A stretch of 62,753 nt of DNA, counting the filler, from Hausera hauseri (lineage: Eukaryota), in NCBI GenBank assembly GCA_046269625.1. It is 11 parts of 11 records of this genome, joined end to end, with 100 filler letters (N's around TTAATTAATTAA, not from the genome) between each part and the next. Parts side by side here need not be neighbours in the genome. Positions count along the whole stretch, not along the records: positions 55,566 to 62,753 come from JBJURY010032225.1; 10 more parts are not named here. One strand, 5' to 3'. The stretch's first letter is position 1. Each line of letters starts with the position of its first letter. This document shows positions 1 to 62,753 of the stretch, in pieces. The notes under the pieces are model-generated. The model searched no databases, was not told where the DNA came from, and worked only from the letters and a program-made list of their open reading frames with translations. The position numbers and the translations under genes were made by a program.

Positions 1-1269
1 TTAACATAAAAAACCTTAAAACATCCCAATACATATACAGAGTCAGAATACCGAAGCCAAGCAAAACCGAATTACAGATATTGCTTCAAAACAACTAAAA
101 GTTGACTATAACATTTGATCGTGACACAAATTGACCCAACATTGACCATTGTGAACATCTGTAAATAATAAACATATGCTATATGTCTTCTTGTCTGTTA
201 TTGTCAAACCCCTCTGATGGATATCCACACTATTACTGTCATGCGTAAAATAATTGTTGCCCAAAGCGGCAAAAATGACCGAACAATTAAATAATTAAAT
301 AGAATTCTACTAACAGGTAATGTATAAAACAAATTCAAATGAAATTGCGAAATATACAATTCCCCATTAACTGAGTTACCAAAAATTGGAAATTTCCTAT
401 TAAGACAGGAGTTACACAAATTTAAAATACAGTATCGACCCGCATGAGTCACGAAAATTTCACAAATTTTTCCTACCAAGTCATGCGATAGTGACAATTT
501 CTGAAATTCCCTATTGAGTGACAAATCTAATTTCAAAAATTCTTACCAATGATTTTGGAATATTCAAAATCAATCCAGTAAGTAGTTAAACTGCCACAAT
601 CTTAGAACAACATTATTACTACAGACCACTTCAATACTTTAACACAACGTTAACGAGACCATCGACAGGACCAATTACAATAATTCCAGTTAGACCTTTA
701 AATTTTTATAACAATTTTATTGCTAATTTAATAGAATGATTAATGAAATTGAACCCGTGGATTACTGTAAGGAAATTTATTCAACAATTCTAATCCTTTT
801 AATAAATTTTTCCCAGTTCTCCAAACGATCACCGAGAAAGCAGTAAACATAATTATATCACCAGAGAATCAAGGAAATAGAACCTATCAAAAAGGATCAA
901 CCAAATTCCATTTTCTACTATCAAGTGTTAACTGCAATACAAGCGAGGAGGTACTAATGGCCAATTACGAGAATAATGCTCCGAGAACGGATCAAGATCA
1001 CGCTGGTAATTTGCGTCTGATTATATTACAGTATTCATAACTCAATTTTTATTAATTAAACAATTTATTTCGAAATATTTTGTCATGAAGTTATAACACT
1101 GAACACAGTCAGCAACCAAATTCTGGTTTGTTATACTAAATTAAGTGTAGGAAAATTCAGCATACACTTTTCAAATTGGTCCATTCTGAATTAATTCTGA
1201 TAATGCAAGGATGTATTTTGATGTAATCATCTGAAACATGTCATTTTTATTAGTTTTAACGACAAATGA

Positions 1270-2120
1270 ATGATAGTAAAATTACTTTATATCGAAGAAT
1301 TTTCGATGAAAAACGGAATGATGCTTCTTATGGTCAACTAGCAAAAAATATGATAAATACCGGGCCAGTATTCAAAAAATTATCAAATCATTATCTACAG
1401 TCAAGAAAAAACCAGGCCACAAATCAGAGTTGATGAAATGCGATCGTTATCAAATTAAGGTTAAAATGAAGAATTACAAAAAATTTGCCATTCAAATAAC
1501 AACTAATTTTATTCGACAAAGATTGGGATTAAGTGTCCAAACACACGGTGTGTTGTACATTAAGAGGTCTAAATTTAAATACGAAAGACTATTTCAAAAG
1601 TATGCATTACAGAGAAAAGACATGCAAATAATACAGAAGGTTGCATATCCAACATAGAATATGGAATAAATTGGTCGAATGTTGTCGTTAGTGATGAAAA
1701 ATGGTTTAGACTTATTGGTAATGATTCATATCTGACATGGAATATCAAAGGAACGCATCATTAACGAATAATAAATTATCTAAAATTTGCGTGTATTATG
1801 GTTTGCGCAGAACTCTTTTTAAATGAAACTCTCCTACAGAATAATCAATGGATCAATACATTCTTCAAAATATGTTGAAATATTAAAGGCCTCTCTGACA
1901 CCCATGTTAAAATTAAATATATACCTAATGGATACATATTTCAGCAAGACAATTGTCCGGCTCATGTGTCTCAAGTGACATGAAAATTTTTTCTATAAAT
2001 CAGTATTGGCGTTCTCGAGTGGTCACCATACAGTCTGGATTTAAATATAACAGAAAATGTTTGGCCCTACTTATCAGAAAAACGGTATAATCAAGGTAGC
2101 ATAAAAATTAAGGAAGCTGT
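1270..2120 (+). mobile_element. Decayed Tc1/Tc3-like (DD34E) transposase
   Basis: Manual translation gives WSNVVVSDEKWF (~1672), FQQDNCPAHVSQVT (~1940) and LEWSPYSLDLNITENVW (~2013). Several stops and frameshifts. Confidence 0.85.
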
Positions 2121-3701
2121 AAACCTGGGCGCGCATTACACATGTATAGTAACACTAAGATAATACCAATCCACGCATAAACCAGCCATGAAATTAACCG
2201 GTTGTTGTTTATTGTTTGTGTAGCCTATTTGTATGAATATTATTTAGTTTAATTCGATTATTGATTATAATAACAATATTAAATATGTATTCTGTCTATA
2301 AGTATTTGTGCATATTCTAAGTATGTTTTACTCATAATAGTGTATAACCTTGTAAAACGAACGTCCTACACTGCCGGTTTCACATTGAAAGTCATTGGAT
2401 TTGCCAAGACAAATGGAAACAGAGCTGTAGAAAGAGTATTTGGATCAATTGAGAGTGCAATTGAGGCCTGGCGAAGTGAAGACGAAAAGTTTGAAACAAT
2501 ATCAAGAATAAAAAGAGCTTGCCGAGGAAAGAGTGCAAAGTGGCCAAAGTTAGACGAATATCTCAAGACGTGGATTGAAGACCAACGGAACAGGGGGCTT
2601 GTTGTTTCAAAGAAAATGGTTCGTTTTGAGGCAAGAAGAACGGCATAAGATAGGAACATTGTCGATTTTACTGGCACTCTTAACTGGGTATTCAAGTTCT
2701 TTATGAGACAAGGCCTCTCAATTCGCAGAAGAACAAAACTGGCCCAGAAAATGTCAAAAAAATATGAGACCAACATTTTAAATTTTCAGAACTATGTGAT
2801 TCTGCTCAGAAAGAAGTTCCAGTTTCCGTTGAACCAAATTGGAAATATTGATGAGACTCCGATGAATTTTGATTCACTCATCAACAGAACTGTCCATTAG
2901 AGAGAAGAAAAAGAAGTTTCAATCAAGACAACAGGAAACGAAAAGAATCATTTCACAGCAGTGTTGACTGTTTTGGCTGATTGAACAAAACTGTCACCAA
3001 TGTTGATCTTCAAGAGAAAGACTATGGCAAAGGAGAAGGTCCCACATGGAGTACTAATTTATTGCCACGAGAAGGGCTGGATGGAGGAAGAAGGAATGAA
3101 ACTGTATTTCGAGAAGATTTGAGGAAGGCGACAAGGAGGACTGTTGAAAAAGGAATCACTTTTGGTCTTTGATCCGTTCAGATCCCACCTTACTGAAAGA
3201 ACAAAACGAACTGCTGCAGACATGAAGACACATCTAGCTATCATTTCAGGAGACCTGACATCACAGCTGCGACTTCTTGATATGTCCATCAACAAGCCAT
3301 TTAAGCAAGCAATTTGAAATGAGTGGAACAGTTGGATGATGAACAAAGGAAGTCAAGGTATTACACTAACATGGAAATTCACACGAGCAAGCATAGCACA
3401 GGTCTGTGAATGGGTTCTTCATGCCTGGGAAAGCATCAGAAAAGACATCGTCATCAAGTCATTTAAGAAGACTGGAATATTAAATTTTCTGGATGGAACT
3501 GAACATGACAAGATCTATGAAGAAAGTAAAAATGAATCAGATGTTAGTGATGTTGTCAATCATGTAAATTTTGATAACATTAACTCCGAAGATGACTATC
3601 ATGGTTATTACAATGAATAAAGTGTGGCGATGTCAAAAAGGTTTTTTCAAAATCTTGACCTAAAAAGTAGGGTGCGCACTATACACGCAAAAAATACAGT
3701 A
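2117..3701 (+). mobile_element. Decayed pogo-family (POGK-like) DNA transposon
   Basis: N-terminal KRTSYTAGFTLKVIGFAKTNGNRA (Brinker-like HTH), CENP-B-type HTH, DDE_1 motifs IGNIDETP / LVFDPFRSH / DMSINKPFK and an acidic tail. Right TIR ...GGTGCGCACTATACACGCAAAAAATACAG+TA at ~3670-3701. Confidence 0.88.
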
Positions 3702-4389
3702 ATTTTTGGAATGTTGGACTGTAATTAAAATGCTGTGGTGTGCTTTTAAATAACTAGTTTTTATGATTTAAGACAGATATTGTTACTTCTCTGTTGGCTA
3801 TCGAAAGTAAAAAAAACGACAAATATTATTTAGAAAGATAATGGAGTAATCAAATAAAACGATTTAACAATTTTAGTCATTTTTAAATGCATATGAATTT
3901 TGTTACAATCATATGTAAATAAGAAACACCAGAACTGGGTTTGAACCTATAAACTACGTTTTCCTCGAATTGTGGAAGACTCTTACTGTGACTATTACTT
4001 TCAGCTGCCATTCTTTGACGTACTTCGTATCTTTGGTACTACGGATATCGTAAAGTTGCATAATAATATTAATATATCAGTAGTGTAGCAAAGGGCGTTA
4101 ACTCCCCACCCCCATGAAATTAGACTTCAAAACTTTTCATAAGTTCTGTCTCAATTTATTTTATTTCGGAATATTTAACATTTTTAAAATGTATGCGAGA
4201 AGTGCTGCATTACAAAAGCTCCTTGTAGGGGAACTAAATATGCCAGAAGCATATATTGTTTCATATTAGGTTGAGAAAAGTTTGTGCGCCGTGCTAAAAT
4301 AAAAAGAATCTTGGTTAAAAGTACCACTCTTTCGGCTTTGAATCAAAAAATTCTTTATAAGGTTCTTCACCATCATCGAATGACGCTGG

Positions 4390-4470
4390 AACTATTTCTG
4401 TGAAATTTGTGGTGCCACCATACCTTTACCTTCAACGTCGAAAATTGTTTTGGCAGTTGCCTTTGTATCC
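4390..4470 (+). pseudogene. Possible fragment resembling the N-terminal zinc ribbon of RNA pol I subunit RPA12
   Basis: YFCEICGATIPLPSTSKIV resembles FCxxCGxxLPLP. Short and flanked by stops. Confidence 0.25.
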
Positions 4471-4507
4471 AAATTCTCTCTCCAATAATGACGCAGCAAT
4501 ACGCAAA

Positions 4508-4607
4508 NNNNNNNNNNNNNNNNNNNNNNNNNNNNNNNNNNNNNNNNNNNNTTAATTAATTAANNNNNNNNNNNNNNNNNNNNNNNNNNNNNNNNNNNNN
4601 NNNNNNN
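4508..4607. other. Artificial contig-joining spacer (N44-TTAATTAATTAA-N44); same spacer at 8925-9024, 15049-15148, 20490-20589, 26386-26485, 32024-32123, 36749-36848, 44463-44562, 48566-48665, 55466-55565
   Basis: Ten identical 100-bp units containing a six-frame stop linker. Synteny across them is meaningless. Confidence 0.98.
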
Positions 4608-4865
4608 ATTAAAATCATGCCAATACTTAATGAATAAAGAACATAAAGCCAAGTCATTAAAGTACGTCAAATTAAAATTTAGTCAGCTTTAGGAACTTAA
4701 AATGTCTCGAATCCAATGCTGTTTTATTGAATTTTTGAATGAATTATATTTATTGTTTGACTTAAGAATATATGATTTATTCATCCACATGGAACAGCAC
4801 CTTACTACTAGGAGTTTTACCAGATCTACATGTTCTACAAGTACAAAATTTCACACTAATTAATA

Positions 4866-6640
4866 CAGTGGAACCTTACTTAACTATCACCACAATAGAG
4901 CGACTACCTCAGAATTGCGACCACCATTTTTGGCACCGTTCTCATTCATTGTGGCATTATGCATATTGCATATTCCTTGGAGCGACCACCTCACTAATTC
5001 GGCATAGCGATCACCTAAGCCAACCCCATTTGCATTGTTCACCTCAATAATACGACCATGCGGGCGCATAGTCTCACTGATAATTTGGCCATCAATACAT
5101 AATATGAGGGCTGTAGCGATGCTGCATGCGATAGCATAGCCACAATACAATCTGCTGGTCTCATCACACCGACAGCTCGGCCACTTGCATAACGTGCGTG
5201 TGTGCTGTACAATATTTGGGCGCTGTATCAATGCAACTTTTGTCACAATCATGTCCAAACTCGAAACGAACAGAGCTTCCTTTGTCTCAGAAAATTAAAA
5301 TCATTTGAGACGGTGGCAACAAATTCAGCAAATACTTAAAAGAAAAGCAGAGATTGAAGCAGCGTTTGAAAGCGACTTGCTCAATTTGGACACCAAAAGA
5401 ATTAAAGATCGCGTGGAGAATCTAGAGCATGACACTCTCGTGTGGCAGTGGTTCCAACGTATGAGAGGAATGGTCATACCTATCTCCCTTTTCATGATAC
5501 AGCAGAAAGCTCTTGAGCTGGTGCAGGAAATGCAAATTGAAGACTTCAAAGCCTCAAGTGGCTGGTTACAACGGTAAGCATAGGCAATTGTCGAGATTGT
5601 GTCTGAATTACATTGTTCACATTATTTCGTCTTCCTGCCTTTCCTCGTAGACTCAAGAACCGCCACAGCATCAGTGGATATGCTGTGTGGAAAAAGTGCG
5701 GGTGTCAACAGTGAGTGTGAAAAACTGGAAGAGATTGGCGGAAATCATTAAAGGCTACCATCTCCGCAACATATTCAACATGGACGAAACCGGGCTATTT
5801 TACCGAGTACTACTAGACAAAACGTTTTCCGAGAATGGGAGTGCGTGCAGCAAGAGGTAGTATAGCAAGGAGAAGCCGTCTGTGATGTATCTCCATGACT
5901 GGAGAATTTGAGAAGTCACTCGTCATTGGAAAGAGTGAGCATCCCCAATGCTTTAAAAACATCGCAACAAAAGATTTCCCTGTGAAGTGGGTAGCCAACA
6001 GTCGCGCGTGGATGACTTGAAGTATCTTCATGAATGGATCAGATGCTTCGACCGAAAAATAGTACTTTCAGGGCGTAAGGTTTTCCTCATCTTGGATAAT
6101 GCGACAGTCCACCCGCGCATTAATGACTTGACGAATGTGAAGCCTGTGTTTCTGCCGCCAATTGCCACAAACGTCCTACAGACTTTGGACCAGGGCATAA
6201 TACAGGCCATGAAGATTCTCCATCGACGATAGCTGTTGCAGTCCATCATTCGACGTGCAAAAATATGTACACACGTCTGGATGCCATCTACTATATCTCT
6301 TGTGCAATGAAGGAATTCAAGTCAACGACCGTTCAGCGCTGCTTCGAAAAGTATGGGAAAACTACAATGGACTATAACAGCTTGGAAACCTTCATCGGTC
6401 AGTTGCAACTGACTGCTCCTATGTCAGCTGCCGAATACCTGCTGGTGGATCTGGATATTCCATGCATTGAGGAGCCAATGGCGTCAACGGAAATTATGAA
6501 TGAGTCCGCAACATTTCCCTCCAAGGACGACTCCTCTGACAAGGAGATCGTGATTCTTCCTGCTTGTGACCCTCCAACTTTTTCTGACGTGATTTCCTCT
6601 GTAATGCTGATTCGGGAGTACGTCCTACATCATATTTTCC
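4866..6640 (+). mobile_element. Decayed Tigger-like (TIGD4/6-type) transposon, left end plus transposase, 3' end lost
   Basis: TA+CAGTGGAACC terminus and subterminal GCGACCACCT-like repeats (~4898-5015). Motifs FKASSGWLQR-LKNRH, NIFNMDETGLF, LILDNATVH, VFLPP..TNVLQTLDQGII. Confidence 0.88.
5574..5650 (+). other. 77-nt GT-AG spliceosomal intron in the Tigger transposase
   Basis: GTAAGC...polypyrimidine...TAG. Removing it restores SSGWLQ(R)LKNRHSI. Confidence 0.8.
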
Positions 6641-6779
6641 GTGCAGCATTCTCAGTTGCATATTGCCCAAACCAAAATCTCAGACTTTTCTCTAGCTATA
6701 CTCGCAACATGAATTCCTCCAAATGAACACTGGCATCTTGCACTCTGTAACTCACCTTGATGTCTCATGTTCAATTTGT

Positions 6780-8240
6780 GTGTAGAAGATTTTTTGAATG
6801 TATTTGCGCTGTTTTATGTGTTTGTACTCTAAAAATGTTGTTCCTCCAGGCAATAATACAAGTTATGATGGAAAAACATCGACTTCAGATAGAAAAGCGA
6901 CCATTGTGCTAATTCCAACAATCCAGATGCTAGATCGTGATGCTTCAAAATACAATGTGAATCCTACCAGTATTCGCAGGATCCGCAAAGTTTCGTTGCA
7001 ATACAGCTGAGGCTTTGAAAACAAAATTCAAGGCTTCAGTTCTTCTAACCATTCACTGGATGGCAAAATGCTGGAGGACATCGTGGGAAGAGAAACTGTA
7101 GACCGTCTTCCTTTTTTGATATCTGATAAAGGCATAGATCAGCTGCTCGCAATTCCAAAACTCTTATGTGGTAAAGGAAAAGCAACAGCGTTTGCAGTGT
7201 ATGACACAGCGGTAGATTAGAATATTTGCGACAATGTGAAATGCATGTTTTCATACACCAGTAGTCAATACTACAATAAGAAATGCGGCTTGTGTTCTGC
7301 TAGAAAAGAAAATGGATAAAAATATGCTTTGGTTAGCCGGTCGCCATCATGCTCATGAGTTAGTACTCGAAGCTGTTGTACAGCATTCACTTGGTTCTTC
7401 AACAGACTCAGATATTTTACTTTTCAAGACATTTGAGAAATCTTGGGCTGCCATACATAAGTCAAAGTTTCAAACAGCAATATCTGATGCCAACACTGCC
7501 CAAGCTGTTGTTGACACAGCTGATGATGTAATTGTTTTGGCTATAGACCAACTTCAGAAGTTTCAACCACGAGATGACTATCAGGAACTGCTGGAACTGG
7601 CAATTGTTTTCCTTGAAGGGGTTCTTGCGAAAGGATTATCATTCAAATCTCCAGCTGGTGTTCATAGGACAAGATGGATGACCAAGACAATATATTCCTT
7701 GAGGGTGTGGATGTTCAAGAGTCAGTTTATACTAACAAACAGAGAAGAAACTGGAAGTAAAATTGTGTATGAAGTTCTGACTTGAATTTGCTTCAACACT
7801 TTCTACGCCCCGAAACGAGCTTCTATTCCTTCAAAAATTTGACAAATATGCACAAGAAAACAGAAGTTTCTACAGTTGCTCTCAACAAGTCCTTGCAGCA
7901 CCTATGGTATCTGTCGGAAGAATTGGTATCTTTTGCCTTTTTTGATGATGAGGTCCCACTGGAAACAAAACAAAGCATATCAGAACTCCAGGAACGAGTG
8001 GAGGGGAGCATATAACGAAGCGGCTTTCGCTGAATCCCAAGCTGATAAGAACACAAGAGCTCTCCGATTTTGTCACATCCGACACTCGAAGATTTTTCGC
8101 CATCACAAGACTTCCGTCAAGCTTTCTTCTCAAAGATGTAAGCCAATAGGATGATGACGATAACTACAAGTCAGCTAAGGCAAGCATTCAGTGTCTGAGT
8201 TGTGAATAATATAGTTGAACGCGTAGTGGCCTTGATGGAA
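6780..8240 (+). mobile_element. Decayed hAT-superfamily (hATm-like) transposase
   Basis: Motifs WLAGRHHAHELVL, QPRDDYQELLEL, HRTRWMTKTIYSL, HLWYLSEELV..FFDD and VNNIVERVVAL, spread across frames. Confidence 0.7.
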
Positions 8241-9024
8241 AAACAGTTTCGAAAGGAACACCCTGACGCAAATAAACTTTCTTTTGCTGTGACAGTTATA
8301 TAATGTACATTACAATGATTTGTTAAAATTTTGAAAGATTAATTAAAGCTGTTCAAACTAATAATTCTGTTTATAGAATATATAGTGTTAATATATTATA
8401 GTGTTCTTTGTATATGGTATATTCAAATATTTCGTCGTTGGTAACGACCCCTAAATATTGTTTAAATTTAATAAAATTTTAGAATAATATTTTTATCAAG
8501 GAAACCAAATAGCAGGGTCTCTGAATAAATTTGAACAAACTAAAAAATTGCTGTTAAGACGCATTAATATAATAAACCAAAAAAAAAGAACTTTACCCTT
8601 TTTAAACGAAGAATCCAAAGCTTTTATCGGAAGAGTCTTTTTAGTATTCGGAACACGACGTCCTCGTTTCTCTCTTTTATCCAATGGTAAATCAGTCATA
8701 ACAACATTGTAAAGACTTTTTCCAAGTACCCTGAGAACGATATCCAGCGTTTTTCTCCATTCATCAAAAAGAGGTTGCCATTCAGTTAATGAAGCATAGA
8801 CGGTTCAATAAATCACTTGATATGTAATACACCAGATTCGATTTGATCAACAACACATTCAACGCTTGAAAGAAGTATTCAATGGGTGCATTATTTCCGA
8901 TCCAGTGGATCTCTGAACGATTTGNNNNNNNNNNNNNNNNNNNNNNNNNNNNNNNNNNNNNNNNNNNNTTAATTAATTAANNNNNNNNNNNNNNNNNNNN
9001 NNNNNNNNNNNNNNNNNNNNNNNN

Positions 9025-11305
9025 TTTCCGCACGCAAGTTGTATCGTTTTTAATGTCGGTCCTAATTCATCTGTAGGAAATAACCCTTTTCTTTCATAAT
9101 CTGTTAATTCGGTCGTCACACCCGTTAACCATATTTGTACAAGTTCTCGTTTATTTGTTAATTCTGATTGCGTGATATTATATTTATTCTTATAAGTCTC
9201 CAATTCCTTGCCGAATTCATCTAGCTTCGTAGCTCTTTGCTTTTCACGAATCCGTAATTCTTCTATATCTTTAACTTAATTTGTCAATTGTCGCATCTTG
9301 TCGTCATCTATTTCTGCCATTGTTGATAGTAGTGAAATTAATTCGTACATTTCTTTTAGACTTTTCGAATCTGGATCTATTGCATCAATCAGTCTCTTTA
9401 CAAATCTAGCTTCGTCCGGTGTGAGGCGATGATCCTTGATTATTTCTATTAATTCAGCATGACAGTTCTGGTCAATGTCTGATGCCCATTCGAAAGGACG
9501 ATGTAGATATTTTAGTACTTCTAACGCAATACGATGATTTGGTCAAATATCCAACGTCGATAGATCACATATGGATATTTCCTCTACAGGCCTTGTTATC
9601 AAGTGTCGTACACCTTCCAGGCGGACACCTTTAGTTTCATCGATAAGGAGGAGATCTTTTCCTGTTTCGCTGATAATTCTATTTCTTTGATCATTGTTTA
9701 CAATTATTCTGTGAGTTTCATTTCCTGATCCTTACTCATAAATCTTAGTCTCAATAACGAATTAAAATCAACTCTGAGGTTTGCCTCTATTTTGTAAACA
9801 TCTAGGTTACGAAGTATTTACTTTAGCTGTTGTTTTAATATCTGTTCACGTTCCGAAAACTTTTTAGACGATACTTCGTTAGACCCACCAATCTGTCTAA
9901 TAGTTCAATCCATTCCTTGACTTGGTTATCTATCATTGGTTTCGCATTTATTACATTTTCTAATCGTTCGTAGGCGTCGTTTAATATATCATCTGGACCC
10001 TTAATATAGTCCATTACTCCTTTAACATAGTTAACTTTCTTCTTGTATTCGTTCAATTCCAAAATGCATGTTTTCGTTATGTTTTGTACTTCTTGATTTT
10101 CCGCATACGTTATTTTATTCTTATATCTGTAGATTTCAGAGCGCCTTTTATCTTGCGAGGCTGTGCATATTCCTATATCCGCATATTCTTTTGGTGCGTT
10201 GAATGCGATCTTGCACATTTCTATTATGAGAGGAATATCTACAGGTTCTATGCCTAGCATTGAAAATTTGTTTTCATCCAATTCGTATATTGGTTTATTT
10301 TTGAGGTGATAAATTACTGCACTCTCTATTTCTGCCATCAAATTCGCTAAGTTCCATTTTGTTCGCTTCTGTTTTGGATCTCTCTCTAGCGTCCTTAGTA
10401 ATCCTTGGGCGGTCGCTACTTTACTCTTGATTTTTATTTCTTGATTATTCCATGTGTGGCTGAATTCGATTCCTCTTTTTATCAATGAATCTAGTTTCGT
10501 CTTCCATTCTTCAGTTGACTTCTCCACAATTTCATCCATTTGCTTTTGATCTTTCTCCTTGTTAACGTCTTCTTCAAGGTATTTTTTAAATTCTTTATAC
10601 ATTCTTTCGGCGAATTGCTGTTCTTTTCCTGACACATCTACTTGAGCTTTTATACGCCTTAATTTTTCCAGATTGTGACGTATAATATCCGCATCTGTCG
10701 GTGCCATCCTAATTTCTTTCAATTTCTCTGCATTTTTCCAGGATTTTCGGATCACCCACATCTTTCCGTCTAGCCTTTTAATTCATTCCGTGCCATCAGT
10801 CTCGCTTTCGCTATCGGTTAATGGACATATCTCATTTATCTCAATGTTCACGTCTCCTACTGTTACGCTAGTGCTTGGAATATCCGTAACTTCAGGAAGA
10901 TCCACACCTGGAGTGTCTAAGTTCGCAGTGTCCTCTATATCCGCATCTCGGACTTGAGTTATCTCTGCATTATCTCTTTTTAATGGCGATCTTGATTGAC
11001 CCTTCGACTTCCTTTTAAGTGATGGACTACGACCTCTATTTTTCGTTATTTTAAGAACTAATGGGGCTATATATTCACTTTTGATTTCGTCAGCCACATC
11101 TTGACGTCCTTCTGTCAGATTTTCAGATCCAGCGTTCAGGTCTACACTGGGCGATACTGCTACTATTTCAGTTTCGTTCACTTTTTTTGCCTCCACGGGC
11201 TTTTTAGGTACATTCTTCTTGCGAACCATATTACTATTGTCTGACGCAATTAATTGCTCATATTTCGTTCGAGGTTCAATTAATTCGTGATATACTTCTA
11301 CTATT
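9025..11305 (-). pseudogene. Long uncharacterised coding region following the Gag zinc knuckle (no protease or RT motifs)
   Basis: In frame with Gag past a single TGA (~11306) into ORF 10783-11229, then ORF 9835-10761 and further coding-like sequence to the contig end. Confidence 0.6.
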
Positions 11306-12800
11306 CAAACGTTATCTTCATATTCCTTTCGAGCCTTCAGGATTTGCGGATTATCTGTTTCTCGTTGGCTTTTCAGGTATCGTCGTGAATCTTGAATATC
11401 CAATATTGCGTTTATGTCACCTCTGGGACCATACTTCGCCTCTAAATCTTCTTGTGTCTTAATCATGCTTGCTTTAGTTGGTTCGGTAAATGAAACGTTT
11501 CGCGGATTTGGGCACGATCTAGCTATGTGACCTTCCTTGCCACATGTGTAACATATTAAGTTTCCGTTTCTACCAATCCGTTGTCAACCGTCCTCATTTA
11601 TGGGGGATTTTGGGCGACTATCGCTCCTAGAATATCCCTGGTTTCCAAATTCTATCCTACTACTTCCGTCATTTCTGTTTTCATTGTTTCTAAAATCATT
11701 GTATCTGTTTTCGTCCTTATGCTTAAAACTTTTTTATTGCTCTTATAACCATCTTGGTTCGAGTTGTAGTTTGGCTTTGCCGCGTTCATACTATTTAAAT
11801 TCCGATTATTGTCAAAGCTTTTATTTCCATAACGTGGATTCCTATCCATCCTATTATCGAAATTTCGATTTCGACTATGTTTGTGGTATCGTCCACTATT
11901 TCTATTTCTATCGCTGCGCTCATTGCGCTCATTTCGTTCGACGTTCCTGTCGTGTCTTTCATTTTGCCTAGCATGTCTGTCTAACGCCATTTCTAGGTCT
12001 TGTGCCAATTGTAATGTTTTCTCAAAGTTTTCTGGTTTCGGTAAAATGAGTTGCTTCACTAGGTCTCTTGACCAAATACCATAAATAAATTGTGGTGTCA
12101 TCATTACATCCAAATCTGACGGAACTGCCTTTTCCACGGCTCTACGTTCGGCGTCGTCTTTTGCCATAGCCATATTTAAAAATCTTAGTGTACTAATATA
12201 ACTATTTGCTAACTTTTTTGAAGCAGACGCAAACTGGGTGACCGATTTGCCCTTCTGTTGCGTCCTATTTTGAAATGCCATTAACTTTTGTTGCGGAGTT
12301 ACCGTCGGTAGTAATTTCCTATTTAATGCTCCTACAAATGACGATCAATCTCTTTTTTCTTCGTCCATTAACTCGACGTAGGCATCTGCGGCCAAATTCT
12401 TTAAGTTAAGCTACAATCGTCCAATCATCTGCTGAGATTCTAACCCCATGCCTTCGGCGTGAAACTTATAAGTTCTTAAAAATTCATTCAGTCCTTCTGG
12501 ATCGCCGTCGTATGCAGTGAATTCAATGATTCATACGTGTAAATGTCTAATTTCTGTCGAGGCGTATCGGCTGTTATTTTATTCCTATTTGCGTCTATTC
12601 TATTTTCTATTTTACGTCGGTTGGTTACTTTATCCGGAACTTTAAAACTTGCTTCTTGATCTTGGTCTAATAACCCTGTTAAATTTTCTCGTGGCTCGAA
12701 TAATGTGCGCTTTTCGTATGAATTCGTTCGTACTTTACTACGGGTTCGTCTTATGTTTAAATTTTCCTTACCGTTTAGGTTTAAATATTCTGATCTACTA
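11306..12800 (-). pseudogene. Ty3/Gypsy-like gag with CCHC zinc knuckle
   Basis: YDGDPEGLNEFL, FQNRTQQKGKSVTQFA (MHR-like), QFIYGI, then ICYTCGKEGHIARSCP (~11510-11557). Some stops and frameshifts. Confidence 0.85.
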
Positions 12801-12970
12801 TGTCTGTCAATAATTGTGCTTTAAAACCCTCTTATTTAAATATAGGACCTTATATCCAGAAATTTTATATATCCTATTCGAATCAATTAATTGGTGCGAT
12901 GTGCTGATCGCTGGGTGTGTAATTAATTAACCCTGAGCTGAAGTAATAGTCTAGCGAGTCACAAACTGTT

Positions 12971-12984
12971 CTGCTAGGTCGCCA
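12971..12984 (-). promoter_or_regulatory. Primer-binding site TGGCGACCTAGCAG
   Basis: TGG-initiated, 2 nt after the LTR-terminal CA. TGGCGACC suggests a tRNA-Arg-type primer (unverified). Confidence 0.75.
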
Positions 12985-12986
12985 AA

Positions 12987-13805
12987 TGTTAGAATTTGGG
13001 TTGGGCCCTAATCGTCTTCAACTATCTAACAATAATTTATCGTAAATTTTATTATTAGCAGATACAGTTTACCGTTCTCGGTAAATCAGGATGTACCTAC
13101 TAGACTTGTATAGATATTAATTCGTGCGGGTACTGCGTGCTTTTCCTGTGCGTCAATTTAATTTCGATTCTCTCTTAGCTATATAAGTTAACTAGATTTT
13201 AGAAACTTAGGGTAGTCTAATCGATCTTAAGGATCGAAGGAAACTATATAAAGAAATTTGAGACTGTTAAACGCACAAAAATATAATACCGATAACAATC
13301 ACGTCAACTGAACCTTTTGATCGCTTTCTAATTTCAATGTTTCCTCTGGTTTCTAACTTCTCTAACGAATCTGTCGTTCAATCGTTTCGTATCTCTTTCG
13401 TACTGCGAACTGATTCAAATTTGTCTTACTTCTCTGAGGAATTCGTTGCTTCAATAGCTTTGATTCATTGCACTGGAGATCAACTCCAAATTGTGTTCTA
13501 ATTCTGTTCAAATTCTGTTCTCATCTCTACAGAAATCCGTCGCTATATATACTATACTGGTTTGACGATTACGTCATTTTCATTCAATTATTTTCTGATT
13601 AAATTTCATTACTTCGATTATCTAATCGATTACTGTGCATTTTTGCCAATTTCTACCACCAAATATTTACACAAAGCACTATTACATCATTTGTAAATTC
13701 TGGTTAACTATTGAATATTCCAATTTATCTGTACACATATCGAATAATTACATAATAGTATTTACATTTTACAACGATGCACTACAGTCTTTACATTTCA
13801 TAACA
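12987..13805 (-). repeat. LTR (~819 bp, TGTTA...TAACA)
   Basis: Inverted TGTTA/TAACA ends, PPT immediately upstream and PBS immediately downstream on the minus strand. Confidence 0.85.
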
Positions 13806-13817
13806 TTTCTCCTCCCT
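13806..13817 (-). promoter_or_regulatory. Polypurine tract AGGGAGGAGAAA
   Basis: Purine run abutting the LTR TG. Confidence 0.8.
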
Positions 13818-13865
13818 GAGCGACACCTTGTATGTGCCTATTGCGTCAGGAGAGGTGGCGTTCGT

Positions 13866-15048
13866 TTATTGTCGGCACAGCAGTTCCAGTCTACTCCGGC
13901 GACTACTGTCGTCAACTATGTTCGCGTCTAACGTATAACTAGTACTGGGTTGATTCGGAATAGGAACAGATCTGTTGCATTCACCGTTTGAAAAATATTT
14001 TAGGCCGTTTGCTTCCGCTCGGCACACTGGACACGTTGTTTTCCCATTATCCAACGTCCATGTCTCTAAACATGTTCGGCAATATTTATGCCTGCATTCT
14101 TGGTTGTCCAATTTAACATGTCCTTGCCAGATATTTTCACTACATACTGTGCAGATATTTTCGTCTTCGTTTGTGTTTTTGTCACCATCTAAATCGACTT
14201 TGGGTACAATTTGGATTCGTTCGAGTACTAGCCCATCCTGGTCGGAATTTAGGTAACCGTATAATTCTTTTTGCTAGGTATTGATTGAACTTTTTCTAAG
14301 GTCATAATTTACGGGAACAAACATCCAGTCCATGATGGTTTCTTTGTCTAAGTCAAGAATTTTACCTTCTTTCTGGTAAGTTTGGTATTGCCTTTTACAC
14401 ATCAGTTTAATTGGGTTATTTACGGGAACAGTCAACTTTCCAGTCCTTTTTGACTTAAATATTGGGGCTAAATATTTCCTTATTTCGGCGTTTTCCCAAG
14501 CGTATGCTCCATCTGGTATTTCTCGTATTCCAGCACTTTTTACGTAAAACATCGCTTCCTTTATTTTATGGTGGCTACAATACTCAGCGGTTACTAGTAA
14601 ACTGGGGAAATCTTTATTTGTTGAAAAATGTACATTTTCTTTCGATCTTTTCTTTTTCAAGACATTCACTTCGGTAAAGATGATATCGTTGTCTGACTTC
14701 CTCCTTTGGGTTTGAGTTCTAGTCTTTTTTTTTTATTTCTTCTGAGTGCATCTCTTTTGTTTTGTCCGGGTTTTCGGTGCTCGTAGATTATTTTTTGTTG
14801 TCATTATTTCGTTTTGGATTTCTGTCTTTTCGGGCTTTTTGTGTTTTGCACTTACCTTTCGGTTATCTTATTCCTTATTTTTCTTTTTGAATAGATATTC
14901 GTACAAGGATAATTTTCTTTTTCCGGTGGCGAATGTTTTCTCTGTTTTGTTCTTTTTGTTTCCTTCTGGGTTTTTTGGTACTTTGAACATTTCTTGACCC
15001 TGGGATTTTTGATTAGTTGATTCTGAATTTTGACTGGCGCTGGGTTTG
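13866..15048 (-). pseudogene. 3' accessory ORF of the LTR element: Lys-rich linker, novel conserved domain and C3HC4 RING finger
   Basis: CTVC-x14-CRHKYCRTC-x12-CPVCR at ~14019-14153, in frame with ORF 14274-14669 across one TAG. Homologous to 19434-20309. Confidence 0.85.
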
Positions 15049-15148
15049 NNNNNNNNNNNNNNNNNNNNNNNNNNNNNNNNNNNNNNNNNNNNTTAATTAA
15101 TTAANNNNNNNNNNNNNNNNNNNNNNNNNNNNNNNNNNNNNNNNNNNN

Positions 15149-16430
15149 TAAGAAAGAAACCCGGCTCGAACGACAAAATCGATCTAGAAGAACAGAAAAT
15201 GCCAAAGTGGTATCCACCTCCTCACTCATTGAGGCCAGAGATAACTAAAGAGGTACAGCGGATGTTAAAGGCCGATATAATACGACAGAGTTAACGATCA
15301 TGGTACTAACTTATACTTATGGGTAAAAAGAAAGGAATTACAAAACATCGATTTTGTATAGATTATCGGGCATTAAATACGCTAATGATGAAAGATTTGT
15401 ATCCTCTACCATCAGCAAAAGAAGCTCTACACAGACTATCAGAAGCAAAATGGTTTACCACTCTCGACTTACAATCGGGATACTGAAAAGTGGAAATCGA
15501 AGAAGAAGACCGATATAAGATAGCGTTTAAACCACACGATGGCGTATACAAATTTAATGCCATGCCTTTCGGCATCATCACTAGACCCGCTATTTATACT
15601 AGAATGATGAATAAGATGCTCATGGGACTTGATCATGCATTCGCGTACTTAGGCGACGTGATAATAGCATTAAAGTGGAGGAAGAACACTTAAAGGACAT
15701 TGAAGATACACTCATGCTGCTAGAACAAGCAGGGCTGAAACTAAATGGAAAGAAATGCAAATGGGCACAGAACGCAGTATCGTACCTCGGACACATAGTT
15801 GGAGAAGGAGGATCAAACGTTTAACTACTACCGCATACCACCCACAATGTAATGGAATGGTCGCAACAGTCATTCGCATATTATCAACAGTAGTGAAAAA
15901 AGACGAAAAGGATTAGGATGAATTCCTAGAAGGAAAACAATTCGCGATTAATACGACTCCACATCCAGCAACAGGGTTCACACCGTTCTTTATGATGTAT
16001 GGACGAGAGGCAATCTTACCCACAGATCTAGGCATGACACCGTGCGAAAAGAATCTCGATGATTTAAAGCAAAACTTTGCCGAAATCTTACAGACAAGAT
16101 TGCAAAAGTGTTGGAAAGTGGCAAAAACATTATCACTTGAATATCAGGAACAATTTAAAAAACAATATGATAAAAAGTCTAAGCCTAATGATCTGAAAAA
16201 GGGAAATTGGATTTATATACATTACCCAGTTGCGAAGAAAGGTACATCCTTGAAATTAACACGTACCGGAAGAGGACCATAAGAAATCGTCCGCACAACG
16301 CCAACCACCATCTATGTTAACAAAAACGGAAAAGAAAAGGTCGTATCAATCCAAAGAGTAGTTAAAACAGATATAAGACCAGCTAAACACTACAATCTAA
16401 GACAGGGAGAAAACAAGACCTCGTCAATTG
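15149..16430 (+). pseudogene. Gypsy pol remnant: RT N-terminal part joined to the integrase C-terminal part
   Basis: RFCIDYRALN, LYPLP, FTTLDLQSGY, AFAYLGDV, then an abrupt jump (~15810) to IKRLTTTAYHPQCNG, GFTPFFMMYGRE and LTRTGRGP(Y). Confidence 0.9.
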
Positions 16431-17807
16431 TCACTAGACCAGTATCTTACGCACAGATAATAGTAGCCTTATCGTTGATTGCTATCCTAACGCCTAAGTC
16501 TAACGCTCAATGGTGGGTCGATGAAAATTCGTTGAGCGATATATATGGAATACGGAAAAGCAGACTAAAACCTTCAGCGCCAAAGGAGGGAATCCCAGCA
16601 CACAAATCAGAACAAGAAGGCGAAAAATTTTTACGAGCAATAAAATTAGATTATTTTTCGCCAGAAACCCCATGTGTTGGATTTAGGTTACCAGGCAAAT
16701 TCAAATACTACTCCATGATGTATTAAACCAAGCCGAGTCTGATTGTAAATTCGAGCTAGAGGATGATACAGCTTGTGTAACGTAGAGTACGGACATTCTT
16801 ACGCCCTCAGTTGTCGTGCATATTTATTCAACTGTAATGAAGTACACTCTGAAACAAATCTGAATTCACACTTAGTTATACTGCAAAATTATGGGGATTA
16901 TCTTAATATACAGCTGGAAGACCTGTTTCAATGTACTGACCCATTGAAACCTAAAAGATAATTGTATCCAAATAAACTCAAAAGGACGATTGATTAAAGG
17001 ACGAGTAATCACAGTTCAATTCCTGAGAGAGGACAAAGCAGCTTATAACCAACAATACTGTCAAATTGACGTTGCAAGGCCCAATAGATGTTGTAAGCTA
17101 CCTCAAGGGTATATATATAGAATTCGGTTAGACTTATACGAAGTTCGACCAAACCAGTCGAGTATTTTCCTGGGAAGCTGCCAACTAAAAATCCAATTTG
17201 GAGAATACCACCGGAAGTGACAACAAGTGGAATTACAACTACAGAAACGAATGTAACTATTCCAACTTCTACCAAAATTCCCCAGACAAGTGGATTACCT
17301 CCGAAGAATCTAGAAACGATTCCAATAAAATATTGGACACAACAGCATAAAATAACATTCATTGTAGAAGAAACACTTAATTACGATGTAGAAATAAGCT
17401 GCCGAACGGTACACAATAATCAGAAAGTAACACTGGTTAAGCGCAGTTACCGAATTAGATTCACCGATCTGAAACCTAAAACGGACTACATAATACAAGT
17501 GGGCGCAGAGAATAAACAAAGTAGAACATTTACAGTACGAACCTTAAATGTGATTATATTAATCAAACCACTGACGAATGAGGAAGCGGAAGGCAAATTT
17601 ACGACTACCGTTGAAACGGAAAAGCTAACTAAATGGACAACCACATCAGTAATATTAATTATTTTAACATCAATATTTGCTTTCGTAATTCTAATTGCGT
17701 TTTGCCAATTGATCTCCAAAAACTGTTGTAGTAAGCGTCATAAAATTACCGAGAGAGAACTAAGGGTGATGGTACCACAGAACGAAATTAATGATGGAAT
17801 AACCTGA
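16431..17807 (+). pseudogene. Env-position type-I membrane protein: internal signal sequence, beta-rich ectodomain, Thr-rich stalk, FN3-like domain, TM helix, Cys-rich tail
   Basis: IIVALSLIAILTPKSNA-Q signal in the integrase frame; TTSGITTTETNVTIPTST; FTDLKPKTDYIIQVGAEN (FN3 L-x-P-x-T-x-Y-x-I-x-V-x-A); TM SVILIILTSIFAFVILIAFC. Confidence 0.75.
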
Positions 17808-18479
17808 CAACTGCACATCGGGTTATTCCACCATCAAACAAAGAATTGATTCAGATTTAGAACAATACTTTGTTTTAGGACTGACCCTTATTTTGTATTT
17901 TCTTTCAGAATGGTAAGTATAATCAGCCGAATTTGAGTCGACGAATTCCTATAAGGATACGCAACAGTCTTCATTCCAACATCGAAAGTTATATACAGAA
18001 GGATAAATGACGCATTACAAACAGAAACGTACGTTGAATACCGGAAAGAAAACGAAATATTAAATGACTTGAAGGGTGCCACAGAAGAGAACCACACAGT
18101 TGTCCTATAGGCGATGCGCGAAAACAATCAAGCTAAGTCGTATGGCCTTAAGGAACTGATCCGAAATAAAATTACCCAAGTGGAAGATATATTTATTTAT
18201 CTAGCTAGAAAACCATCTAGAATAGAAAACCAACGATGGAACTGTAATGAAGGGCGCCGATACCGATTTAGTACATTCAGAATAAGCGGACAAGGCCTAG
18301 AAAGTATTAAATATGGTCTAGAATTTAGAATAGCGACCCCCCTGTTAAACTTATGTTTGAGGTGATACATAGAAAAAACTGCAACTTAGGCTTGCCAGTA
18401 CTAGAATTCAAACAAATCCCAACCGAAGCGGAGAAGGACGAACATCACCAGTCATTTAGGCTAGTACAGGATGGTCGTA

Positions 18480-18960
18480 ACATAAGAATTATGGCTATAA
18501 ATTGTGGCAGAGGAGACGATGGGTATGGGAAACCTATCGAAGTACCTATTGAAGAAAGAGATGGAACTGAGCTTTACTCTACCATTATAAACCCCGGAAA
18601 CATGTTCAAGAATCATATGCAGAAGTAAATGGTTTAAGAAAAAAACAACTTATAAGCGGAAAAGACATTCAACAGGTCTGTTCTGAGTTAGACCATTGCC
18701 TCTACGGGTGTATGATAACGGGATACAACGTAAAACGGGAAATCGAGCTATTAAGGATATCCGATGCAAATATTGCCGGACTTAGGGAAATAGCTGCTCA
18801 CCCGATGGTTCAGAATCGAATGAAGAAGACCGTACAAGGAAGAAATAGGCCGACCACACCGGAAGCCTTCTTTAAGTTGATGATTGAATCAATGAATAGT
18901 AATTTAGGCAGAATTTCAAGACTTCTAACAACCAGCCAATGTTCAAATATTTAAAAGAAA
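18480..18960 (+). pseudogene. DEDDh/RNase T-like 3'-5' exonuclease domain in the 3' accessory ORF
   Basis: IMAINCG..KPIEV....DGTELYSTIINPG....NGLRKKQL..GKDIQQVCSELDHCLYGCMITGYNVKREIELL..LREIA follows the REX4/DnaQ pattern. Exo I acidic residues are altered in this copy. Confidence 0.65.
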
Positions 18961-19433
18961 TTTACAAATCATTAAAATGGAAACATAAGTGGACTCCCAG
19001 GAACCCCACGTATAATCTACGCAATTCTTTAAAACCCGAAACAATAAAAACCGAATATAGAAAGAATATCAAACCTTATTCCCCAGCCAGAACCGTCCAG
19101 CCCATAAGTACACATAGCCTTATGGTTACACTACAAGAACCTATGGAAAAACAAGACGAAAACAAAACCGACTTACAAACGAAAAATAAAAGCAACATTA
19201 TGCCAAAGAAACAAAGAGAGGAACGAAGACTGGAATTAACGACTAAGAAACCAAAATTACAAGAGAAATCCCAATTCAAGAAGATATCATCTATTTATAA
19301 CTACCTATTCAAGAAGAAAAGAGAAGATGAGGAACAAAAAGTGGAGAAACAACAAAACAGTCCAAGTACCTCACAGAAGATAGAACCTATATAAAAGAGA
19401 ATTAAAAGTCCCATAATAACTGAAATTAATGCC

Positions 19434-20309
19434 GTGATAGGAAAGAGAATAAAAGGGAACATACATTGCAGAACAGCTCAAGATTTTCCCAGAATGCTGG
19501 TAACCACCGAATATTATAGTAAAAAGATAATAAAGGAAGCCATGTTTTTCATCAAACGTGCTCCAGCAATAGAAGTCTTTGAGAACACCTACGTATGGGA
19601 GAATTCCAAGCTAGGAGCTTACCTCACATCAGTCTTCCGTTCAAAAAGAACCGGGAAAATAATAGTTCCCGTGGATAAACAAATTCGAATATTGCTAAAG
19701 AAACAATATCAGAAATATAAAATAGAAGGGAAGATTCCCGACCTAGATAAAGATCTCATGGCGAATTGGACCTTGAAAGAAGTAAACTGTGACCCTCGAA
19801 AAAGCACCATTAACCCCAAACAAAAGGTGATACATGGATATCTGTATCAGGACGGGGATGGTCTCGTGTTCGAACCCATCGAATTAATTATTCAAGCTGA
19901 CTTGGATAGAGACAATTGAGACAAGGAAGATAACGAATGTCCCGTATGTGATACATACTTAAGGCAAGGCTATGTAGTTATAGACAATAAAAATTGCTGC
20001 CACAAATACTGTCGAGATTGCCTAGAGAAGTGGACACTCGACAACGAAAAGAGAACATGCCCCGTATGTCGGGCAGAGGCCACGGAATTGAAATACTACT
20101 CCGACGGGAGTTACACACGAATTGTTCGGATCAAACCTTACCATAGTTACAATTTGGAAACAAGCCCAGTAACCAATCAAGACCAACGAAATTCACCAAC
20201 AGATCTGCCTGAAAGAATAAATCAATTAAGACAACCTAGGACCTTGGGCGCCACCTCTTCTGACGCAATAGGCTACTTCGAGGATGCCGCTCAGCGAGGA
20301 GAGATGTAA
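19434..20309 (+). pseudogene. 3' accessory ORF C-terminal half: novel conserved domain and C3HC4 RING finger
   Basis: CPVC-x14-CCHKYCRDC-x12-CPVCR at 19938-20072, in frame across one TGA (19917-19919). Clear homology to 13866-14669. Confidence 0.85.
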
Positions 20310-20489
20310 CATAATGGATTGTAAATAATCGAAAACGCGAATTGTTTGCTCGAGCAGTGATTGAATGTAGATTGGAAGTATCAATAATGAAATTGTTGAA
20401 GAATTTAGATTATCAAAATATGTGACAATTACTCGGTAATTGAAGAAATGATCGAAAATGCATTAAAACACGAAAAATTCAATTTAATT
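20293..20489 (+). repeat. PPT (AGCGAGGAGAGA) and start of the 3' LTR (TGTAAC at 20305), truncated by contig end
   Basis: Same arrangement and sequence context as 13806-13860 on the related element. Confidence 0.75.
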
Positions 20490-21267
20490 NNNNNNNNNNN
20501 NNNNNNNNNNNNNNNNNNNNNNNNNNNNNNNNNTTAATTAATTAANNNNNNNNNNNNNNNNNNNNNNNNNNNNNNNNNNNNNNNNNNNNCATACTCATAC
20601 GCATCTGCACTATACCATATTTCTTCATGCACCGAACATCTCACCTGCAACTGCCTCCACTGCAGCACATAAACACTAAAAACTAAGGTCAAATTTTTTA
20701 AATTAGTGCATTGGCACATGGTACAAAATATGTACATCCAATAACTTGGCAGCCTGACCACAGAAATAAATGAACATGTGAAAATAATAATAAAAGAAAT
20801 GGAAAAGAAACAAAATAATTATGTACAATTAATTGGAGAGGAATGAAGAGGCTTAATCAAGCGTAACTAAAAGAGTCTACTTACAGTTTTTCATTCTCAG
20901 AAAAGTGAAATAAAACACTATGCAGTAACAAATGATGTAAGGGTCTGAGTGATCATTCTTTATGTCTTCCATTTGCTTGTCACAGAAGTGCACTACATCT
21001 AAATGTCCTCAGAGTGCAGGCAAATTAGTGTGACTGGTGAAATGTGCATCTCTTTGCATATTTCCTCTGTCGGCAGAGTGTTGCAGTGTAAATCTATTCA
21101 CTGTTGTCTCCATTTACTGCTGTGAACCACTCTGTCTTAATGTCTTGATGTAAAATCTCCATTCATCCTCCCTCCTGTAACACTGAAGGATTTAGTAGGT
21201 GAAAGTACAAGAACTCCTCTGTTGTGTTTATTGCTGTCTTTTCAACAAATTGTTGAAAATTTTAAAA

Positions 21268-22280
21268 ATGTCCAATCGAATTTTGGTGATAAACTTTCTT
21301 GAATTATCATCTTACGAATCTTTCATGTCGTTGACTGAATGGTACCAGATAGAACGTCGGGTGATAATTCGAAGATTACTGCTACAGATATTCATAGTTT
21401 GCATCGAAGTCAGTCCGAAATCTCTTGATGCTTGTCTTCAGTCAATGCTTTCTCTCGAACTGATACGTGATCCTCAGACAGCGAATATTGATACGAAAAT
21501 TTTCACATATGCCGCACTGTTGTTAAGTTCCTTAGTTAACAGTCCACATTCCATCAATGTTGATTTGCATGATAGATTGAATGTTGACCTCTGTACAGCG
21601 TTGCTTTGTAAATTGAGCGAATATTACAATTCCATATTAAATTCGACTAATTCACACAATTCTGATGATATCGCTGACGAATTGACAGGAGAACTTGTTG
21701 ATACAAACAGTTTTACACTTCATGTGCCGTTGTTGACAGACGATGTCATTTTCATGTTGTTGCTGGCGCTTCACAAAAAATTCAGCAATGTCAAAACAAA
21801 TCCAGTTTTGATGAGCCTTCAGTCGAAACCCGAATTTTCCCGATTGTTTGTAAAAAAAACTAATTCAAGAATTTAATCGCGATTCCGATCCCGTTATTAA
21901 AAGTTACCATGATGAAAGTTTTGTTCGTGACAGAACAATCGAAGAGAATAATTCGGTCAGTAAGATTTTATATGACATCTGTTCAAACCGGTATTTGTCG
22001 TATATAGTTTATCTTAATGATGCTGATGTTATTATTGATATAAAATCCAGACAACTAAATAATTTGCAAACAAATAGTCCTGAATTGTCGGAATATCTCT
22101 TTACTAAATTTGATTATCACGAACCCTGATTACATGGAGAAGGGAAAATATAAAGGGTACGATATAAAATAAGAGCTAATGTTTCTGAAAAATACATCAC
22201 ACAACGACAATCGGAATTTTTTGCTTGATGTCTATAGTGATGTAGCATTGCGTATAATCAGTAGCAAACTGATATGTAGC
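21268..22280 (+). pseudogene. NCKIPSD: NCKIPSD/SPIN90 (DUF2013)-like C-terminal region, frameshifted and intronless
   Basis: EWYQIERRVIIRRLLLQIF, SMLSLELIRD, YAALLLS, LLLALHKKF..NPVLMSL, FNRDSDP, VYLNDADVIIDI..RQLNNL...EYL. Confidence 0.7.
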
Positions 22281-22329
22281 AAAATATTTGAAATTTTAGC
22301 CAGACATTTAAACGCCTTAAAAGCAATAA

Positions 22330-23700
22330 CTTTTATCAAAATCCAACTACAGAAGAAATCAGCTGTTTTAGAAATTTCAATTACGTCGAAATAATCCTAC
22401 AATTATGTACGTGGTTTATGTGCTCATACTATCCGGTGTTGGACTCTGGAATCAGTCAGTGAAAATGATATTGTGGAAAATAAAAAGGTTTAGTTGCTTT
22501 CTGCAGAAATAGTCGATACCATTGTTCAAGAAATGCTCTCTATTTTACAAATAGGCTATGTAAATTATAAGGGCGATTTTGTTTCGCAGTCCAAAACAAC
22601 CGACGAGATTCAACAAATTTTTCGAACAACTTATGATCTATGCAATATCCCAATGCTAACGTTACATTGCATGGCAACATCTATAACTCGATAGGATTGT
22701 GAAACAGAAATTCTGTCGGATATTGTTTTCCATAATAAATGTAAACTTGACCAAAGAGTTCGTGATACAGCACAGATTACACTCATGAGATTGATGCTAA
22801 ATGTTCTTAAACTTGATTACGGATTGAACTCTAAATTCGTTTTGTCAAATGTTGTCAAATTAAAAGAGACTGTCACAGTTTCTTCAAGAATACTCAGTAA
22901 TTTGTAATTTAAGTTTTTTCATTTAGTTCCTTTAGGTTCAAAACCGGTATTGACCGAAGTAAAATTACCTCTTCCTCAGGTTCTGAAAAGCCTTTTTTCT
23001 GCTAGTTATACCGTGTCATCTATGTATGTTGCTGTTTCTCGTCAATCTATTTTACTAACATCGATTGTTGCTTGTCTGGGCGCAAGAAAATTGCGTCATT
23101 TACACTCGTATTGTTATCAATTTGTGATTAGTTCTCTTGGTGTTTGGGGACAGAGTACAACAGCAGTTTTGATGGCTGTTCTACGTAAACTTTGTAAGAA
23201 TGTTAAGGCCGCTGCGGAGGTGTATGATATATATTCCAAAGATCGATATTTTTCTTGTGATAACCGATCGTGCGATAGGTGGTGAGTGGATATTTTGTCC
23301 TGTATTATTATGTTTCTTGTATAATTTTTAGTGAAAATAACACGATTTTAATGGATTATGCTATTACAACTTTGGAATGTCTTAAGGCCGTTTGTCATTT
23401 CCTTTTGCTCGATGAGGCATTGAAAAGTTACCAGATTCAAGAAGAAAAGGGATCTTCATCTGAATCTAGTCTCTTCAGTTCATTGTTTAATCGTTCTAAG
23501 GTTGGTTATTGAAATGAAAGTTGTAATAATTGGTTGTAGGACTCATCCAAAGAAAACGTCATGAGCCCTGGTGCCCATATCATCGAAGCCAGACAGAATA
23601 TGTTGAGATTGATGCCAAAGGTTTTGGAAAGCTTATTAATACTTTGGGAAAGTGTTTCGATCTCTGAAGCAAGTACGAAATTTGATCGCATTTTCATTTT
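22330..23700 (+). pseudogene. DOPEY/DOP1-like internal fragment with short introns
   Basis: RQSILLTSIVACL..LHSYCYQFVISSL..LCKNV; DYAITTLECLKAVCHFLLLD; EARQNMLRLMPKVLESLLILW. GT-AG introns at ~23282-23331 and 23501-23539; in-frame stops upstream. Confidence 0.65.
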
Positions 23701-23894
23701 AGTCAATGTTACTGTGTTAAGACAGGAAATTGATTTATGTTCATAACACACTTTTGAAAATTTACTTATAAATAACCTTTAATCAAATCTTTGTAATATT
23801 CTCGGCTTTTATTTGTAATCCCATATTATGGTATAATGTCGATAGCAATCACTGGTAATACGACTTACCTCTCTCATTCACAATATCGTATATA

Positions 23895-25174
23895 CGTGTT
23901 GAGGGTAAAAAGTCCTTAGATTCGTAGAGAAATAAAAAAGATACGTGGACCTAATTTTATATTTCAAACAACAAACATATACAGGTTTTATTTTTCGACA
24001 TAATTCCTACGCAAGCTTACGCATTTTCTCCCGCGTTCGATCATGTTTTTGAACCCCATGTCGAAGAAATCTGAAGCCTTTTCCAAAAGAAATTTCTCCA
24101 CATTTTCCTTCAGATCGTTCTTGGAATCGAACTTCTGGCCTCGCCAATGTTTCTTGAAGTGGTTAAACAGCCAAAAATGGCTGGGAGCAATATTATGGTT
24201 GTATGGAGGGTGGTCTACAAGCACGAATCCACTCTGTAATTGCCTGCTGCGTTCGACGCGATGTGTGCACAGTAGCGTTATCGTGCATCAAATAGAAGTC
24301 CTGGTTATACGGCTTTCTTCGGAGGCCCCTGTCTTTATTGACCAGATTGATGTAGTGCTCAGAGTTGATGATTCCCTCCATGAAATCGACCTTCGCGACT
24401 CCTTTGGAGTTCGAAAATACGCTTAATATGACACGTTTTCAATGAGATGTGGCTGAATGGAGCACCTTTGGTGGCTTCTCATCGGTCAGAATCCACTCCT
24501 TTGATTCTCACTTGGAGTAGGGAATATAAAGACATAATGAAGTCTCATCTTCAGTCACGATATTTGCCAATAAACTGGATCCAAACTCCTCCAACAGGCG
24601 AAGATTGTTTTCACCTTGTGTTTTACGTCTGTTTACAATTTCAGCTGCTAAAAAGCATGGTACGAATCGACTGCGCGGCTTCCTGATTCCCAATTTTTCC
24701 CGCAGAAGCTGCAGCATTCTCTTCCTCACGTTTAGTCGCTGAGACAGCTCCATTTTGGTGATCTTCCTCTCTTGGGCCACCATTTCCTTCAATTTCTCCT
24801 TTTTCTCCGAACCGATTTTCACTGGTCTCCCACTTTTTTTATTGTCAAACACGCTTGTTCAGCCAGAGGAGAACTGATAAATCCAGTTATAAGTGGTCGT
24901 GTTTGATGGGCCTTCCTCACCATATACTTCTTGAAGCTGAAAAATAATGTCCTTCTTTTTAGTGTTCTTCAACAGCAAAAAACGAATAACACTGCGAAAT
25001 TCGACTGAGTTATAATTTTTTCAAATAAACGCCAACTAATTGCAAAGAAAATATACAACAATTAAACAAAACATATTTTAATTACCTACGTATAATTGTT
25101 CTTTTAAATGCAACATTTGGTTCCCCTATCTGTTTTATTTCTATACGAGTCTAAGGACTTTTAGCCTCACCACG
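23895..25174 (-). mobile_element. Full-length but decayed mariner (DD34D) element with ~43-bp imperfect TIRs and TA TSD
   Basis: TA-CGTGTTGAGGGTAAAAAGTCCTTAGATTCG... matched by the inverted copy ending ...CCTCACCACG-TA. Motifs SGRP, FVP, TEDET, HDNATVH, HPPYNHNIAPSHFWLF. Confidence 0.92.
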
Positions 25175-25619
25175 TAATTTACATGCAATCAGCATTATCC
25201 CAACATCTTGTTATGTAATAACATTTAAAATTTTTATGGTACTACTTCATGTATTTGGATAAATAACATAATATGCACTTTTGTCACACGGTTATTATAA
25301 ACAGTCTCATATTATACATGGCCATTTTTATTATGAGGTTGATTGTAAGTTGTTTCCCTTTTTGACGTAACTGAAGCTATAATCCAAGTATTTACCAATG
25401 TATTTATATATTATTAATGGATTACTTCACTCAAAACAATTTTACTGATACTTCATTAGGCTTTTTCGTGTGGAAATGCAGAAAGATTTACGATTGATAC
25501 ATTTTTTGTCTAGGCCTATCAAAGGTTAGTTCTTATATTTTGGTATTTGGAATCGGGTATGAGTTTTATTTGTATTTATTGCAGTGGACAGTTTTACAGT
25601 AACTGGTTTACATAATAAC

Positions 25620-25690
25620 TAACTTTTTAAAACATTTTTAAAATTTGAAATGGGTCAATTTGACCCGCAACATAACAGGAGGGTCATTTA
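25620..25690. mobile_element. Possible piggyBac-type transposon terminus
   Basis: Palindrome GGGTCAATTTGACCC followed by GCAACATAACAGGAGGG. No partner end seen in the contig. Confidence 0.4.
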
Positions 25691-26619
25691 AAGGAAGACG
25701 TGAGTCAGTCATCAAATTTCATCTAACTTTTTTCTAACGTCTGGAATCACTTCACACTAGGCTTCATGTTGAACTGTAAAACTTTTCCAACGTTTAGCAC
25801 ATTTTTTTCTGACTCATTTAAAACATGTTGCTTGTTTTCAGCTAAACGCTCAGAAGAGACAACATGTATCTTATATTTCCTACTGAAAAATACAATGTAA
25901 CGTCTCTGGTTGGAAGCACAAACAGCACAAACCTATTTGGTTGAAATAAGAGAAGTCACTGCCCAGAAAGACTGACAGACTCATAAGCGAAAGACACACC
26001 ACACAGGAAGTTGCATAAACAAAGACTGTCATCGAATCATATGAATGTCACTCATTCGTGACCTGCAAGTCTTCTGGGAATTTTTTTTACCACTGAATTT
26101 CTACACATGTTCTGATGAGGTTTTTAAATCTATTTACTAATTAAAAATGTTGTTGGCAACAATCAGCTTCTTCTCTTGTTCTGACGGCTTTATTGTTCAC
26201 AGACTCAACAAGATTCGGGATCAAGTTTGTTGTGAAAACACATTTCAAAGAATCTCATTTGACCAGCATGCTTCACATAGTAAGACAAAAATAAAACCAG
26301 CTAGTTTCAAGATTTGCATAAAATAAATTTCTATTTTTGGGGGATTTATTTGTCAGAGGGAATAGAAATGGAACTTCACACAAAANNNNNNNNNNNNNNN
26401 NNNNNNNNNNNNNNNNNNNNNNNNNNNNNTTAATTAATTAANNNNNNNNNNNNNNNNNNNNNNNNNNNNNNNNNNNNNNNNNNNNTATATAAGTTATAGA
26501 ACCTAGTGTACCGAATACGGCGAATTTCTTTGTGTATTGTCAAACCTATTTTAGGATAGGGAAAGCACAATTGTATTAGTCGAGTCCATGGATATTCATG
26601 AATAACTTTAAATTTACGA

Positions 26620-27090
26620 CTTTTGCATACATTTCAGTGTGATAATCAATTGTCTCTTCATTTTTTCCCCATGTTTTCTTCTACGACTGACTTGATTGAA
26701 AGTGTGATATTTTCTTTCCTGCTGCTAAAGTCAACATGTTTTGATTTAGAGGCTACTCCCAAAGTTTTCCTCGCAGATCTGTCAATGGTCGCCTCCATCT
26801 CCTTCCAATGCCTATTTATCAAGTAAGAAATTGTTAGTTCTGTTGGCTGCCATTTTTTTATGTGCATGTTTCCTTCTGTAAACACTTTCCTTTGGCACAA
26901 GATAGGGTCATCGTCGTAGATCTCAGTTTCAATGTTACAATGCTTTTATTGGTAGCTCGTTATAAGGTATGCATTGATATATTTCTTCGCCAAGGTTTAT
27001 TCCCAATGTTAGTGTTCGTCTACCGAATCTTTTTCAGTAATATCTCCATTATAAATAATATCTTTGGAATAGCTTGCTCTTAACGTAGTA
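26620..27090 (-). mobile_element. Non-LTR retrotransposon fragment (endonuclease-RT linker region)
   Basis: INRHWKEMEATIDRSARKTLG resembles the LINE ORF2 post-endonuclease segment. Heavily decayed. Confidence 0.45.
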
Positions 27091-28459
27091 TGTGTTCAAT
27101 GCAGTTCCATTTCTTTTCTGAACCGTTGATGTGGTTGTCTTGTCCTCTTACATGATGTCTGATCATTTTATTTGGAGTAGCTGTTTGAGGTCTTAGTTTC
27201 TTCTTCTTCTTTGCGTTCACCCTCTTTAACTCAGGTGGTCCTATCTTCTCCTGCTCTAGTCCAAACTCATCCTTTCAGGTAATTTGTCCTTCAATTTGTA
27301 GGACACGCGGAGTGAAGACAAGGAAATATGCGTAGTGTCATGGTTGTCCATTCACATGATGTGAATGTTACACCCCCAAGCCACTGTGAGGCCTGACACT
27401 GCCTTCTTCATTGGGGGGAGGTCTTAGTTTGAAATCATTGTTACATACTTTTCACCGGTTCTTGTGCTTTTTTTAACCGTTCTTATCTATGTTACCGTTT
27501 CTCATCTTGTCTTTGATACATTGTTATCAAGCCTCATCTCTTGTTAACTTTGATGCCAATATGTGGTAATACGCAATTTTAATAAGCTCATGTGGGCTGT
27601 CGTATATGAGGATCTAACCTATCCCTCAACAACCAGGGGCAAGACCCAACCAAACATTCTTACAAGGACAAACCAAGACCAGCTATCAGTGGGAACAAAG
27701 TCACATGGGTATGATGATTTGAAGACCTAACCCCAGCACCCAGCCCATTGGACAAGGCAAGATCAGAAGACCCATATTATATAAGAATAATCAACAACCA
27801 ATCCCTCAACAAAATAGACAAGACATATGCAGACAAAAGACGACCCAACATTTTCTAAGAATAAGAAAACAGATGTTACGTGGGCATAACAGTATGATGA
27901 CTTTGCAAGCCTACAACAGATGACACCCACATCTACGCGTATCTAGGCTTCACCCACCCAACTTATGAGACAATAATGTGCTGACATTATTTAAAAGAAA
28001 CACCCACTTACCTATATAAATATTACACGTCATCTAACAAATTTAACAAAAAATTGTCTCGCATTACTACTCGGGTACCCACTTAACCCATCTACAGACA
28101 AGACCCCGAAGGAGCACCCTTACCTACTCTTACGTAACAATATACACAACACACAAATACGTTTACATCAATTTAACCAAAAAATATATACGAAAGTTGT
28201 CTCATCTTACCTACCCGAGTACCCGATTGGCACTATCTTGCGCCAGCCTGCGACGAGTTTCACCTATATAACCCCTATTGCGCCGTGCAAATAATATTTG
28301 TTCCCAACATACCATACTACTATCAGTGTACACAGTTTTAATTCTCAGAATCAGATAGCCAGGAAAGATTCACAACTAATACTAGATTGCAAGACCTTGG
28401 CAAAAGAAAAAACCCTACGTACCCAGGAGTTCAGCTCGACACTAAATTTACTTACAGAT

Positions 28460-29760
28460 TGTAATCAGATTGTAAACAGAATGTTGGCGCGCTGGTAGCA
28501 AAAACCTCAAAAATACTAAATCTCATAAGAGGATTGACAAGCGCCAATGGGAGAGCCAATCAGCACAAACTATGACAACTATATCTGGGATATGTACGAT
28601 GTGTCGTGTGCTACTCCCTGCCACTGCAAACCATTGCAAGTCAGACCCAGAGAAACATTTAGACCGCATCCAGAACCAAGCACTCAGATACATTTGTTGA
28701 GGCCTGCGATCTACTCCAACAAATGCGTGTGGGATTTCTGCCAATTTAGAACCCCTAGATCTGATGAGAGATACTTCAGTTATGACAACAGCAGAAAGAT
28801 TTCTGAGAAAAGAAAGACGGTTCTTTGCAAGAAGATTGTAATTAATTACTAACCTGGGAGGCGAATCAAGAAAACTTCTTTTATGCAAAGATATTAAGAG
28901 CTTACAGAAAAGCATTAACTACCAGAGACGTCAGCATTTAAGGAAACAATTAATTCAGGATGTGGAACTGTAATCATTCCATCAGGCACAGAAGAATCCA
29001 TCAAAATATTACGCTCTTGTGGTACATGGTGTACAAATTATGAAGCAGAGGTGGGCACCATTCATAACGCTCCGAAAGAAATCTTCGAGCAATTTAAATC
29101 CAATGGAACGGCACCAAATGATATTGTGACAGCAATTAAAAAAAATTGGAGAATAAATTCAATAGACACCACCCAGAAGGTACAAGAAATACGCCACACA
29201 ATTGTAAGCAGGTATGGTCTGGGTGTTTATAATCAGTGGATACCAGGCCACGCATAAATCACTTTCAATGAGAAAGCCGATAGACTGGCAAAGAAGGGAC
29301 CACAAATGCCCCAGATAAAACATCCATTAAGTTTGACAACAGCAACACAGATAATAAAAATAATTTTAGAGAAGATTGTATGATTAAGTGGGCATATGCT
29401 AAAACCAGAAGAAAGATTTCCAGACAACGTATAGTCCCCAACAATGAAGATGCTATTAACAAGATTGAACGAAAGTACCAAATACAGATCTTCAGGCCAC
29501 TCTACACTAAATACGCATAGAATCAGACCAGACCCACAGAATACAGCAAGATGCAGACATTGTACACGCCAAAATGAGACAGTGACCACCACCCCCTGTC
29601 TTGCTCCATACTTCATGAGCTAAGACAGAATCTACTACCTGACAACACAAACATGGGCAGTGTCCTGTATGGCAGCCCACAGAAGCTTATTAAAACTGCA
29701 TAGTACCACATATTGGCATCAAAGTCAACAAATGATGATGCTCGATGGCTGTAGATCAAA
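28460..29760 (+). mobile_element. 3' part of an RNase H-bearing LINE (I/Ingi-like)
   Basis: IQNQALRYIC.GLRSTP; RNase H CTNYEAEV and QWIPGHA..FNEKADRLAK; C-terminal CRHC..ETV.H zinc motif. Confidence 0.8.
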
Positions 29761-30499
29761 GACAAGACAAATTAAGTTATTTTGTTCGGGGTAATTCTTA
29801 CTGAGTACATTGCTTGGCATTTAAAAGAGTTTGATATTTTTCCAGTCGTTGAGTTTCCTTCTATCACCGTTTGTAAAGATTATCACGTAATGTCATTTTG
29901 CTCTTCTCTCACTTTTTTTTTTTCAAAGGATGTTTCAGATTAAATCATAAAGAATGTATGTGGACGTGGACACGTGTGCTTTCTGGGTCTCTGGAGCTGT
30001 ATTATTGGATTATAGTGATTTCTTTTGTTAAGTTTTTCAATGGCGTCTTGCATCTCCTCTTTAGTTAGTGATTCTTTTTAATGATAGGCCTTCTTGATTG
30101 ACATATTATTGTACATCTGAGTGCCGCAGGATCAATGAACAATGCTAGCAACAAAATGATGTATTAATCTCAGTATAGGCTCATTATTATTGTATTGTTT
30201 GTCTTTCTAACGAGGTTAGTTTTTGTCATGCCACGATTAATATTTGTTTACACAAGAATTTCGTGATGCCAATGTAATTGACCTAAGAGAATGTAAGTTT
30301 AATGTAACTCTAATGCACTTTACGGTATGTCCTCTTATGGTTCACCATTCAAAAAAGGTTGGAATATTCATTCCATTAATCTAATTGATCAGCAAGTCTT
30401 CTATTTGTCCGTCTGTATAGCTGGTCAGTGTAATTGTTGGAATGACTATCTGCTGGGTAGCTTTCCGTTATTTCGTAACTACTTGACCTTCCTTGTATG

Positions 30500-31300
30500 C
30501 CAGCAATAGTGGTAGAATGACACAATCTAAATAACCTAAGATATGCTGATGGTACTGTATTAATAACTACACATGAAAAAGATCTACCAAACACAAGTCG
30601 ACAAAGTAGTAGAAGAGAGCAACAGTAAAGGTCTCAGTCTTAATCCAAAGAAAACAGAAATTATGATCGTTTAAAAAAAGAAACAACAAATAAATTGTAC
30701 AATAAATGTAGAAGGATCAAACCTTAAGCAAGTGAATAAGTTGAAATATTTGGGAACAATAATAACAGCAGACGAAAGATGCATTACTGAGGTGAAAAGC
30801 AAGATAGCCCAAGCTAAAGCAACATTTCACAAAATGAAAAATATCCTTTGTAATAAGTCGTTAACAATACAAATAAGGAAGAGAGTTCTGCAGAGTTATA
30901 TAAAGCCTATACTTTGTTATGGAAGTGAGTCATGGACAATGAATAAACATAAAAACAAAAGCATCTAGAGGCCACAGAGATGTGGTTCATGAGCAACATG
31001 TTGAAAATATCATAGACAAAGAAAAAAATCAAATGAATATTTATTAAAAGAAATTAATTAGAAACGAAGAATAATTTCAGATATAACTAACCACAGTCAG
31101 CGTTTTTCGGACATGTACTGAGAAAAGGGGGGATTGGAGAATTTAATAATAATAGGCAAAATAGCTGGGAAGAGATCTAGAGAAAAACGGAAGGAGACAA
31201 TTATTGATGGTTTGACAACATGAATGGTCAAGAAACATATAGAGAGATATGGAGATACATGATCGCCAACGCCGCTATGCAGGGCACATGATGATGATGA
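30500..31300 (+). mobile_element. 5'-truncated RTE-clade LINE
   Basis: NNLRYADGTVL, GLSLNPKKTE, KYLGTII, CYGSESWT. Ends in a (TGA)n tail at ~31288-31300. Confidence 0.88.
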
Positions 31301-32023
31301 AATACAACTAAAGAATCTTGAGCCTAACCTAGCAAGAAACGGTAAAAGAAAGGAAAACAGCCAGAAATTGGCACCAAAAGAATCCCGGTACAGAAAATAG
31401 GACACCTTATTATAAACTAACAATGCAAGTCAGATTAATAACCACAGTGGAGAAAGGGAAAGTTTGGACAGAAACTGTGCAGCTTTCTGGACATGCGAGG
31501 AGTTAGCAAGAAGGTCTGTAGGCTGTCTTGAAGGGACTCACAAGAAGGAGAACCCCTACCCAATCTATGACATGAAATGGAAAAAAAAAACTAACAGAAA
31601 GTTGAAAAACAGCTGAAACTCTTAACAAATACATGGCTTAAGTGAATCACGAACCATGCAAAATAAAATCAGACAAAGTCTGAATAAAGATAAATCATCA
31701 AAGAGCAAAACTGAGATGAAGCACAGATAAATTGTTCCAAACAGAGCAGAGTTACCCTAAGTAAATTCAAAAACTCAATAGAAGGAAGTACAAAGGGGGA
31801 AAACACCTGGGCCTGACAAAATAGCAAATAAACTGATCCAGCATTTGGATGATATCATCCCTGGCCTATTTCTTAAATTCAGAAACCACAATTACAAGAA
31901 ATATGGAGAACATCTATCATTATACCAGCCTTGAGGAAAGTCAAGCCGAATGGAGAATTGTATAACCCAGTCTCTCTAACATCCGTCCTAAGTAAGCCTG
32001 TAGAAATAATTATAACAGATCGG
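31301..32023 (+). mobile_element. LINE RT N-terminal fragment
   Basis: KTPGPDKIANKLIQHL, SIIIPALRK, YNPVSLTSVLSK. Confidence 0.7.
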
Positions 32024-32123
32024 NNNNNNNNNNNNNNNNNNNNNNNNNNNNNNNNNNNNNNNNNNNNTTAATTAATTAANNNNNNNNNNNNNNNNNNNNN
32101 NNNNNNNNNNNNNNNNNNNNNNN

Positions 32124-35100
32124 CCAGTGGATTATACGTGTCCAACGTTGTGTATATTAATTCGGATTGTGAGATGAATGACAAGAAAAGTGTTAGAAAT
32201 AGACTTGCAGTAGGACATAGAATTACTCGAATTAATGATGATGACACAAGGCATGTGATCGGAGAAGAAGCTATAAATATGCTTAATGAACTTGATTGTC
32301 CGTTTCATAAAAATAGGATTATCTCGGTCTCAATGTGCCGTTTGTTAAAAATTTCCATCTGAGTTTCGACAAACAGGACTTTTTATTCTTGTATGCTGCG
32401 ACTTTACCTCCCAATATGCAGAGACATCAGGAAAATTGTGTCAGCCATTGGTATGCTTGGATCGTAAATCGTCATAATACTAAATTACGAGAAGGAATGA
32501 TTTCATCATAATTTTGGTGGGGACGCAATTTGTGCCCACGACCGCGGCATCACCACCCCCGTGGCAAAAGAGAAATTGTGTAAAGGTAAAAATGAATGAA
32601 AAGGATAATGAAGATGAAAACAATGAAGTAACAAAGGAACAGTGTTTAGTACCTATTCGGTTTTGGTATGTATCAGGCGTTGTGTACCATCAAAGAACTT
32701 TTTTTGCTGTAGGTACTAAATGTCACTGTATGCCTTACTCGATTGATTTATGCTGGGCTGTTGAGTGATATTTTGTGACGGAAGTTTTGAAGGAATATCT
32801 GGTTCAATGTGTGGTATTGCTCGTGATGAAACTGATGAGAATGTTAAGGAGTATAAGTCAAGCAAAAGAGGCGATGCAATAGAAGGCGATGAAACACTCG
32901 ATGTAGGTAATGGAGGTGAGGAAAATGGTGTAGATGATGAAAGGGAGGGAAGCGAGATGGAAGGTGGCTATTGAATATGACAGAGAAATGATTGCTGCAA
33001 AGGCGCAAAGTGATGGAGAAAGTTTGAGGATGGACTAGAAGGACTAAGAGTTGAGTTTGTATCAGAAGTAGAGTTGGCATCCGGATTGTCATCAATGAAG
33101 AAAGCGGGCTTCAGATTCGAAATGTGAACGTTGTAAGGTTTGTTTTGGCGTAAGATGGTAGCTGTATGAGATGAGAGATTCAGCAGTTTGTATGGGCCAA
33201 CATATTGAGGTCTAAAACCCGAAGGCCATTGATCTTCCAGCTACACAAACTTGGTGGTGTACACATCCTTCGGAATGTACGTTTTGTTATCGTTTGACGG
33301 CAGAATGAGTCTTAGCTGACATCGACGAAGTGAAATTGTGCTGCACGAATGTTTTCGTCTGTGGGGTTGTCGTCGAGATAAGAAAGTTTAAATAAAGCTC
33401 GAATTGGAGTCCCAAAGAGTGTCTCGGCTGGAGCACAACTCGTAGTGGTTGAAGGTGTGTTGCATCACCCTAGTAGAACAAATGGTAGAATTGACGTGCA
33501 ACTACAATGACTGTTAGCCAAAATTTTTAAAGAAATTTTCATTGTTCCATGGAACCTTTCAAGGCCATTCGCTTGAAGATGATATGGTGTTGTATGGAAA
33601 TGGGATATCCCCAAGCGTTTAACAAGTTATTTGAAGAGTTCCGACTCAAATTGTGGACCTTGATCCGTTATTATATAACGTGGGGAGCGAAAACGCCTGA
33701 TCCAGATGTTTATGAAGGCGTTGGCTACTGAATCAGTGTTCGTTGAACGAAGAGGAATGGCTTCAGGCCAGCGAAAAGGACGATCCATCATAGTAAGGAT
33801 ATATTGATATCCGTTGTCAGAAGGTAAAGAATTAACGAGATCAAGATGAACCGTATGAAAACTTGATGTACAAGGGAAATGGTAAGGCGGCGGTTTAAGA
33901 TGTTTGTTGATTTTGTATTTTTGACAGGCTGCGCATTCCTTGACCCAGCCCTGTACATCTTTGCGCATTGATGGCCAAACTACATGACGCTGAAGCAGGC
34001 GAAAGGTTGCTTTCGAACCCGGGTGATGGATTAAATGCGTATGAAGGGAGACTGGCTTTTGTAATGGTGGAGTTAGAATGATCTTTTTATTACCGGAATA
34101 CGACGTATCAAAAGCAATTCCATCAATGATTTCGAAGGATTTGAAAAGGCTAAGGAAGTCAGCAGATGGTTGATTGGCCTTTAATACTTCGGATGTGAAA
34201 ATCGGCTCAACTGTAATAGAGCCAACCGACCTCGATAGAAAATCTGTCACCAAATTGTCTGTGCCTGAAATGTATTGTGAAACAAAACTGAATGTAGACA
34301 AGTATGATGTGTCATTCTTGCCTTGGTGATGGCTGCTTTAACATGATATGCAGGAGAGGCTTGTGGTCAGTTTGAATAACAAATAGACGAGAGAGAAGTA
34401 AGTGTTTGAAATGTTTTACTGCCAGAACTATGGCGAGTAACTCACGGTCAAATGTAGAGTAACGGCTTTCGGGTTGTGTGAGTTTTCGGGAGTAAAATTC
34501 TAATGTTTCGTCGACGCCGTTAGAAATGTGGTGTAGCACTGCACCGTTAGCTGTGGTAGAGGCATCGGTGGTATGTATAAGATCTGCATTGGGCTTTGGA
34601 TAGGCCAGTAATTCGACGGTTTTTAGGCCTTCGCGTAAGTGATCAAATTTGGTTACTATTTCAGGAGTCCAGTGGATCAACTGCCTCTTTTTCCGGATGA
34701 TAGATGTGCGAAAGGTGATGTAAGCTTAGAACAATGCGGTACATATTTGTGGATGAAGTGGAGCGTGCCCAAGAAACTCCTCATATCCGTAGTAGTCGTT
34801 GGTAGCGTTGTTTTTTAATTGTTGTAGTCGATTCAGTTGTGGAGAGTGGCCGTGCGGAGTGATGAAGTGGCCTAGGAAATTAACACGTTTTTGAAAGAAA
34901 TGACACTTGGAGAAATTGACTTGCAAATTGTTGTGATGAAGTCTGTGAAAGATAATACGGAGGTGTTCTTGATGTTGTTCAACAGAGGTGGAGGCAACTA
35001 ATATGTCATCAAAGTATGGATGGGCAAAGTCAAGGCCTCATAGAACGGTATCAATGTGTCGTTGAAAAGTTTGGGAAGCACTCTAAGCCAAATGGCATAA

Positions 35101-36748
35101 TGATATATTCATAGAGGCCAAATGGAGTAATAACAGAAGTTTTTGGAATGTCATCAGGTGCAACCGGAATTTGATGATAAGCTTTATGCAAATCAATTGT
35201 GGAGTACGTATTATTATTGGTAAGACTATGCAGGTTGTCCTTTATGAAGTAAAGGGTAAGCATCTAGGGCTGTCAGGTTGTTTAACTGCCGATAGTCACC
35301 ACATGGTCTGTAAGTGCCATCTTTCTTTGTTACTAAATGCAATGGTGAAGCCCATGGTGATTTTGATCTTCGAATGATGCCAGCCTTTTCGAATTCATTG
35401 AAGTCTGATTCAACGGCTTTTCGCCTACGAGGTGACAGTGGTCTGACCTTTTGTCTGATAGGTCTTTGGTATTCGGTGACTATGTGGTGATAAGTTGTAG
35501 AAGGCGGCTTGAAGTTGACGTCCTTTTTGAGGGTGCGGAAGCAGGAAGTTGTGATATAGGATTTGAGATTGGAATCCAGTGATGAAAATGATTGAGGCAT
35601 ATCATCAGAAGCGACAGTGGATTGTATTGCCGAAGAACAACCGTAATTGCCACCATCAACACTCCGTTTAATCGGTTGTTTTAAAACCAATTTAGATACG
35701 TTTGATGTGATGGAAGAAATGGATGAAGTACTAAATGTACCGTTATTAGCCGACGAACAAGTTTTCAAATTCACACGCGAGTTGACAGCCGAAAACGACA
35801 GAGTTTCTACTGGGCTGTTTGGTAGATATTTGTTGGCATCCACGATGGGGTCTCTGTGCAGCAGACAGCGATACTTGCAGTCAACTAGCAGATCATGTGC
35901 GGCCAGAAAATCTGAGCCTATTATGGGAGATTTAATATTAGCCACGTGGAATTTCCAGACAAACTTATCTAGCAAGTTGGCGAATGTGAAAATCACTTCC
36001 ACGGTACCTGCGATGTGCAACGGTTGATCACTGGCAGTGAAAAGCGGTGGAGAAGAAACTATAGTGGATGTAGGAGTGAAGGACAAGGGAAGGAGCGAAA
36101 AGGCAGCTCCTGAATCGATGAGGAAGTCGATGTGTGAAGTATTGTTGGGGAGCAATGCAGCCTTTAACAGAAAAACTGCAGAGGTGGTGTTAAGACGGCC
36201 AGAAGATTCAGCGGTATTGCCTATACCAGAATGTGCCGTGGCATCTGGCGGCGTTGTTAGTTTTTTGAGGTTTGTTGGGAAAAAGAAGAGGAATGAAAAG
36301 AACGAGGAGGAGAAGAAGATGGAGAAAAACTGGAATTCCTTTTATAATATTTGCATCCTGGCACACATGACCTAGCCGTGGACTGATACTTTGTGATAAA
36401 TGCAGATTGGGTTGTCTACTGCATAACGTTCGTCGTAAAATCGACAGCCCAAAAGACACTTTCTTGCATCTCTGCGGAATTTGTTGTGATAAAACATTAT
36501 TCTTCCATCTCGAGATTTGGATCGAAAAGAATGCCTGGGAAGGCCACAATCGCGCGAAACACGGTTTTCACTTTGTCGAGGCACAGATAAATCACTAAGT
36601 TGGGCTGTAATCGCAGAAATTGCTTGTTGAAGTGTATCGAATTGTTTTTGCATCATTTTCAGTTGTTGTAAAAATAAAATGTTATGTGTGTCATGGCGCG
36701 TCAGCGGTTGCTGCAGCTACTGGTTGTGAGCTATTTGATTGTAAGATG
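32124..36748 (-). mobile_element. Decayed Gypsy LTR retrotransposon (gag 3' end, PR, RT, RNase H, IN, Ser/Thr/Pro tail, probable PPT ~32549-32562 and LTR start)
   Basis: FLIDSGA, RPCGDYRQLN, TDASTTANGAVL, RELLAIV, HPG..CQKYK, TDQGPQFES. Many frameshifts. Confidence 0.92.
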
Positions 36749-37632
36749 NNNNNNNNNNNNNNNNNNNNNNNNNNNNNNNNNNNNNNNNNNNNTTAATTAA
36801 TTAANNNNNNNNNNNNNNNNNNNNNNNNNNNNNNNNNNNNNNNNNNNNATTCGGTATTAAATGCTTATGAAATTTACAATCTTGCAGGATTACCTTGAGC
36901 ATAATTGGTGTGCTATCCTCTACGCTTAGCAAATTTATTAAAGCCTGTTATGAAGTGCAATGGCGAGTTAAATTGGAAAAACACGTGGATTATAAGGGCA
37001 ATCCAATACTGGAAGATACCTAATCAAGTTCAGATGATGGTGATAATGCACCTGGACATTACTCAAAAGCAAGCACTTCTAAGAAATAGAAAAGAAGAAT
37101 CAGAAAAATTTTTACAACAAAGAAACCAAAACTAAAGAACTGTCATATAGTATCAGTGCTCCGTATGAAAATAAAACACCTCCGATTTACAAATGACCGA
37201 AGTTACTTCATTTAAGTGATCCATATGCTAAAAGAGAAGAATACATACGCTACGCAGTATTCCCAAATATTCGCAAGAAGAAATACTTCAGTCTATTATT
37301 ACTCAAAGGATGGAAAGAAATCGAGTATCCCTGCCAATCTCTACACAATTAGGTGTAATGCCACCAATACTTCTTCATCGCGCAAAATGAATAGGCCAAT
37401 CGACAATAATGATATCGAACAACCACTAGAAAGGAGGACAAATTATTCGATTTTAAAGGTAGCACCTGGTAACTTACAACAAAACTCTACAGAACGTACA
37501 AACTATTACCCAGATTTAGCTGAATTCAAACCATGAACGAAAGAACCAACAAACGACACGCAATCTTTAGATAGCTTAACGGTCGTACTATCCAATGGAA
37601 CACTAAGTTATTGTGCAGCAACTTACACCTTA

Positions 37633-40600
37633 ATGGAGCCACATATAGATGATCATAATGACATCCTAACTTTCCTCGAATTAATAAGAGATAATCGACC
37701 TCATACTACAGTTCACATTGGCACATTCGATCTAAATGCAATGGTGGACACAGAAGCCAGCGTTTCTTTAATAGCAAAACATACGATACCAGACGAATAT
37801 CAGCCTAGAATAAAATTGGCCTCAAGGAATGTACTGGTACGACTTCAGTTTTTCAGCATTGTTTGAAACCATATAGGTATTGGAAATGTGAACCTAGAAT
37901 TTGTTGGAAAGAACTAAAAGTGACTTTAGGTGTGATGACAACTTTAAACCCCCGATGTATTTTAGAAATGAATGCATTGAAAGACTTAGAAGGATTTCAC
38001 ATAAATTTCTAGTCAGGATCGATTTGTCCAAATAATGAGGATATTCCAGCTAAATACGATAAAATGGACATTTAGATAGGACATATGGAGAAAATACCAC
38101 TTAATTCTATGATGGTATACATGCCAGAACATTTCCACATAACAAAGTAAGTGAATTTATACCACGGATATTTCAAAATAGATTGTTATTGCCACATTAT
38201 TGTGTTAAGATAACTGAAGGTACAATTCCCATTGAAGTTTTGAATTCCTTTCCTAAGTATACTACAATGTGTGCAAGGATGAAATTAGGTCAAGCACATA
38301 AAACTACTCGTCAATCTAAATATGATAGTAAAATCGCAGCAATCACTGAAGATAAGGGAATTAAAGCAGAATACATGTTCAATGTTGTTCTTACAAAAGC
38401 AAAGAAAAATTTATCTGTCAAATACCTTGAGAACTTTTCAGACCTTATTTTTTAGTACATTGACATTTTTGCCAAAAACGAAACAGACATTAGATGAACG
38501 GACCTATTCGAGTTTAAACTAGCATTCATGATGGATCCTCAAACCGGAAAAGAAATATACCTACTACGGCAGCCGACACCAAAATGGTATCCAACTCCAA
38601 AAGCATGCCAAAAGGAAGTTGACGAGCAAATACAAGCCATGCTAGAAAAAGGCATCATTGAACCTATTCAATCACCATAGCCATCGCCTATAGTTATGAC
38701 AAAGAAAGCCAATACAACGAAACACCTTTGTGTGTAAATTACGTCACACTGAACAAGCAACTTGCGAACCATATTTATCCAATACCGCGAATACGAGATA
38801 TTATTGACGAGTTAAAATTATGCAAATACTTCACCACCTTGGACCTGTAAGTGGATTTGGGTAGATACCAGTTGTCGAAAAGGATCGTTGGAAGACAACG
38901 TTCAAAACACATGCAGGTGTTTATCAATTTACACGTATGCTATTCGGACTGCAACTGCACCTACGTTCTTCCACGAATTTATTAGACTAGTTTTAAAAGT
39001 AGTACGCGGTCTATCATATATAGACCATATTTAAATTGCGTCAAAAACATGGTCAACACACTTAACCGAATTACGAGAAGTATTCAATTAAATCAAAATG
39101 GCTGAATTGAAACAGAATCCAAAAAAATGTGAATGGTACAAAACTAAAGTCAAATATCTTGGATTTGTTGTCTGAAATCAAGGCATATCTACCAGTCCAA
39201 ATTTAATATCCAAAATCTTGAAATATCTCCCACCAACAAGCGTATATGAGATGACAGTCTGGTTAGGATTAGGAGGATTTTATGCTACGTATATTCAGAA
39301 TTTTGCAGAAATAAATCAACCCCAGTATAAATTGCTTAGAAAGGATCAGAAATGAGAATGGACGGAAGAAAATCAAGAACCATAGTATCAGCATCCATAT
39401 TACGATATCCGGATTTTTCACTACAATTTATTCTGAAAACCGACTCCAGCATTAAAGCTACTAGTTACATTTTAGAGCAACAGTGTCCGGAAGAGACAAC
39501 TAAGCATGTAATTGCACATGGAAGACGAAGTTTAAATAAGGCCGAAAGGAAATATTCTACCACGGAATTACAATTATTAGCAATACGCGACGGTCATAAG
39601 GTCATAATATTCACGAACCATAAAGCACTACTTCCTTTGCGTTCAGACAATAGACATGCATCAAGCCGACTCTAAAGATGGACGTTAGAGCTTTTGAATT
39701 ATGACATCGAATATAGATATTGACCCGGAAAGGACAATGCAGACACATATGCAACTTCTAGATTACCTTATAAAAATATACTTGTTACCCTTCATAAACC
39801 AAAAGACAGAGAAAAAGATAAACAGTTAAATGAGAAAATTATTAATGTCATGTTACAGGAACAGAGGAAAATTCAGGCTCGAAATATCGAAGCCTTACAA
39901 AATCATAATCCATTTATTGTCCAAGTCAAACACTTAACAAATGGAAAGACGGTTGATTAAGTATCAAGTCATATTCAGAAATTTTACCGACAACATATGG
40001 AACAATTGGACATTGAAAATGGAATATTAAAACTTAAAGTTCGTAAAATTAGCTAATTATTGTACCCAATTCAGCAATCAAGGCAGTTATGCTGCAAGAG
40101 CATGACTCACATCTAGCGGCTCATCCGTCCTTAAACAAGACATTGAAACGCATTGCCACAAAATATTATTTACCTCAAATGAACAAACATATTGAGGGAT
40201 AAATATGTTCTTGTAAAATGTGCGCTACCAGAAAGGATAGGGGATTCCGTGCAAAGCTTTTTTTAAGAAGTCTTCTCCAAGCACGACAAACTATTAAGGT
40301 TTGTTCGATGGACATTTCTGGATCATTTTCCAACATCGGAATCAGGATACAAGTACATTTTATCAGTTGTTGACTATAATTTCAGATATGTTGATCTAAT
40401 ACCTTTTAAAAATATGATCAGTTATACCGTCGCCGAAGCATTCTTTTATGATGTCGTAGCCGTACTAGTCACTTCAAAACAGTTATTGACTGACCGCGTA
40501 CCATACTTTATTAGCGAATTTTTCGAAAAATTATCAAAGATATTCCAGTGTAAACATCTGCTGACAACATCCTACCATCCGCAATGTAATCATATGGTTT

Positions 40601-41200
40601 AACGAATGAATCGGAGAATTCAATTATTCTATCAACAAAAGTTGCACATGACCAAAAAGATTGGTAACTAAATCTTAAAACCACAGCCTTTGCAATTAAC
40701 ACTACACCTACAAAGAGTACCGACCATTCGCCATTCGAACTGATGTTTGGCAGATTGCCACTTCTACCATTGGATACAGAGTTGTTGCCATCTTCGCTGA
40801 AAACAAGTGATTATATGGATGACCAATACCAAAACTTGTTAAAGAGACTTGAATATTTTCAAACGGAAGCCAAAATATAAAGCTGGTTATAAGAAAGGAT
40901 TTAATAAGAAAGCTCGTTTACATGCGCATAAAACTGCCGATTATATAATGATACATTACCCCGCCGTTAAGAAAGGAAAATCCATAATGCTAACACGTAC
41001 CGGACAAGGACCGTACAAAGTGGTAGATGTCCATCCTCAAACTGTTTTTATAGAGAAAGGGTAGGATAAATACGAAGCTGTATTTGTAAAACGAGTTACG
41101 AGAGACCCCGCCTCGTATAATGAATTCATACGACAAACAAAGCTATATTCACCGGAAGTGGTAAAACCTAAAGCAGCCGAATGATAAGAAATCTAATGGT
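37633..41200 (+). pseudogene. Decayed Gypsy pol (PR-RT-RNH-IN) of the large-element clade
   Basis: AMVDTEASVSL, PKWYPTP (shared with 15149-16430), FILKTDSS, TELQLLAI, HDSHLAAH, TSYHPQCN, HYPAVKKGKSIMLTRTGQGPY (shared with the 16200 region). Confidence 0.9.
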
Positions 41201-41236
41201 TACCGAGTTCACATAATATCGGGTAGATACTACGGT

Positions 41237-42620
41237 ATGGTTTTACTTATCCTACTCACGTTTTTCTGGAAACCTACAGCCACTTCAGACAACAATACTG
41301 ATGTACAAATAGCTAATTTCGAATTGGTCCAACGCACTACCATTACTCATGTCAACACAAGTAAACCTAGTATTTGCTTTAGGACGTATTTACCAGTATA
41401 TTCACGGCACGACGAAAATTACAAAAATTCAAGTCATCGGAGAATATATCGACCAGCTGTATAATCCCAGAAAAACACTATAAAACTTGTTATCAATTGC
41501 GATACAATACATCTTATAGCTATTACGTACTAGTAAAAACTTTTGATCACTATGAAAATCACAAATGGAAATCAGACATAAATATGCATATTCCAACTCA
41601 TGAGACCATCACAAGCCTGGCTAAATCAGACATAGAAAATTACGACGAGTTTTCCGCCCAATTCTTAGAGACTAATGTCGAAATCTCAGACGTAGATCTA
41701 AATCCCCCATCCATCAAGTTCCGAACTACACAACTATTGACCACTGGATATGAAATCAATATGTGGTATGATTCTTACGCCAGATATTTGCCTCAGCCAC
41801 ATTTCTGTCACCTCAGTGGAACACATGCTTAGACGTGCTGTACCCTCTGTACAGATGTTTGGTACTCAAATCGTTTTTATATGTACTTAAGGCTAAACTA
41901 CAATCCTAGTAACCGAATTCATTCTTACGGATTACTAATCTTTATCTTTGTCAAACATAAACAACTGAACCCGATCTCAAGCTCGGTTGCAAGTACAACT
42001 ACTGCAGCAAGACTTACTACAATTAATACCACATCAACTACAGGAGTAGTCATCCCCAAGAGTAGGATAAAGAAGAATGACAATTATGATGGTGATATTC
42101 TCAAATTAAAATTAAAATTAAAGCCGAAAATAAACAAACATATATTTCATACAAAACTTATGAAGGATTCCCCAATAAAAGTAAGATTAACACCTTACAC
42201 AAATCGAATTGAGATAATTCTTCCTCAGAAAATAAAAGAAGAAAATATAGTGATAACCTGCACTAATATGTATGGAAAAGTTTGAATCAAATATAATAAA
42301 AATAAAACGACCTTTTACGCAGAGTTAATTCCTGACACAAATTACCTAGTGTCGATAAAGGCATGGGATAATGGTAAACTTTTGGCAATAAAGACGTTGC
42401 CTATATGAACACATAAGATATAATGAGGAAGACGAAAAACTTAGAATAACCACATATGCACCATTAATAACAGATATATTTTACAAAATATTGGTGGATA
42501 TTCGATGTAATAGCTGGAGTTGGCACTACTGCATTTTTAACAGCTGTTTGGGAAGAGCAAAAGATGTCGAAAGAGAAGAACGTATGAATCACAACACTCA
42601 GTAATCCGAACAAACCGAGT
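41237..42620 (+). pseudogene. Env-position type-I membrane protein with Thr-rich stalk and FN3-like domain (decayed)
   Basis: Signal MVLLILLTFFWKPTATS; STTTAARLTTINTTSTT; YAELIPDTNYLVSIKAWDN (~42315-42372); TM-like YWWIFDVIAGVGTTAFLTAVW (~42489-42551). Confidence 0.65.
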
Positions 42621-44039
42621 TTATGCTACAATAGAACCCTACTCAGCCCTTAAGGATAGAACAAAAGAAACAGATGGAGAAACTAATGAATTACAGGATA
42701 TTGAAGGTACAGTATCAATAATATCAGACAGAAAAGAAAACAGACATACAACATTTTGTTTCATACCAATTTTAGTATTAAGATTCATTAAAAATATCCC
42801 TAAGAATCAATTGGAGGAATTGGTTACAAACTGTTCACTGAAAACCGTTACTATTGGAGGACTAATCATTATGGTTCAAATCATTACAAGTAGAATTTTA
42901 ACCAATCAGAGAAAACATAACTCAATGCAAATTTTCATTGCTCAACTGATCAAATTTAGCCAGTGTGTCAAAAACGATTATAAATTGGAGTTACTTACTT
43001 GAAATTCTGATAAAATGCCAAAACGAAACAACTTTCAGTATCAAGCTCCCAAAATGGGGAGCCTCAATCAAAGTAAAAAGCAAGTTGGAAATCAGACACA
43101 GACAGATCCTAGAAAAAAGAATATAACCCGAAAAATTCTGGCTATCATATTGTCATCTCATCGTGGAATCAGACGCCTCTCCGCCGCAGAACAAAACATG
43201 TCCATCGTATTCTACAAAAGGATAATACAACATCCTGGAGAAAAGATATGTAAATTCGGAGAGATTCCAAACTACTTCAAATGTGGAGAGCTTCGCAACA
43301 GACTACTCATTCCTCTTAAAATAGTCAAAATTAACACAAAATATCAACTACCAAAGCTAGCTGAAAATAATGTCTGAATCGCAATACAAGTAGTTTAGGG
43401 AAAAGTCGAAATAAAATTTCACGGATCAGATAAGGAAACTGATAACGTAAGTCAGAAGTCGGATAACGATGAAGACCAGATAGAAATTATACATAATCAG
43501 GAATCAATCCAGATTAATTAGCCTTGGGAACCAGACCGCATACAGTTGGTCACAAAAAATGATGACCATCAAATGACTTGAAATATTAAAGACAAAAATA
43601 ATTCATCACTGGCCAGAACCGATGAAGTTTAAAGAGGAACCATCAGAAAAAAAACTAGGGAAAGAAACCATAACATTTTATTGACAAGCAAAACGAGAAG
43701 CACGCGAATGGACTTCCAAAAAGCGCAAGCTGAATTCATCAAATGCATTATGGGATTTAAAGCCGTTGCCTTAGAGGTCCACAAAGTTTTTAAAGCATTG
43801 CACATACCAGTGACTATCGCTAGTGCAATATTCGACCCAATGAGATGTCTAGAAAGAATTAATGAAGAAGCAATCACCAACATAAGTCAAATGGCCAAAA
43901 CCATGGGATTACTGAAATACCAGAGTATCATTGTAGGTGTGGTGCCCACAGCGGTCGGTGCCGTTTGCCCATTTTGTCAGGCACGGTCGGGTTTTTGTTG
44001 CCGCCGCGTCGGGTCCATAGTCGGTCCCGATCTTCCGCT

Positions 44040-44462
44040 TCGACATTTTACAATTTCTCGAGTCTTCCGATTTTCAGCCGAATATTGCAAAGTACATTGA
44101 TCAAAAATTTGTCTGTCAGCTACTCGAATTGTTTGATACAAAACATCCTCGAGAACGAGATTTTCTCAAAACTCTGTTACACCGGATATATGGGAAATTT
44201 TTAGGATTAAGAGCAAACATTAGGAAACAAATAAATTATACTTATTATCGATTCATTTACGAACATGAATGTCACCATGATGTTGCCAAGTTGCTACATA
44301 TTCTCGGATGTATCATAAACGGGTTTGCTCTTCCTCTTAAAGAAGAACATACTTAAATAAGAACATTCTATTCCGTTTTCTGCTACCTCTTCACAAAGCA
44401 AAATTACTAAGTGTATACCATCCTCAATTGGCATACTGCGTTGTTCAATTTCTCAAAAAAGA
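44040..44462 (+). pseudogene. PPP2R5: PP2A B'/B56 regulatory subunit (PPP2R5) fragment, decayed
   Basis: [48 protein letters not shown]...[38 protein letters not shown]. Contains stops and frameshifts. Confidence 0.9.
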
Positions 44463-45347
44463 NNNNNNNNNNNNNNNNNNNNNNNNNNNNNNNNNNNNNN
44501 NNNNNNTTAATTAATTAANNNNNNNNNNNNNNNNNNNNNNNNNNNNNNNNNNNNNNNNNNNNTTTCGTTCTTGAACGCAGTATTTTCAATTTTCAGACAA
44601 ATCATGTGTCATCTTACAAAACAAAATCTATGCACAAAAGTTCTCTTTGCAATTTGTGTATATGTTCCAGCATTCGCTTTTGAGATGAACTGTTTCATAT
44701 AATACTGCTTTCAAGAAAGTTTTTTGTTGGTGTTGGAATGTGTATTTTGAAGGACGATCATAAATCGAAATTAGAAGTATCCGGGTTGTTTTACAAGTGC
44801 CAATCATCTATGCCAAGAATCCCACCATCATCAGACTCATTGAGGATTTGTAAGAATTATTTGGAAGGAAATGTACGTCAACGTAACTTTATCAATAAAG
44901 AACAGCTTAAATTGGTATTATCAATGAACAAATGTATACATATTTCAACAAATTGGGTATCCATACAACTACAGTTCATAATTGAACTAAATCAATCATT
45001 ATAAAACTCCAGATTTTATTCAATTGAATAAGTTTGTTAAAAATGCTAACATCTGATTGATTAAAATTTCATTTGAACTAATAGTACTTATTTCGAATGA
45101 CATCAAATTAATATATCGACATTAAAAATTGCATAACAACCAGTATCAAACAAAACGACTGGCAGTTCATTGCAAGATTGATGAGATAATTACGCTTTAC
45201 CATTGTATTGAATGACTCAACCGATTACATAACGATTTCATTGCGTGACAGGGAATTTATTGCATTTGAAAATTTCGTAATAAATTTATAAAAAATTTTA
45301 TTTGAAAACCAAACGAAAATTTCCTTCAAATGTTTTATTTTACATAG

Positions 45348-46477
45348 AAACCTCGTCGAAGATGTAACAAATCTACATTACCTCGCTATGTGTTCTTCAC
45401 TCTACCGTCTCACATTGGCCGGCAATCCGCTTTGCGATCCGACCAAATTCAAAAGCCCTGACTCATATCGCCAGAATGTTATAGACTCAATTCACCAACT
45501 CGAATTTCTCGATGACATCCCTGTAAATAGCCACACGAATCGTAGACGACAAGACAGTACTGGCGATGATTGTAATGTCGATACATCCAATGCAACATTG
45601 GAATTTGAATCCCATTGGAACTTCATTAACAAAGTACTGATAGAGTCCGGTTTATTAGCCGAGTCGGAAAACGTTAAAGCGGAAGAAAGCGTAATTTCCG
45701 ACGACAGCGGACGACCGTCGTCATCGTACAATTCATCGTCAGGACGGCCGAATTCATCGAATCGACCATTGTCAGCACAACGACGAAATCTAACAACGGC
45801 CCTTTCTCGACCGACTTCATCCGGTCTAAGACCGGCAACGAGCAGCACGAATGACAGTTTAAACGGTTAAGAACAAAAATTCAATTATCGTTACAAAATA
45901 ATTTAATTGATGGTTTAGACTCCAAGCCAGACGATTCTAACTTAACGGCAGGTCGTGTCGTATGCGGCAATATTACGAAGTCTCTCAGGCGGCGAAGCAG
46001 TGAGCAGACGATCTCAACGAAGATCATTCATGAACCGAGACCGACATCAACAGTTGTCGATGGCAAATTTGATTTCGAAGAGAATTGTGATAAAGTGTTG
46101 ACGGAACTTAATGAATGGCGGAAACAATATGAAAAGTAAAACTGTAAGTTTCAATCAAATTAAAAAAATGTAGATCAAAACAACGAATCGAAAAAAGCCG
46201 AACAGCCGACATACTAACAGTTGACTATACCGACAAACAAATCGAAGAAGTCATTATTGAAAAATCAAAAAATCGGTCAATCGATAAAACCGAAATCAAA
46301 CTAATCCCAATAAGAAAACCCAATCCAAATACAATTTTATTAACAAACAATTCCAATCAGCCAACGACAACATCGACGAATCTCAATAAAATCCGAAAAC
46401 AATTCCTTCAAACTGGAACGACACCAATAGCGCCATCTAAACCACTTTTAAAAAAACTCGACAAGTATAAAAATTGA
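45348..46477 (+). CDS. LRRC56: LRRC56-like cilia protein, 3' exons (45348-45865, 45919-46135, 46174-46477)
   Basis: LRR/LRRcap NLVEDVTNLHYLAMCSSLYRLTLAGNPLC..YRQNVIDSIHQLEFLDDIP and the SNLTAGRVVCGNITKSLRRR signature. Frame stays open after removing GT-AG introns of 53 and 38 nt. Confidence 0.75.
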
Positions 46478-48665
46478 AACCACTTGTAACGTAGACGTCT
46501 TTTTTCGGTTCCGTTGATTTACTTTCCTACGTATCCGAATGAACTGACCAATTAGTATTGCATTTTTCTGGGACTAATATAAGGTTTTTTCGAAGTCGTC
46601 AATTGGCTGAAATTGAAAAAAAAAATCCAACGAGATGTTAAATAATATCGCATGAACTGTAAATGGCTGTGATATTACAAAACTGCATTTCACAACCGAA
46701 TACAGTCATGAAATATCAATGACACTGTTAATCGATCATGACGTTTGGCAATTAGAACTCTGAAAGACCAGCTTAACACACTCACTTTGATGCCAGAGTG
46801 TTCAAACTTGTCTTTCAAAGATGACATTGCATTTCTAAGCTTTTCAAAATAAGTTAACAAACATAATTATTTATAGTAAATCTAATGAGATTATGTAATA
46901 TGATCAGCCAATAATTTGCCACCGTTTAGTCAATCGACAATAAAATAACCAACGGAGATAAATATATTGGGCTTTGTGTCACAATGCAATTGCCTGATTA
47001 CGATGCGTGTGTGTGTGCCGTGAAACTAGACAGGAATGAGTCAGACGTGAAGTTGTAACTGCGCCATCCTACAATGAATGAACACAATACTTAGCGTACA
47101 TTGCAGTTTGCCTGATTGATTAATTTTTTTCGAAATTAAAATAACAACATTCAAAATTCAAATGCAAAACTTTATTATAAATTCATCGCACAGATTTATT
47201 AAGCAGCATTCATCGTTCGTAACTCTTGTAAGAGACTAATGGACTTTTCAATTTTAAGAACCATTAATTTTGTCATATCAGAGCCACATTGAAAGTTCTT
47301 TTTTAGAAATACTTTAAGACAGAGTAGCGGAAGTATTCGTCTTGCTATTTCAACAACATTTATTCCTGCTTATGCTTCCTGTTTCCTGTCCTCCCAAGCA
47401 TGCTTCCTCCTCTACAACCTCTGCTGTTCCTTCATCACCATTGTACGGTGGCCCTGAAGGACAAACCAAAGAAACCAAACACATCTACAGTTCCTTTATG
47501 AGGATAAGCGACAGTTCCAGTTTGTGATTGGACAGAATCCAAGCTTTAGATTGATGTCAGTTCCTGTTTCTGTTGCGGAACCCACCTCCCCTCTTCATTT
47601 TTATCAGTCCCCTTCCAGTAAACTAAGATAAGTGTCAGGTGGTCCATTAAGTACTTTACATCCAGGAACAACTTGATTTCTGACAGATGTTTTATACTGT
47701 GTTTGGTGATTTGTCTTATGACTCAGTTTAATCTCATTTAGTTTTAGATTGGTTAAAGTAAACTGAAATTGTGGCCACTTGATCCAATTTGTTCAACATA
47801 TGAAGACAACTTTGGAAAAAGTCGTTAAAATTTGGTATTTATTGCTCGTACTTCTTGCCTATTGTCAAACAAGTGGAATAAAAGCTCTGATCCCCTCAAA
47901 AAACCTTATGGAATGTGATGCCCTACATACCATGTACACACCCTGATTTATTATCAGATGTCCATGTTTTTTGTTGGGTGTTCCCACCCTAAAGTGTAAC
48001 AACTAACAGTTCCTTAGCCCTTTATTTAATGTTCACCTTTTTCCTCTGCAGAGCCTGNNNNNNNNNNGAACATTACTGAGGAGGAACAAGTCTTAATGCT
48101 GGAATGGATGATGATAAAAATACAAACATGACAACCAACTTAAAAATGTACTTATTGCATTGTGATTCTGGTTAAACAAGCAAACAAAAAAAACACATTA
48201 CTAAACAGGGGTTTATGTGAATCTGAGCTCCACATTCATCTAATTTTCTCCAAACTTTAAGCAAGCAAAATTCTAGAGGCTTTCTGTCAAAATGATGCGT
48301 AATATATCATTTCACTTTTTAAAAAGACACATTATTATTTAAACCTTCCAACTGTTTACTTCATTTTGTCAGAAACATTAAGAAAAGATATGGTTCACAT
48401 TCTTGATTTGTTCTCCATTTTCAAAAACTGTCGGGACTTACAGAAACTTTTTTTTACACGGAGATGACATTTCTTTAACGCAGACAGAAATTGCACTTCC
48501 AAGTGTTTGAGCTGAAGCCATAAAATGATCTAGCTAGATTAGCTTTGCTGTGTGAATGCTGAAATNNNNNNNNNNNNNNNNNNNNNNNNNNNNNNNNNNN
48601 NNNNNNNNNTTAATTAATTAANNNNNNNNNNNNNNNNNNNNNNNNNNNNNNNNNNNNNNNNNNNN

Positions 48666-51421
48666 CGAAAATCAATCTGTTTCATGTGTGCCATAAACTT
48701 GATGAGGAATGCATCACAATCTTTCTTCTTGTTGGGAGCTTGTAGAAGATCCACAGGGCATAGAGGACTTTTTCCTGTAACAGATTGAAAAGGTGAGAAA
48801 CCAGTTTCATCGGGCATACAGCGAAGACTGAAGAGAACAACAGGAAGAGACAGCAACCAATCTTGCTTTCTCGCCATCAGTGCAGTCTTAAGAACACGAT
48901 GAAGACGCTCACATTTTCCATTGCTCTCAGGATGATAGCTAGAAGTTCTAAGTCGATGAAATCCAATAATCTTCGATAATTCTGAGAAGAATTCACTCTC
49001 AAACTGAGCTCCTTTGTCCGATATTACATAGAGCGGAACGCTAAATCTGGAAATCCATTGCATAAAGGCATATGCAACTGAAGGAGCAGTAGTATTGACA
49101 AGAGGGTAAGCTTCCATCCACTTAGTGTTTCTGTCGACGCAGGTGAGAAGGTACTTGAAGACAGGCGACGAAGTGCCATGAAGAGAAGCGGGTGGAAGAG
49201 GACCGACGATGTCAATATGCACAGTCTCGAGTCTGGAGGATGGAATTTCCATTGGCAAGACAGGAGGCTTTGTATGGCGGTGGATCTTGGAAACTTGACA
49301 GTCTTGACAAGCACGAACCCAATCTCTTATATCGCGATCCATGTTCGGCCAAAAGTACCTCGCTTTCAGAAGTCGAAGAGAACCTTTTATTCCTGGATGA
49401 GACATCTGATGCAGATCGTCGTAAACGCGTCGCCGACATGATGAAGGCAAAAATGGTCGGGGGTGAGATGTAGAAGTGTCACACCAAAGTTGTAAGTTAT
49501 CTTGAAGTGGATATGGTTGAAGACGAGCAGAAAAATCCTTGAGTTCTTCATCTGTTTGTTGAAGTCTGGCAATGGCAGGAAGATCTACTGCGTCAATCTG
49601 AACTGAAGAAATGCGAGATAATGCGTCAGCAACTACATTATCTGCACCACGTATATAGAGCATCGACGATACGTATTCCGTGAGTACAGAAAGATGACGC
49701 TGTTGACGATCACTTTTTGCAGGAGTTTTACTGTAGAAAGCTGATACAAGCGGTTTGTGATCTGAACACAGGACAACAGTTCTTCCTTCCAACATGTGCT
49801 TGAAATGGAGCACAGCGAAGTATGCAGCCAATAATTCTCGATCAAAAGCGGAGTACTTCTGCTGTGGAACTGAAAGCTTCTTGCTATAGAAGTCAATGGG
49901 AACTGGTTGACCATCCACCATCTGATGGAGAGCTGCTCCAATAGCAACTTGACTACTATCTGTCACCAGCTGAAGATGCGATACATTCGGTATGGAAAAC
50001 GGCAGAGTCGTGGCGTTCTGGAGTAGATTCTTCATGTTATCAAAAGCTTGAATTTCTTCTTGAGTCCAGGATAAAGACTTGCTTTTTGGAAAATGTTTAG
50101 CTTTCTCTGAGAGTAGGAATATATGATTGGCAAAATTTGGAATGAAACGTCTGTAGAAACCAATCATGCCCAAAAATCTTCTGAGAGAAGGTGAATCTTG
50201 AGGCAAAGGATACTCTGATATTTCTGTCTTCTTGGAGTCAGGAGCACTGAGACCGTCAGCAGATATAGAATATCCCAGAAATTGAAGACTAGTTTTGAAA
50301 AATTCGCACTTTTGCAAACTGATTTTGAAGTTGTTATCATGAAGGATGGCGAAAACTTGACGAAGATGATCCTTGTGTTCTTCTTCAGATGATGAAAATA
50401 CCAGTAAATCATCGACATAGCAAAAAATGAATGGTATGTCTCTGAAGATGGTATCCATCACTCGTTGAAAAGTAGAGCTGGCGTTTCTGAGACCGAAAGG
50501 CATGGTCACAAATTCATAAAGACCAAAAGGAGTAGTAACAGCTGTTTTCTCAATATCCTCTGGGCGAATGGGGATCTGATGGTAGGCTCGTTGCAAATCG
50601 ATCTTGCTGAACGTTGTTGAGCCATGCAGATGTTGAGAGACAGACTGAATATGTGGGATCGAGTAGCGATCTTCCTTGGTAATGGAGTTGAGAGCTCGAA
50701 AATCTCCACAAGGTCTCCAACTTCCTGGTGTCTTCTTAGCCACGAGGTGAAGCGGGGAAGCCCATGCAGACTTCGAAGGTCGAATAATACCAGATTCTAA
50801 GAGAATCTTGAATTCAGCTTTTGCAGCTTGGAGTTTATCTTCGGCTAAACGACGAGGTCGGGCAAAAACAGGAGTAGAGTCACCAGTCTCGATGTAATGG
50901 AAGGGTCCAGTAGTTCGACGAGTCATCGTAGAGACGTTTAACGGACTGGTGAGTGAAGGGTAATCTGTCAGCAAGCTCGAAACCACAGGATGTTCATGTT
51001 CACTGAGATGGAAAATAACATCAGGAATCTTTTCTGCAACAACAGTGAGTGATGCTAGCAAATTTGTCTTCTTATCTAGTATAGTCTTCTGACCACAATC
51101 AATGACCAGGCCATAGTGATGTAGAAGGTCAAATCCAAGTATGGGTGTTGTGATGTCAGCAACAAGGAAGGTCCAAGCAAATTCACGTCGAAGAGATCGA
51201 ATTCCAATCAAAGTAGAGACTTCTCCAAAACACTTGATAGGCGTACCATTAGCAGCGGAGCAAGTGACGCTGGTAGGAGTCAACGAGATATTTGGTACAC
51301 TTGACAGAGGTATGCTGGATATTGAAGCACCGGTGTCTAATAGCCATGATTGTTGAGCGCCGAAGATCTGAGCTTTGATGGTAAACTGCGAACTGATTAA
51401 GGCGCAGACATCAGCTCGCAC
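48666..51421 (-). CDS. pol: Intact Ty3/Gypsy Pol (PR-RT-RNH-IN), 3' end cut by contig edge
   Basis: [56 protein letters not shown]. Uninterrupted ORF in the -1 frame relative to gag. Confidence 0.97.
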
Positions 51422-51423
51422 TG

Positions 51424-52209
51424 TTAGTTTTCCGTAGGTGTTCTGACAGGTGAAGAAGATCGTGATGGAGCAGGAGAAGAGGGGCGAGACGATGGCAACA
51501 TCCTAGTTCGTTCTTTGTTCGGCCACCTACACCAGGGCTTACATGTCCTTGCACTGGACGCAAAGTAAAGGTGGGCTCTGCAAACTCTTGGTTTCTGGTC
51601 AGCGGAGAAAGGACGTACTCCAATCGGAATGGAAGAGGTCGAAGTCGGGGGAGGAGCTGGCTTTGTATCCTTAGCTGAGATGGCAGCAACTGTAGCAGGA
51701 ACTATCGAGACCAAGTGATTGGCGAGTTGTCCTAACTGGTCTAAAGATATCCCAGTTTGAGCGGCTACAGCTGAGCGAATGGATTCTGGCAGACTTTGAA
51801 TGAACTGCATACGTACAAGGTCGTCGCTGATTCCCAACTTGGAAGCTTTGTTCATAAGGTCCCGGAGAAATATCGCAGGTTTACCGGTGTACGTGTGCTT
51901 AGAGACAAAGTCGTTGAACATCTCCACTTTGCTCTGTTCAAAAATAGACACCACTGCAGACTTCAAAGTGGTGTAATTCTCGGCATCCAGAACCGTAGAA
52001 GTCACTCGGTCGAGGATATCGGAAGGAAGCTGCGAGAGAGCATGCCAATATCTGGTCCTCTCGCTGGTAATCCTAGCCAACTGGAATTGAGCTTCCAGCA
52101 CACGGAACCAAGTAGGAACCGAGGTTTCACTAAAAATAGGAACCTTAATTCTCACCTGAGCCAATCTCTCCTCTTGAAGCTGCTGATCTTGGGCGTCGTC
52201 GTCGGGCAT
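51424..52209 (-). CDS. gag: Gypsy Gag with C-x2-H-x9-C-x3-C motif
   Basis: [20 protein letters not shown] ... [18 protein letters not shown]. Ends at slippery G_GAA_AAC TAA. Confidence 0.93.
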
Positions 52210-52242
52210 CTTGAAGACGGGTCACTCCAGGAAGTTCACCAA

Positions 52243-52795
52243 TGTGGCGGAGGGGGCTTGAAGGCTTGGCTGGGTTTTTCTCTTCGACGACGCTTGAGCA
52301 GCTCCAGAGATATCGACCCAACTTCTACTTCGTAGGCTGATTCGAACACACCCTAATTTGTTTCACTCACAAGGTTAAAGGAAACAAGCCTATAAGATAG
52401 GCAGATTACTTATTTATTGAATTTACAACGCTCTATATATATTGGTTATCTCGAATACATGCCGTTATTTTCAGTTTTAATTAAAGAAAACTTATTTTAT
52501 GTATGACTTTTATAAATTATTTAAATTATCAAATTAACCTTTAAAAACATATAAAATTTTTAATTCTCAATTTTTAGACTTTAATTTCTTTATTATAGTT
52601 ACTTTTTTATATACATTTTCATTTTAAATATTTCACATTATTATTTTTTCAATTAAAATATGTTCACATTCGAACTTTAAGGGTAACTATTATTTTTGCA
52701 TTATTTGCTATAATCGCTAACTTCACACGTTTTCACATTTTACTAATAACAAAATTATTTTAATATTTTTCACTTCGTTTATTATGTTCACTACA
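52243..52795 (-). repeat. LTR (~553 bp, TGTAG...CCACA) shared by two tandem elements; PBS ~52228-52241, PPT ~52796-52810
   Basis: TG...CA ends, TATA and AATAAA on the minus strand, near-identical partial copy at 54530-54718. Confidence 0.88.
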
Positions 52796-52823
52796 TACAC
52801 TTCCTTCCGGGGGAGTGGAGCGA

Positions 52824-54528
52824 TCACACTTTGAAGCGAACTTTGCGCACAGGATTCCTCCGGATTGGGGGTTCAGTAGAAGACGGAATCACGGGAGTTG
52901 CATCAGCAGGCCTCCGTTCTTGAGGGCCCACAGGAGCACTGGAAGGTCTAGAAGATACTGCTGGTGCCACAGCAGGTTTCAAACGGCTAATAGAGACAAC
53001 ATCGGAGCGACCATCGGGAAGGAGAATCTTGAAGCATCGATCCATACGCTGAAGCACTTGAAAAGGACCGGTGTATGGTGCTTGCAATGGCTTCTTGATA
53101 CGATCGACTCTAAGATACACATGAGAACATTGTGCCAAATCTTGAGGAATGTACGTTGATTGGCTGGAAGAGTGGAAAATTGGCAGGTTACGAAAATCAA
53201 TCTGTTTCATGTGTGCCATAAACTTGATGAGGAATGCATCACAATCTTTCTTCTTGTTGGGAGCTTGAAGGAGATTCATAGAGCAGAGAATATCCACTGC
53301 ACCGATAGTCATTGAAGAACTGCGGGAAAATGCGTCACAAACTAAATTATCCGTACCACGTATATAGGGCATCGATGATACGTATTTCGTGAGTACAGAG
53401 ACAATGTTGTTGACGATCACTTTTTTGCAGAAGTCTTTAATATAGAAGCTGGATACCAATGGTTTGAGATCGGAGCATGAAACGACAGCTCTTCCTTCTA
53501 GCATATGATTGAAATGGAGGATGCAGCCAATATTTCTCTATCGAAGGCGGAGTAATTTTTTTGTTTTTGCATTAATAGCTTCTTACTGTAGAAGTCAATT
53601 GGAACTGGTTGACAGTCCACCATCTAATGGAGAGTAGCACCAATAGCAATTTGACTACTAGCTGTCACAAGCTGAAGATGCGATACACTTACATTTGAGA
53701 ATTGGAAAGTTGCAGCGTTCTTGAATTGATTGTTTGCTATCAAAATCTTGAATTTTTTCTGGCGTCCAGAATAGAGACTTGGTTCTTGTGAAGCTCTTAG
53801 CTTTTTCTGAGAGGAGGAAGATATGATTGGCAAAATTGGGAATAAAGAGTCTGTAGAAACCAGTCATACCTAAAACTCTTCTGAGAGAAGGCGGGTCTTG
53901 AAGCAAAGGGTATTCTAACATTTATGTCTTCTAGGAGTCGGGAGTACTGAGACCACAAGCAGATATTGAATATCCCAAAATATGAAGAGATCTGTTTCTT
54001 ATACATAGTAGAGATGGCAGAGGCCGTGATAGGAACAAACGAGACCAAATCTTTGGCGAGTTGTCCTAACTGGTACAAAGACATCCCAGTTGGAATGGCG
54101 GTTGTAATTCGAATTGACTCAAGCAGGCTTGTTAATATTGCATATGCACAAGATAATTGCTAATTCTTATTTTGGCAACCTTATTTATTAAGCCTTGTAG
54201 AAGCATCACACGTTTGCCAGTATTCATGTTCTTGGAGACAAAATCGTTGAAAATCTCCACCTTATTCTGATCGAAAATAGACACCACTGTCGAATTGAGA
54301 GCTGTGTAGTCTCGGCGTCCAGAAACGGTGAGAGATATTCGCTCTAGAGTGTCGGCGAAAAGTTGGCAAACAGCATGCAAATATCTGATTCTCTCATAAG
54401 TGCGCTTGGAGCACCCGGAACCAGCCTTACTTAACTTAGAAAACTTAACTCTTACCTGGGCCAATATCTCCTTTGGAACTGGAGCGTCGTCGTCGGAATC
54501 TTGAAGGCAGGTCACTCCAGGGTCACCA
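52824..54528 (-). mobile_element. Internally deleted non-autonomous relative (diverged gag, RNase H piece, IN C-terminus)
   Basis: Decayed gag 53990-54515, RNH remnants and GPF-containing IN tail. 53193-53267 matches 48668-48741. PBS TGGTGACCCTGG (tRNA-Trp-like). Confidence 0.85.
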
Positions 54529-54529
54529 A

Positions 54530-54718
54530 TGTGGCGGAGGGGGCTTGAAGGCTTGGCTGGGTTTTTCTCTTCGACGACGCTTGAGCAGCTCTAGAGATAT
54601 CGACCCAACTTCTACTTCGTAGGCTGATTCGAACACACCACTAATTTGTTTCACTCACAAGGTTAAAGGAAACAAGCCTATAAGATAGGCAGTGATTACT
54701 TATTTATTGAAATTACAA
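54530..54718 (-). repeat. Partial 5' LTR (R/U5 side only)
   Basis: Near-identical to 52243-52428, then unrelated sequence. Confidence 0.85.
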
Positions 54719-55565
54719 ATCAAATGAATGTTTTCTTCATTTATATAAAACCACAAAAATGCCAACTTAGAAAATGTTTCTATATTCGCAACAAAACAAT
54801 GAAACATTGGCCTTTAATATTCATTGCAGAACTTCATATAAAGTACAAAACACAAGATTTCCTCACGTTATGAACGAAGAATTGACAAAGCTATTATCAA
54901 GTTTTATTAAGTGTTTAAATAAACTGATTTAAACTAGTACGCATGAAAATCTAAAATTGGGACAGAGTTGAAGCAAATATCAGAAAATGCCTTTCGCACC
55001 TTAAGAACCACCTAAAGCTAGGTTGGTTTACAACGGATCTGGGTAATCTTTTGAAAAGTTTAAGAAGTTAAGTTTCGTTGATCCAAAAGCGATGTGAGAG
55101 ATGCGCTATTGAAATTTGAAAATTTGGTTTATACCATGAGCAGGATCCTTACTACTGTGGACAAAAAGTAATGAGACTGATTAAATATAACAGAAAATAT
55201 TTTCTTCAACCAAATTTATTGTGTTTCCTTCAAAATTATCCCCTTACACTTGAATACAATTATCCCAACGTTTTTTTCCAGTCTTTGAAACAATTATTAT
55301 ACGCAGTTGCAAAGTGGTCAGAGAATTTCCTTGGATAGCTTCTATTGACTCAAATCTATGTCCACGAAGTGGTAATTTCAATCGATGAAAAGGAAACAGT
55401 CACACGTATCCATATCTAGAAAATATGGTGCTTGCGATACGACATTCATTTGACTTTTGATGAAANNNNNNNNNNNNNNNNNNNNNNNNNNNNNNNNNNN
55501 NNNNNNNNNTTAATTAATTAANNNNNNNNNNNNNNNNNNNNNNNNNNNNNNNNNNNNNNNNNNNN

Positions 55566-58500
55566 AGGGTGATAAGTTGAGAGATGTAATAGAAATAGAT
55601 GAAGGAATAGAAATAGGGTGTGGAGCAGAAATAGTGATAAAAGTTGGAGTAGATAAAAATGCCGAGATGGGGACAGGAATGGAATTGGTAGGTGACAATG
55701 TAGGCACAGACACAGGAGCAGCGGAATGATGTGTGGTAGACTGGGGAATCGAAGTCGGGGTAGAGATGGTTACAGGGTTGAGGAATGAGGTTAATGTTTC
55801 GGTTGGTGATGTATCGTCAACGTAAAATGCGGGTTTTAAATTAGTGATATGCACTACAACTTCTTTTCCGTCTTTGAGGATAACAGCGTTGTGCTAATGC
55901 AGCTGCACCATTTTATATGGTCCTAAGTACTGTGGCTGGAAACCACATGGTGTCTGATTTTTTAGCCATACACGCTTTGCCGAGTATAAACCTTCGGGTA
56001 TGTAAGATTTGGTATTGTGTAAGAGCCTGCAAAACGAATCTTTGCTGATTGTAACGAAATGATTCTGTGCTGATCGTATCCTCTTGTCTGTAGGAGTCTC
56101 CTCTAGAGCGGTTAGTTCAAACAGTGACCGAACAGGGGTTCCGAATAAAGCTTCCGAAGGTGAACATCCTGTGGAAGTGGACGGAGTGTTCCGTCAGCCA
56201 AGCAGGACGAACGGTAAAAGTGTAGTTCAATTGGTGTTGGACTGTGCAAGGATTCTAAGTGATGTTTTCAAGATTCGGTGGAAACGTTCGAGAAGACTAT
56301 TTGATTGGGGATGATATGGTGTTGTATGAATGTGACTTATTCCCAATCGGTTGACTAGGGATTTGAACAGGTTTGATTCAAATTGATGACCTTGATCCGA
56401 GATGATATATCGAGGGGATTCGAACCTACTAATACACGTACGGATGAAAGTATCGGCTATTGTGTCAGTGTTTGTACTACGCAGTGGAATGGCTTCCGGC
56501 CATAGTAAGTAACGGTCCATCATGGTCAGAAAAAATTGGTGGCCTTTGTCTATTGGAAGAGGATTAACGATATCAATATGTACTGTTTCGAAACGTAAAG
56601 TGCAGGGGAAGTGGCATAATGGTGGTTTTAAATGTTTTATGGTTTTATATTTCTGACAAGCCATGCACTATTTAACCCATGCTTGCACATCGGAGCGCAT
56701 TGACGGCCAAACTGCTTGACGTTGAAGTAAACGAAAAGTTGCTTTGGCACCAGGATGGTGTAACGAATGTACACTATCACATGCTTGTTTGTGTAAAGAT
56801 GGGGCAAGAATTATTTTAGAATGTCCTGTTTGGAAGTATCTAAGGCCACGCCGTCAACGATGTGGTGCGACTTGAACGATTTGAGAATATTTTGAGATGG
56901 CTGATTTTCTTGGAGTTTTTTCTGAGTAAAGATTGGCAAAAAATTGATTGAACCGACTGATCTAGATAGGAAATCGGCAACTAGATTGTCAACACCGTCA
57001 ATGTGTTTAATGTCGAAGTTAAACGTGGATAAATATGAAATTTGTCGTTCTTGTGGAGTTGCAGGGTGTTTCATTGACATTATATTAATCAGCGGTTTGT
57101 GATCAGTCTGTGTAACAAAGCGACGAGCTGTAAGTAAGTGAGAAGAATGTCTTAAAGCAAGAACTATTGCCAGCAGTTCCCGATCGAAAATTGAATATCT
57201 AGTTACTGGCGGCGTTATTTTTCGGGAAAAGAATTCTAGGGGCTGATTTTCGCCTTTATACAACTGGTGTAGTACGGCACCTACTGCGATGTTTTATACA
57301 TCTGTGGTAAAAATTATCTCAGCTTCAGGCTTAGGAAATGCTAGTATTTCAACAGTCTTTAGTCATTTGCATAGTCTATCACACTTATTAACCAGTTTTG
57401 GTGTCCACATGATTTTCTGGTATTTTTTCCCTCCGTTTATGTGTGCGAAAGGTGTTGTGTGTTCTGGACAATATGGGATATATTTGTGGACGAAATGCAA
57501 GGTACCAAGAAAACTGCAGATTTCTGTGGTTGTCTTAGGTAGTTGGACGTTTTTAAGAGTCTCAACTTGATCAGGCTGATGTGAATGGCCGCTTGAGGAG
57601 ATATTATGTCTAAGAAAATTAACGCGTTTTCGGAAGTATTTATATTTTGCAAAATTGATCTGTAGGTTAAACTGATTAAGTCGTTGGAAGACAGATTGTA
57701 GGTGTTCCTCGTGTTGTTTAACTGATGAAAATGCAACCAAGATATCGTCAATATGTGGGTGTACAAAAGGAATATCTGAAAGGATTGAGTCGACGTATCG
57801 CTGAAAAGTCTGCGCAGCATTCCGGAGACCAAAAGACATGTACAAATACTCATAAAGACCGAAAGGTGTGGTAACTGCAGTTTTCTCGATGTCTTCCGGT
57901 GCGACAGGAATTTGGTCGTAGGTTTTGGCTAAATCAATTGTTGAATAAACTGTAGTAGTATTAAGCCGATGTAAAATGTCTTTGATTAATGGTAGTGGAT
58001 ATGCATCTATTATGGTTAAAGTATTAGGCTGGCGGTAATTGCCGCATAGTCGGAAGGATCTATCTTTTTTGGACAACGTGGAGAAGTGAAGACCAAGGGG
58101 ATTTAGATCTACGGGCAATACCTTATTGTTCGAGTTCAACAAATTCCGCCTCTACTGCCTGTCTGCGACACGGTTACAATGGACGGACCTTTTGTCAAAT
58201 TGGTCTTTGGTGTCGTGTAATTATATGGTAGTAAATGCCGTTTACAAAGGTGAGATTTCGATCTTTCTGAAGTATATAAGGACACGAAGTCTTGATGAAT
58301 TGTTGTAAACTTACGAGTAGTTGCTGGAATATTGGAAGTGACAATGAACCAAGGTTACTAGCAGTACTTGGTGAATGTTGGTTGATTGTTGGTGGGGAAT
58401 CGAGTGGAATATGATGTAAAATGGTCGTGTCTGAAACCTTATTTGAGTAAGTGTTGTTGGTCAATGATTTTACTGAAGATACAAGATCGTGAGTGTCGAT

Positions 58501-59075
58501 ATTAAGCTGTGACTGATTATCGACAATGTTCTTTGACAGCTTACGAGGTAAAACGTGATAATTAAGAGAAATAGGATATGGTGTTGACTGTTTAATATTT
58601 ATTGCCTACTTACCGTTGGTTGTGCTATCGTCGGCGTGCTGTCTATTCCTGTACTACAGTCTTCCGGTGTATTTGATTTCAGGCATCGTTGGTTACAGTC
58701 GACTAGCAAATTATAGCGCGACAGGAAATCGGACCAAGGTATTGCCGTCTGGACGTTAAGGACTGTAAACGGCCAATGAAAAGGTGAGGAAAATTTTGGT
58801 AGAGTGAAAAATAATTTGCAAGTTCCGGAAATATGTAGAGGTTGACCTGAGGCGATGTATAACGGTTTTGTTTTAAGTGAAGAATGTTGAACTGGAAAAG
58901 AAAGTGGTAGAAATGAGATCGCTGCACCGGTATCGATGAGGAAGTCTGGATTAAATGTTAGAAGTGGAGATAGCAGCTTTTAGTGTAAAGACAGCAAAAG
59001 AAGTGTGTCGGCAAGAATGACTAGGTAAGTTGCCTTTGCCAGAATCTGCCGTGAATACTGGCGGCGAAATAAGTT
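55566..59075 (-). pseudogene. Decayed Gypsy pol related to 32124-36748
   Basis: FLIDTGA, RLCGNYRQ, HIDD, RELLAIV, HIDIV, SDQG, ERFH and a Ser/Thr/Pro-rich tail. Confidence 0.92.
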
Positions 59076-59151
59076 TTTTTGGATTGGTGAGTTGGGACGG
59101 TTAATATTAGAGAAACTGGAACGTCTATCAATGGTGTAGTTATGGTTAGTT

Positions 59152-60168
59152 TTATAGTGGCAGCCTGAAACAATTCCGAGCATTAAATCCAAATTTTGCA
59201 TGATAGATGCAAACCATGTTATCTGAGTGTAGATGCGAGGAATAATACCTACAGCCTAAAGAGCATTTATTTGCTTTGTTATTAAATTTGTTATGATAGT
59301 AACACATAAATAACTGCGTTGGTGACGGTGTTCGATTTCTGGAAAGAGAACATGTTCGATGAGATGAGGAAGCATTTCGTCGATGTAAGGAAAGGTCATT
59401 CAGTTTATCATTGATGTTACTGATTGTATGTTGTAGTACCGAATTTTCGGCTCGTAATTGTTTCAATTGGTGTTCGATAGATGTATGTTCTTGGCTGTCA
59501 TCGGTTGTGATTACGGCTGATATGATGGGTTGTGGTTGTATTTGTAAAACTTCGTGTGTTTTATCGACTAATTCAGCTAATTTATCTAAAGCTGTAGAAT
59601 CCTCAACAACAGTAAATAAAGACTTAATTTGAATGGGTAAAGGATTAATGAAATATCGGCGGAGTGGATCCGGTTTGTGTTCCTTGGTGACACCCAGGGT
59701 ACGTAAGTGGGCCAACGAGGTGCGTAAGAATGCACTAGGTTTTTGTGTCCCCATTGCGTTTTCATTAAAGAATCGTTGTATTATCGAGTAAATTGGTGGT
59801 TCTGTTAAATTTAATACAGCATTGAACAATTGTGTATGAGGGTCAGGATGTTGAAAGATGTCCACTAAGTTATGGATTGAGGTCTTTATGGAGTTTGGTA
59901 GAATGTAGAGTAGATTATGGGCTTCGGTTAACGAGTCGGTAATGCCGTTGGATTGTAGCCAAAGTTGATTGAAGTGGAGCCAATTTTTAGTAGAATTTTC
60001 ATTGTCTGTAAAGTATTCATAGCAATGTAAGGGTGCAATTGTAGGGGTTTTGTGAGAAAAATTAGTATAGACTGAAGGAGTTAAATGGTTTGAATGAGGA
60101 TAGTAAATAATGGATTTGGGTATTGTAGTAACCTTATCTGTAATGTCACTGGTTGGTGAAGAAATCAT
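59152..60168 (-). CDS. gag: Gypsy Gag with tandem C-x2-H-x9-C zinc motifs
   Basis: MGTQKPSAFL, LDKLAELVDK, coiled coil, CYYHNKFNNKANKCSLGC and CIYHAKFGFNARNC. Frameshifted near the 3' end. Confidence 0.85.
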   Translation of the reverse strand: MISSPTSDITDKVTTIPKSIIYYPHSNHLTPSVYTNFSHKTPTIAPLHCYEYFTDNENSTKNWLHFNQLWLQSNGITDSLTEAHNLLYILPNSIKTSIHNLVDIFQHPDPHTQLFNAVLNLTEPPIYSIIQRFFNENAMGTQKPSAFLRTSLAHLRTLGVTKEHKPDPLRRYFINPLPIQIKSLFTVVEDSTALDKLAELVDKTHEVLQIQPQPIISAVITTDDSQEHTSIEHQLKQLRAENSVLQHTISNINDKLNDLSLHRRNASSSHRTCSLSRNRTPSPTQLFMCYYHNKFNNKANKCSLGCRYYSSHLHSDNMVCIYHAKFGFNARNCFRLPL

Positions 60169-60385
60169 ACCGCCGCGGATTCTAAAGTGAATGTGAATAC
60201 AAGGTAGTGTTGTGAGGACATGATTTGTGGGTGGTCAGTTAAAATGAATCCATTGTGTGTCAAGTAGAATTCATTGAAGGCGGTGGCTTTATGAATTAGG
60301 TCATATAATTGTATTGTGTCGATACATTTTGTTATATGTGCGGTATGTATTAATTTATTATTTACAAAAAGGTGGATGGAAAATG
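60169..60385 (-). pseudogene. Ubiquitin-like domain fused in frame to the Gag N-terminus (one frameshift)
   Basis: FSIHLFV...IDTIQLYDLIHKAT..EFYLTHNGFILTD (one frame), then LPCIHIHFRIRGG|MISS in the Gag frame. About 72 aa. Confidence 0.7.
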
Positions 60386-60954
60386 ATGACGAGGCAACAA
60401 GGTGGGTGATGTTGTATCTCAACGTATTTTGTCACATATCTTGTAGCTGTTGAATTAGTTGCTTTAAGCGTGGTTTTGCCCTGACCGGTTCCGATCGTCC
60501 AGACGAGTTTAATTCCATCGGTGAACCCAGACGCAGGTGTGGTAAGGGCAGAAGCTAAACATCATACATACGTCTTGAATGGTAAATATTGATAAAATCC
60601 AGTTAATGTTAAATTGTATGGAACCAAATTGGCTGTTATATTTCTTGAAACCGAACTAGCCTTACCTAATTGACAATTAACTGTGATGAATTCGCCAATG
60701 TATTGCAGGCCTATAGTAATAACCTTAGTACTTGAAATGAAGTATGTGGTCTGTCCGTTTCTTTTAATTATGAATTTTGCATTTGTATAATGAGAACATT
60801 TTTTAATTTTTTGTGAACAGGTAATGGTTTCATTAACAGAAAATAGTGTTTGACGTAACAGCCATAAATTTAATGTAATTAGTGATGACGTACAATTTTT
60901 TGACACCAACCGAACTCTACTCTGGTTTAGACCAGTGTGACCCTCCGAAGGGAC

Positions 60955-61660
60955 TTATTTAACGATTCTAGTCAACGCTTTAGACCACCGTTTTTTGTTT
61001 TGTATAACGAAGCAGATGGACAAGGCGATAAGAATGTGCCAAAGGAAATGGTACAAGTAATATATGTATCCATGAGATACCGACAAACGGAAAAGGACAA
61101 ATGCAACTGCAGCACAGACCAGACGTGGTAAGAGACCAAGAAGCCACGAATCAATGGGTAGTAGGATAACTTGTAATTGGTAAACGCAAAAACTCCAGGA
61201 TCCTAATATGATCATTGTTCTAATACTGATAGGTGTAAGGTAGAGCCAGAACGATTTGTGAATCACACAAGCGAGTAATGAACAAGCAAAAAACATTATT
61301 ATATTTAAAATCATTTGTAATATGTCAGGAAGCGATGTGCATACCATTAGAGTGACCCACATGCTGTTGACCGCAGTAATATGATCAAAGTAAGCAAGTT
61401 TATCAACAGGTAACATGCACGTGCTATATTCGCTATAATCTAAGCTGCACATAACATACACCATAGAAAATCCACCAGCTATAAGGTACATTAAAGTGAA
61501 GGGAAGTGTGCGTTAAAAACCGGCAATTATTGTCGGAAAAATAAAGGTCAAATTAGACAAGACTAATGGTCCTCGACTGTGCTTTGCTTTACCTTCCATA
61601 CTTCATGTACTAACATTTCCAGGATATGGTTGAAATATGGTAACCGTTTCATGTTTGACA
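60955..61660 (-). pseudogene. TMEM8/PGAP6/myomaker-family (CREST-like) multi-pass membrane protein, decayed; ectodomain-like sequence may extend toward 62753
   Basis: LSNLTFIFPTII, FSMVYVMC....C.LPVDKLAYFD...NSMWVT, YYLYHFLWHILIALS. Upstream TIFQPYPG resembles the TMEM8A/B ectodomain. In-frame stop at ~61515. Confidence 0.75.
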
Positions 61661-62753
61661 TCAATTAAAGTGCATGGGTCCTTAAGTTATTTCGCAACAG
61701 TTGTTTGATGATGTAGTGGAAAAAGACGTGTTTGTTAACGGACATTTCAGACGGAACTAGCTGACCAAATTCGTAAATCGGTATTGTCGTAACAGTAAAC
61801 TCATTCTATACGGAGAACAAGATTCCGTCACTGTTTAGGACAACGAGGGCGTAAATTTTCATCTGTTTACAAGTGAGCATTATTCGTTTCGACAGGAAGG
61901 AATGTCTAATCGAATGCACCTTACCGTATACATGACCCCTCGCATTGAACGACAGCCTAACTCGAAGTCCGTGAATACCGCAATTCAACCAAAGTGCATT
62001 TTCCATTATCACACAATTCTTACTTCAGTCCACCGAGCTATTTCCATCGTAATAAAATACCAACGGTGTCCACAACAATTCCACATTATACGCAACAACC
62101 ATAGGACCTGTAAGATGAATACTCTTGTTCTGCTGTTCCGAATTCTTCTTCACCGAATTGGTGAACTTCTCTCGTTGCAACATCAACAAGTGGCCAATGT
62201 AGTTGACGAGAAGACTACAGAAAGGTGAACTACCGTGACCATCGTACAGATTCTGAGTTAGTTCACAGTGAATTCATGATAAATTAACGGAGATCACGCA
62301 TGCCGAAAATTTGATGTAACTCTCACGGGAGGTGATCTGATAGGATTGTAAAGATATTAATCCTGACTCTGTGCAGTGTATGTTATGAAGGCATATCGAT
62401 CCATCAATGGAAGGCGTGACGAATATGTTATTGTATAAATTAACAAGTAGAAATTAATGGTGGTACCGGCAAACTGAAACAACTTTCATCGTCGATCATT
62501 TTTAACGAATCATAGAATCTTAATTTGAAATTCTCTTTTTTATTGTTATAACATAAAAGATGAGATTTTTAAACCACACTGCATCACCAACAACTTCCAT
62601 AGACTGTTCTTGTGTTTCATTGCTGAACAGTCGCCACTGTTGAGTGCTTAAATAAAATACGGCAAAGCCTTCTTTGCCAGCAACAAAAAGGCAGTTTTCA
62701 TTTCGATTGACAGCTGCAAATTTAATCGGCCAATTAACATTTATATACGACTC

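Follow-up and report, generated by a model that had tools for sequence, protein, structure and literature searches.

Bdelloid rotifers harbor Vesta and Juno, LTR retrotransposons in which ORF3 encodes a DEDDy exonuclease; other members have ORF3s with transmembrane (TM) segments, and ORF3s are described there as being, as a rule, spliced units of their own (PMC5408684). In planarians, Burro/GYPSM1 are giant Gypsy-like elements of >30 kb with two to three CCHC knuckles (reviewed in PMC6431247) that carry MATH, SUMO-like, BCL2, BIR, ankyrin, and F-like env sequences between gag and pol (PMC6431247). The Ty3/gypsy errantiviruses carry an env of the F type or the HSV gB type, with a gag-env-pol order in Platyhelminthes (PMC13524379); the main text of that paper has 0 occurrences of “RING,” “exonuclease,” or “fibronectin.” Among host proteins, dead DEDD folds that bind RNA have been described for PML-1's PXL domain and for Exuperantia (PMC13659232), and Maelstrom and EXD1 are further host DEDD pseudonucleases (as cited in PMC5408684).

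We analyzed a 62,753-nucleotide stretch of Hausera hauseri DNA (the window), in which unlinked contigs are strung together by N44-TTAATTAATTAA-N44 linkers. Three of the contigs, A, B, and C, each 5 to 8 kb and broken, carry pieces of Gypsy-like elements (Table 1). Pieces of the host genes PP2A B56, SPIN90, and DOP1 lie beside elements within the window.

Table 1. Positions of the features of contigs A, B, and C, counted from the first letter of the window
Feature	Position	Strand	Remarks
Contig A	9025..15048	-	
A, long region	9025..11480	-	in frame after knuckle; >800 codons; broken; exits contig
A, gag-like region	11480..12820	-	broken; one CCHC knuckle (E 8e-08)
A, primer-binding site (PBS)	12977..12984	-	TGGCGACC; 2-nt spacer after LTR
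A, single LTR	12987..13805	-	819 bp; ends TGTTA...TAACA; AATAAA at 13053
A, polypurine tract (PPT)	13806..13817	-	AGGGAGGAGAAA; doubles as coding for ORF3 end (GGEM)
A, ORF3 3′ part	13798..15048	-	Lys-rich linker, pre-RING domain, C3HC4 RING (Pfam match 13869-14273, E 1.5e-07); broken
Contig B	15149..20489	+	
B, reverse transcriptase (RT)	15151..15812	+	broken; internal deletion follows
B, integrase (IN), C-terminal half	15813..16430	+	broken
B, predicted type I membrane protein	16431..17807	+	reading frame continues from integrase; signal-peptide-like stretch at 16451, TM at 17649; broken
B, predicted splice acceptor	17881..17908	+	branch point, polypyrimidine tract, CAG just before ORF3 ATG
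B, ORF3	17910..20309	+	~800 codons; interrupted by stops and frame breaks
B, ORF3 N-terminal domain		+	
B, ORF3 putative pseudonuclease	~18480..18990	+	
B, ORF3 low-complexity linker		+	
B, ORF3 pre-RING domain	~19410..19920	+	
B, ORF3 C3HC4 RING	~19940..20070	+	Pfam match 19920-20306 (E 8e-07)
B, PPT and LTR start	20291..20489	+	TG at 20305; contig end cuts LTR
Contig C	36849..~43930	+	
C, PR-RT-RNase H-IN	37690..41150	+	Gypsy order; heavily broken
C, surface protein	41165..42560	+	signal-peptide-like stretch, Thr/Ser stalk, FN3-like end, weak TM
C, tail ORF pieces	42541..43930	+	no ORF3 match

A preliminary description had joined the three contigs into one composite element, citing motifs shared pairwise. 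Those motifs were recovered: in six frames of the window, PKWYP occurs twice (15202 in contig B and 38579 in contig C), as does HYPxxKKGxSxxLTRTGxGP (16220 in B and 40954 in C), and the RING region is common to A and B. The composite stands as far as A and B are concerned, which are related through ORF3, but not for C, which is distinct and has no detectable ORF3. The pol order PR-RT-RNase H-IN is complete in C; contig B has RT followed by IN, with an internal deletion (~1.4 kb relative to C) in which RNase H was lost together with the integrase's first half. In keeping with the earlier proposal, the RTs of B and C grouped together in a tree of 11 RTs (UFBoot 87), in which the references carry no clade names and P0009, which has no RT, was omitted; the two RTs are 39% identical. 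ORF3 had no tblastn match in contig C, an LTR, PBS, and PPT were not found there, and a tblastx-type contig comparison detected no sequence in common between A and C. Word-index protein searches with the integrases returned, for B, only generic Gypsy Pols (7 of 342, 25 to 33% identity) and no relative for C (0 of 24 proteins of 1,395 to 4,440 aa). Judged from its sequence, contig C is a distant relative of B, a distinct element and not a member of the same family.

Contig A has LTR ends of the TG...CA type, a PBS (presumably of the tRNA-Arg type), and a PPT; contig B has a PPT and an LTR start. The two share 59 nt upstream of the PPT (83% identity; E 6e-10), and their LTR starts showed no significant likeness (p 0.076). 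The PPT hairpin that the preliminary description had assigned to both folds beyond chance in A (z, -3.1) but not in B (z, -0.2), and we rejected it as a common structure. Since no profile search, Pfam included, found a capsid in the gag-like region of A, the gag call rests on its position and the CCHC knuckle. The long region that follows is mostly charged and helical-looking, had nothing above cutoff in Pfam, NCBIfam, PHROGs, or the PDB, and is covered by related contigs in all bins. The LTR of A lies between ORF3/PPT and PBS/gag, a placement that reflects either tandem copies with a common LTR or an assembly that is collapsed or permuted. In a public sequencing run, 9,111 contigs matched B and 3,742 matched A, and for both contigs the coverage extended to 30 of 30 bins; the run is possibly the window's own source and hence not independent, and its depth is not copy number. 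We conclude that A and B belong to a multicopy lineage of Gypsy-like LTR retrotransposons, of which they are decayed copies, and we are confident of the layout that they give for it. The pieces add up to 12,959 bp, so that the element would measure at least ~13 kb, provided that they are additive. To that extent the claimed composite of >12 kb is borne out; because A shares nothing with C, however, the junction between the gag-long region and the protease was not seen in the contigs.

As previously claimed, contig B carries an FN3/TM membrane-protein gene downstream of IN, inside the element. Its predicted product comprises a signal-peptide-like stretch, a Cys-containing ectodomain, a Thr/Ser/Pro stalk, an FN3-like domain (below cutoff: Pfam fn3, E 1e-3; Pur_ac_phosph_N, E 7e-6), a TM segment, and a short tail. 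The surface protein of contig C has the same layout, at a sequence similarity (p 0.08) below proof of homology. Searches of Pfam and the PDB, with sensitivity lowered by decay, found no F-type or gB-type fusogen in the membrane protein, and the B and C pieces contain 0 furin-type R-x-K/R-R sites. The protein may be translated as a tail on the Pol polyprotein, from which signal peptidase would free it. We conclude that this integrase-fused FN3 membrane protein differs from known envs and widens the cargo of Gypsy elements.

ORF3 reaches the PPT/LTR edge in two contigs, with its stop codon within the first LTR bases in A and inside the LTR start in B, and the family is multicopy; on these two points ORF3 looks to be neither an ORF outside LTRs nor a single chimera. 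The exonuclease and RING had been described as a cassette, and both do lie within the LTR boundaries, but as one fused protein rather than as separate genes. An unbroken natural ORF3 relative of 870 aa, P0011, was the single real match among 1.84 billion representatives (E 3e-38; one of two matches). We discarded the second match, P0012, a bacterial repeat protein, as spurious. ORF3 of contig B is colinear with P0011 residues 58 to 869 (37 to 45% identity), and that of contig A matches residues 573 to 833 (45% identity). P0011 ends in QGGEML, as A and B do at the PPT/LTR edge, and we infer that this end motif ties it to a pol-bearing element. An intact copy therefore exists for the ORF3 protein, but word-index protein searches did not find an intact polyprotein bridging the gag-long region and PR. 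Upstream of ORF3 in B, the predicted splice acceptor is the only such site in ~19 kb (sense strands of the three contigs), and ORF3 would be translated from a spliced subgenomic RNA through it.

Between A and B, the pre-RING and RING domains are 51% identical over 258 codons (tblastx E 1e-80), and a dN/dS-type comparison of ORF3 gave a pN/pS of 0.39 (95%, 0.32 to 0.47; dS saturated). Identities between B and P0011 were 74/168 for the N-terminal domain, 71/168 (42%) for the putative pseudonuclease, 69/157 for the pre-RING domain, and 43/72 for the RING; the linker, at 35/134 (26%), fell below the folded domains (Fisher p ≤ 0.004). On these alignments, the folded domains, putative pseudonuclease included, are conserved alike. 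The N-terminal domain had no match in the Atlas (language-model features) and a subthreshold match to DUF5097. A word-index search of 167- to 532-aa proteins yielded no relative of pre-RING plus RING (0 of 1,400 candidates), and scans of metagenomes, prokaryote genomes, and viral contigs revealed no related locus. The extra genes could instead be captured host passengers that drift neutrally, or the layout could be an assembly chimera of unrelated repeats, given that the contigs are short and broken and that host-gene pieces adjoin elements. We consider this quite improbable: three ORF3 versions, at ~41 to 51% identity, agree in domain order and in ending at the PPT/LTR, the pN/pS is 0.39 and conservation follows the domains, and no bin of A or B lacks a related contig. 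A weaker argument is that no cellular homologue was found among the 1.84 billion representatives, in which animals are thinly sampled.

The nuclease-like domain of ORF3 matched DnaQ (E 1.6e-4) and the exonuclease of PolC (E 4.4e-4) in the PDB, an exonuclease in PHROGs (E 1.1e-4), and, in four weak matches, DnaQ/PolC in NCBIfam; a plasmid 3′-5′ exonuclease aligned with it pairwise at E 2e-8. In the Atlas, 19 of 30 matches belonged to the RNase_T set (best score, 0.92), with an arenavirus nucleoprotein cluster as the runner-up (0.91; 1 of 30). RNase_T was not listed for P0011 in Pfam at E 0.1, and a profile of five E. coli DEDDh sequences did not detect P0011. A profile-profile comparison gave a probability of 39% (E 3e-4), and the AlphaFold model of the domain was unusable (pLDDT, 34.6). 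In the two copies compared, B and P0011, A-I-N stands in place of the D-x-E of Exo I; at Exo II, P0011 has Met and B has Glu instead of Asp; and at Exo III, mapped by eye only, His is Leu and Asp is Cys in both. The domain is thus very probably a DnaQ/DEDDh-like fold without catalytic acids, a pseudonuclease. With the Exo I acids lost in both copies, the exonuclease of the preliminary description is, by sequence, not a working enzyme. It is highly unlikely that a rearranged active site makes the domain a functional exonuclease, one that trims element RNA or cDNA or destroys small RNAs, as proposed for the rotifer DEDDy ORF3. The DnaQ-like fold, acidic residues just past strand 1 in both copies, and the acid at Exo II in B would fit such an enzyme, but the strand 1 acids occupy nonmatching positions, and neither the A-I-N of Exo I nor the Met of P0011 does. 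The exonuclease domain of arenavirus NP is active; with that of ORF3 apparently nonworking by sequence, the analogy to RNA degradation of the arenavirus NP type fails.

The RING scored above the Pfam cutoff in 3 of 3 copies (A, B, and P0011), all of which retain the eight zinc ligands, the helix Trp, and C-P-V-C-R, features that we take to act in E2 binding. AlphaFold modeled the RING part at a pLDDT of 62 to 75, matching RING structures; both AlphaFold models were poor elsewhere. The RING is probably active as an E3 ligase. PML-1 also carries a RING and hence provides a cellular precedent for combining a RING with a dead DEDDh fold. We propose, with about even confidence, that ORF3 is an E3 ubiquitin ligase that recognizes RNA and clears away host factors of silencing or restriction. 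The dead nuclease fold would bind RNA or an RNA-protein complex, like Exuperantia and the PML-1 PXL domain, and the RING would pass ubiquitin to a host protein encountered on the bound RNA. That this target is a host defense factor is a tentative choice, one guess among several. A broader scenario seems doubtful, in which an undescribed clade of Gypsy-like elements, 13 to 16 kb long, encodes an RNA-targeted ubiquitin ligase, mirroring host PML-1, that degrades the small-RNA silencing machinery, along with a nonfusogenic FN3 protein that is cut from the Pol end and moves particles between cells.

The same sequence evidence would serve for an ORF3 that acts in the life cycle of the element, its dead nuclease binding element RNA and its RING ubiquitinating Gag/Pol or the membrane protein for sorting, budding, or uncoating. 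It is established that ubiquitin drives the sorting of retroviral Gag, and a membrane protein is likewise encoded by the element. However, retroelements normally recruit host ligases for these steps, and most Gypsy elements, contig C among them, manage without ORF3; we regard a life-cycle role as unlikely. Somewhat less plausible still is an infectious endogenous retrovirus, with the FN3/TM protein serving attachment or entry and ORF3 serving immune evasion as ICP0 or arenavirus NP/Z does. The series of signal peptide, stalk, FN3, and TM past the integrase in B, the like layout in C, an accessory gene with predicted splicing, the arenavirus runner-up in the Atlas, and the generic resemblance of the RING model to viral RING ligases are consistent with such a virus. 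The lack of a fusogen match and of furin-type sites, the nuclease without acids where the arenavirus domain is active, and the absence of relatives in viral contigs argue against it. For the complex endogenous retrovirus-like lineage of the preliminary description, nothing pointed to infectivity. To our knowledge, animal retrotransposons have rarely been shown to encode counterdefense proteins. For the ligase that we propose, the P0011-type fusion is a concrete protein with which to ask whether an LTR element fights RNA silencing via ubiquitin; if the ORF3 protein is inert, it is just another odd accessory ORF.

Like Vesta and Juno, the lineage described here is Gypsy-like and has a DEDD-family ORF3 after pol. 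The Vesta/Juno ORF3, however, is of the RNase D-like DEDDy kind, keeps its catalytic residues, and has no RING (PMC5408684), whereas the ORF3 described here resembles DnaQ/RNase T, has no Exo I acids, is joined to two further domains and a RING, and lies beside a second gene, that for the membrane protein. With Burro, which we compared by its description, the lineage shares large size, a long noncanonical region after gag, ubiquitination-linked domains, and proposed meddling in host systems (PMC6431247); it differs in its one knuckle, its post-integrase FN3/TM protein, and its 3′ pseudonuclease-RING ORF. None of the Burro domains (MATH, SUMO-like, BCL2, BIR, ankyrin, or env) was found in the >800 decayed post-knuckle codons of contig A, a region that leaves the contig. 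Errantiviruses are likewise LTR elements with a membrane-protein gene; unlike their env, the protein here matches neither the F nor the gB type and is in frame from the integrase (PMC13524379). The host pseudonucleases have a DEDD fold without catalytic acids that is used in nucleic acid binding (PMC13659232), but PML-1, Exuperantia, Maelstrom, and EXD1 are host genes, several of them anti-transposon, whereas ORF3 is encoded by a retroelement; its domain order is opposite to that of PML-1, and no sequence relationship to the host pseudonucleases was detected. Searches of freely accessible papers brought up none on an LTR retrotransposon in which an ORF joins a pseudonuclease to a RING or a membrane protein carries FN3. 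Because Gypsy-like elements were already known to have ORF3s with a DEDD exonuclease (PMC5408684) and domains related to ubiquitin (PMC6431247), the “new class” first put forward as a candidate was too strong a term. Within this comparison, made with elements described in the literature, we conclude that the lineage is an unusual variant of the cargo-bearing Gypsy elements and not a new class.

The motifs shared among contigs A, B and C, which bear pieces of Gypsy-like elements, are found at the places given in the preliminary description and at no other position of the window, which consists of eleven contigs of 4-8 kb with artificial linkers between them. The reading frames of all three contigs are decayed.

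Contigs bearing pieces of Gypsy-like elements
Contig	Positions	Strand
A	9025-15048	minus
B	15149-20489	plus
C	36849-44462	plus

Contig B starts with RT, which a deletion separates from the remaining second half of IN; then come a membrane protein, ORF3 (the last gene of the element), the PPT and the start of an LTR, and thereby links ORF3 to pol within a single contig. In contig A, the end of ORF3 is followed by the PPT, an 819-bp LTR (termini TGTTA...TAACA), two bases, the PBS (TGGCGACC), a gag-like region with one CCHC knuckle and, beyond it, more than 800 codons without assigned function. The lone LTR between element end and element start reflects tandem copies or a permuted assembly; whichever the cause, a single LTR separates the two, which ties ORF3 to gag. 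A and B are 51% identical over the 258 codons of the pre-RING domain and RING, and 83% identical over the 59 nt upstream of the PPT. What is new from the window is the physical linkage of ORF3 to pol, to an IN-fused membrane protein and, via the LTR, to gag. Domain searches gave no assignment for the N-terminal domain of ORF3, its pre-RING domain or the long post-gag region. The earlier estimate was more than ~12 kb; our value is at least 12,959 bp, a figure that presumes that the pieces are additive. A PPT hairpin had been listed among the motifs shared pairwise by the contigs; it is significant in A only. Both A (13798-13817) and B (20291-20309) have a PPT that codes for protein, with the first LTR bases supplying the ORF3 stop codon.

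A profile of the pre-RING domain, searched against 1.84 billion representatives, returned two matches. The first, P0011 (E = 3e-38), is an unbroken protein of 870 aa encoded on a single 16,242-bp ENA contig; the second was a repeat protein and was rejected as spurious. The ORF3 pieces of B are colinear with P0011 residues 58-869 (37-45% identity), those of A are 45% identical to P0011, and P0011 terminates in QGGEML, which in both A and B is encoded by the PPT together with the first bases of the LTR. Since unbroken P0011 matches the ORF3 pieces of B in order and shares their end peptide, the exonuclease-like domain and the RING form a single protein, rather than the separate cassette members originally proposed.

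The window stretch was found in one public run (word share, 0.38), in which 9,111 related contigs matched B and 3,742 matched A, covering 30 of 30 bins in each case, mostly at 80-95% identity; the window may itself derive from this run, and copy number cannot be read from summed depth. Clearly, many diverged copies exist, so the layout is no one-off chimera. That ORF3 and its layout represent a passenger or a chimera, as decayed single contigs might suggest, is in our judgment very unlikely. In an intergenic stretch of B that includes a predicted splice acceptor (17655-18012), summed contig depth was ~11,000-14,000, with ~200-600 in flanking bins, a hint, depth being a poor measure, that this stretch is conserved across more families.

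Residues ~245-420 of P0011 match PDB chains of DnaQ (E = 1.6e-4) and PolC exonuclease (E = 4.4e-4), a PHROG exonuclease and, weakly, the NCBIfam DnaQ/PolC models; against the Atlas, 19 of 30 matches were RNase_T clusters (best, 0.92). The domain was detected neither by Pfam nor by a small E. coli profile, and hhalign gave a probability of 39%. Among the catalytic motifs of DEDDh exonucleases, Exo I, which is D-I-E-T in DnaQ, is A-I-N in both P0011 and B; the Exo II Asp is replaced by Met in P0011 and by Glu in B; and in Exo III, judged by eye without a reliable model, His has become Leu and Asp has become Cys in both. Thus, the matches support the exonuclease claimed for the accessory gene in kind, but Exo I and the Exo II Asp are gone, and the DnaQ-like domain is a predicted pseudonuclease. 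Because the loss is common to two versions that are only ~42% identical, inactivation long ago accounts for it better than decay does. An active nuclease, which the matches would favor and the altered motifs would not, is highly improbable. Between B and P0011, the putative pseudonuclease is conserved like its neighbor domains (42-44%; RING, 60%) and better than the linker (26%; p = 0.004); pN/pS for ORF3 of A and B is 0.39.

The RING keeps all zinc ligands in 3 of 3 copies. Its part of the model has a pLDDT of 62-75, and viral RING ligases matched generically only. We see roughly an even chance that ORF3 is an E3 ligase that would recognize RNA and act on a host silencing or restriction factor. 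A RING ligase could instead be aimed at the element's own particle, which we think unlikely.

In B, the frame of IN leads directly to a signal-peptide-like stretch; beyond it come an ectodomain that contains Cys, a stalk of Thr and Ser, an FN3-like domain and finally a TM segment. The expected product is a type I membrane protein that would come off the end of Pol; no fusogen profile matched it, and furin-type sites were absent. With a predicted membrane protein on one side and these negative results on the other, we doubt that these elements form an infectious endogenous retroviral lineage. The sole branch point/polypyrimidine/YAG site on the sense strands of A, B and C lies immediately upstream of the ORF3 ATG in B; hence, ORF3 is probably translated from a spliced RNA that uses this predicted acceptor.

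In contig C, pol follows the Gypsy order, PR-RT-RNase H-IN. The RTs of B and C are 39% identical, no closer than the B RT is to several Gypsy references (27-42%), but the two group in a tree of 11 RTs (UFBoot, 87), and their integrases are closer to each other (42% identical) than that of B is to any other (19-34%). ORF3 had no match anywhere in C. The membrane protein of C has the layout of that of B without significant sequence likeness (p = 0.08; Cys-Cys piece, p = 0.02; FN3 end, E = 0.038). C is therefore a distant relative, and A, B and C are not one family as first supposed. Because A and C have zero overlap, no contig shows how the long post-gag region joins the protease, and protein searches with the pre-RING and RING piece, the B integrase and the C integrase returned no intact polyprotein. 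The end of C (43938-44460) holds a short inverted repeat (TGTGGTGCCCACA; 13 bases, possibly fortuitous), then sequence rich in GC and a piece of PP2A B56 free of interruptions (Pfam B56, E = 1.9e-37); it looks like the end of a different element with host cargo, not an LTR of the A/B clade.

Besides PP2A B56, the window contains pieces of the host genes SPIN90 and DOP1, and these host pieces mark the DNA as eukaryotic. At 21199-23285, a SPIN90 leucine-rich domain (E = 6e-12) lies near a DOP1 TPR (E = 8e-10); these are possibly captured or retrocopied host fragments. Three more decayed Gypsy pols (32124-36748, 48666-55465 and 55566-62753), which are presumably CsRN1-type, form one group (UFBoot, 99) separate from B and C. 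The second contains internal duplications of ~720-770 bp (75-78% identity) and a 99-bp repeat (94%). ORF pieces at 2283-3620, 5299-6726, 23988-24858 and 30675-30968 presumably resemble pogo/Tigger, mariner and LINE relics.

Overall, the observation in the preliminary description was confirmed and its interpretation supported in part. Literature searches listed no description of this layout, nor does one appear in passages of PMC6338049, PMC7264820 and PMC11410931. The layout is thus undescribed in the literature searched, but a wholly new class is harder to defend, as cargo-bearing Gypsy precedents are known. Rotifer Vesta and Juno have active DEDDy ORF3s, and also TM ORF3s (PMC5408684); planarian Burro encodes a giant polyprotein with ubiquitin- and apoptosis-related domains (PMC6431247); and errantiviruses carry an env of F- or gB-type (PMC13524379). 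Each of the three systems has defining features that, where tested, the elements here lack, whereas all of them work alike as cargo-bearing Gypsy elements.

Follow-up and report, generated by a model that had tools for sequence, protein, structure and literature searches.

Exonuclease domains of the DEDD superfamily are already known from LTR retrotransposons. According to the covered sections of Rodriguez et al. 2017 (PMC5408684), the ORF3 of the bdelloid rotifer elements Juno and Vesta, which stands in place of env, encodes a DEDDy domain with its invariant residues (DEED) intact, and Terminons also carry an ORF3 of the DEDDy type; an opinion paper (PMC6338049, in its covered text) counts a DnaQ-like domain among the well-known accessory domains. 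The giant gypsy-like planarian elements Burro/GYPSM1 carry additional domains linked to ubiquitination, one of them a RING-type zinc finger, within a polyprotein of ~5000 amino acids that also holds gag (covered text of PMC6431247). On the host side, PML and the Plex9 DEDDh exonucleases unite a RING and a DEDDh domain in one protein, and human PML-I restricts L1 by promoting the proteasomal loss of ORF1p (PMC10123124, in the part covered). Maelstrom and EXD1 are named as DEDD derivatives that have lost catalysis but still bind RNA, and they work in small-RNA pathways (PMC5408684, in the same sections).

The locus described here lies in a stretch of 62,753 nucleotides from Hausera hauseri (the window), made up of short contigs joined by runs of N with a TTAATTAATTAA spacer; adjacency across these spacers is therefore no evidence of linkage. 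An earlier note on this DNA had proposed a DEDDh-like exonuclease domain inside an LTR retrotransposon. This is borne out by profile matches and by the reverse transcriptase, integrase end, polypurine tract and LTR start found with it, but the note had missed that the domain is fused in frame to an N-terminal β-sandwich and a C-terminal RING. As in the bdelloid elements, the DEDD-superfamily domain of this gypsy-like LTR element lies on the 3' side of pol. Unlike the bdelloid ORF3, which is DEDDy (RNase D-like), the domain matches DEDDh proteins and has lost its catalytic residues, a distinction drawn from the published description; it is fused between two other domains where the bdelloid ORF3 is separate, and an FN3/transmembrane ORF is present as well, whereas in the bdelloid elements ORF3 replaces env (PMC5408684, covered sections). 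The RING recalls Burro, but here it belongs to a separate 3' ORF rather than to a polyprotein with gag, and the covered text of PMC6431247 names no exonuclease for Burro. The likeness to PML is one of domain content: PML is a host restriction factor in which the RING comes first (RBCC), and its fish forms are active nucleases (PMC10123124, in part). Maelstrom and EXD1, likened by description, have a DEDD fold, which is predicted for the present domain too, and like it they lack the usual catalytic residues, but they are host piRNA-pathway genes, have no RING and are not element-encoded (PMC5408684, covered sections). Searches of the open-access literature brought up no element-encoded pseudonuclease-RING fusion.

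Table 1. Features of the element and of its sister copy, in window coordinates.
Feature	Coordinates	Strand	Remarks
Sister element on another contig: conserved ~140-aa domain and RING, polypurine tract, whole LTR, primer-binding site, gag	12987..15048	-	
Reverse transcriptase fragments of pol	15151..15821	+	broken by stops and frameshifts; contig begins within pol
Integrase C-terminal part, GPY/F-like end	15794..16360	+	read from translation
Env-position ORF: signal-peptide-like start, fibronectin type III domain, transmembrane segment	16380..17807	+	broken
Accessory ORF	17937..20309	+	~800 codons; single reading frame in intact relative P0001
N-terminal beta-rich domain, beta-sandwich/jelly-roll-like (predicted)	17937..18440	+	45% identity to P0001
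Pseudo-DEDDh exonuclease domain	18479..18977	+	
Exo I, AINCG	18494-18508	+	window copy
Exo II, GYNVKRE	18721-18741	+	window copy
Exo III, L-x4-C (inferred)	18925-18942	+	window copy
Basic linker, poorly conserved	19130..19480 (approximate limits)	+	22% identity to P0001
Conserved domain of ~140 aa	19480..19916	+	49% identity to P0001, 50% to sister copy
C3HC4 RING finger	19938..20075	+	all eight zinc ligands present; 64% identity to P0001
Polypurine tract and 3' LTR start	20294..20489	+	TG at 20305; LTR ended by contig end

On its plus strand the contig at 15149-20489 carries a gypsy-type LTR retrotransposon, of which the 3' half is present (Table 1); the exonuclease-like motifs come after the FN3/transmembrane ORF and before the polypurine tract and 3' LTR. 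Three pieces of the reverse transcriptase match Pfam RVT_1 (E 4e-5, 4e-6 and 4e-5), each under the curated cut-off. A 40-aa integrase piece had no match in Pfam; the integrase end, which we take to carry a GPY/F-like motif, matches other integrase ends in the window (tblastn, E 5e-16). RNase H and the N-terminal part of the integrase are missing between the two, and the reverse transcriptase lies upstream of the integrase, as in Ty3/gypsy. In the env-position ORF, where hydrophobic segments were read from the sequence, Pfam gives FN3-type matches only (fn3, E 1e-3; Pur_ac_phosph_N, E 7e-6; both under cut-off). This ORF may be a type I membrane protein with an FN3 domain rather than an F- or gB-type fusogen. 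The Env of errantiviruses, the env-carrying gypsy elements, is an F-type or gB-type fusogen according to the covered part of a recent survey (PMC13524379), and the words “exonuclease”, “RING” and “fibronectin” are absent from its main text. The last codons of the accessory ORF overlap the junction of polypurine tract and LTR, which is 83% like that of the sister copy over 59 bases. Besides the order of pol, this contig shows the polypurine tract and the LTR start of a gypsy element; a whole LTR, a primer-binding site and the gag knuckle are seen in the sister copy only.

The sister copy has a whole LTR of 819 bases (13805-12987, TG...CA) and a gag with a CCHC knuckle (Pfam zf-CCHC, E 8e-8). 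Over 9025-15048, on the minus strand, the order is 3' RING ORF, polypurine tract, one LTR, primer-binding site and gag, an arrangement that may represent two elements with one common LTR or the assembly of a circular form. Past the gag zinc knuckle, ~750 further in-frame codons, with stops, form an unusually long extension of ORF1 (9027-11304, minus strand), which is charged, probably helical and without assignment in Pfam or PHROG. Other gypsy-type elements are also present in the window. A second, more distant one at 41100-43400 has a long env-position ORF and more ORFs after the integrase; what looked by eye like a dead Exo I at 43130-43300 was rejected, at -0.9 bits on the DEDDh profile and with no support from Pfam or PDB. 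Behind the 3' part of this element, an intron-less piece at 44021-44356 reads like what we take to be a PP2A B56 regulatory subunit gene, and may be captured host mRNA. A different, short gypsy-type family is represented by a near-intact gag and a 962-codon open pol at 48614-52221 (minus strand), with decayed relatives at 33600-36700, 52800-54600 and 56200-60200.

Two relatives of the accessory ORF were found. Three matches came from an unindexed search of 1.84 billion representatives; one of them, P0001, is a true relative: an intact protein of 870 aa, 39% identical (E 2e-22). Repeats account for the other two, P0002 and P0003, an ERAP1_C-bearing repeat protein and an RTX-repeat protein, which were set aside as chance matches. 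Word-indexed protein searches gave nothing for the window piece and otherwise returned only P0001 itself and P0004, a third sequence of 333 aa that is ~55% identical to P0001 and comprises the N-domain together with the front half of the exonuclease domain, ending before Exo II and Exo III. No relative came up in locus scans of viral and metagenome contigs or in tblastn against phages. In P0001 a β-sandwich domain, the exonuclease-like domain, a basic linker, the conserved ~140-aa domain and a RING-HC follow each other in one ORF, and tblastn of this protein against the window aligns in four collinear pieces, over 17937 to 20306, with a joint E of 1e-138. The exonuclease-like domain is therefore the middle of the accessory ORF and not a free-standing ORF. 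Furthermore, the C-terminal peptide of P0001 is the one encoded by the polypurine tract/LTR junction of the sister copy, which suggests that P0001 occupies the same position in a related element.

The window copy of the accessory gene is dead; it has three frameshifts (near 18334, 18598 and 18951) and four internal stops (17952, 18108, 19392 and 19917). Run X1, in which 9108 contigs were aligned, points to many divergent copies, 7060 of these contigs being less than 95% alike. One-base indels occur in 5 contigs near 18340 and in 13 near 18591-18597, and the shifts at these two sites are therefore not common to all copies; among the 40 of 2519 run X1 differences that were listed, none falls in the Exo I codons.

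All of the motifs quoted in the earlier note are present in the sequence, split by the second of the frameshifts, at about 18595-18600: IMAINCG..PIEV..DGTELYSTIINP reads in a single frame over 18488-18595, and NGL..GKDIQQV..GYNVKREIELL..LREI in the next frame, to about 18795. In the ESM Atlas the second piece, of 127 aa, falls among RNase_T clusters (best 0.91; 19 of the 30 matches are in this set), sharing 154 features, below the 170 typical of same-family matches, and its top PDB match, PolC exonuclease, is non-significant (E 1.1). A profile built from the window, P0001 and P0004 sequences, searched against PDB sequences, gave PolC exonuclease at E 1.2e-4 and DnaQ at 1.6e-4, with plant SDN1 (0.0098) and ISG20L2 (0.14) weaker; Cdc15, at 0.0033 in the same search, matched another stretch of the protein and is unrelated. 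Residues 55-419 of P0001 match PHROG 192, a DNA polymerase exonuclease subunit (E 3.4e-5), and all nine NCBIfam matches fall on the same stretch (best E 0.001), eight of them named DnaQ, PolC, DinG or 3'-5' exonuclease and one unnamed.

A reference profile was also made from an alignment of 10 active-type DEDDh domains. On it P0001 scored 18.5 bits and the window domain 10.1; none of 500 shuffles of either reached these scores (maxima 8.6 for P0001 and 9.5 for the window domain, for which the margin is thin), and hhalign to the same alignment gave E 9e-4 with a probability of only 22%. The similarity covers the DEDDh core, namely strands 2-3, the P..I....tGI insertion and Exo II. The profile comparison suggested earlier as a check thus gave the PolC, DnaQ, SDN1, PHROG and NCBIfam matches above, but none to Pfam RNase_T for either the window domain or P0001. 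Structure predictions were of low confidence (pLDDT 31 and 41, and below 50 across most of the exonuclease region), so that the fold assignment rests on profiles. Kinship of the domain with DEDDh 3'-5' exonucleases (DnaQ/RNase T/REX) is supported at this level.

It is clear that the Exo I acids are gone from all three sequences, which read AINCG (window copy), AINTG (P0001) and AVNLA (P0004) at this place. The earlier reading of N and G for the D and E of D-x-E was right in finding no acid; its register is less sure, being ambiguous by two residues, neither register having an acid. A and N occupy these positions under two modes of MAFFT and in two HMMER alignments; of the other modes, two set the strand in the wrong place and one did not align it. 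At Exo II the MAFFT runs show the Asp replaced by M in P0001 and by E in the window copy. Exo III reads L-x4-C in both the window copy and P0001 by two of five alignment methods, two others shifting it by 1-2 residues and one leaving it unaligned, and an H or D was found there in neither sequence by any of the five. The catalytic set, for whose restoration other copies were to be checked, is not restored in the relatives P0001 and, as far as it extends, P0004.

Loss of the catalytic residues is thus common to intact or long-open relatives at 39-56% identity, and the same substitutions across relatives would not arise by independent decay. The exonuclease domain is 43% identical to that of P0001 (72/168), close to the N-domain (71/159, 45%) and the ~140-aa domain (68/139, 49%); the linker is at 22% (24/110) and the RING is highest (36/56, 64%). 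The column “win2” was left out of this comparison, being a frameshifted and misaligned copy. Since the loss is common to relatives while the domain is conserved like its folded neighbours, it is a retained pseudonuclease, and we hold it very probable that the lineage encodes a conserved pseudonuclease fused to a RING. The alternatives posed in the earlier note, a decayed copy or a pseudo-nuclease, therefore both apply, the first to the window copy and the second to its relatives as well.

The N-domain is a predicted β-sandwich; its model is strand-rich but of low confidence (pLDDT 41), and the fold searches, which covered this domain only, placed RmlC-type cupins first in Foldseek (TM 0.12-0.22 on the weak model) and C2-like, GOLD and cupin folds level in VIA-align (best Z 6.3, on the same weak model). 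The linker has a pI of 9.8 in P0001. For the ~140-aa domain there was no significant match in Pfam, PHROG or PDB. The RING is above the Pfam cut-off in both window copies and in P0001 (for the present copy zf-RING_2, E 1e-8, and zf-C3HC4, E 8e-7). Its sequence retains the Trp of the helix, and Pro and Arg residues flanking the last pair of Cys, which we take to be the residues used by E2-binding RINGs. Across the ~140-aa domain and RING of the two window copies (219 codons) pN is 0.28 against a pS of 0.83, which is saturated.

What the sequences show is where the domain lies in the element, that P0001 has the fusion as a single ORF, the profile kinship, the loss of the Exo I acids in three sequences and the intact set of RING ligands. 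Given the way RING E3 ligases are built, a dead domain joined to a RING whose eight ligands are all present would most simply correspond to a substrate recognition part and a ligase. On balance we think it likely, judging from the sequences, that the dead domain is a binding module which directs a ubiquitin ligase to proteins of host silencing or RNA decay. The dead domain could bind RNA ends, or it could mimic a host exonuclease and draw in the partners of that enzyme; the RING would act as an active E3; and the targets would be host defence factors, with the silencing and RNA-decay machinery as the likeliest class. That the pseudonuclease is the targeting module of an anti-silencing E3 falls, in our estimate, a little short of an even chance. 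It is a tentative possibility that an animal gypsy-type lineage encodes a counter-defence degrader, in which a dead DEDDh domain is decoy or binder for the host small-RNA trimming and RNA-decay machinery and the RING ubiquitinates these; if so, it may by analogy mirror the RING-DEDDh restriction factors of the host, PML among them. Two observations weigh on the other side. The exonuclease domain lacks a basic character (pI 7.8; 23 K/R against 22 D/E), a point against its binding RNA, although the linker is basic, and the acid kept at Exo II in the window copy would count against a pseudonuclease-ligase.

Alternatively, the protein may serve the element's own particle, the pseudonuclease binding or shielding the 3' end of the element RNA or cDNA and the RING taking part in Gag turnover, trafficking or release alongside the FN3/transmembrane protein. 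The accessory gene adjoins the env-position membrane-protein gene, the linker is basic, and 3'-end processing or auxiliary replication has been proposed for the DEDDy ORF3 (Rodriguez et al., PMC5408684, covered sections), but the non-basic exonuclease domain argues the other way; we consider this particle reading doubtful, though the next likeliest after the anti-silencing one. It is also possible, but unlikely, that the domain is a structural relic, a folded spacer only, with the RING as the working part. That the RING is the most conserved part and that the dead domain is without a shown function would fit such a spacer, but the identity of the exonuclease domain, at 43-56%, is level with that of the other folded domains and twice that of the linker.

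The earlier note had offered proofreading, or the degradation of dsRNA, small RNA or cDNA, as roles. Both need catalysis, of which a nuclease unable to hold its metals would be incapable, and neither proofreading nor RNA degradation is supported for this clade. An active exonuclease in the family, its acids missing through decay of this copy, would suit the decayed state of the window copy and the active-looking DEDDy ORFs of bdelloid LTR elements; it is highly improbable, and largely refuted for this clade, as the open 870-codon P0001 and the third sequence also have N at that place in Exo I and Exo III is lost alike in two sequences. That the DEDDh likeness is due to chance, for which the lack of a Pfam RNase_T match and of fold confirmation might speak, can be dismissed as extremely unlikely when PDB sequences, PHROG, NCBIfam and the Atlas all give DnaQ/RNase T-type proteins on the same stretch and no shuffle reaches the score.

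To our knowledge, few animal retrotransposons encode a protein that fights host silencing. The conserved pseudonuclease-RING fusion is a concrete candidate for one, and can be assayed for nuclease, RNA-binding and ligase activity by means of a single intact natural protein; the partners of that protein would name the host pathway on which it acts. If it serves the biology of the particle only, it would still be a type of accessory gene that searches of the open-access literature did not bring up.

Follow-up and report, generated by a model that had tools for sequence, protein, structure and literature searches.

Viral RING E3 ligases such as ICP0 degrade host defence factors. PML, a host TRIM protein, carries an N-terminal RING, B-boxes and a coiled coil. 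Its isoform 1, PML-1, contains a pseudo-exonuclease that binds nucleic acids (PMC13659232). Among mobile elements, the giant gypsy-like Burro/GYPSM1 elements of planarians contain a RING zinc-finger motif (AIR1), other ubiquitin-related domains and env homology, and interference with the host is proposed for them in the available portion of that report (PMC6431247). According to the excerpted text, the bdelloid LTR elements Juno and Vesta have a DEDDy ORF3 of the DnaQ superfamily that lies downstream of pol and keeps its catalytic residues (PMC5408684), and DEDDh is present in KolobokD DNA transposons, as stated in the accessible section of a further study (PMC9587614). RING and DEDD domains are each already known from invertebrate LTR elements.

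In the present work we analysed a 62,753-nucleotide stretch of DNA from Hausera hauseri (hereafter the window), which is made of 11 assembly fragments with N-padded spacers between them, and found an accessory gene that is real, conserved and element-encoded. In order, the gene comprises an N-terminal domain, a DEDDh-like exonuclease domain without catalytic acids, a basic linker, a domain that could be placed in no known family (the orphan domain) and a RING finger, with no introns between the domains. Judged by the available text, Burro/GYPSM1 resembles it as a gypsy-like LTR element with env homology and a RING; compared by description only, however, the Burro domains lie within a polyprotein of about 4,900 aa (Gag-Env-Pol) in a 30-kb element, whereas the RING described here is the last domain of a separate 3' gene (PMC6431247). 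Juno and Vesta, as far as the accessible text describes them, share with it a DnaQ-superfamily exonuclease ORF located 3' of pol in invertebrate LTR retrotransposons, but theirs is DEDDy/RNase D-like with its catalytic residues retained, whereas ours gives DnaQ/PolC-type matches, reads A-x-N at motif I and is fused to a RING (PMC5408684). The term RING is absent from the text of the Juno and Vesta paper (PMC5408684). The RING of PML is N-terminal whereas that of the accessory gene is C-terminal; PML-1 is the nearest functional analogue through its pairing of pseudo-exonuclease and RING. In P0005, an intact relative described below, no B-box was present among 22 Pfam matches at E up to 5, and a PDB search with its exonuclease part returned no PML chain. 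By these comparisons the accessory protein appears to fall outside the TRIM/PML family, and the domain pairing that it shares with PML is likely convergent.

Two copies of the gene were found, copy 1 on the plus strand of the fragment at 15149-20489 and copy 2 on the minus strand of the fragment at 9025-15048; because the window joins 11 fragments, the copies are not genomic neighbours. A tblastn search with query P0001 (window 19395-20306) aligned 19413-20282 (+) with 14681-13827 (-), with E 2e-82 and 48% of 293 columns identical as protein, and revealed no third copy elsewhere in the window. The initial annotation, made by eye, had paired 19434-20120 with 13960-14669 on the basis of shared motifs. 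This pairing stands, with the strand of the second segment corrected to minus, and every motif named was recovered in both copies: DFP (19482 in copy 1 and 14612 in copy 2), IKEAMF (19530 and 14564), WEN (19596 and 14498), KRTGK (19644 and 14450), DLDK (19740 and 14354), GYL (19836 and 14258) and DGLV (19857 and 14237). WEN and QYQ are absent from the third sequence, P0005. The single in-frame stops noted earlier, one per copy and at different sites, lie at 19917 and 14276 within the limits then considered, and further breaks lie upstream. Over the whole gene, copy 1 is interrupted by stops at 17952, 18108, 19392 and 19917 and shifts frame near 18335, 18590 and 18951; in copy 2, stops occur at 14870, 14735 and 14276, and the fragment end truncates it at 15048. 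Both window copies are dead, and selection acted on the lineages separating them.

The copies were compared codon by codon. Nucleotide identity at the three codon positions was 0.65, 0.76 and 0.42 (240 codons), 12 of the 35 four-fold sites were identical, and pN/pS was 0.37 across the two copies, with synonymous sites near saturation. In the orphan domain, pS was 0.70 and pN 0.29, giving a dN/dS of 0.175, which is imprecise because dS is saturated, and a pN/pS of 0.41 (95% bootstrap 0.31-0.52). The RING had a pS of 0.90 (saturated) and a pN/pS of 0.26 (95% bootstrap 0.14-0.42). The tail region gave a pN/pS of 0.82 over 28 codons and is no clean neutral control, because copy 2 shifts frame there. 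Purifying selection acted between the two lineages. The earlier suggestion that the DNA had diverged while the protein was conserved under past purifying selection is borne out by the third-position identity of 0.42 and by a dN/dS of about 0.18 in the orphan domain, far below 1.

The RING is of the C3HC4 type and lies at 19938-20069 (+) in copy 1 and 14022-14153 (-) in copy 2, with the spacing C-x2-C-x15-C-x-H-x2-C-x2-C-x12-C-x2-C in both; in P0005 it occupies residues 747-790 of 870. Window 19920-20159, which spans the RING of copy 1, is free of stops. Pfam zf-C3HC4 scored 27.0 and 26.9 bits in the two copies (cut-off 21), and P0005 was also above the cut-off. All eight metal ligands and the Trp reported by the initial annotation were confirmed in both copies, together with a linchpin Arg; the eight ligands, the helix Trp, the Pro and the Arg right after the last ligand were present in 3 of 3 sequences. 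The helix Trp has a role in RING E3s, and the Trp, Pro and Val positions of such RINGs are E2 contacts. In the available part of the source, an Arg after the last ligand is named the linchpin and is the commonest and most effective residue at that position; the same text states that the Arg linchpin is missing in about half of human RINGs, so that its presence is a pointer and not proof (PMC7667886). In the structure model, residues 148-217 exceeded a pLDDT of 50 and were mostly at 76-84. RING and U-box chains filled the list of fold matches, among them RNF4 and Ring1B, with Z of 6.0-6.4 and an rmsd of 2-3.6 A across 55-62 residues, and the best sequence and fold matches taken together were RING E3s (RNF4, RNF38, Ring1B). 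The RING homodimer prediction scored 0.01, which counts neither for nor against a dimer. Parasite-encoded C3HC4 RING proteins provide a further likeness, since the viral Foldseek list was filled by RING E3s (herpesvirus ICP0, baculovirus IE2, PE38 and CG30, poxvirus p28); these matches were weak, however (best E 7e-4, 9-31% identity), and confined to the RING, no shared second domain being found. The annotated element-encoded E3 ligase stands as to its element origin and its retained active-E3-type residues, and ligase activity itself is probable.

The orphan domain lies at 19413-19916 (+) in copy 1, with a conserved core of about 145 aa from 19482, and at 14160-14681 (-) in copy 2. Pairwise identity was 45-49%, and 46 of 155 columns were invariant in an alignment of three sequences, two of them pseudogenes. 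In the pairing of the two copies, the domain by itself scored 383, whereas 1000 shuffles reached 59 at most. No family in Pfam, PHROG or PDB matched the domain. Homologues were likewise lacking among 136 candidates of 251-800 aa and, with a three-sequence profile, among 563 candidates of 80-268 aa. In the JGI metagenomes, none of 307 and none of 126 pattern matches proved to be a locus, nor did any of 25 in IMG/VR. The alternative named with the first description, that both segments are recent copies of a host RING gene, finds no support here, the domain having matched no host-type gene in the protein libraries searched, which are mostly microbial. Structure prediction, proposed at the same time as a check, gave only a pLDDT of 25-34 for the domain when modelled from three sequences, compared with 76-84 for the adjoining RING; AlphaFold applied to P0005 alone gave a mean of 31. 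The fold searches effectively covered the RING only, and because the fold prediction is low, any role of the orphan domain is a guess; it may be a new fold. Two candidates were rejected. For copy 1, ESM Atlas clusters (0.95-0.96) pointed to domain 2 of the RNA polymerase subunit Rpb2, at a recognition of 1610, below the mark of 2300, and this was not repeated with P0005. PDB 9mhi, a Neisseria periplasmic zinc protein according to the search listing, gave a motif-like match (E 0.13-1.5) that was attributed to chance.

An exhaustive search with the orphan domain among 1.84 billion representatives gave three matches, of which one, P0005, was real (E 4e-31). The other two, P0006 and P0007, were repeat-protein artefacts made of 20 and 5 short stretches, respectively. 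P0005 is a singleton of 870 aa from a 16-kb ENA contig and has no internal stop, so that the continuous ancestral ORF postulated from the two broken copies now has an intact natural counterpart. It aligns with the window at 37-45% identity, in four frame pieces that span 17937-20306. When its residues 50-745 were used as the query, it retrieved only itself among 6858 candidates. Its first 54 residues are hydrophobic and match nothing in the window; a mis-called start is more probable for them than a signal peptide. The RING and the domain of about 150 aa had been taken for the whole unit; this view is incomplete, for they are the C-terminal third of a predicted accessory protein of about 800 aa that includes the pseudo-exonuclease. 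The N-terminal domain of this protein (17937-18400, +) shows 41-45% identity to residues 58-281 of P0005 in two frames. We presume by eye a resemblance to a double-stranded beta-helix of the AlkB/2OG-Fe(II) oxygenase or cupin type; whole-protein scans of P0005 against Pfam and PHROG gave no oxygenase-family match. The basic linker is poorly conserved and lies at 18996-19412 (+) in copy 1 and 14682-15048 (-) in copy 2, where the fragment end truncates it.

A splice-acceptor-like site precedes the gene at 17880-17918 (+) and consists of CTGAC, a pyrimidine tract and CAG at 17908, followed by ATG at 17910. Of 40 YAG sites that were scored for that strand of the fragment, this CAG ranked first, with 15 of 18 pyrimidines, and the region matching P0005 starts just downstream of it. 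The protein of about 800 aa would accordingly be read from a spliced RNA, if the site is used. We also observed a donor-like GTAAGT at 17913, only four bases (AATG) past the acceptor-like CAG (17908-17918, +), and the AATG between the two sites could be a start-codon micro-exon.

The exonuclease-like domain resembles the DEDDh/DnaQ type and occupies 18440-18995 (+), with the motif I region at 18488 and the motif II region at 18721. Residues of about 245-345 of P0005 matched DnaQ (PDB 8h18, E 1.1e-4) and the PolC exonuclease (2p1j, E 4.6e-4); the exonuclease part also matched phrog_192, a phage exonuclease family (E 1.1e-4), and Pfam RNase_T at E 0.013 and 16.5 bits, under the cut-off of 24. 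These matches are weak, agree across three libraries and span only about 85 residues. At motif I, P0005 and copy 1 each read A-x-N in place of D-x-E, and the Asp of motif II is replaced by M in P0005. The A-x-N reading in two sequences therefore makes the domain likely to be a pseudo-exonuclease. The same protein could then be a nucleic-acid-binding decoy or regulator assembled from dead enzyme domains, in which the RING serves as a zinc-binding scaffold devoid of ligase activity, and the loss of catalytic acids in a domain that selection kept speaks for such a protein. In the RING, however, the linchpin Arg is invariant in 3 of 3 sequences, as are the Trp, Pro and Val, although these differ at 27-36% of RING positions, and we regard a catalytically silent RING as improbable compared with an active one.

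Copy 1 ends an element of the Ty3/Gypsy type. Its broken reverse transcriptase (15199-15810, +; Pfam RVT_1 E 1.7e-16) matched 4ol8 (E 3e-26) best in the PDB, followed by 7q5b, a Ty3-G Gag-Pol chain (E 1.5e-25), with retroviral reverse transcriptases at E 1e-5 or weaker; it is Ty3-type and closer to Ty3 than to the retroviral enzymes. The element is cut off upstream, and the reverse transcriptase stands before the tail of an integrase, whose C-terminal part (15815-16441, +) was located by tblastn against the integrase region 40552-41169 of a related element. Neither RNase H nor rve was matched by Pfam in this fragment. The reverse transcriptase directly abuts the integrase tail (15810-15830, +). 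The copy 1 element appears to have lost RNase H together with most of its integrase core.

Downstream lies a broken ORF for an env-like membrane protein (16430-17807, +), with a signal-like stretch at 16457, a Thr-rich part, an FN3-like domain and a hydrophobic stretch at 17649; the signal and transmembrane stretches were assigned by eye. Pfam gave FN3-type matches only, to Pur_ac_phosph_N (E 7e-6) and, under the curated cut-off, to fn3 (E 9.5e-4), and there was no PHROG match. The env slot holds an FN3-like membrane protein with no recognisable fusogen. Errantiviruses, the env-carrying Ty3/gypsy elements of metazoans, are alike in having pol followed by a membrane-protein ORF, but passages of their survey describe Env of the F type or the HSV gB type, in contrast to the FN3-type matches found here (PMC13524379). 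The main text of the survey mentions neither RING nor fibronectin, ubiquitin or accessory (PMC13524379), and a search of the open-access literature for an FN3-type env-slot protein returned one unrelated paper.

The accessory gene is the last ORF, downstream of pol and the env-like ORF in copy 1, and its end lies just inside the 3' LTR. In copy 1 the polypurine tract is at 20293-20304, the LTR starts with TG at 20305, and the stop codon of the gene is at 20307-20309 (feature 20293-20489, +). In copy 2 the polypurine tract (13817-13806) is followed by an LTR-like stretch of 819 bp from TG at 13805 to a CA ending at 12987 (feature 12987-13817, -). All three proteins end in GEM or GGEML; the window copies read this end across the junction of polypurine tract and LTR, and P0005 has GGEML as does copy 2. 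Because of this shared end, P0005 likely derives from a sister retroelement. We noted that about 55 bases before the LTR (20253-20308, +; 13858-13802, -) are far more alike in DNA than the neighbouring coding sequence, and in run X1 this bin gathered many contigs. A cis-acting element around the polypurine tract is likely. A hairpin at the tract had z -2.3 in copy 2 and was absent from copy 1 (z +0.65).

The LTR-like stretch of copy 2 occurs once within the window and contains no Pfam domain in six frames (best E 0.074). Two bases past its end, TGGCG at 12984 begins a PBS-like TGGCGACC (12970-12984, -), which we take to resemble tRNA primers. The next element carries a gag-like ORF (11500-12540, -) with a zinc knuckle (zf-CCHC E 1.9e-6 at 11553-11506); its capsid part was recognised by eye only and had no Pfam match. 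From this arrangement copy 2 and the gag-bearing element read as a tandem with one common LTR. Past the zinc knuckle, about 750 codons are largely open and charged (9027-11304, -), with no recognisable protease or reverse transcriptase and no Pfam family over its cut-off.

Many diverged relatives of the element exist. In run X1, the one run found to contain the stretch and possibly the sample from which it came, 9111 contigs fell on the 5341-bp element 1 and a further count of 1090 was obtained for the region of copy 2, with 30 of 30 bins covered in each; no RNA data set was listed as containing the stretch; the contigs were mostly below 95% identity, and their number is not a copy number. Within the window, a related Gypsy element at 36849-44462 (+) contains protease, reverse transcriptase, RNase H and integrase in this order, as well as an env-like ORF of its own. 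A PP2A B56 regulatory-subunit fragment without introns (44045-44416, +; Pfam E 1.6e-35) adjoins the last ORF of this related element, and may be a host mRNA picked up at the place of the LTR. By the same route, the accessory gene might be captured host cargo, that is, a host RING gene carried unused, or host paralogues captured twice; besides the PP2A B56 fragment, this is favoured by the composition of the protein libraries searched, which are mostly microbial and may miss genes of this host. Yet the reading frame ends on the junction of polypurine tract and LTR in both copies, the sole real match among the representatives searched has the same end, no introns separate the domains, and many diverged contigs cover the gene. 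We consider passive cargo highly improbable.

The slot 3' of env in the related element is filled differently. tblastn found no match to the accessory gene in this env-bearing element, which has at that place another broken ORF (42541-44010, +) with a Cys-rich motif at its end and without a Pfam or PHROG match; part of this ORF resembles an SGNH/GDSL esterase, by eye only. Because another ORF occupies the same slot, the accessory gene is optional, and a gene that is optional or swappable would therefore fit a conflict with the host better. This bears on the possibility that an active E3 acts on the element's own Gag or env-like protein, or on host trafficking machinery, so as to drive particle assembly, budding or uncoating; the pseudo-exonuclease would then hold the ligase on the genomic RNA. 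The gene lies directly 3' of the element's env-like membrane ORF, which agrees with such a function, and the RING evidence is identical to that for a host-directed ligase. The env-bearing relative, however, has another ORF in place of the RING gene, which makes the latter dispensable for the element plan, and we hold a role in the element's own assembly to be rather unlikely.

Our preferred explanation is that the accessory gene product is an element-encoded ubiquitin ligase, most probably directed against host silencing or restriction proteins, and we give it slightly less than an even chance. The choice of a host target draws on viral RING proteins, by analogy, and the present data fit both host and self targets. 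Under this explanation, a spliced subgenomic RNA using the acceptor at 17908 would express the gene; the pseudo-exonuclease and the basic linker would bind nucleic acid, either element RNA or cDNA or small-RNA complexes; the orphan domain beside the RING would grip a protein target or position the E2; and the RING would bring in host E2~ubiquitin and tag the target. The initial annotation suggested the orphan domain as a substrate adaptor, a role that it may have; as a candidate for the targeting part, the pseudo-exonuclease would be at least as good. A more elaborate form, which we put forward as a doubtful conjecture, is that an invertebrate Gypsy lineage evolved a nucleic-acid-guided ubiquitin ligase, in which dead enzyme domains locate element RNA or a host silencing complex attached to this RNA, a host restriction factor is held by a domain of new fold, and the RING brings about the destruction of this factor. 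If true, such a ligase would be the retrotransposon counterpart of counter-defence of the ICP0 or Vif type and a mirror image of host PML.

In summary, what appears new is a variant retrotransposon accessory gene with one orphan domain, whose function we infer. A search of the open-access literature by title and abstract start returned no description of a pseudonuclease-RING fusion, and the open-access literature searched contained no paper on a working retrotransposon-encoded ubiquitin ligase. The value of the finding is bounded by three sequences and by a function drawn from sequence and model. The present window contributes a selection estimate, the anatomy of the LTR junction and a splice-site lead. 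LTR-element accessory genes of invertebrates are poorly understood, and a conserved active-type RING joined to a pseudo-nuclease and an orphan domain offers a small, assayable handle on the possible evasion of host silencing. The target of the ligase would, in turn, indicate the anti-transposon factor of the host.

Follow-up and report, generated by a model that had tools for sequence, protein, structure and literature searches.

Precursors of the Ub/Ubl-Gly-Gly-X type, built on ubiquitin (Ub) or a ubiquitin-like domain (Ubl), start at the ubiquitin Met and are cut by host enzymes. A related device is known from pestiviruses, in which Ub/Ubl insertions place a ubiquitin moiety in the polyprotein as a processing signal and give the downstream protein an authentic N-terminus (PMC8310069, available sections). 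According to the same sections, the truncated ubiquitin of BVDV CP Rit, located behind a ribosomal-protein fragment, is a processing signal cut by host hydrolases, and in BVDV Ub-NS3 these hydrolases cut even when the first three residues of ubiquitin are missing (PMC8310069). In pestiviruses, which are RNA viruses, such insertions arise sporadically by recombination in particular strains and consist of near-intact host sequence.

Among retrotransposons, the closest relatives of the element described here are the Ty3/gypsy (Metaviridae) elements with a DUF7041 (PF23055) Gag. They share with it the Gag-PR-RT-RH-IN order, the −1 gag/pol overlap, the polypurine tract, the primer binding site (PBS) and the capsid fold; in ordinary members, however, Gag starts at its own Met and has no Ubl. 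A Ubi2/SUMO-like motif (PF11976) occurs in the polyprotein of the giant gypsy elements Burro/GYPSM1 of planarians (PMC6431247). In that 4,873-aa protein, Gag is N-terminal and the motif is found further downstream, flanked by MATH and BCL-2 domains, and the available part of the paper proposes no di-glycine processing role for it (PMC6431247). Yeast Ty1 has its PBS inside the Gag frame, as is the case here, but it is a copia-type element, and the accessible portion of its description mentions neither a Ubl nor removal of a leader (PMC4974528). The 2A/StopGo peptides near the N-terminus of non-LTR ORFs also split off an N-terminal piece within one frame; they act by ribosome skipping (PMC3708506, part of the text), whereas the device considered here would need a host protease. 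No element with a Ubl before Gag was reported in the literature searched; Repbase, GyDB and most subscription journals were outside its coverage, so a database note may exist. The parts of PMC9289625, PMC3383448 and PMC10516033 available to us contain nothing on this layout.

We describe a Ty3/gypsy clade in which a Ubl ending in Gly-Gly precedes Gag. Unlike the pestivirus insertions, the Ubl is fixed throughout a deep clade of retrotransposons, in most cases diverged to about 20% identity, and is placed before the capsid. The layout of Burro/GYPSM1 (a giant single polyprotein with the Ubl and env downstream) was not encountered: the related loci are units of about 5 kb in which the Ubl precedes Gag and pol has its own −1 frame, with no env-like frame seen. 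Sequence comparisons make it probable that a host Ub/Ubl protease cuts after the Gly-Gly and frees Gag from a leader translated from the inferred LTR.

Anatomy of the decayed copy in the window

The window, i.e., the whole stretch of 62,753 nucleotides from Hausera hauseri that was analysed, consists of short contigs joined by N spacers, and the Ubl-Gag feature lies in the last of them (55566-62753). The minus strand of this contig carries a Ty3/gypsy-type element with the order Gag-protease-reverse transcriptase-RNase H-integrase, broken by stops and frameshifts (Table 1). The copy is decayed and 5'-truncated, and its Ubl before Gag is split by one frameshift. It has lost its LTR and leader and is non-functional.

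Table 1. Features of the Ubl-Gag element in the last contig, with positions along the window.
Feature	Position	Strand	Evidence
First four strands and helix of the Ubl, upstream frame	60204..60392	-	Profile match E 1.4e-5, best of 2026 pieces; BLASTP to P0001 32% over 50 aa; predicted strand-strand-helix-strand-strand, pLDDT 80
Frameshift breaking the Ubl, approximate place	60201..60205	-	Frames differ; indel in 9 contigs of run X1; in P0001, P0002 and P0005 a single frame spans the site
Final strand of the Ubl with its basic-aliphatic-basic-Gly-Gly tail, Gag frame	60169..60201	-	Codon list; aligns with the P0001 tail; Gly-Gly present in every row of alignment A3, the rows having been selected for it
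Gag: linker, DUF7041-type capsid, coiled coil, Cys/His-rich C-terminus; starts with a Met absent from most relatives	59152..60168	-	41% to P0001; relatives match PF23055; P0001 capsid model, VIA Z 9.4-9.6 against MLV CA
Candidate −1 slippery site, gag/pol overlap	59073..59079	-	A6C run at 59079; same run at the Gag end and pol in the −1 frame in 8/8 loci checked
Aspartic protease frame	58599..58979	-	DTG motif by eye; no Pfam match
Reverse transcriptase	57363..58151	-	Pfam RVT_1 E 6e-25; 45-49% to the pol of loci with the Ubl, against 39% to the ordinary element at 48614-51502
RNase H	56811..57293	-	Pfam RT_RNaseH E 1.5e-19
Integrase, decayed	55900..56810	-	Six-frame translation, by eye
5' truncation point, element ends at the Ubl start	60386..60390	.	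X1 depth 621-3772 over 60120-60389 vs 95-161 from 60390; 15 contigs go on with other DNA at 60386

An earlier note, made from this sequence alone, had proposed a ubiquitin-like domain ending in Gly-Gly and fused directly to the Gag Met. Much of its local description was confirmed: the Gly-Gly (60174-60169) and the Met (60168-60166) are in frame with a 360-codon Gag frame (59152-60234, minus strand), the remainder of the domain lies in another frame (60165-60431), and the interval 60169-60385 corresponds to the domain size of about 72 codons given there. The frame break itself also stood. It probably falls near 60201-60205, where nine X1 contigs show an indel, so the first two residues that the note had quoted are probably off-frame.

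Contigs of run X1 stack on the Ubl as they do on the rest of the element, with a depth of 1857 in the Ubl bin and 32-37 at the far end, depth in X1 not being equal to copy number. According to this depth profile, the Ubl belongs to the repeated element, and the present copy was cut at the Ubl start. No LTR was found upstream of the truncation, the window copy has no direct repeat of ≥40 nt, and the PBS pattern had no match anywhere in the window. At 60166-60184, no difference above 20% was seen among the 40 of 77 rows listed. The contig of the sister element that the note had suggested for comparison (32124-36748) stops within the final third of Gag. An ordinary DUF7041 gypsy element without a Ubl (Gag at 51427-52221, long pol), and then a diverged second copy, occupy 48666-55465 on the minus strand and served as an internal control. 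The C-terminus of Gag in the window (59152-59330, minus strand) and in the clade consists of two tandem Cys/His units, distinct from a classical CCHC knuckle, which are well conserved and confidently modelled in the clade Gags.

Several other frames were observed around the element. The minus-strand frame at 60360-60954 has one stop in 198 codons and Ig/fibronectin-III repeats by eye, with no Pfam match. At 60955-61610, on the element's strand and upstream of the truncation, lies a frame of 218 codons with 3 stops that resembles the multi-pass membrane proteins TMEM8/myomaker (Pfam DUF3522, E 1.3e-8), i.e., a fusogen-family fragment beside an env-less element. It has no apparent introns and is decayed, at a low depth of 50-111, and a homologue search with it gave no result. 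A fragment of the second beta-propeller of RIC1 follows at 61800-62753 on the minus strand (Pfam E 3e-24); its single frame of 318 codons contains 7 stops. The RIC1 and DUF3522 pieces look like host mRNA pieces captured in tandem, and tandem capture of this kind has reportedly been described for LTR-mediated retroposition. X1 contigs span the junction at 60386 at high identity, so the chimera is present in run X1, perhaps in several copies. Other contigs of the window contain a fibronectin-III and transmembrane frame and related unknown frames (17121-17807 and 18903-19919, plus strand; 9835-11304 and 14274-14732, minus strand). The frame at 14274-14732 resembles 19395-19919 by eye, and these are possibly accessory genes of another element family.

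Homology, fold and distribution of the ubiquitin-like domain

A profile of 40 homologous Ubls, with the window left out, was searched against the 2026 stop-free pieces of the window. The frame piece 60168-60431 ranked first (E 1.4e-5), the next unrelated piece being at about 0.5, and it still gave E 8e-5 after the three closest relatives had been removed from the profile. The piece carrying the Gly-Gly came second with an E-value of about 0.4, which is not significant alone. No second domain of this kind was found in the window with the same profile. One relative, P0001, was obtained from the protein collection; it has both halves of the Ubl and Gag in one frame with a Gly-Gly-Met junction, and Ubl and Gag share one frame in the intact relatives generally. 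Scans of viral contigs with the window Gag frame and P0001 as queries found no relative.

In the Pfam scan, neither P0001 nor the window pieces matched ubiquitin; the latter gave only UCH_UBL1, at E 0.02. Across the clade, Pfam ubiquitin (PF00240) matched 12 of the 40 proteins scanned at E ≤ 0.01, with values ranging from 1e-23 to 2e-3; the near-canonical members P0010, P0040 and L001 reached about 1e-23. The AlphaFold2 model of P0001 (41 rows) contains a beta-grasp at residues 100-168, with a pLDDT of about 90 and disorder before it. The Foldseek matches listed for this domain were ubiquitin, SUMO, NEDD8 and other Ubl entries throughout, with probability 1.0 and TM values of 0.7-0.8 on single Ub/SUMO targets; the best E-value, 1.4e-3, fell short of 0.001. 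VIA aligned it to SUMO with Z 10.7 (rmsd 1.8-2.0 over 71-74 residues). The 63-residue piece of the window before the break was predicted to have the expected order of elements. Taken alone, with its last strand missing, it reached a best E of 0.95 in Foldseek, and its best VIA score was Z 4.3 to unrelated chains, with Ubls at about Z 3. An Atlas feature search, used as a lead only, placed ubiquitin clusters at ranks 18-30 with scores of 0.83-0.84. The model of the intact relative P0001 thus has the fold of the beta-grasp superfamily, and the matches across the clade point to sequence homology with ubiquitin.

The distribution of the trait was assessed with a profile search of 1.84 billion representatives, which produced 47 matches at E ≤ 1e-30; the profile contained the Ubl and favoured Ubl-bearing matches. 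In a quick tree of the capsid region, built from 156 of 165 sequences with nine fragments left out, 58 rows including the window formed one group (SH-aLRT 93), three pairs among them being the same element as protein and as locus. An aliphatic-x-Gly-Gly tail 5-60 aa before the capsid was present in 49 of these 58 rows. The remaining nine are gene calls too short to tell, and no long row lacked the tail. Neither outcome that the earlier note had named as fatal to its claim occurred: a ubiquitin fold was predicted for the intact relative, and the clade has retained the Gly-Gly tail. One protein, P0003, was dropped because it looks chimeric. The long N-terminal extensions of the database proteins (pieces of histone H2A, CNOT1, SCC3, a methyltransferase and a nucleotidase) vary from one protein to the next; they were regarded as probable joins by the gene caller and disregarded.

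These data bear on the simplest objection, namely that the motif arose by chance or is a host ubiquitin fragment captured once at this place, like the RIC1 and DUF3522 pieces upstream. The window copy does adjoin host-gene fragments, and its Ubl piece alone has no significant fold match; however, the domain is situated in that part of the element which is present in many copies, and it is found again in 49 rows of a single clade. Chance or a one-off capture is refuted by the profile matches, the clade tree and the tail counts, and we regard it as virtually excluded.

Outside the clade, 95 of the 98 rows gave no match to the Ubl profile, with only 44 reaching more than 35 aa upstream. The other three (P0095, P0150 and P0152) form one group with support 100 and have a Ubl before Gag. 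They are DUF7041 Gags whose N-terminal Ubl ends in Gly-Gly, and two of them keep a Met right after it. Their Ubl may represent a second origin or may share a single one with the Ubl of the clade.

The reading frame upstream of the domain in sister loci

A DNA scan with two capsid motifs yielded 14 loci (L001-L014), which belong to a sister subclade and not to the subclade of the window; an open leader was not a selection criterion. Pfam found reverse transcriptase, RNase H and integrase in the loci. The Gly-Gly junction is present in 13 of the 14, the exception, L004, being cut there by contig ends. A PBS pattern, which we take to be of the tRNA-Leu type, lies upstream of the Ubl in 10 of the 14. 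In six loci, TGT after a polypurine tract indicates an LTR of 343-688 bp; these LTRs were deduced from a single collapsed copy, reaching from the polypurine tract to the PBS, and not from two copies with target-site duplications.

In nine of the ten loci with a PBS pattern, the Ubl frame contains no stop between a point 90 nt upstream of the PBS and the Ubl, over 75-196 codons. In the open leaders, 5.9-17.7 stops were expected versus none seen, and 0-6 of 5000 shuffles were as open. The exception is L005, whose leader has a frameshift and four stops; in L002, a stop follows 50 codons after the Gly-Gly. Among the other sense frames over the leader, one of 20 (in L006) was open too. A second open frame overlaps the leader across the PBS in the close relatives L006 (62-598) and L013 (2733-3005). 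The 5' part of the same LTRs contains 2-17 stops per frame. The open frame begins at an ATG 94-324 nt before the PBS, which places 77-247 codons before the Ubl, and the PBS is crossed in all three frames among the loci. Two pairs of loci are closely related, leaving about seven independent lineages.

The longer precursor to Gag suggested by the earlier note is thus visible in related loci as an open frame running from the inferred LTR through the PBS to the Ubl. Its upstream part varies in sequence and length, and the tail and fold of the Ubl are kept. Rough estimates of dN/dS lay at 0.35-1.02 in the leader, at 0.16-0.50 in the Ubl and at 0.04-0.16 in Gag; dS was saturated in many cases, and the leader alignments were poor. 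Between the Gly-Gly and the first capsid Trp, a Met was found in none of the 13 loci, and in L001 the single Met before the Gly-Gly lies inside the inferred LTR. The 97 open residues upstream of the Ubl in P0001 fit an open leader, but this protein is a gene call. A membrane-anchor role of the leader was not supported, as it was not more hydrophobic than shuffled sequence in any of ten loci (≥111 of 2000 shuffles as high).

Conserved tail, lost surface and the putative release of Gag

We compared 40 aligned Ubls, all of which have the Gly-Gly because they were selected for it; position numbers depend on the alignment. Before the Gly-Gly, position 73 is Leu or Ile in 38 of the 40 and position 72 is Arg or Lys in 32, whereas position 74 is variable (Arg 13, Leu 11, Lys 5, Tyr 3). 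The residue after the Gly-Gly was Ser in 16 of 41 rows, Met in 6, Thr, Asn and Ala in 4 each and Gly in 3, and was never Pro (0/41). In sequence, the Ubls therefore carry the hallmark of a cleavable Ub/Ubl fusion, a Gly-Gly after a basic-aliphatic-x tail with no Pro next. The same counts correct the earlier note on one point. Its description of a fusion to the Gag Met does not hold as a rule: the Gag frame includes the Ubl, the residue after the Gly-Gly varies, and a Met there is not conserved as a Gag start. A Met near the first position of ubiquitin occurs in only 2 of 34 rows, and a long leader comes first, which sets these proteins apart from the known Ub/Ubl-Gly-Gly-X precursors. Since few Met are found at either place, the Ubl is not the start of the protein, nor is it followed by a conserved start of Gag.

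The binding surface of ubiquitin is lost. In the 40 rows, position 44 is mostly Thr, Ser or Cys, position 70 is Asn, His or Ser, and position 42 is Tyr or Phe; position 8 is likewise not kept. The Leu8-Ile44-Val70 patch and Arg42, expected of a type I conjugatable modifier for binding E1 and receptors, are thus absent from most members, near-canonical ones being a minority. This weakens the second branch of the earlier note, in which the Ubl would act as a modifier of the element's own or as a decoy. In such a case, the released leader-Ubl with its free Gly-Gly end would be the product that matters, acting on other proteins or on host ubiquitin enzymes. A cleavage product would indeed end in Gly-Gly, and the near-canonical ubiquitins of L001, L002, L003, L005, P0010 and P0040 could be activated by E1. 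With the E1/receptor surface missing in most members, a long variable N-terminal extension on the Ubl and no sign of a membrane anchor in the leaders of the ten loci, we consider this role rather improbable.

Alternatively, the Ubl could stay on Gag as an N-terminal structural, folding-aid or targeting domain replacing matrix, with the Gly-Gly as a relic. Integral uncleaved Ubl domains are common in proteins (parkin, midnolin and BAG1 are among the fold matches), and purifying selection on a fold that has lost its canonical binding surface would suit such a role. However, the Gly-Gly and the two preceding tail positions are the best-kept part of a domain in which most members are otherwise 13-29% identical to the near-canonical one, and without cleavage the 77-247 variable residues of the leader would sit on every capsid subunit. 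An uncut domain is accordingly unlikely.

A third possibility is a dosage or turnover device, in which an exposed N-terminal residue (an N-degron), or delivery of the uncut fusion to the proteasome, would limit Gag and restrain transposition. Self-restraint of this kind has been proposed for the 2A sequences of non-LTR elements (PMC3708506, in the part available), and the residues after the Gly-Gly are mostly small. These residues vary freely, however, and a turnover role leaves the open leader frame unexplained. Under the N-end rule, the residues seen at this position are mainly stabilising, which also speaks against a degron. We judge turnover very improbable as the main function; it is compatible with release of Gag as a possible side effect.

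Release of Gag at the Gly-Gly is the simplest reading, because the frame is kept open with loose content, the fold and the scissile tail are kept, and the surface and the Gag start are lost. Ribosomes would start at the upstream ATG, which would lie on the full-length RNA, and translate the PBS and the leader. An enzyme of the deubiquitinase type would then cut after the Gly-Gly, giving a defined N-terminus to Gag and, via the −1 frameshift, to Gag-Pol, and the leader-Ubl piece would be discarded. The identity of the cutting enzyme is uncertain because the Ubls are diverged and have lost Leu8, Arg42, Ile44 and Val70, residues contacted by many deubiquitinases. Canonical deubiquitinases may act poorly on the strongly diverged Ubls; this, together with the origin of the leader evidence in the sister subclade, is the main weakness of release by a host protease.

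If release at the Gly-Gly holds, it would be a mode of Gag expression not found in the literature searched. The element would need no AUG-free 5' leader, as host enzymes would strip whatever precedes the capsid. For a clade of retrotransposons, a host deubiquitinase would act as a maturation factor and also as a point of control, retrotransposition being dependent on it, and the ubiquitin trick of pestiviruses would extend from sporadic mutants to a fixed lineage trait. For annotation, the arrangement accounts for the odd N-termini that gene callers give to the Gags of this clade. The dozens of natural Ubls, from near-ubiquitin to about 15% identity, also form a series for the minimal needs of deubiquitinases.

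A wider account can be put forward tentatively, as a real possibility that we would not call probable. A deep lineage of LTR retrotransposons would translate its own LTR, PBS and packaging leader as a throw-away peptide, with a captured ubiquitin, reduced to fold and scissile tail, as the host-protease release tag for Gag. The arrangement would have arisen at least twice among DUF7041 Gags (P0095, P0150 and P0152 forming the separate group), and decayed tags would have been replaced several times by fresh host ubiquitin at the same junction. On the tree, the near-canonical Ubls of L001, L002, L003, L005 and P0010 are scattered among diverged ones, and L003 (193-420) and L007 (1615-1842) are 77% identical in Gag and 21% in the Ubl. 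The near-canonical label needs three changes on the tree, at least two of them forced by starred branches; a single clade of near-canonical ubiquitins was not rejected (p-AU 0.08). This pattern is no more than suggestive of repeated replacement by host ubiquitin (re-capture), or of recombination, at the Gly-Gly junction. Near-canonical ubiquitin beside strongly diverged Ubls in close Gag relatives was also observed in L005 compared with L008 and L009.
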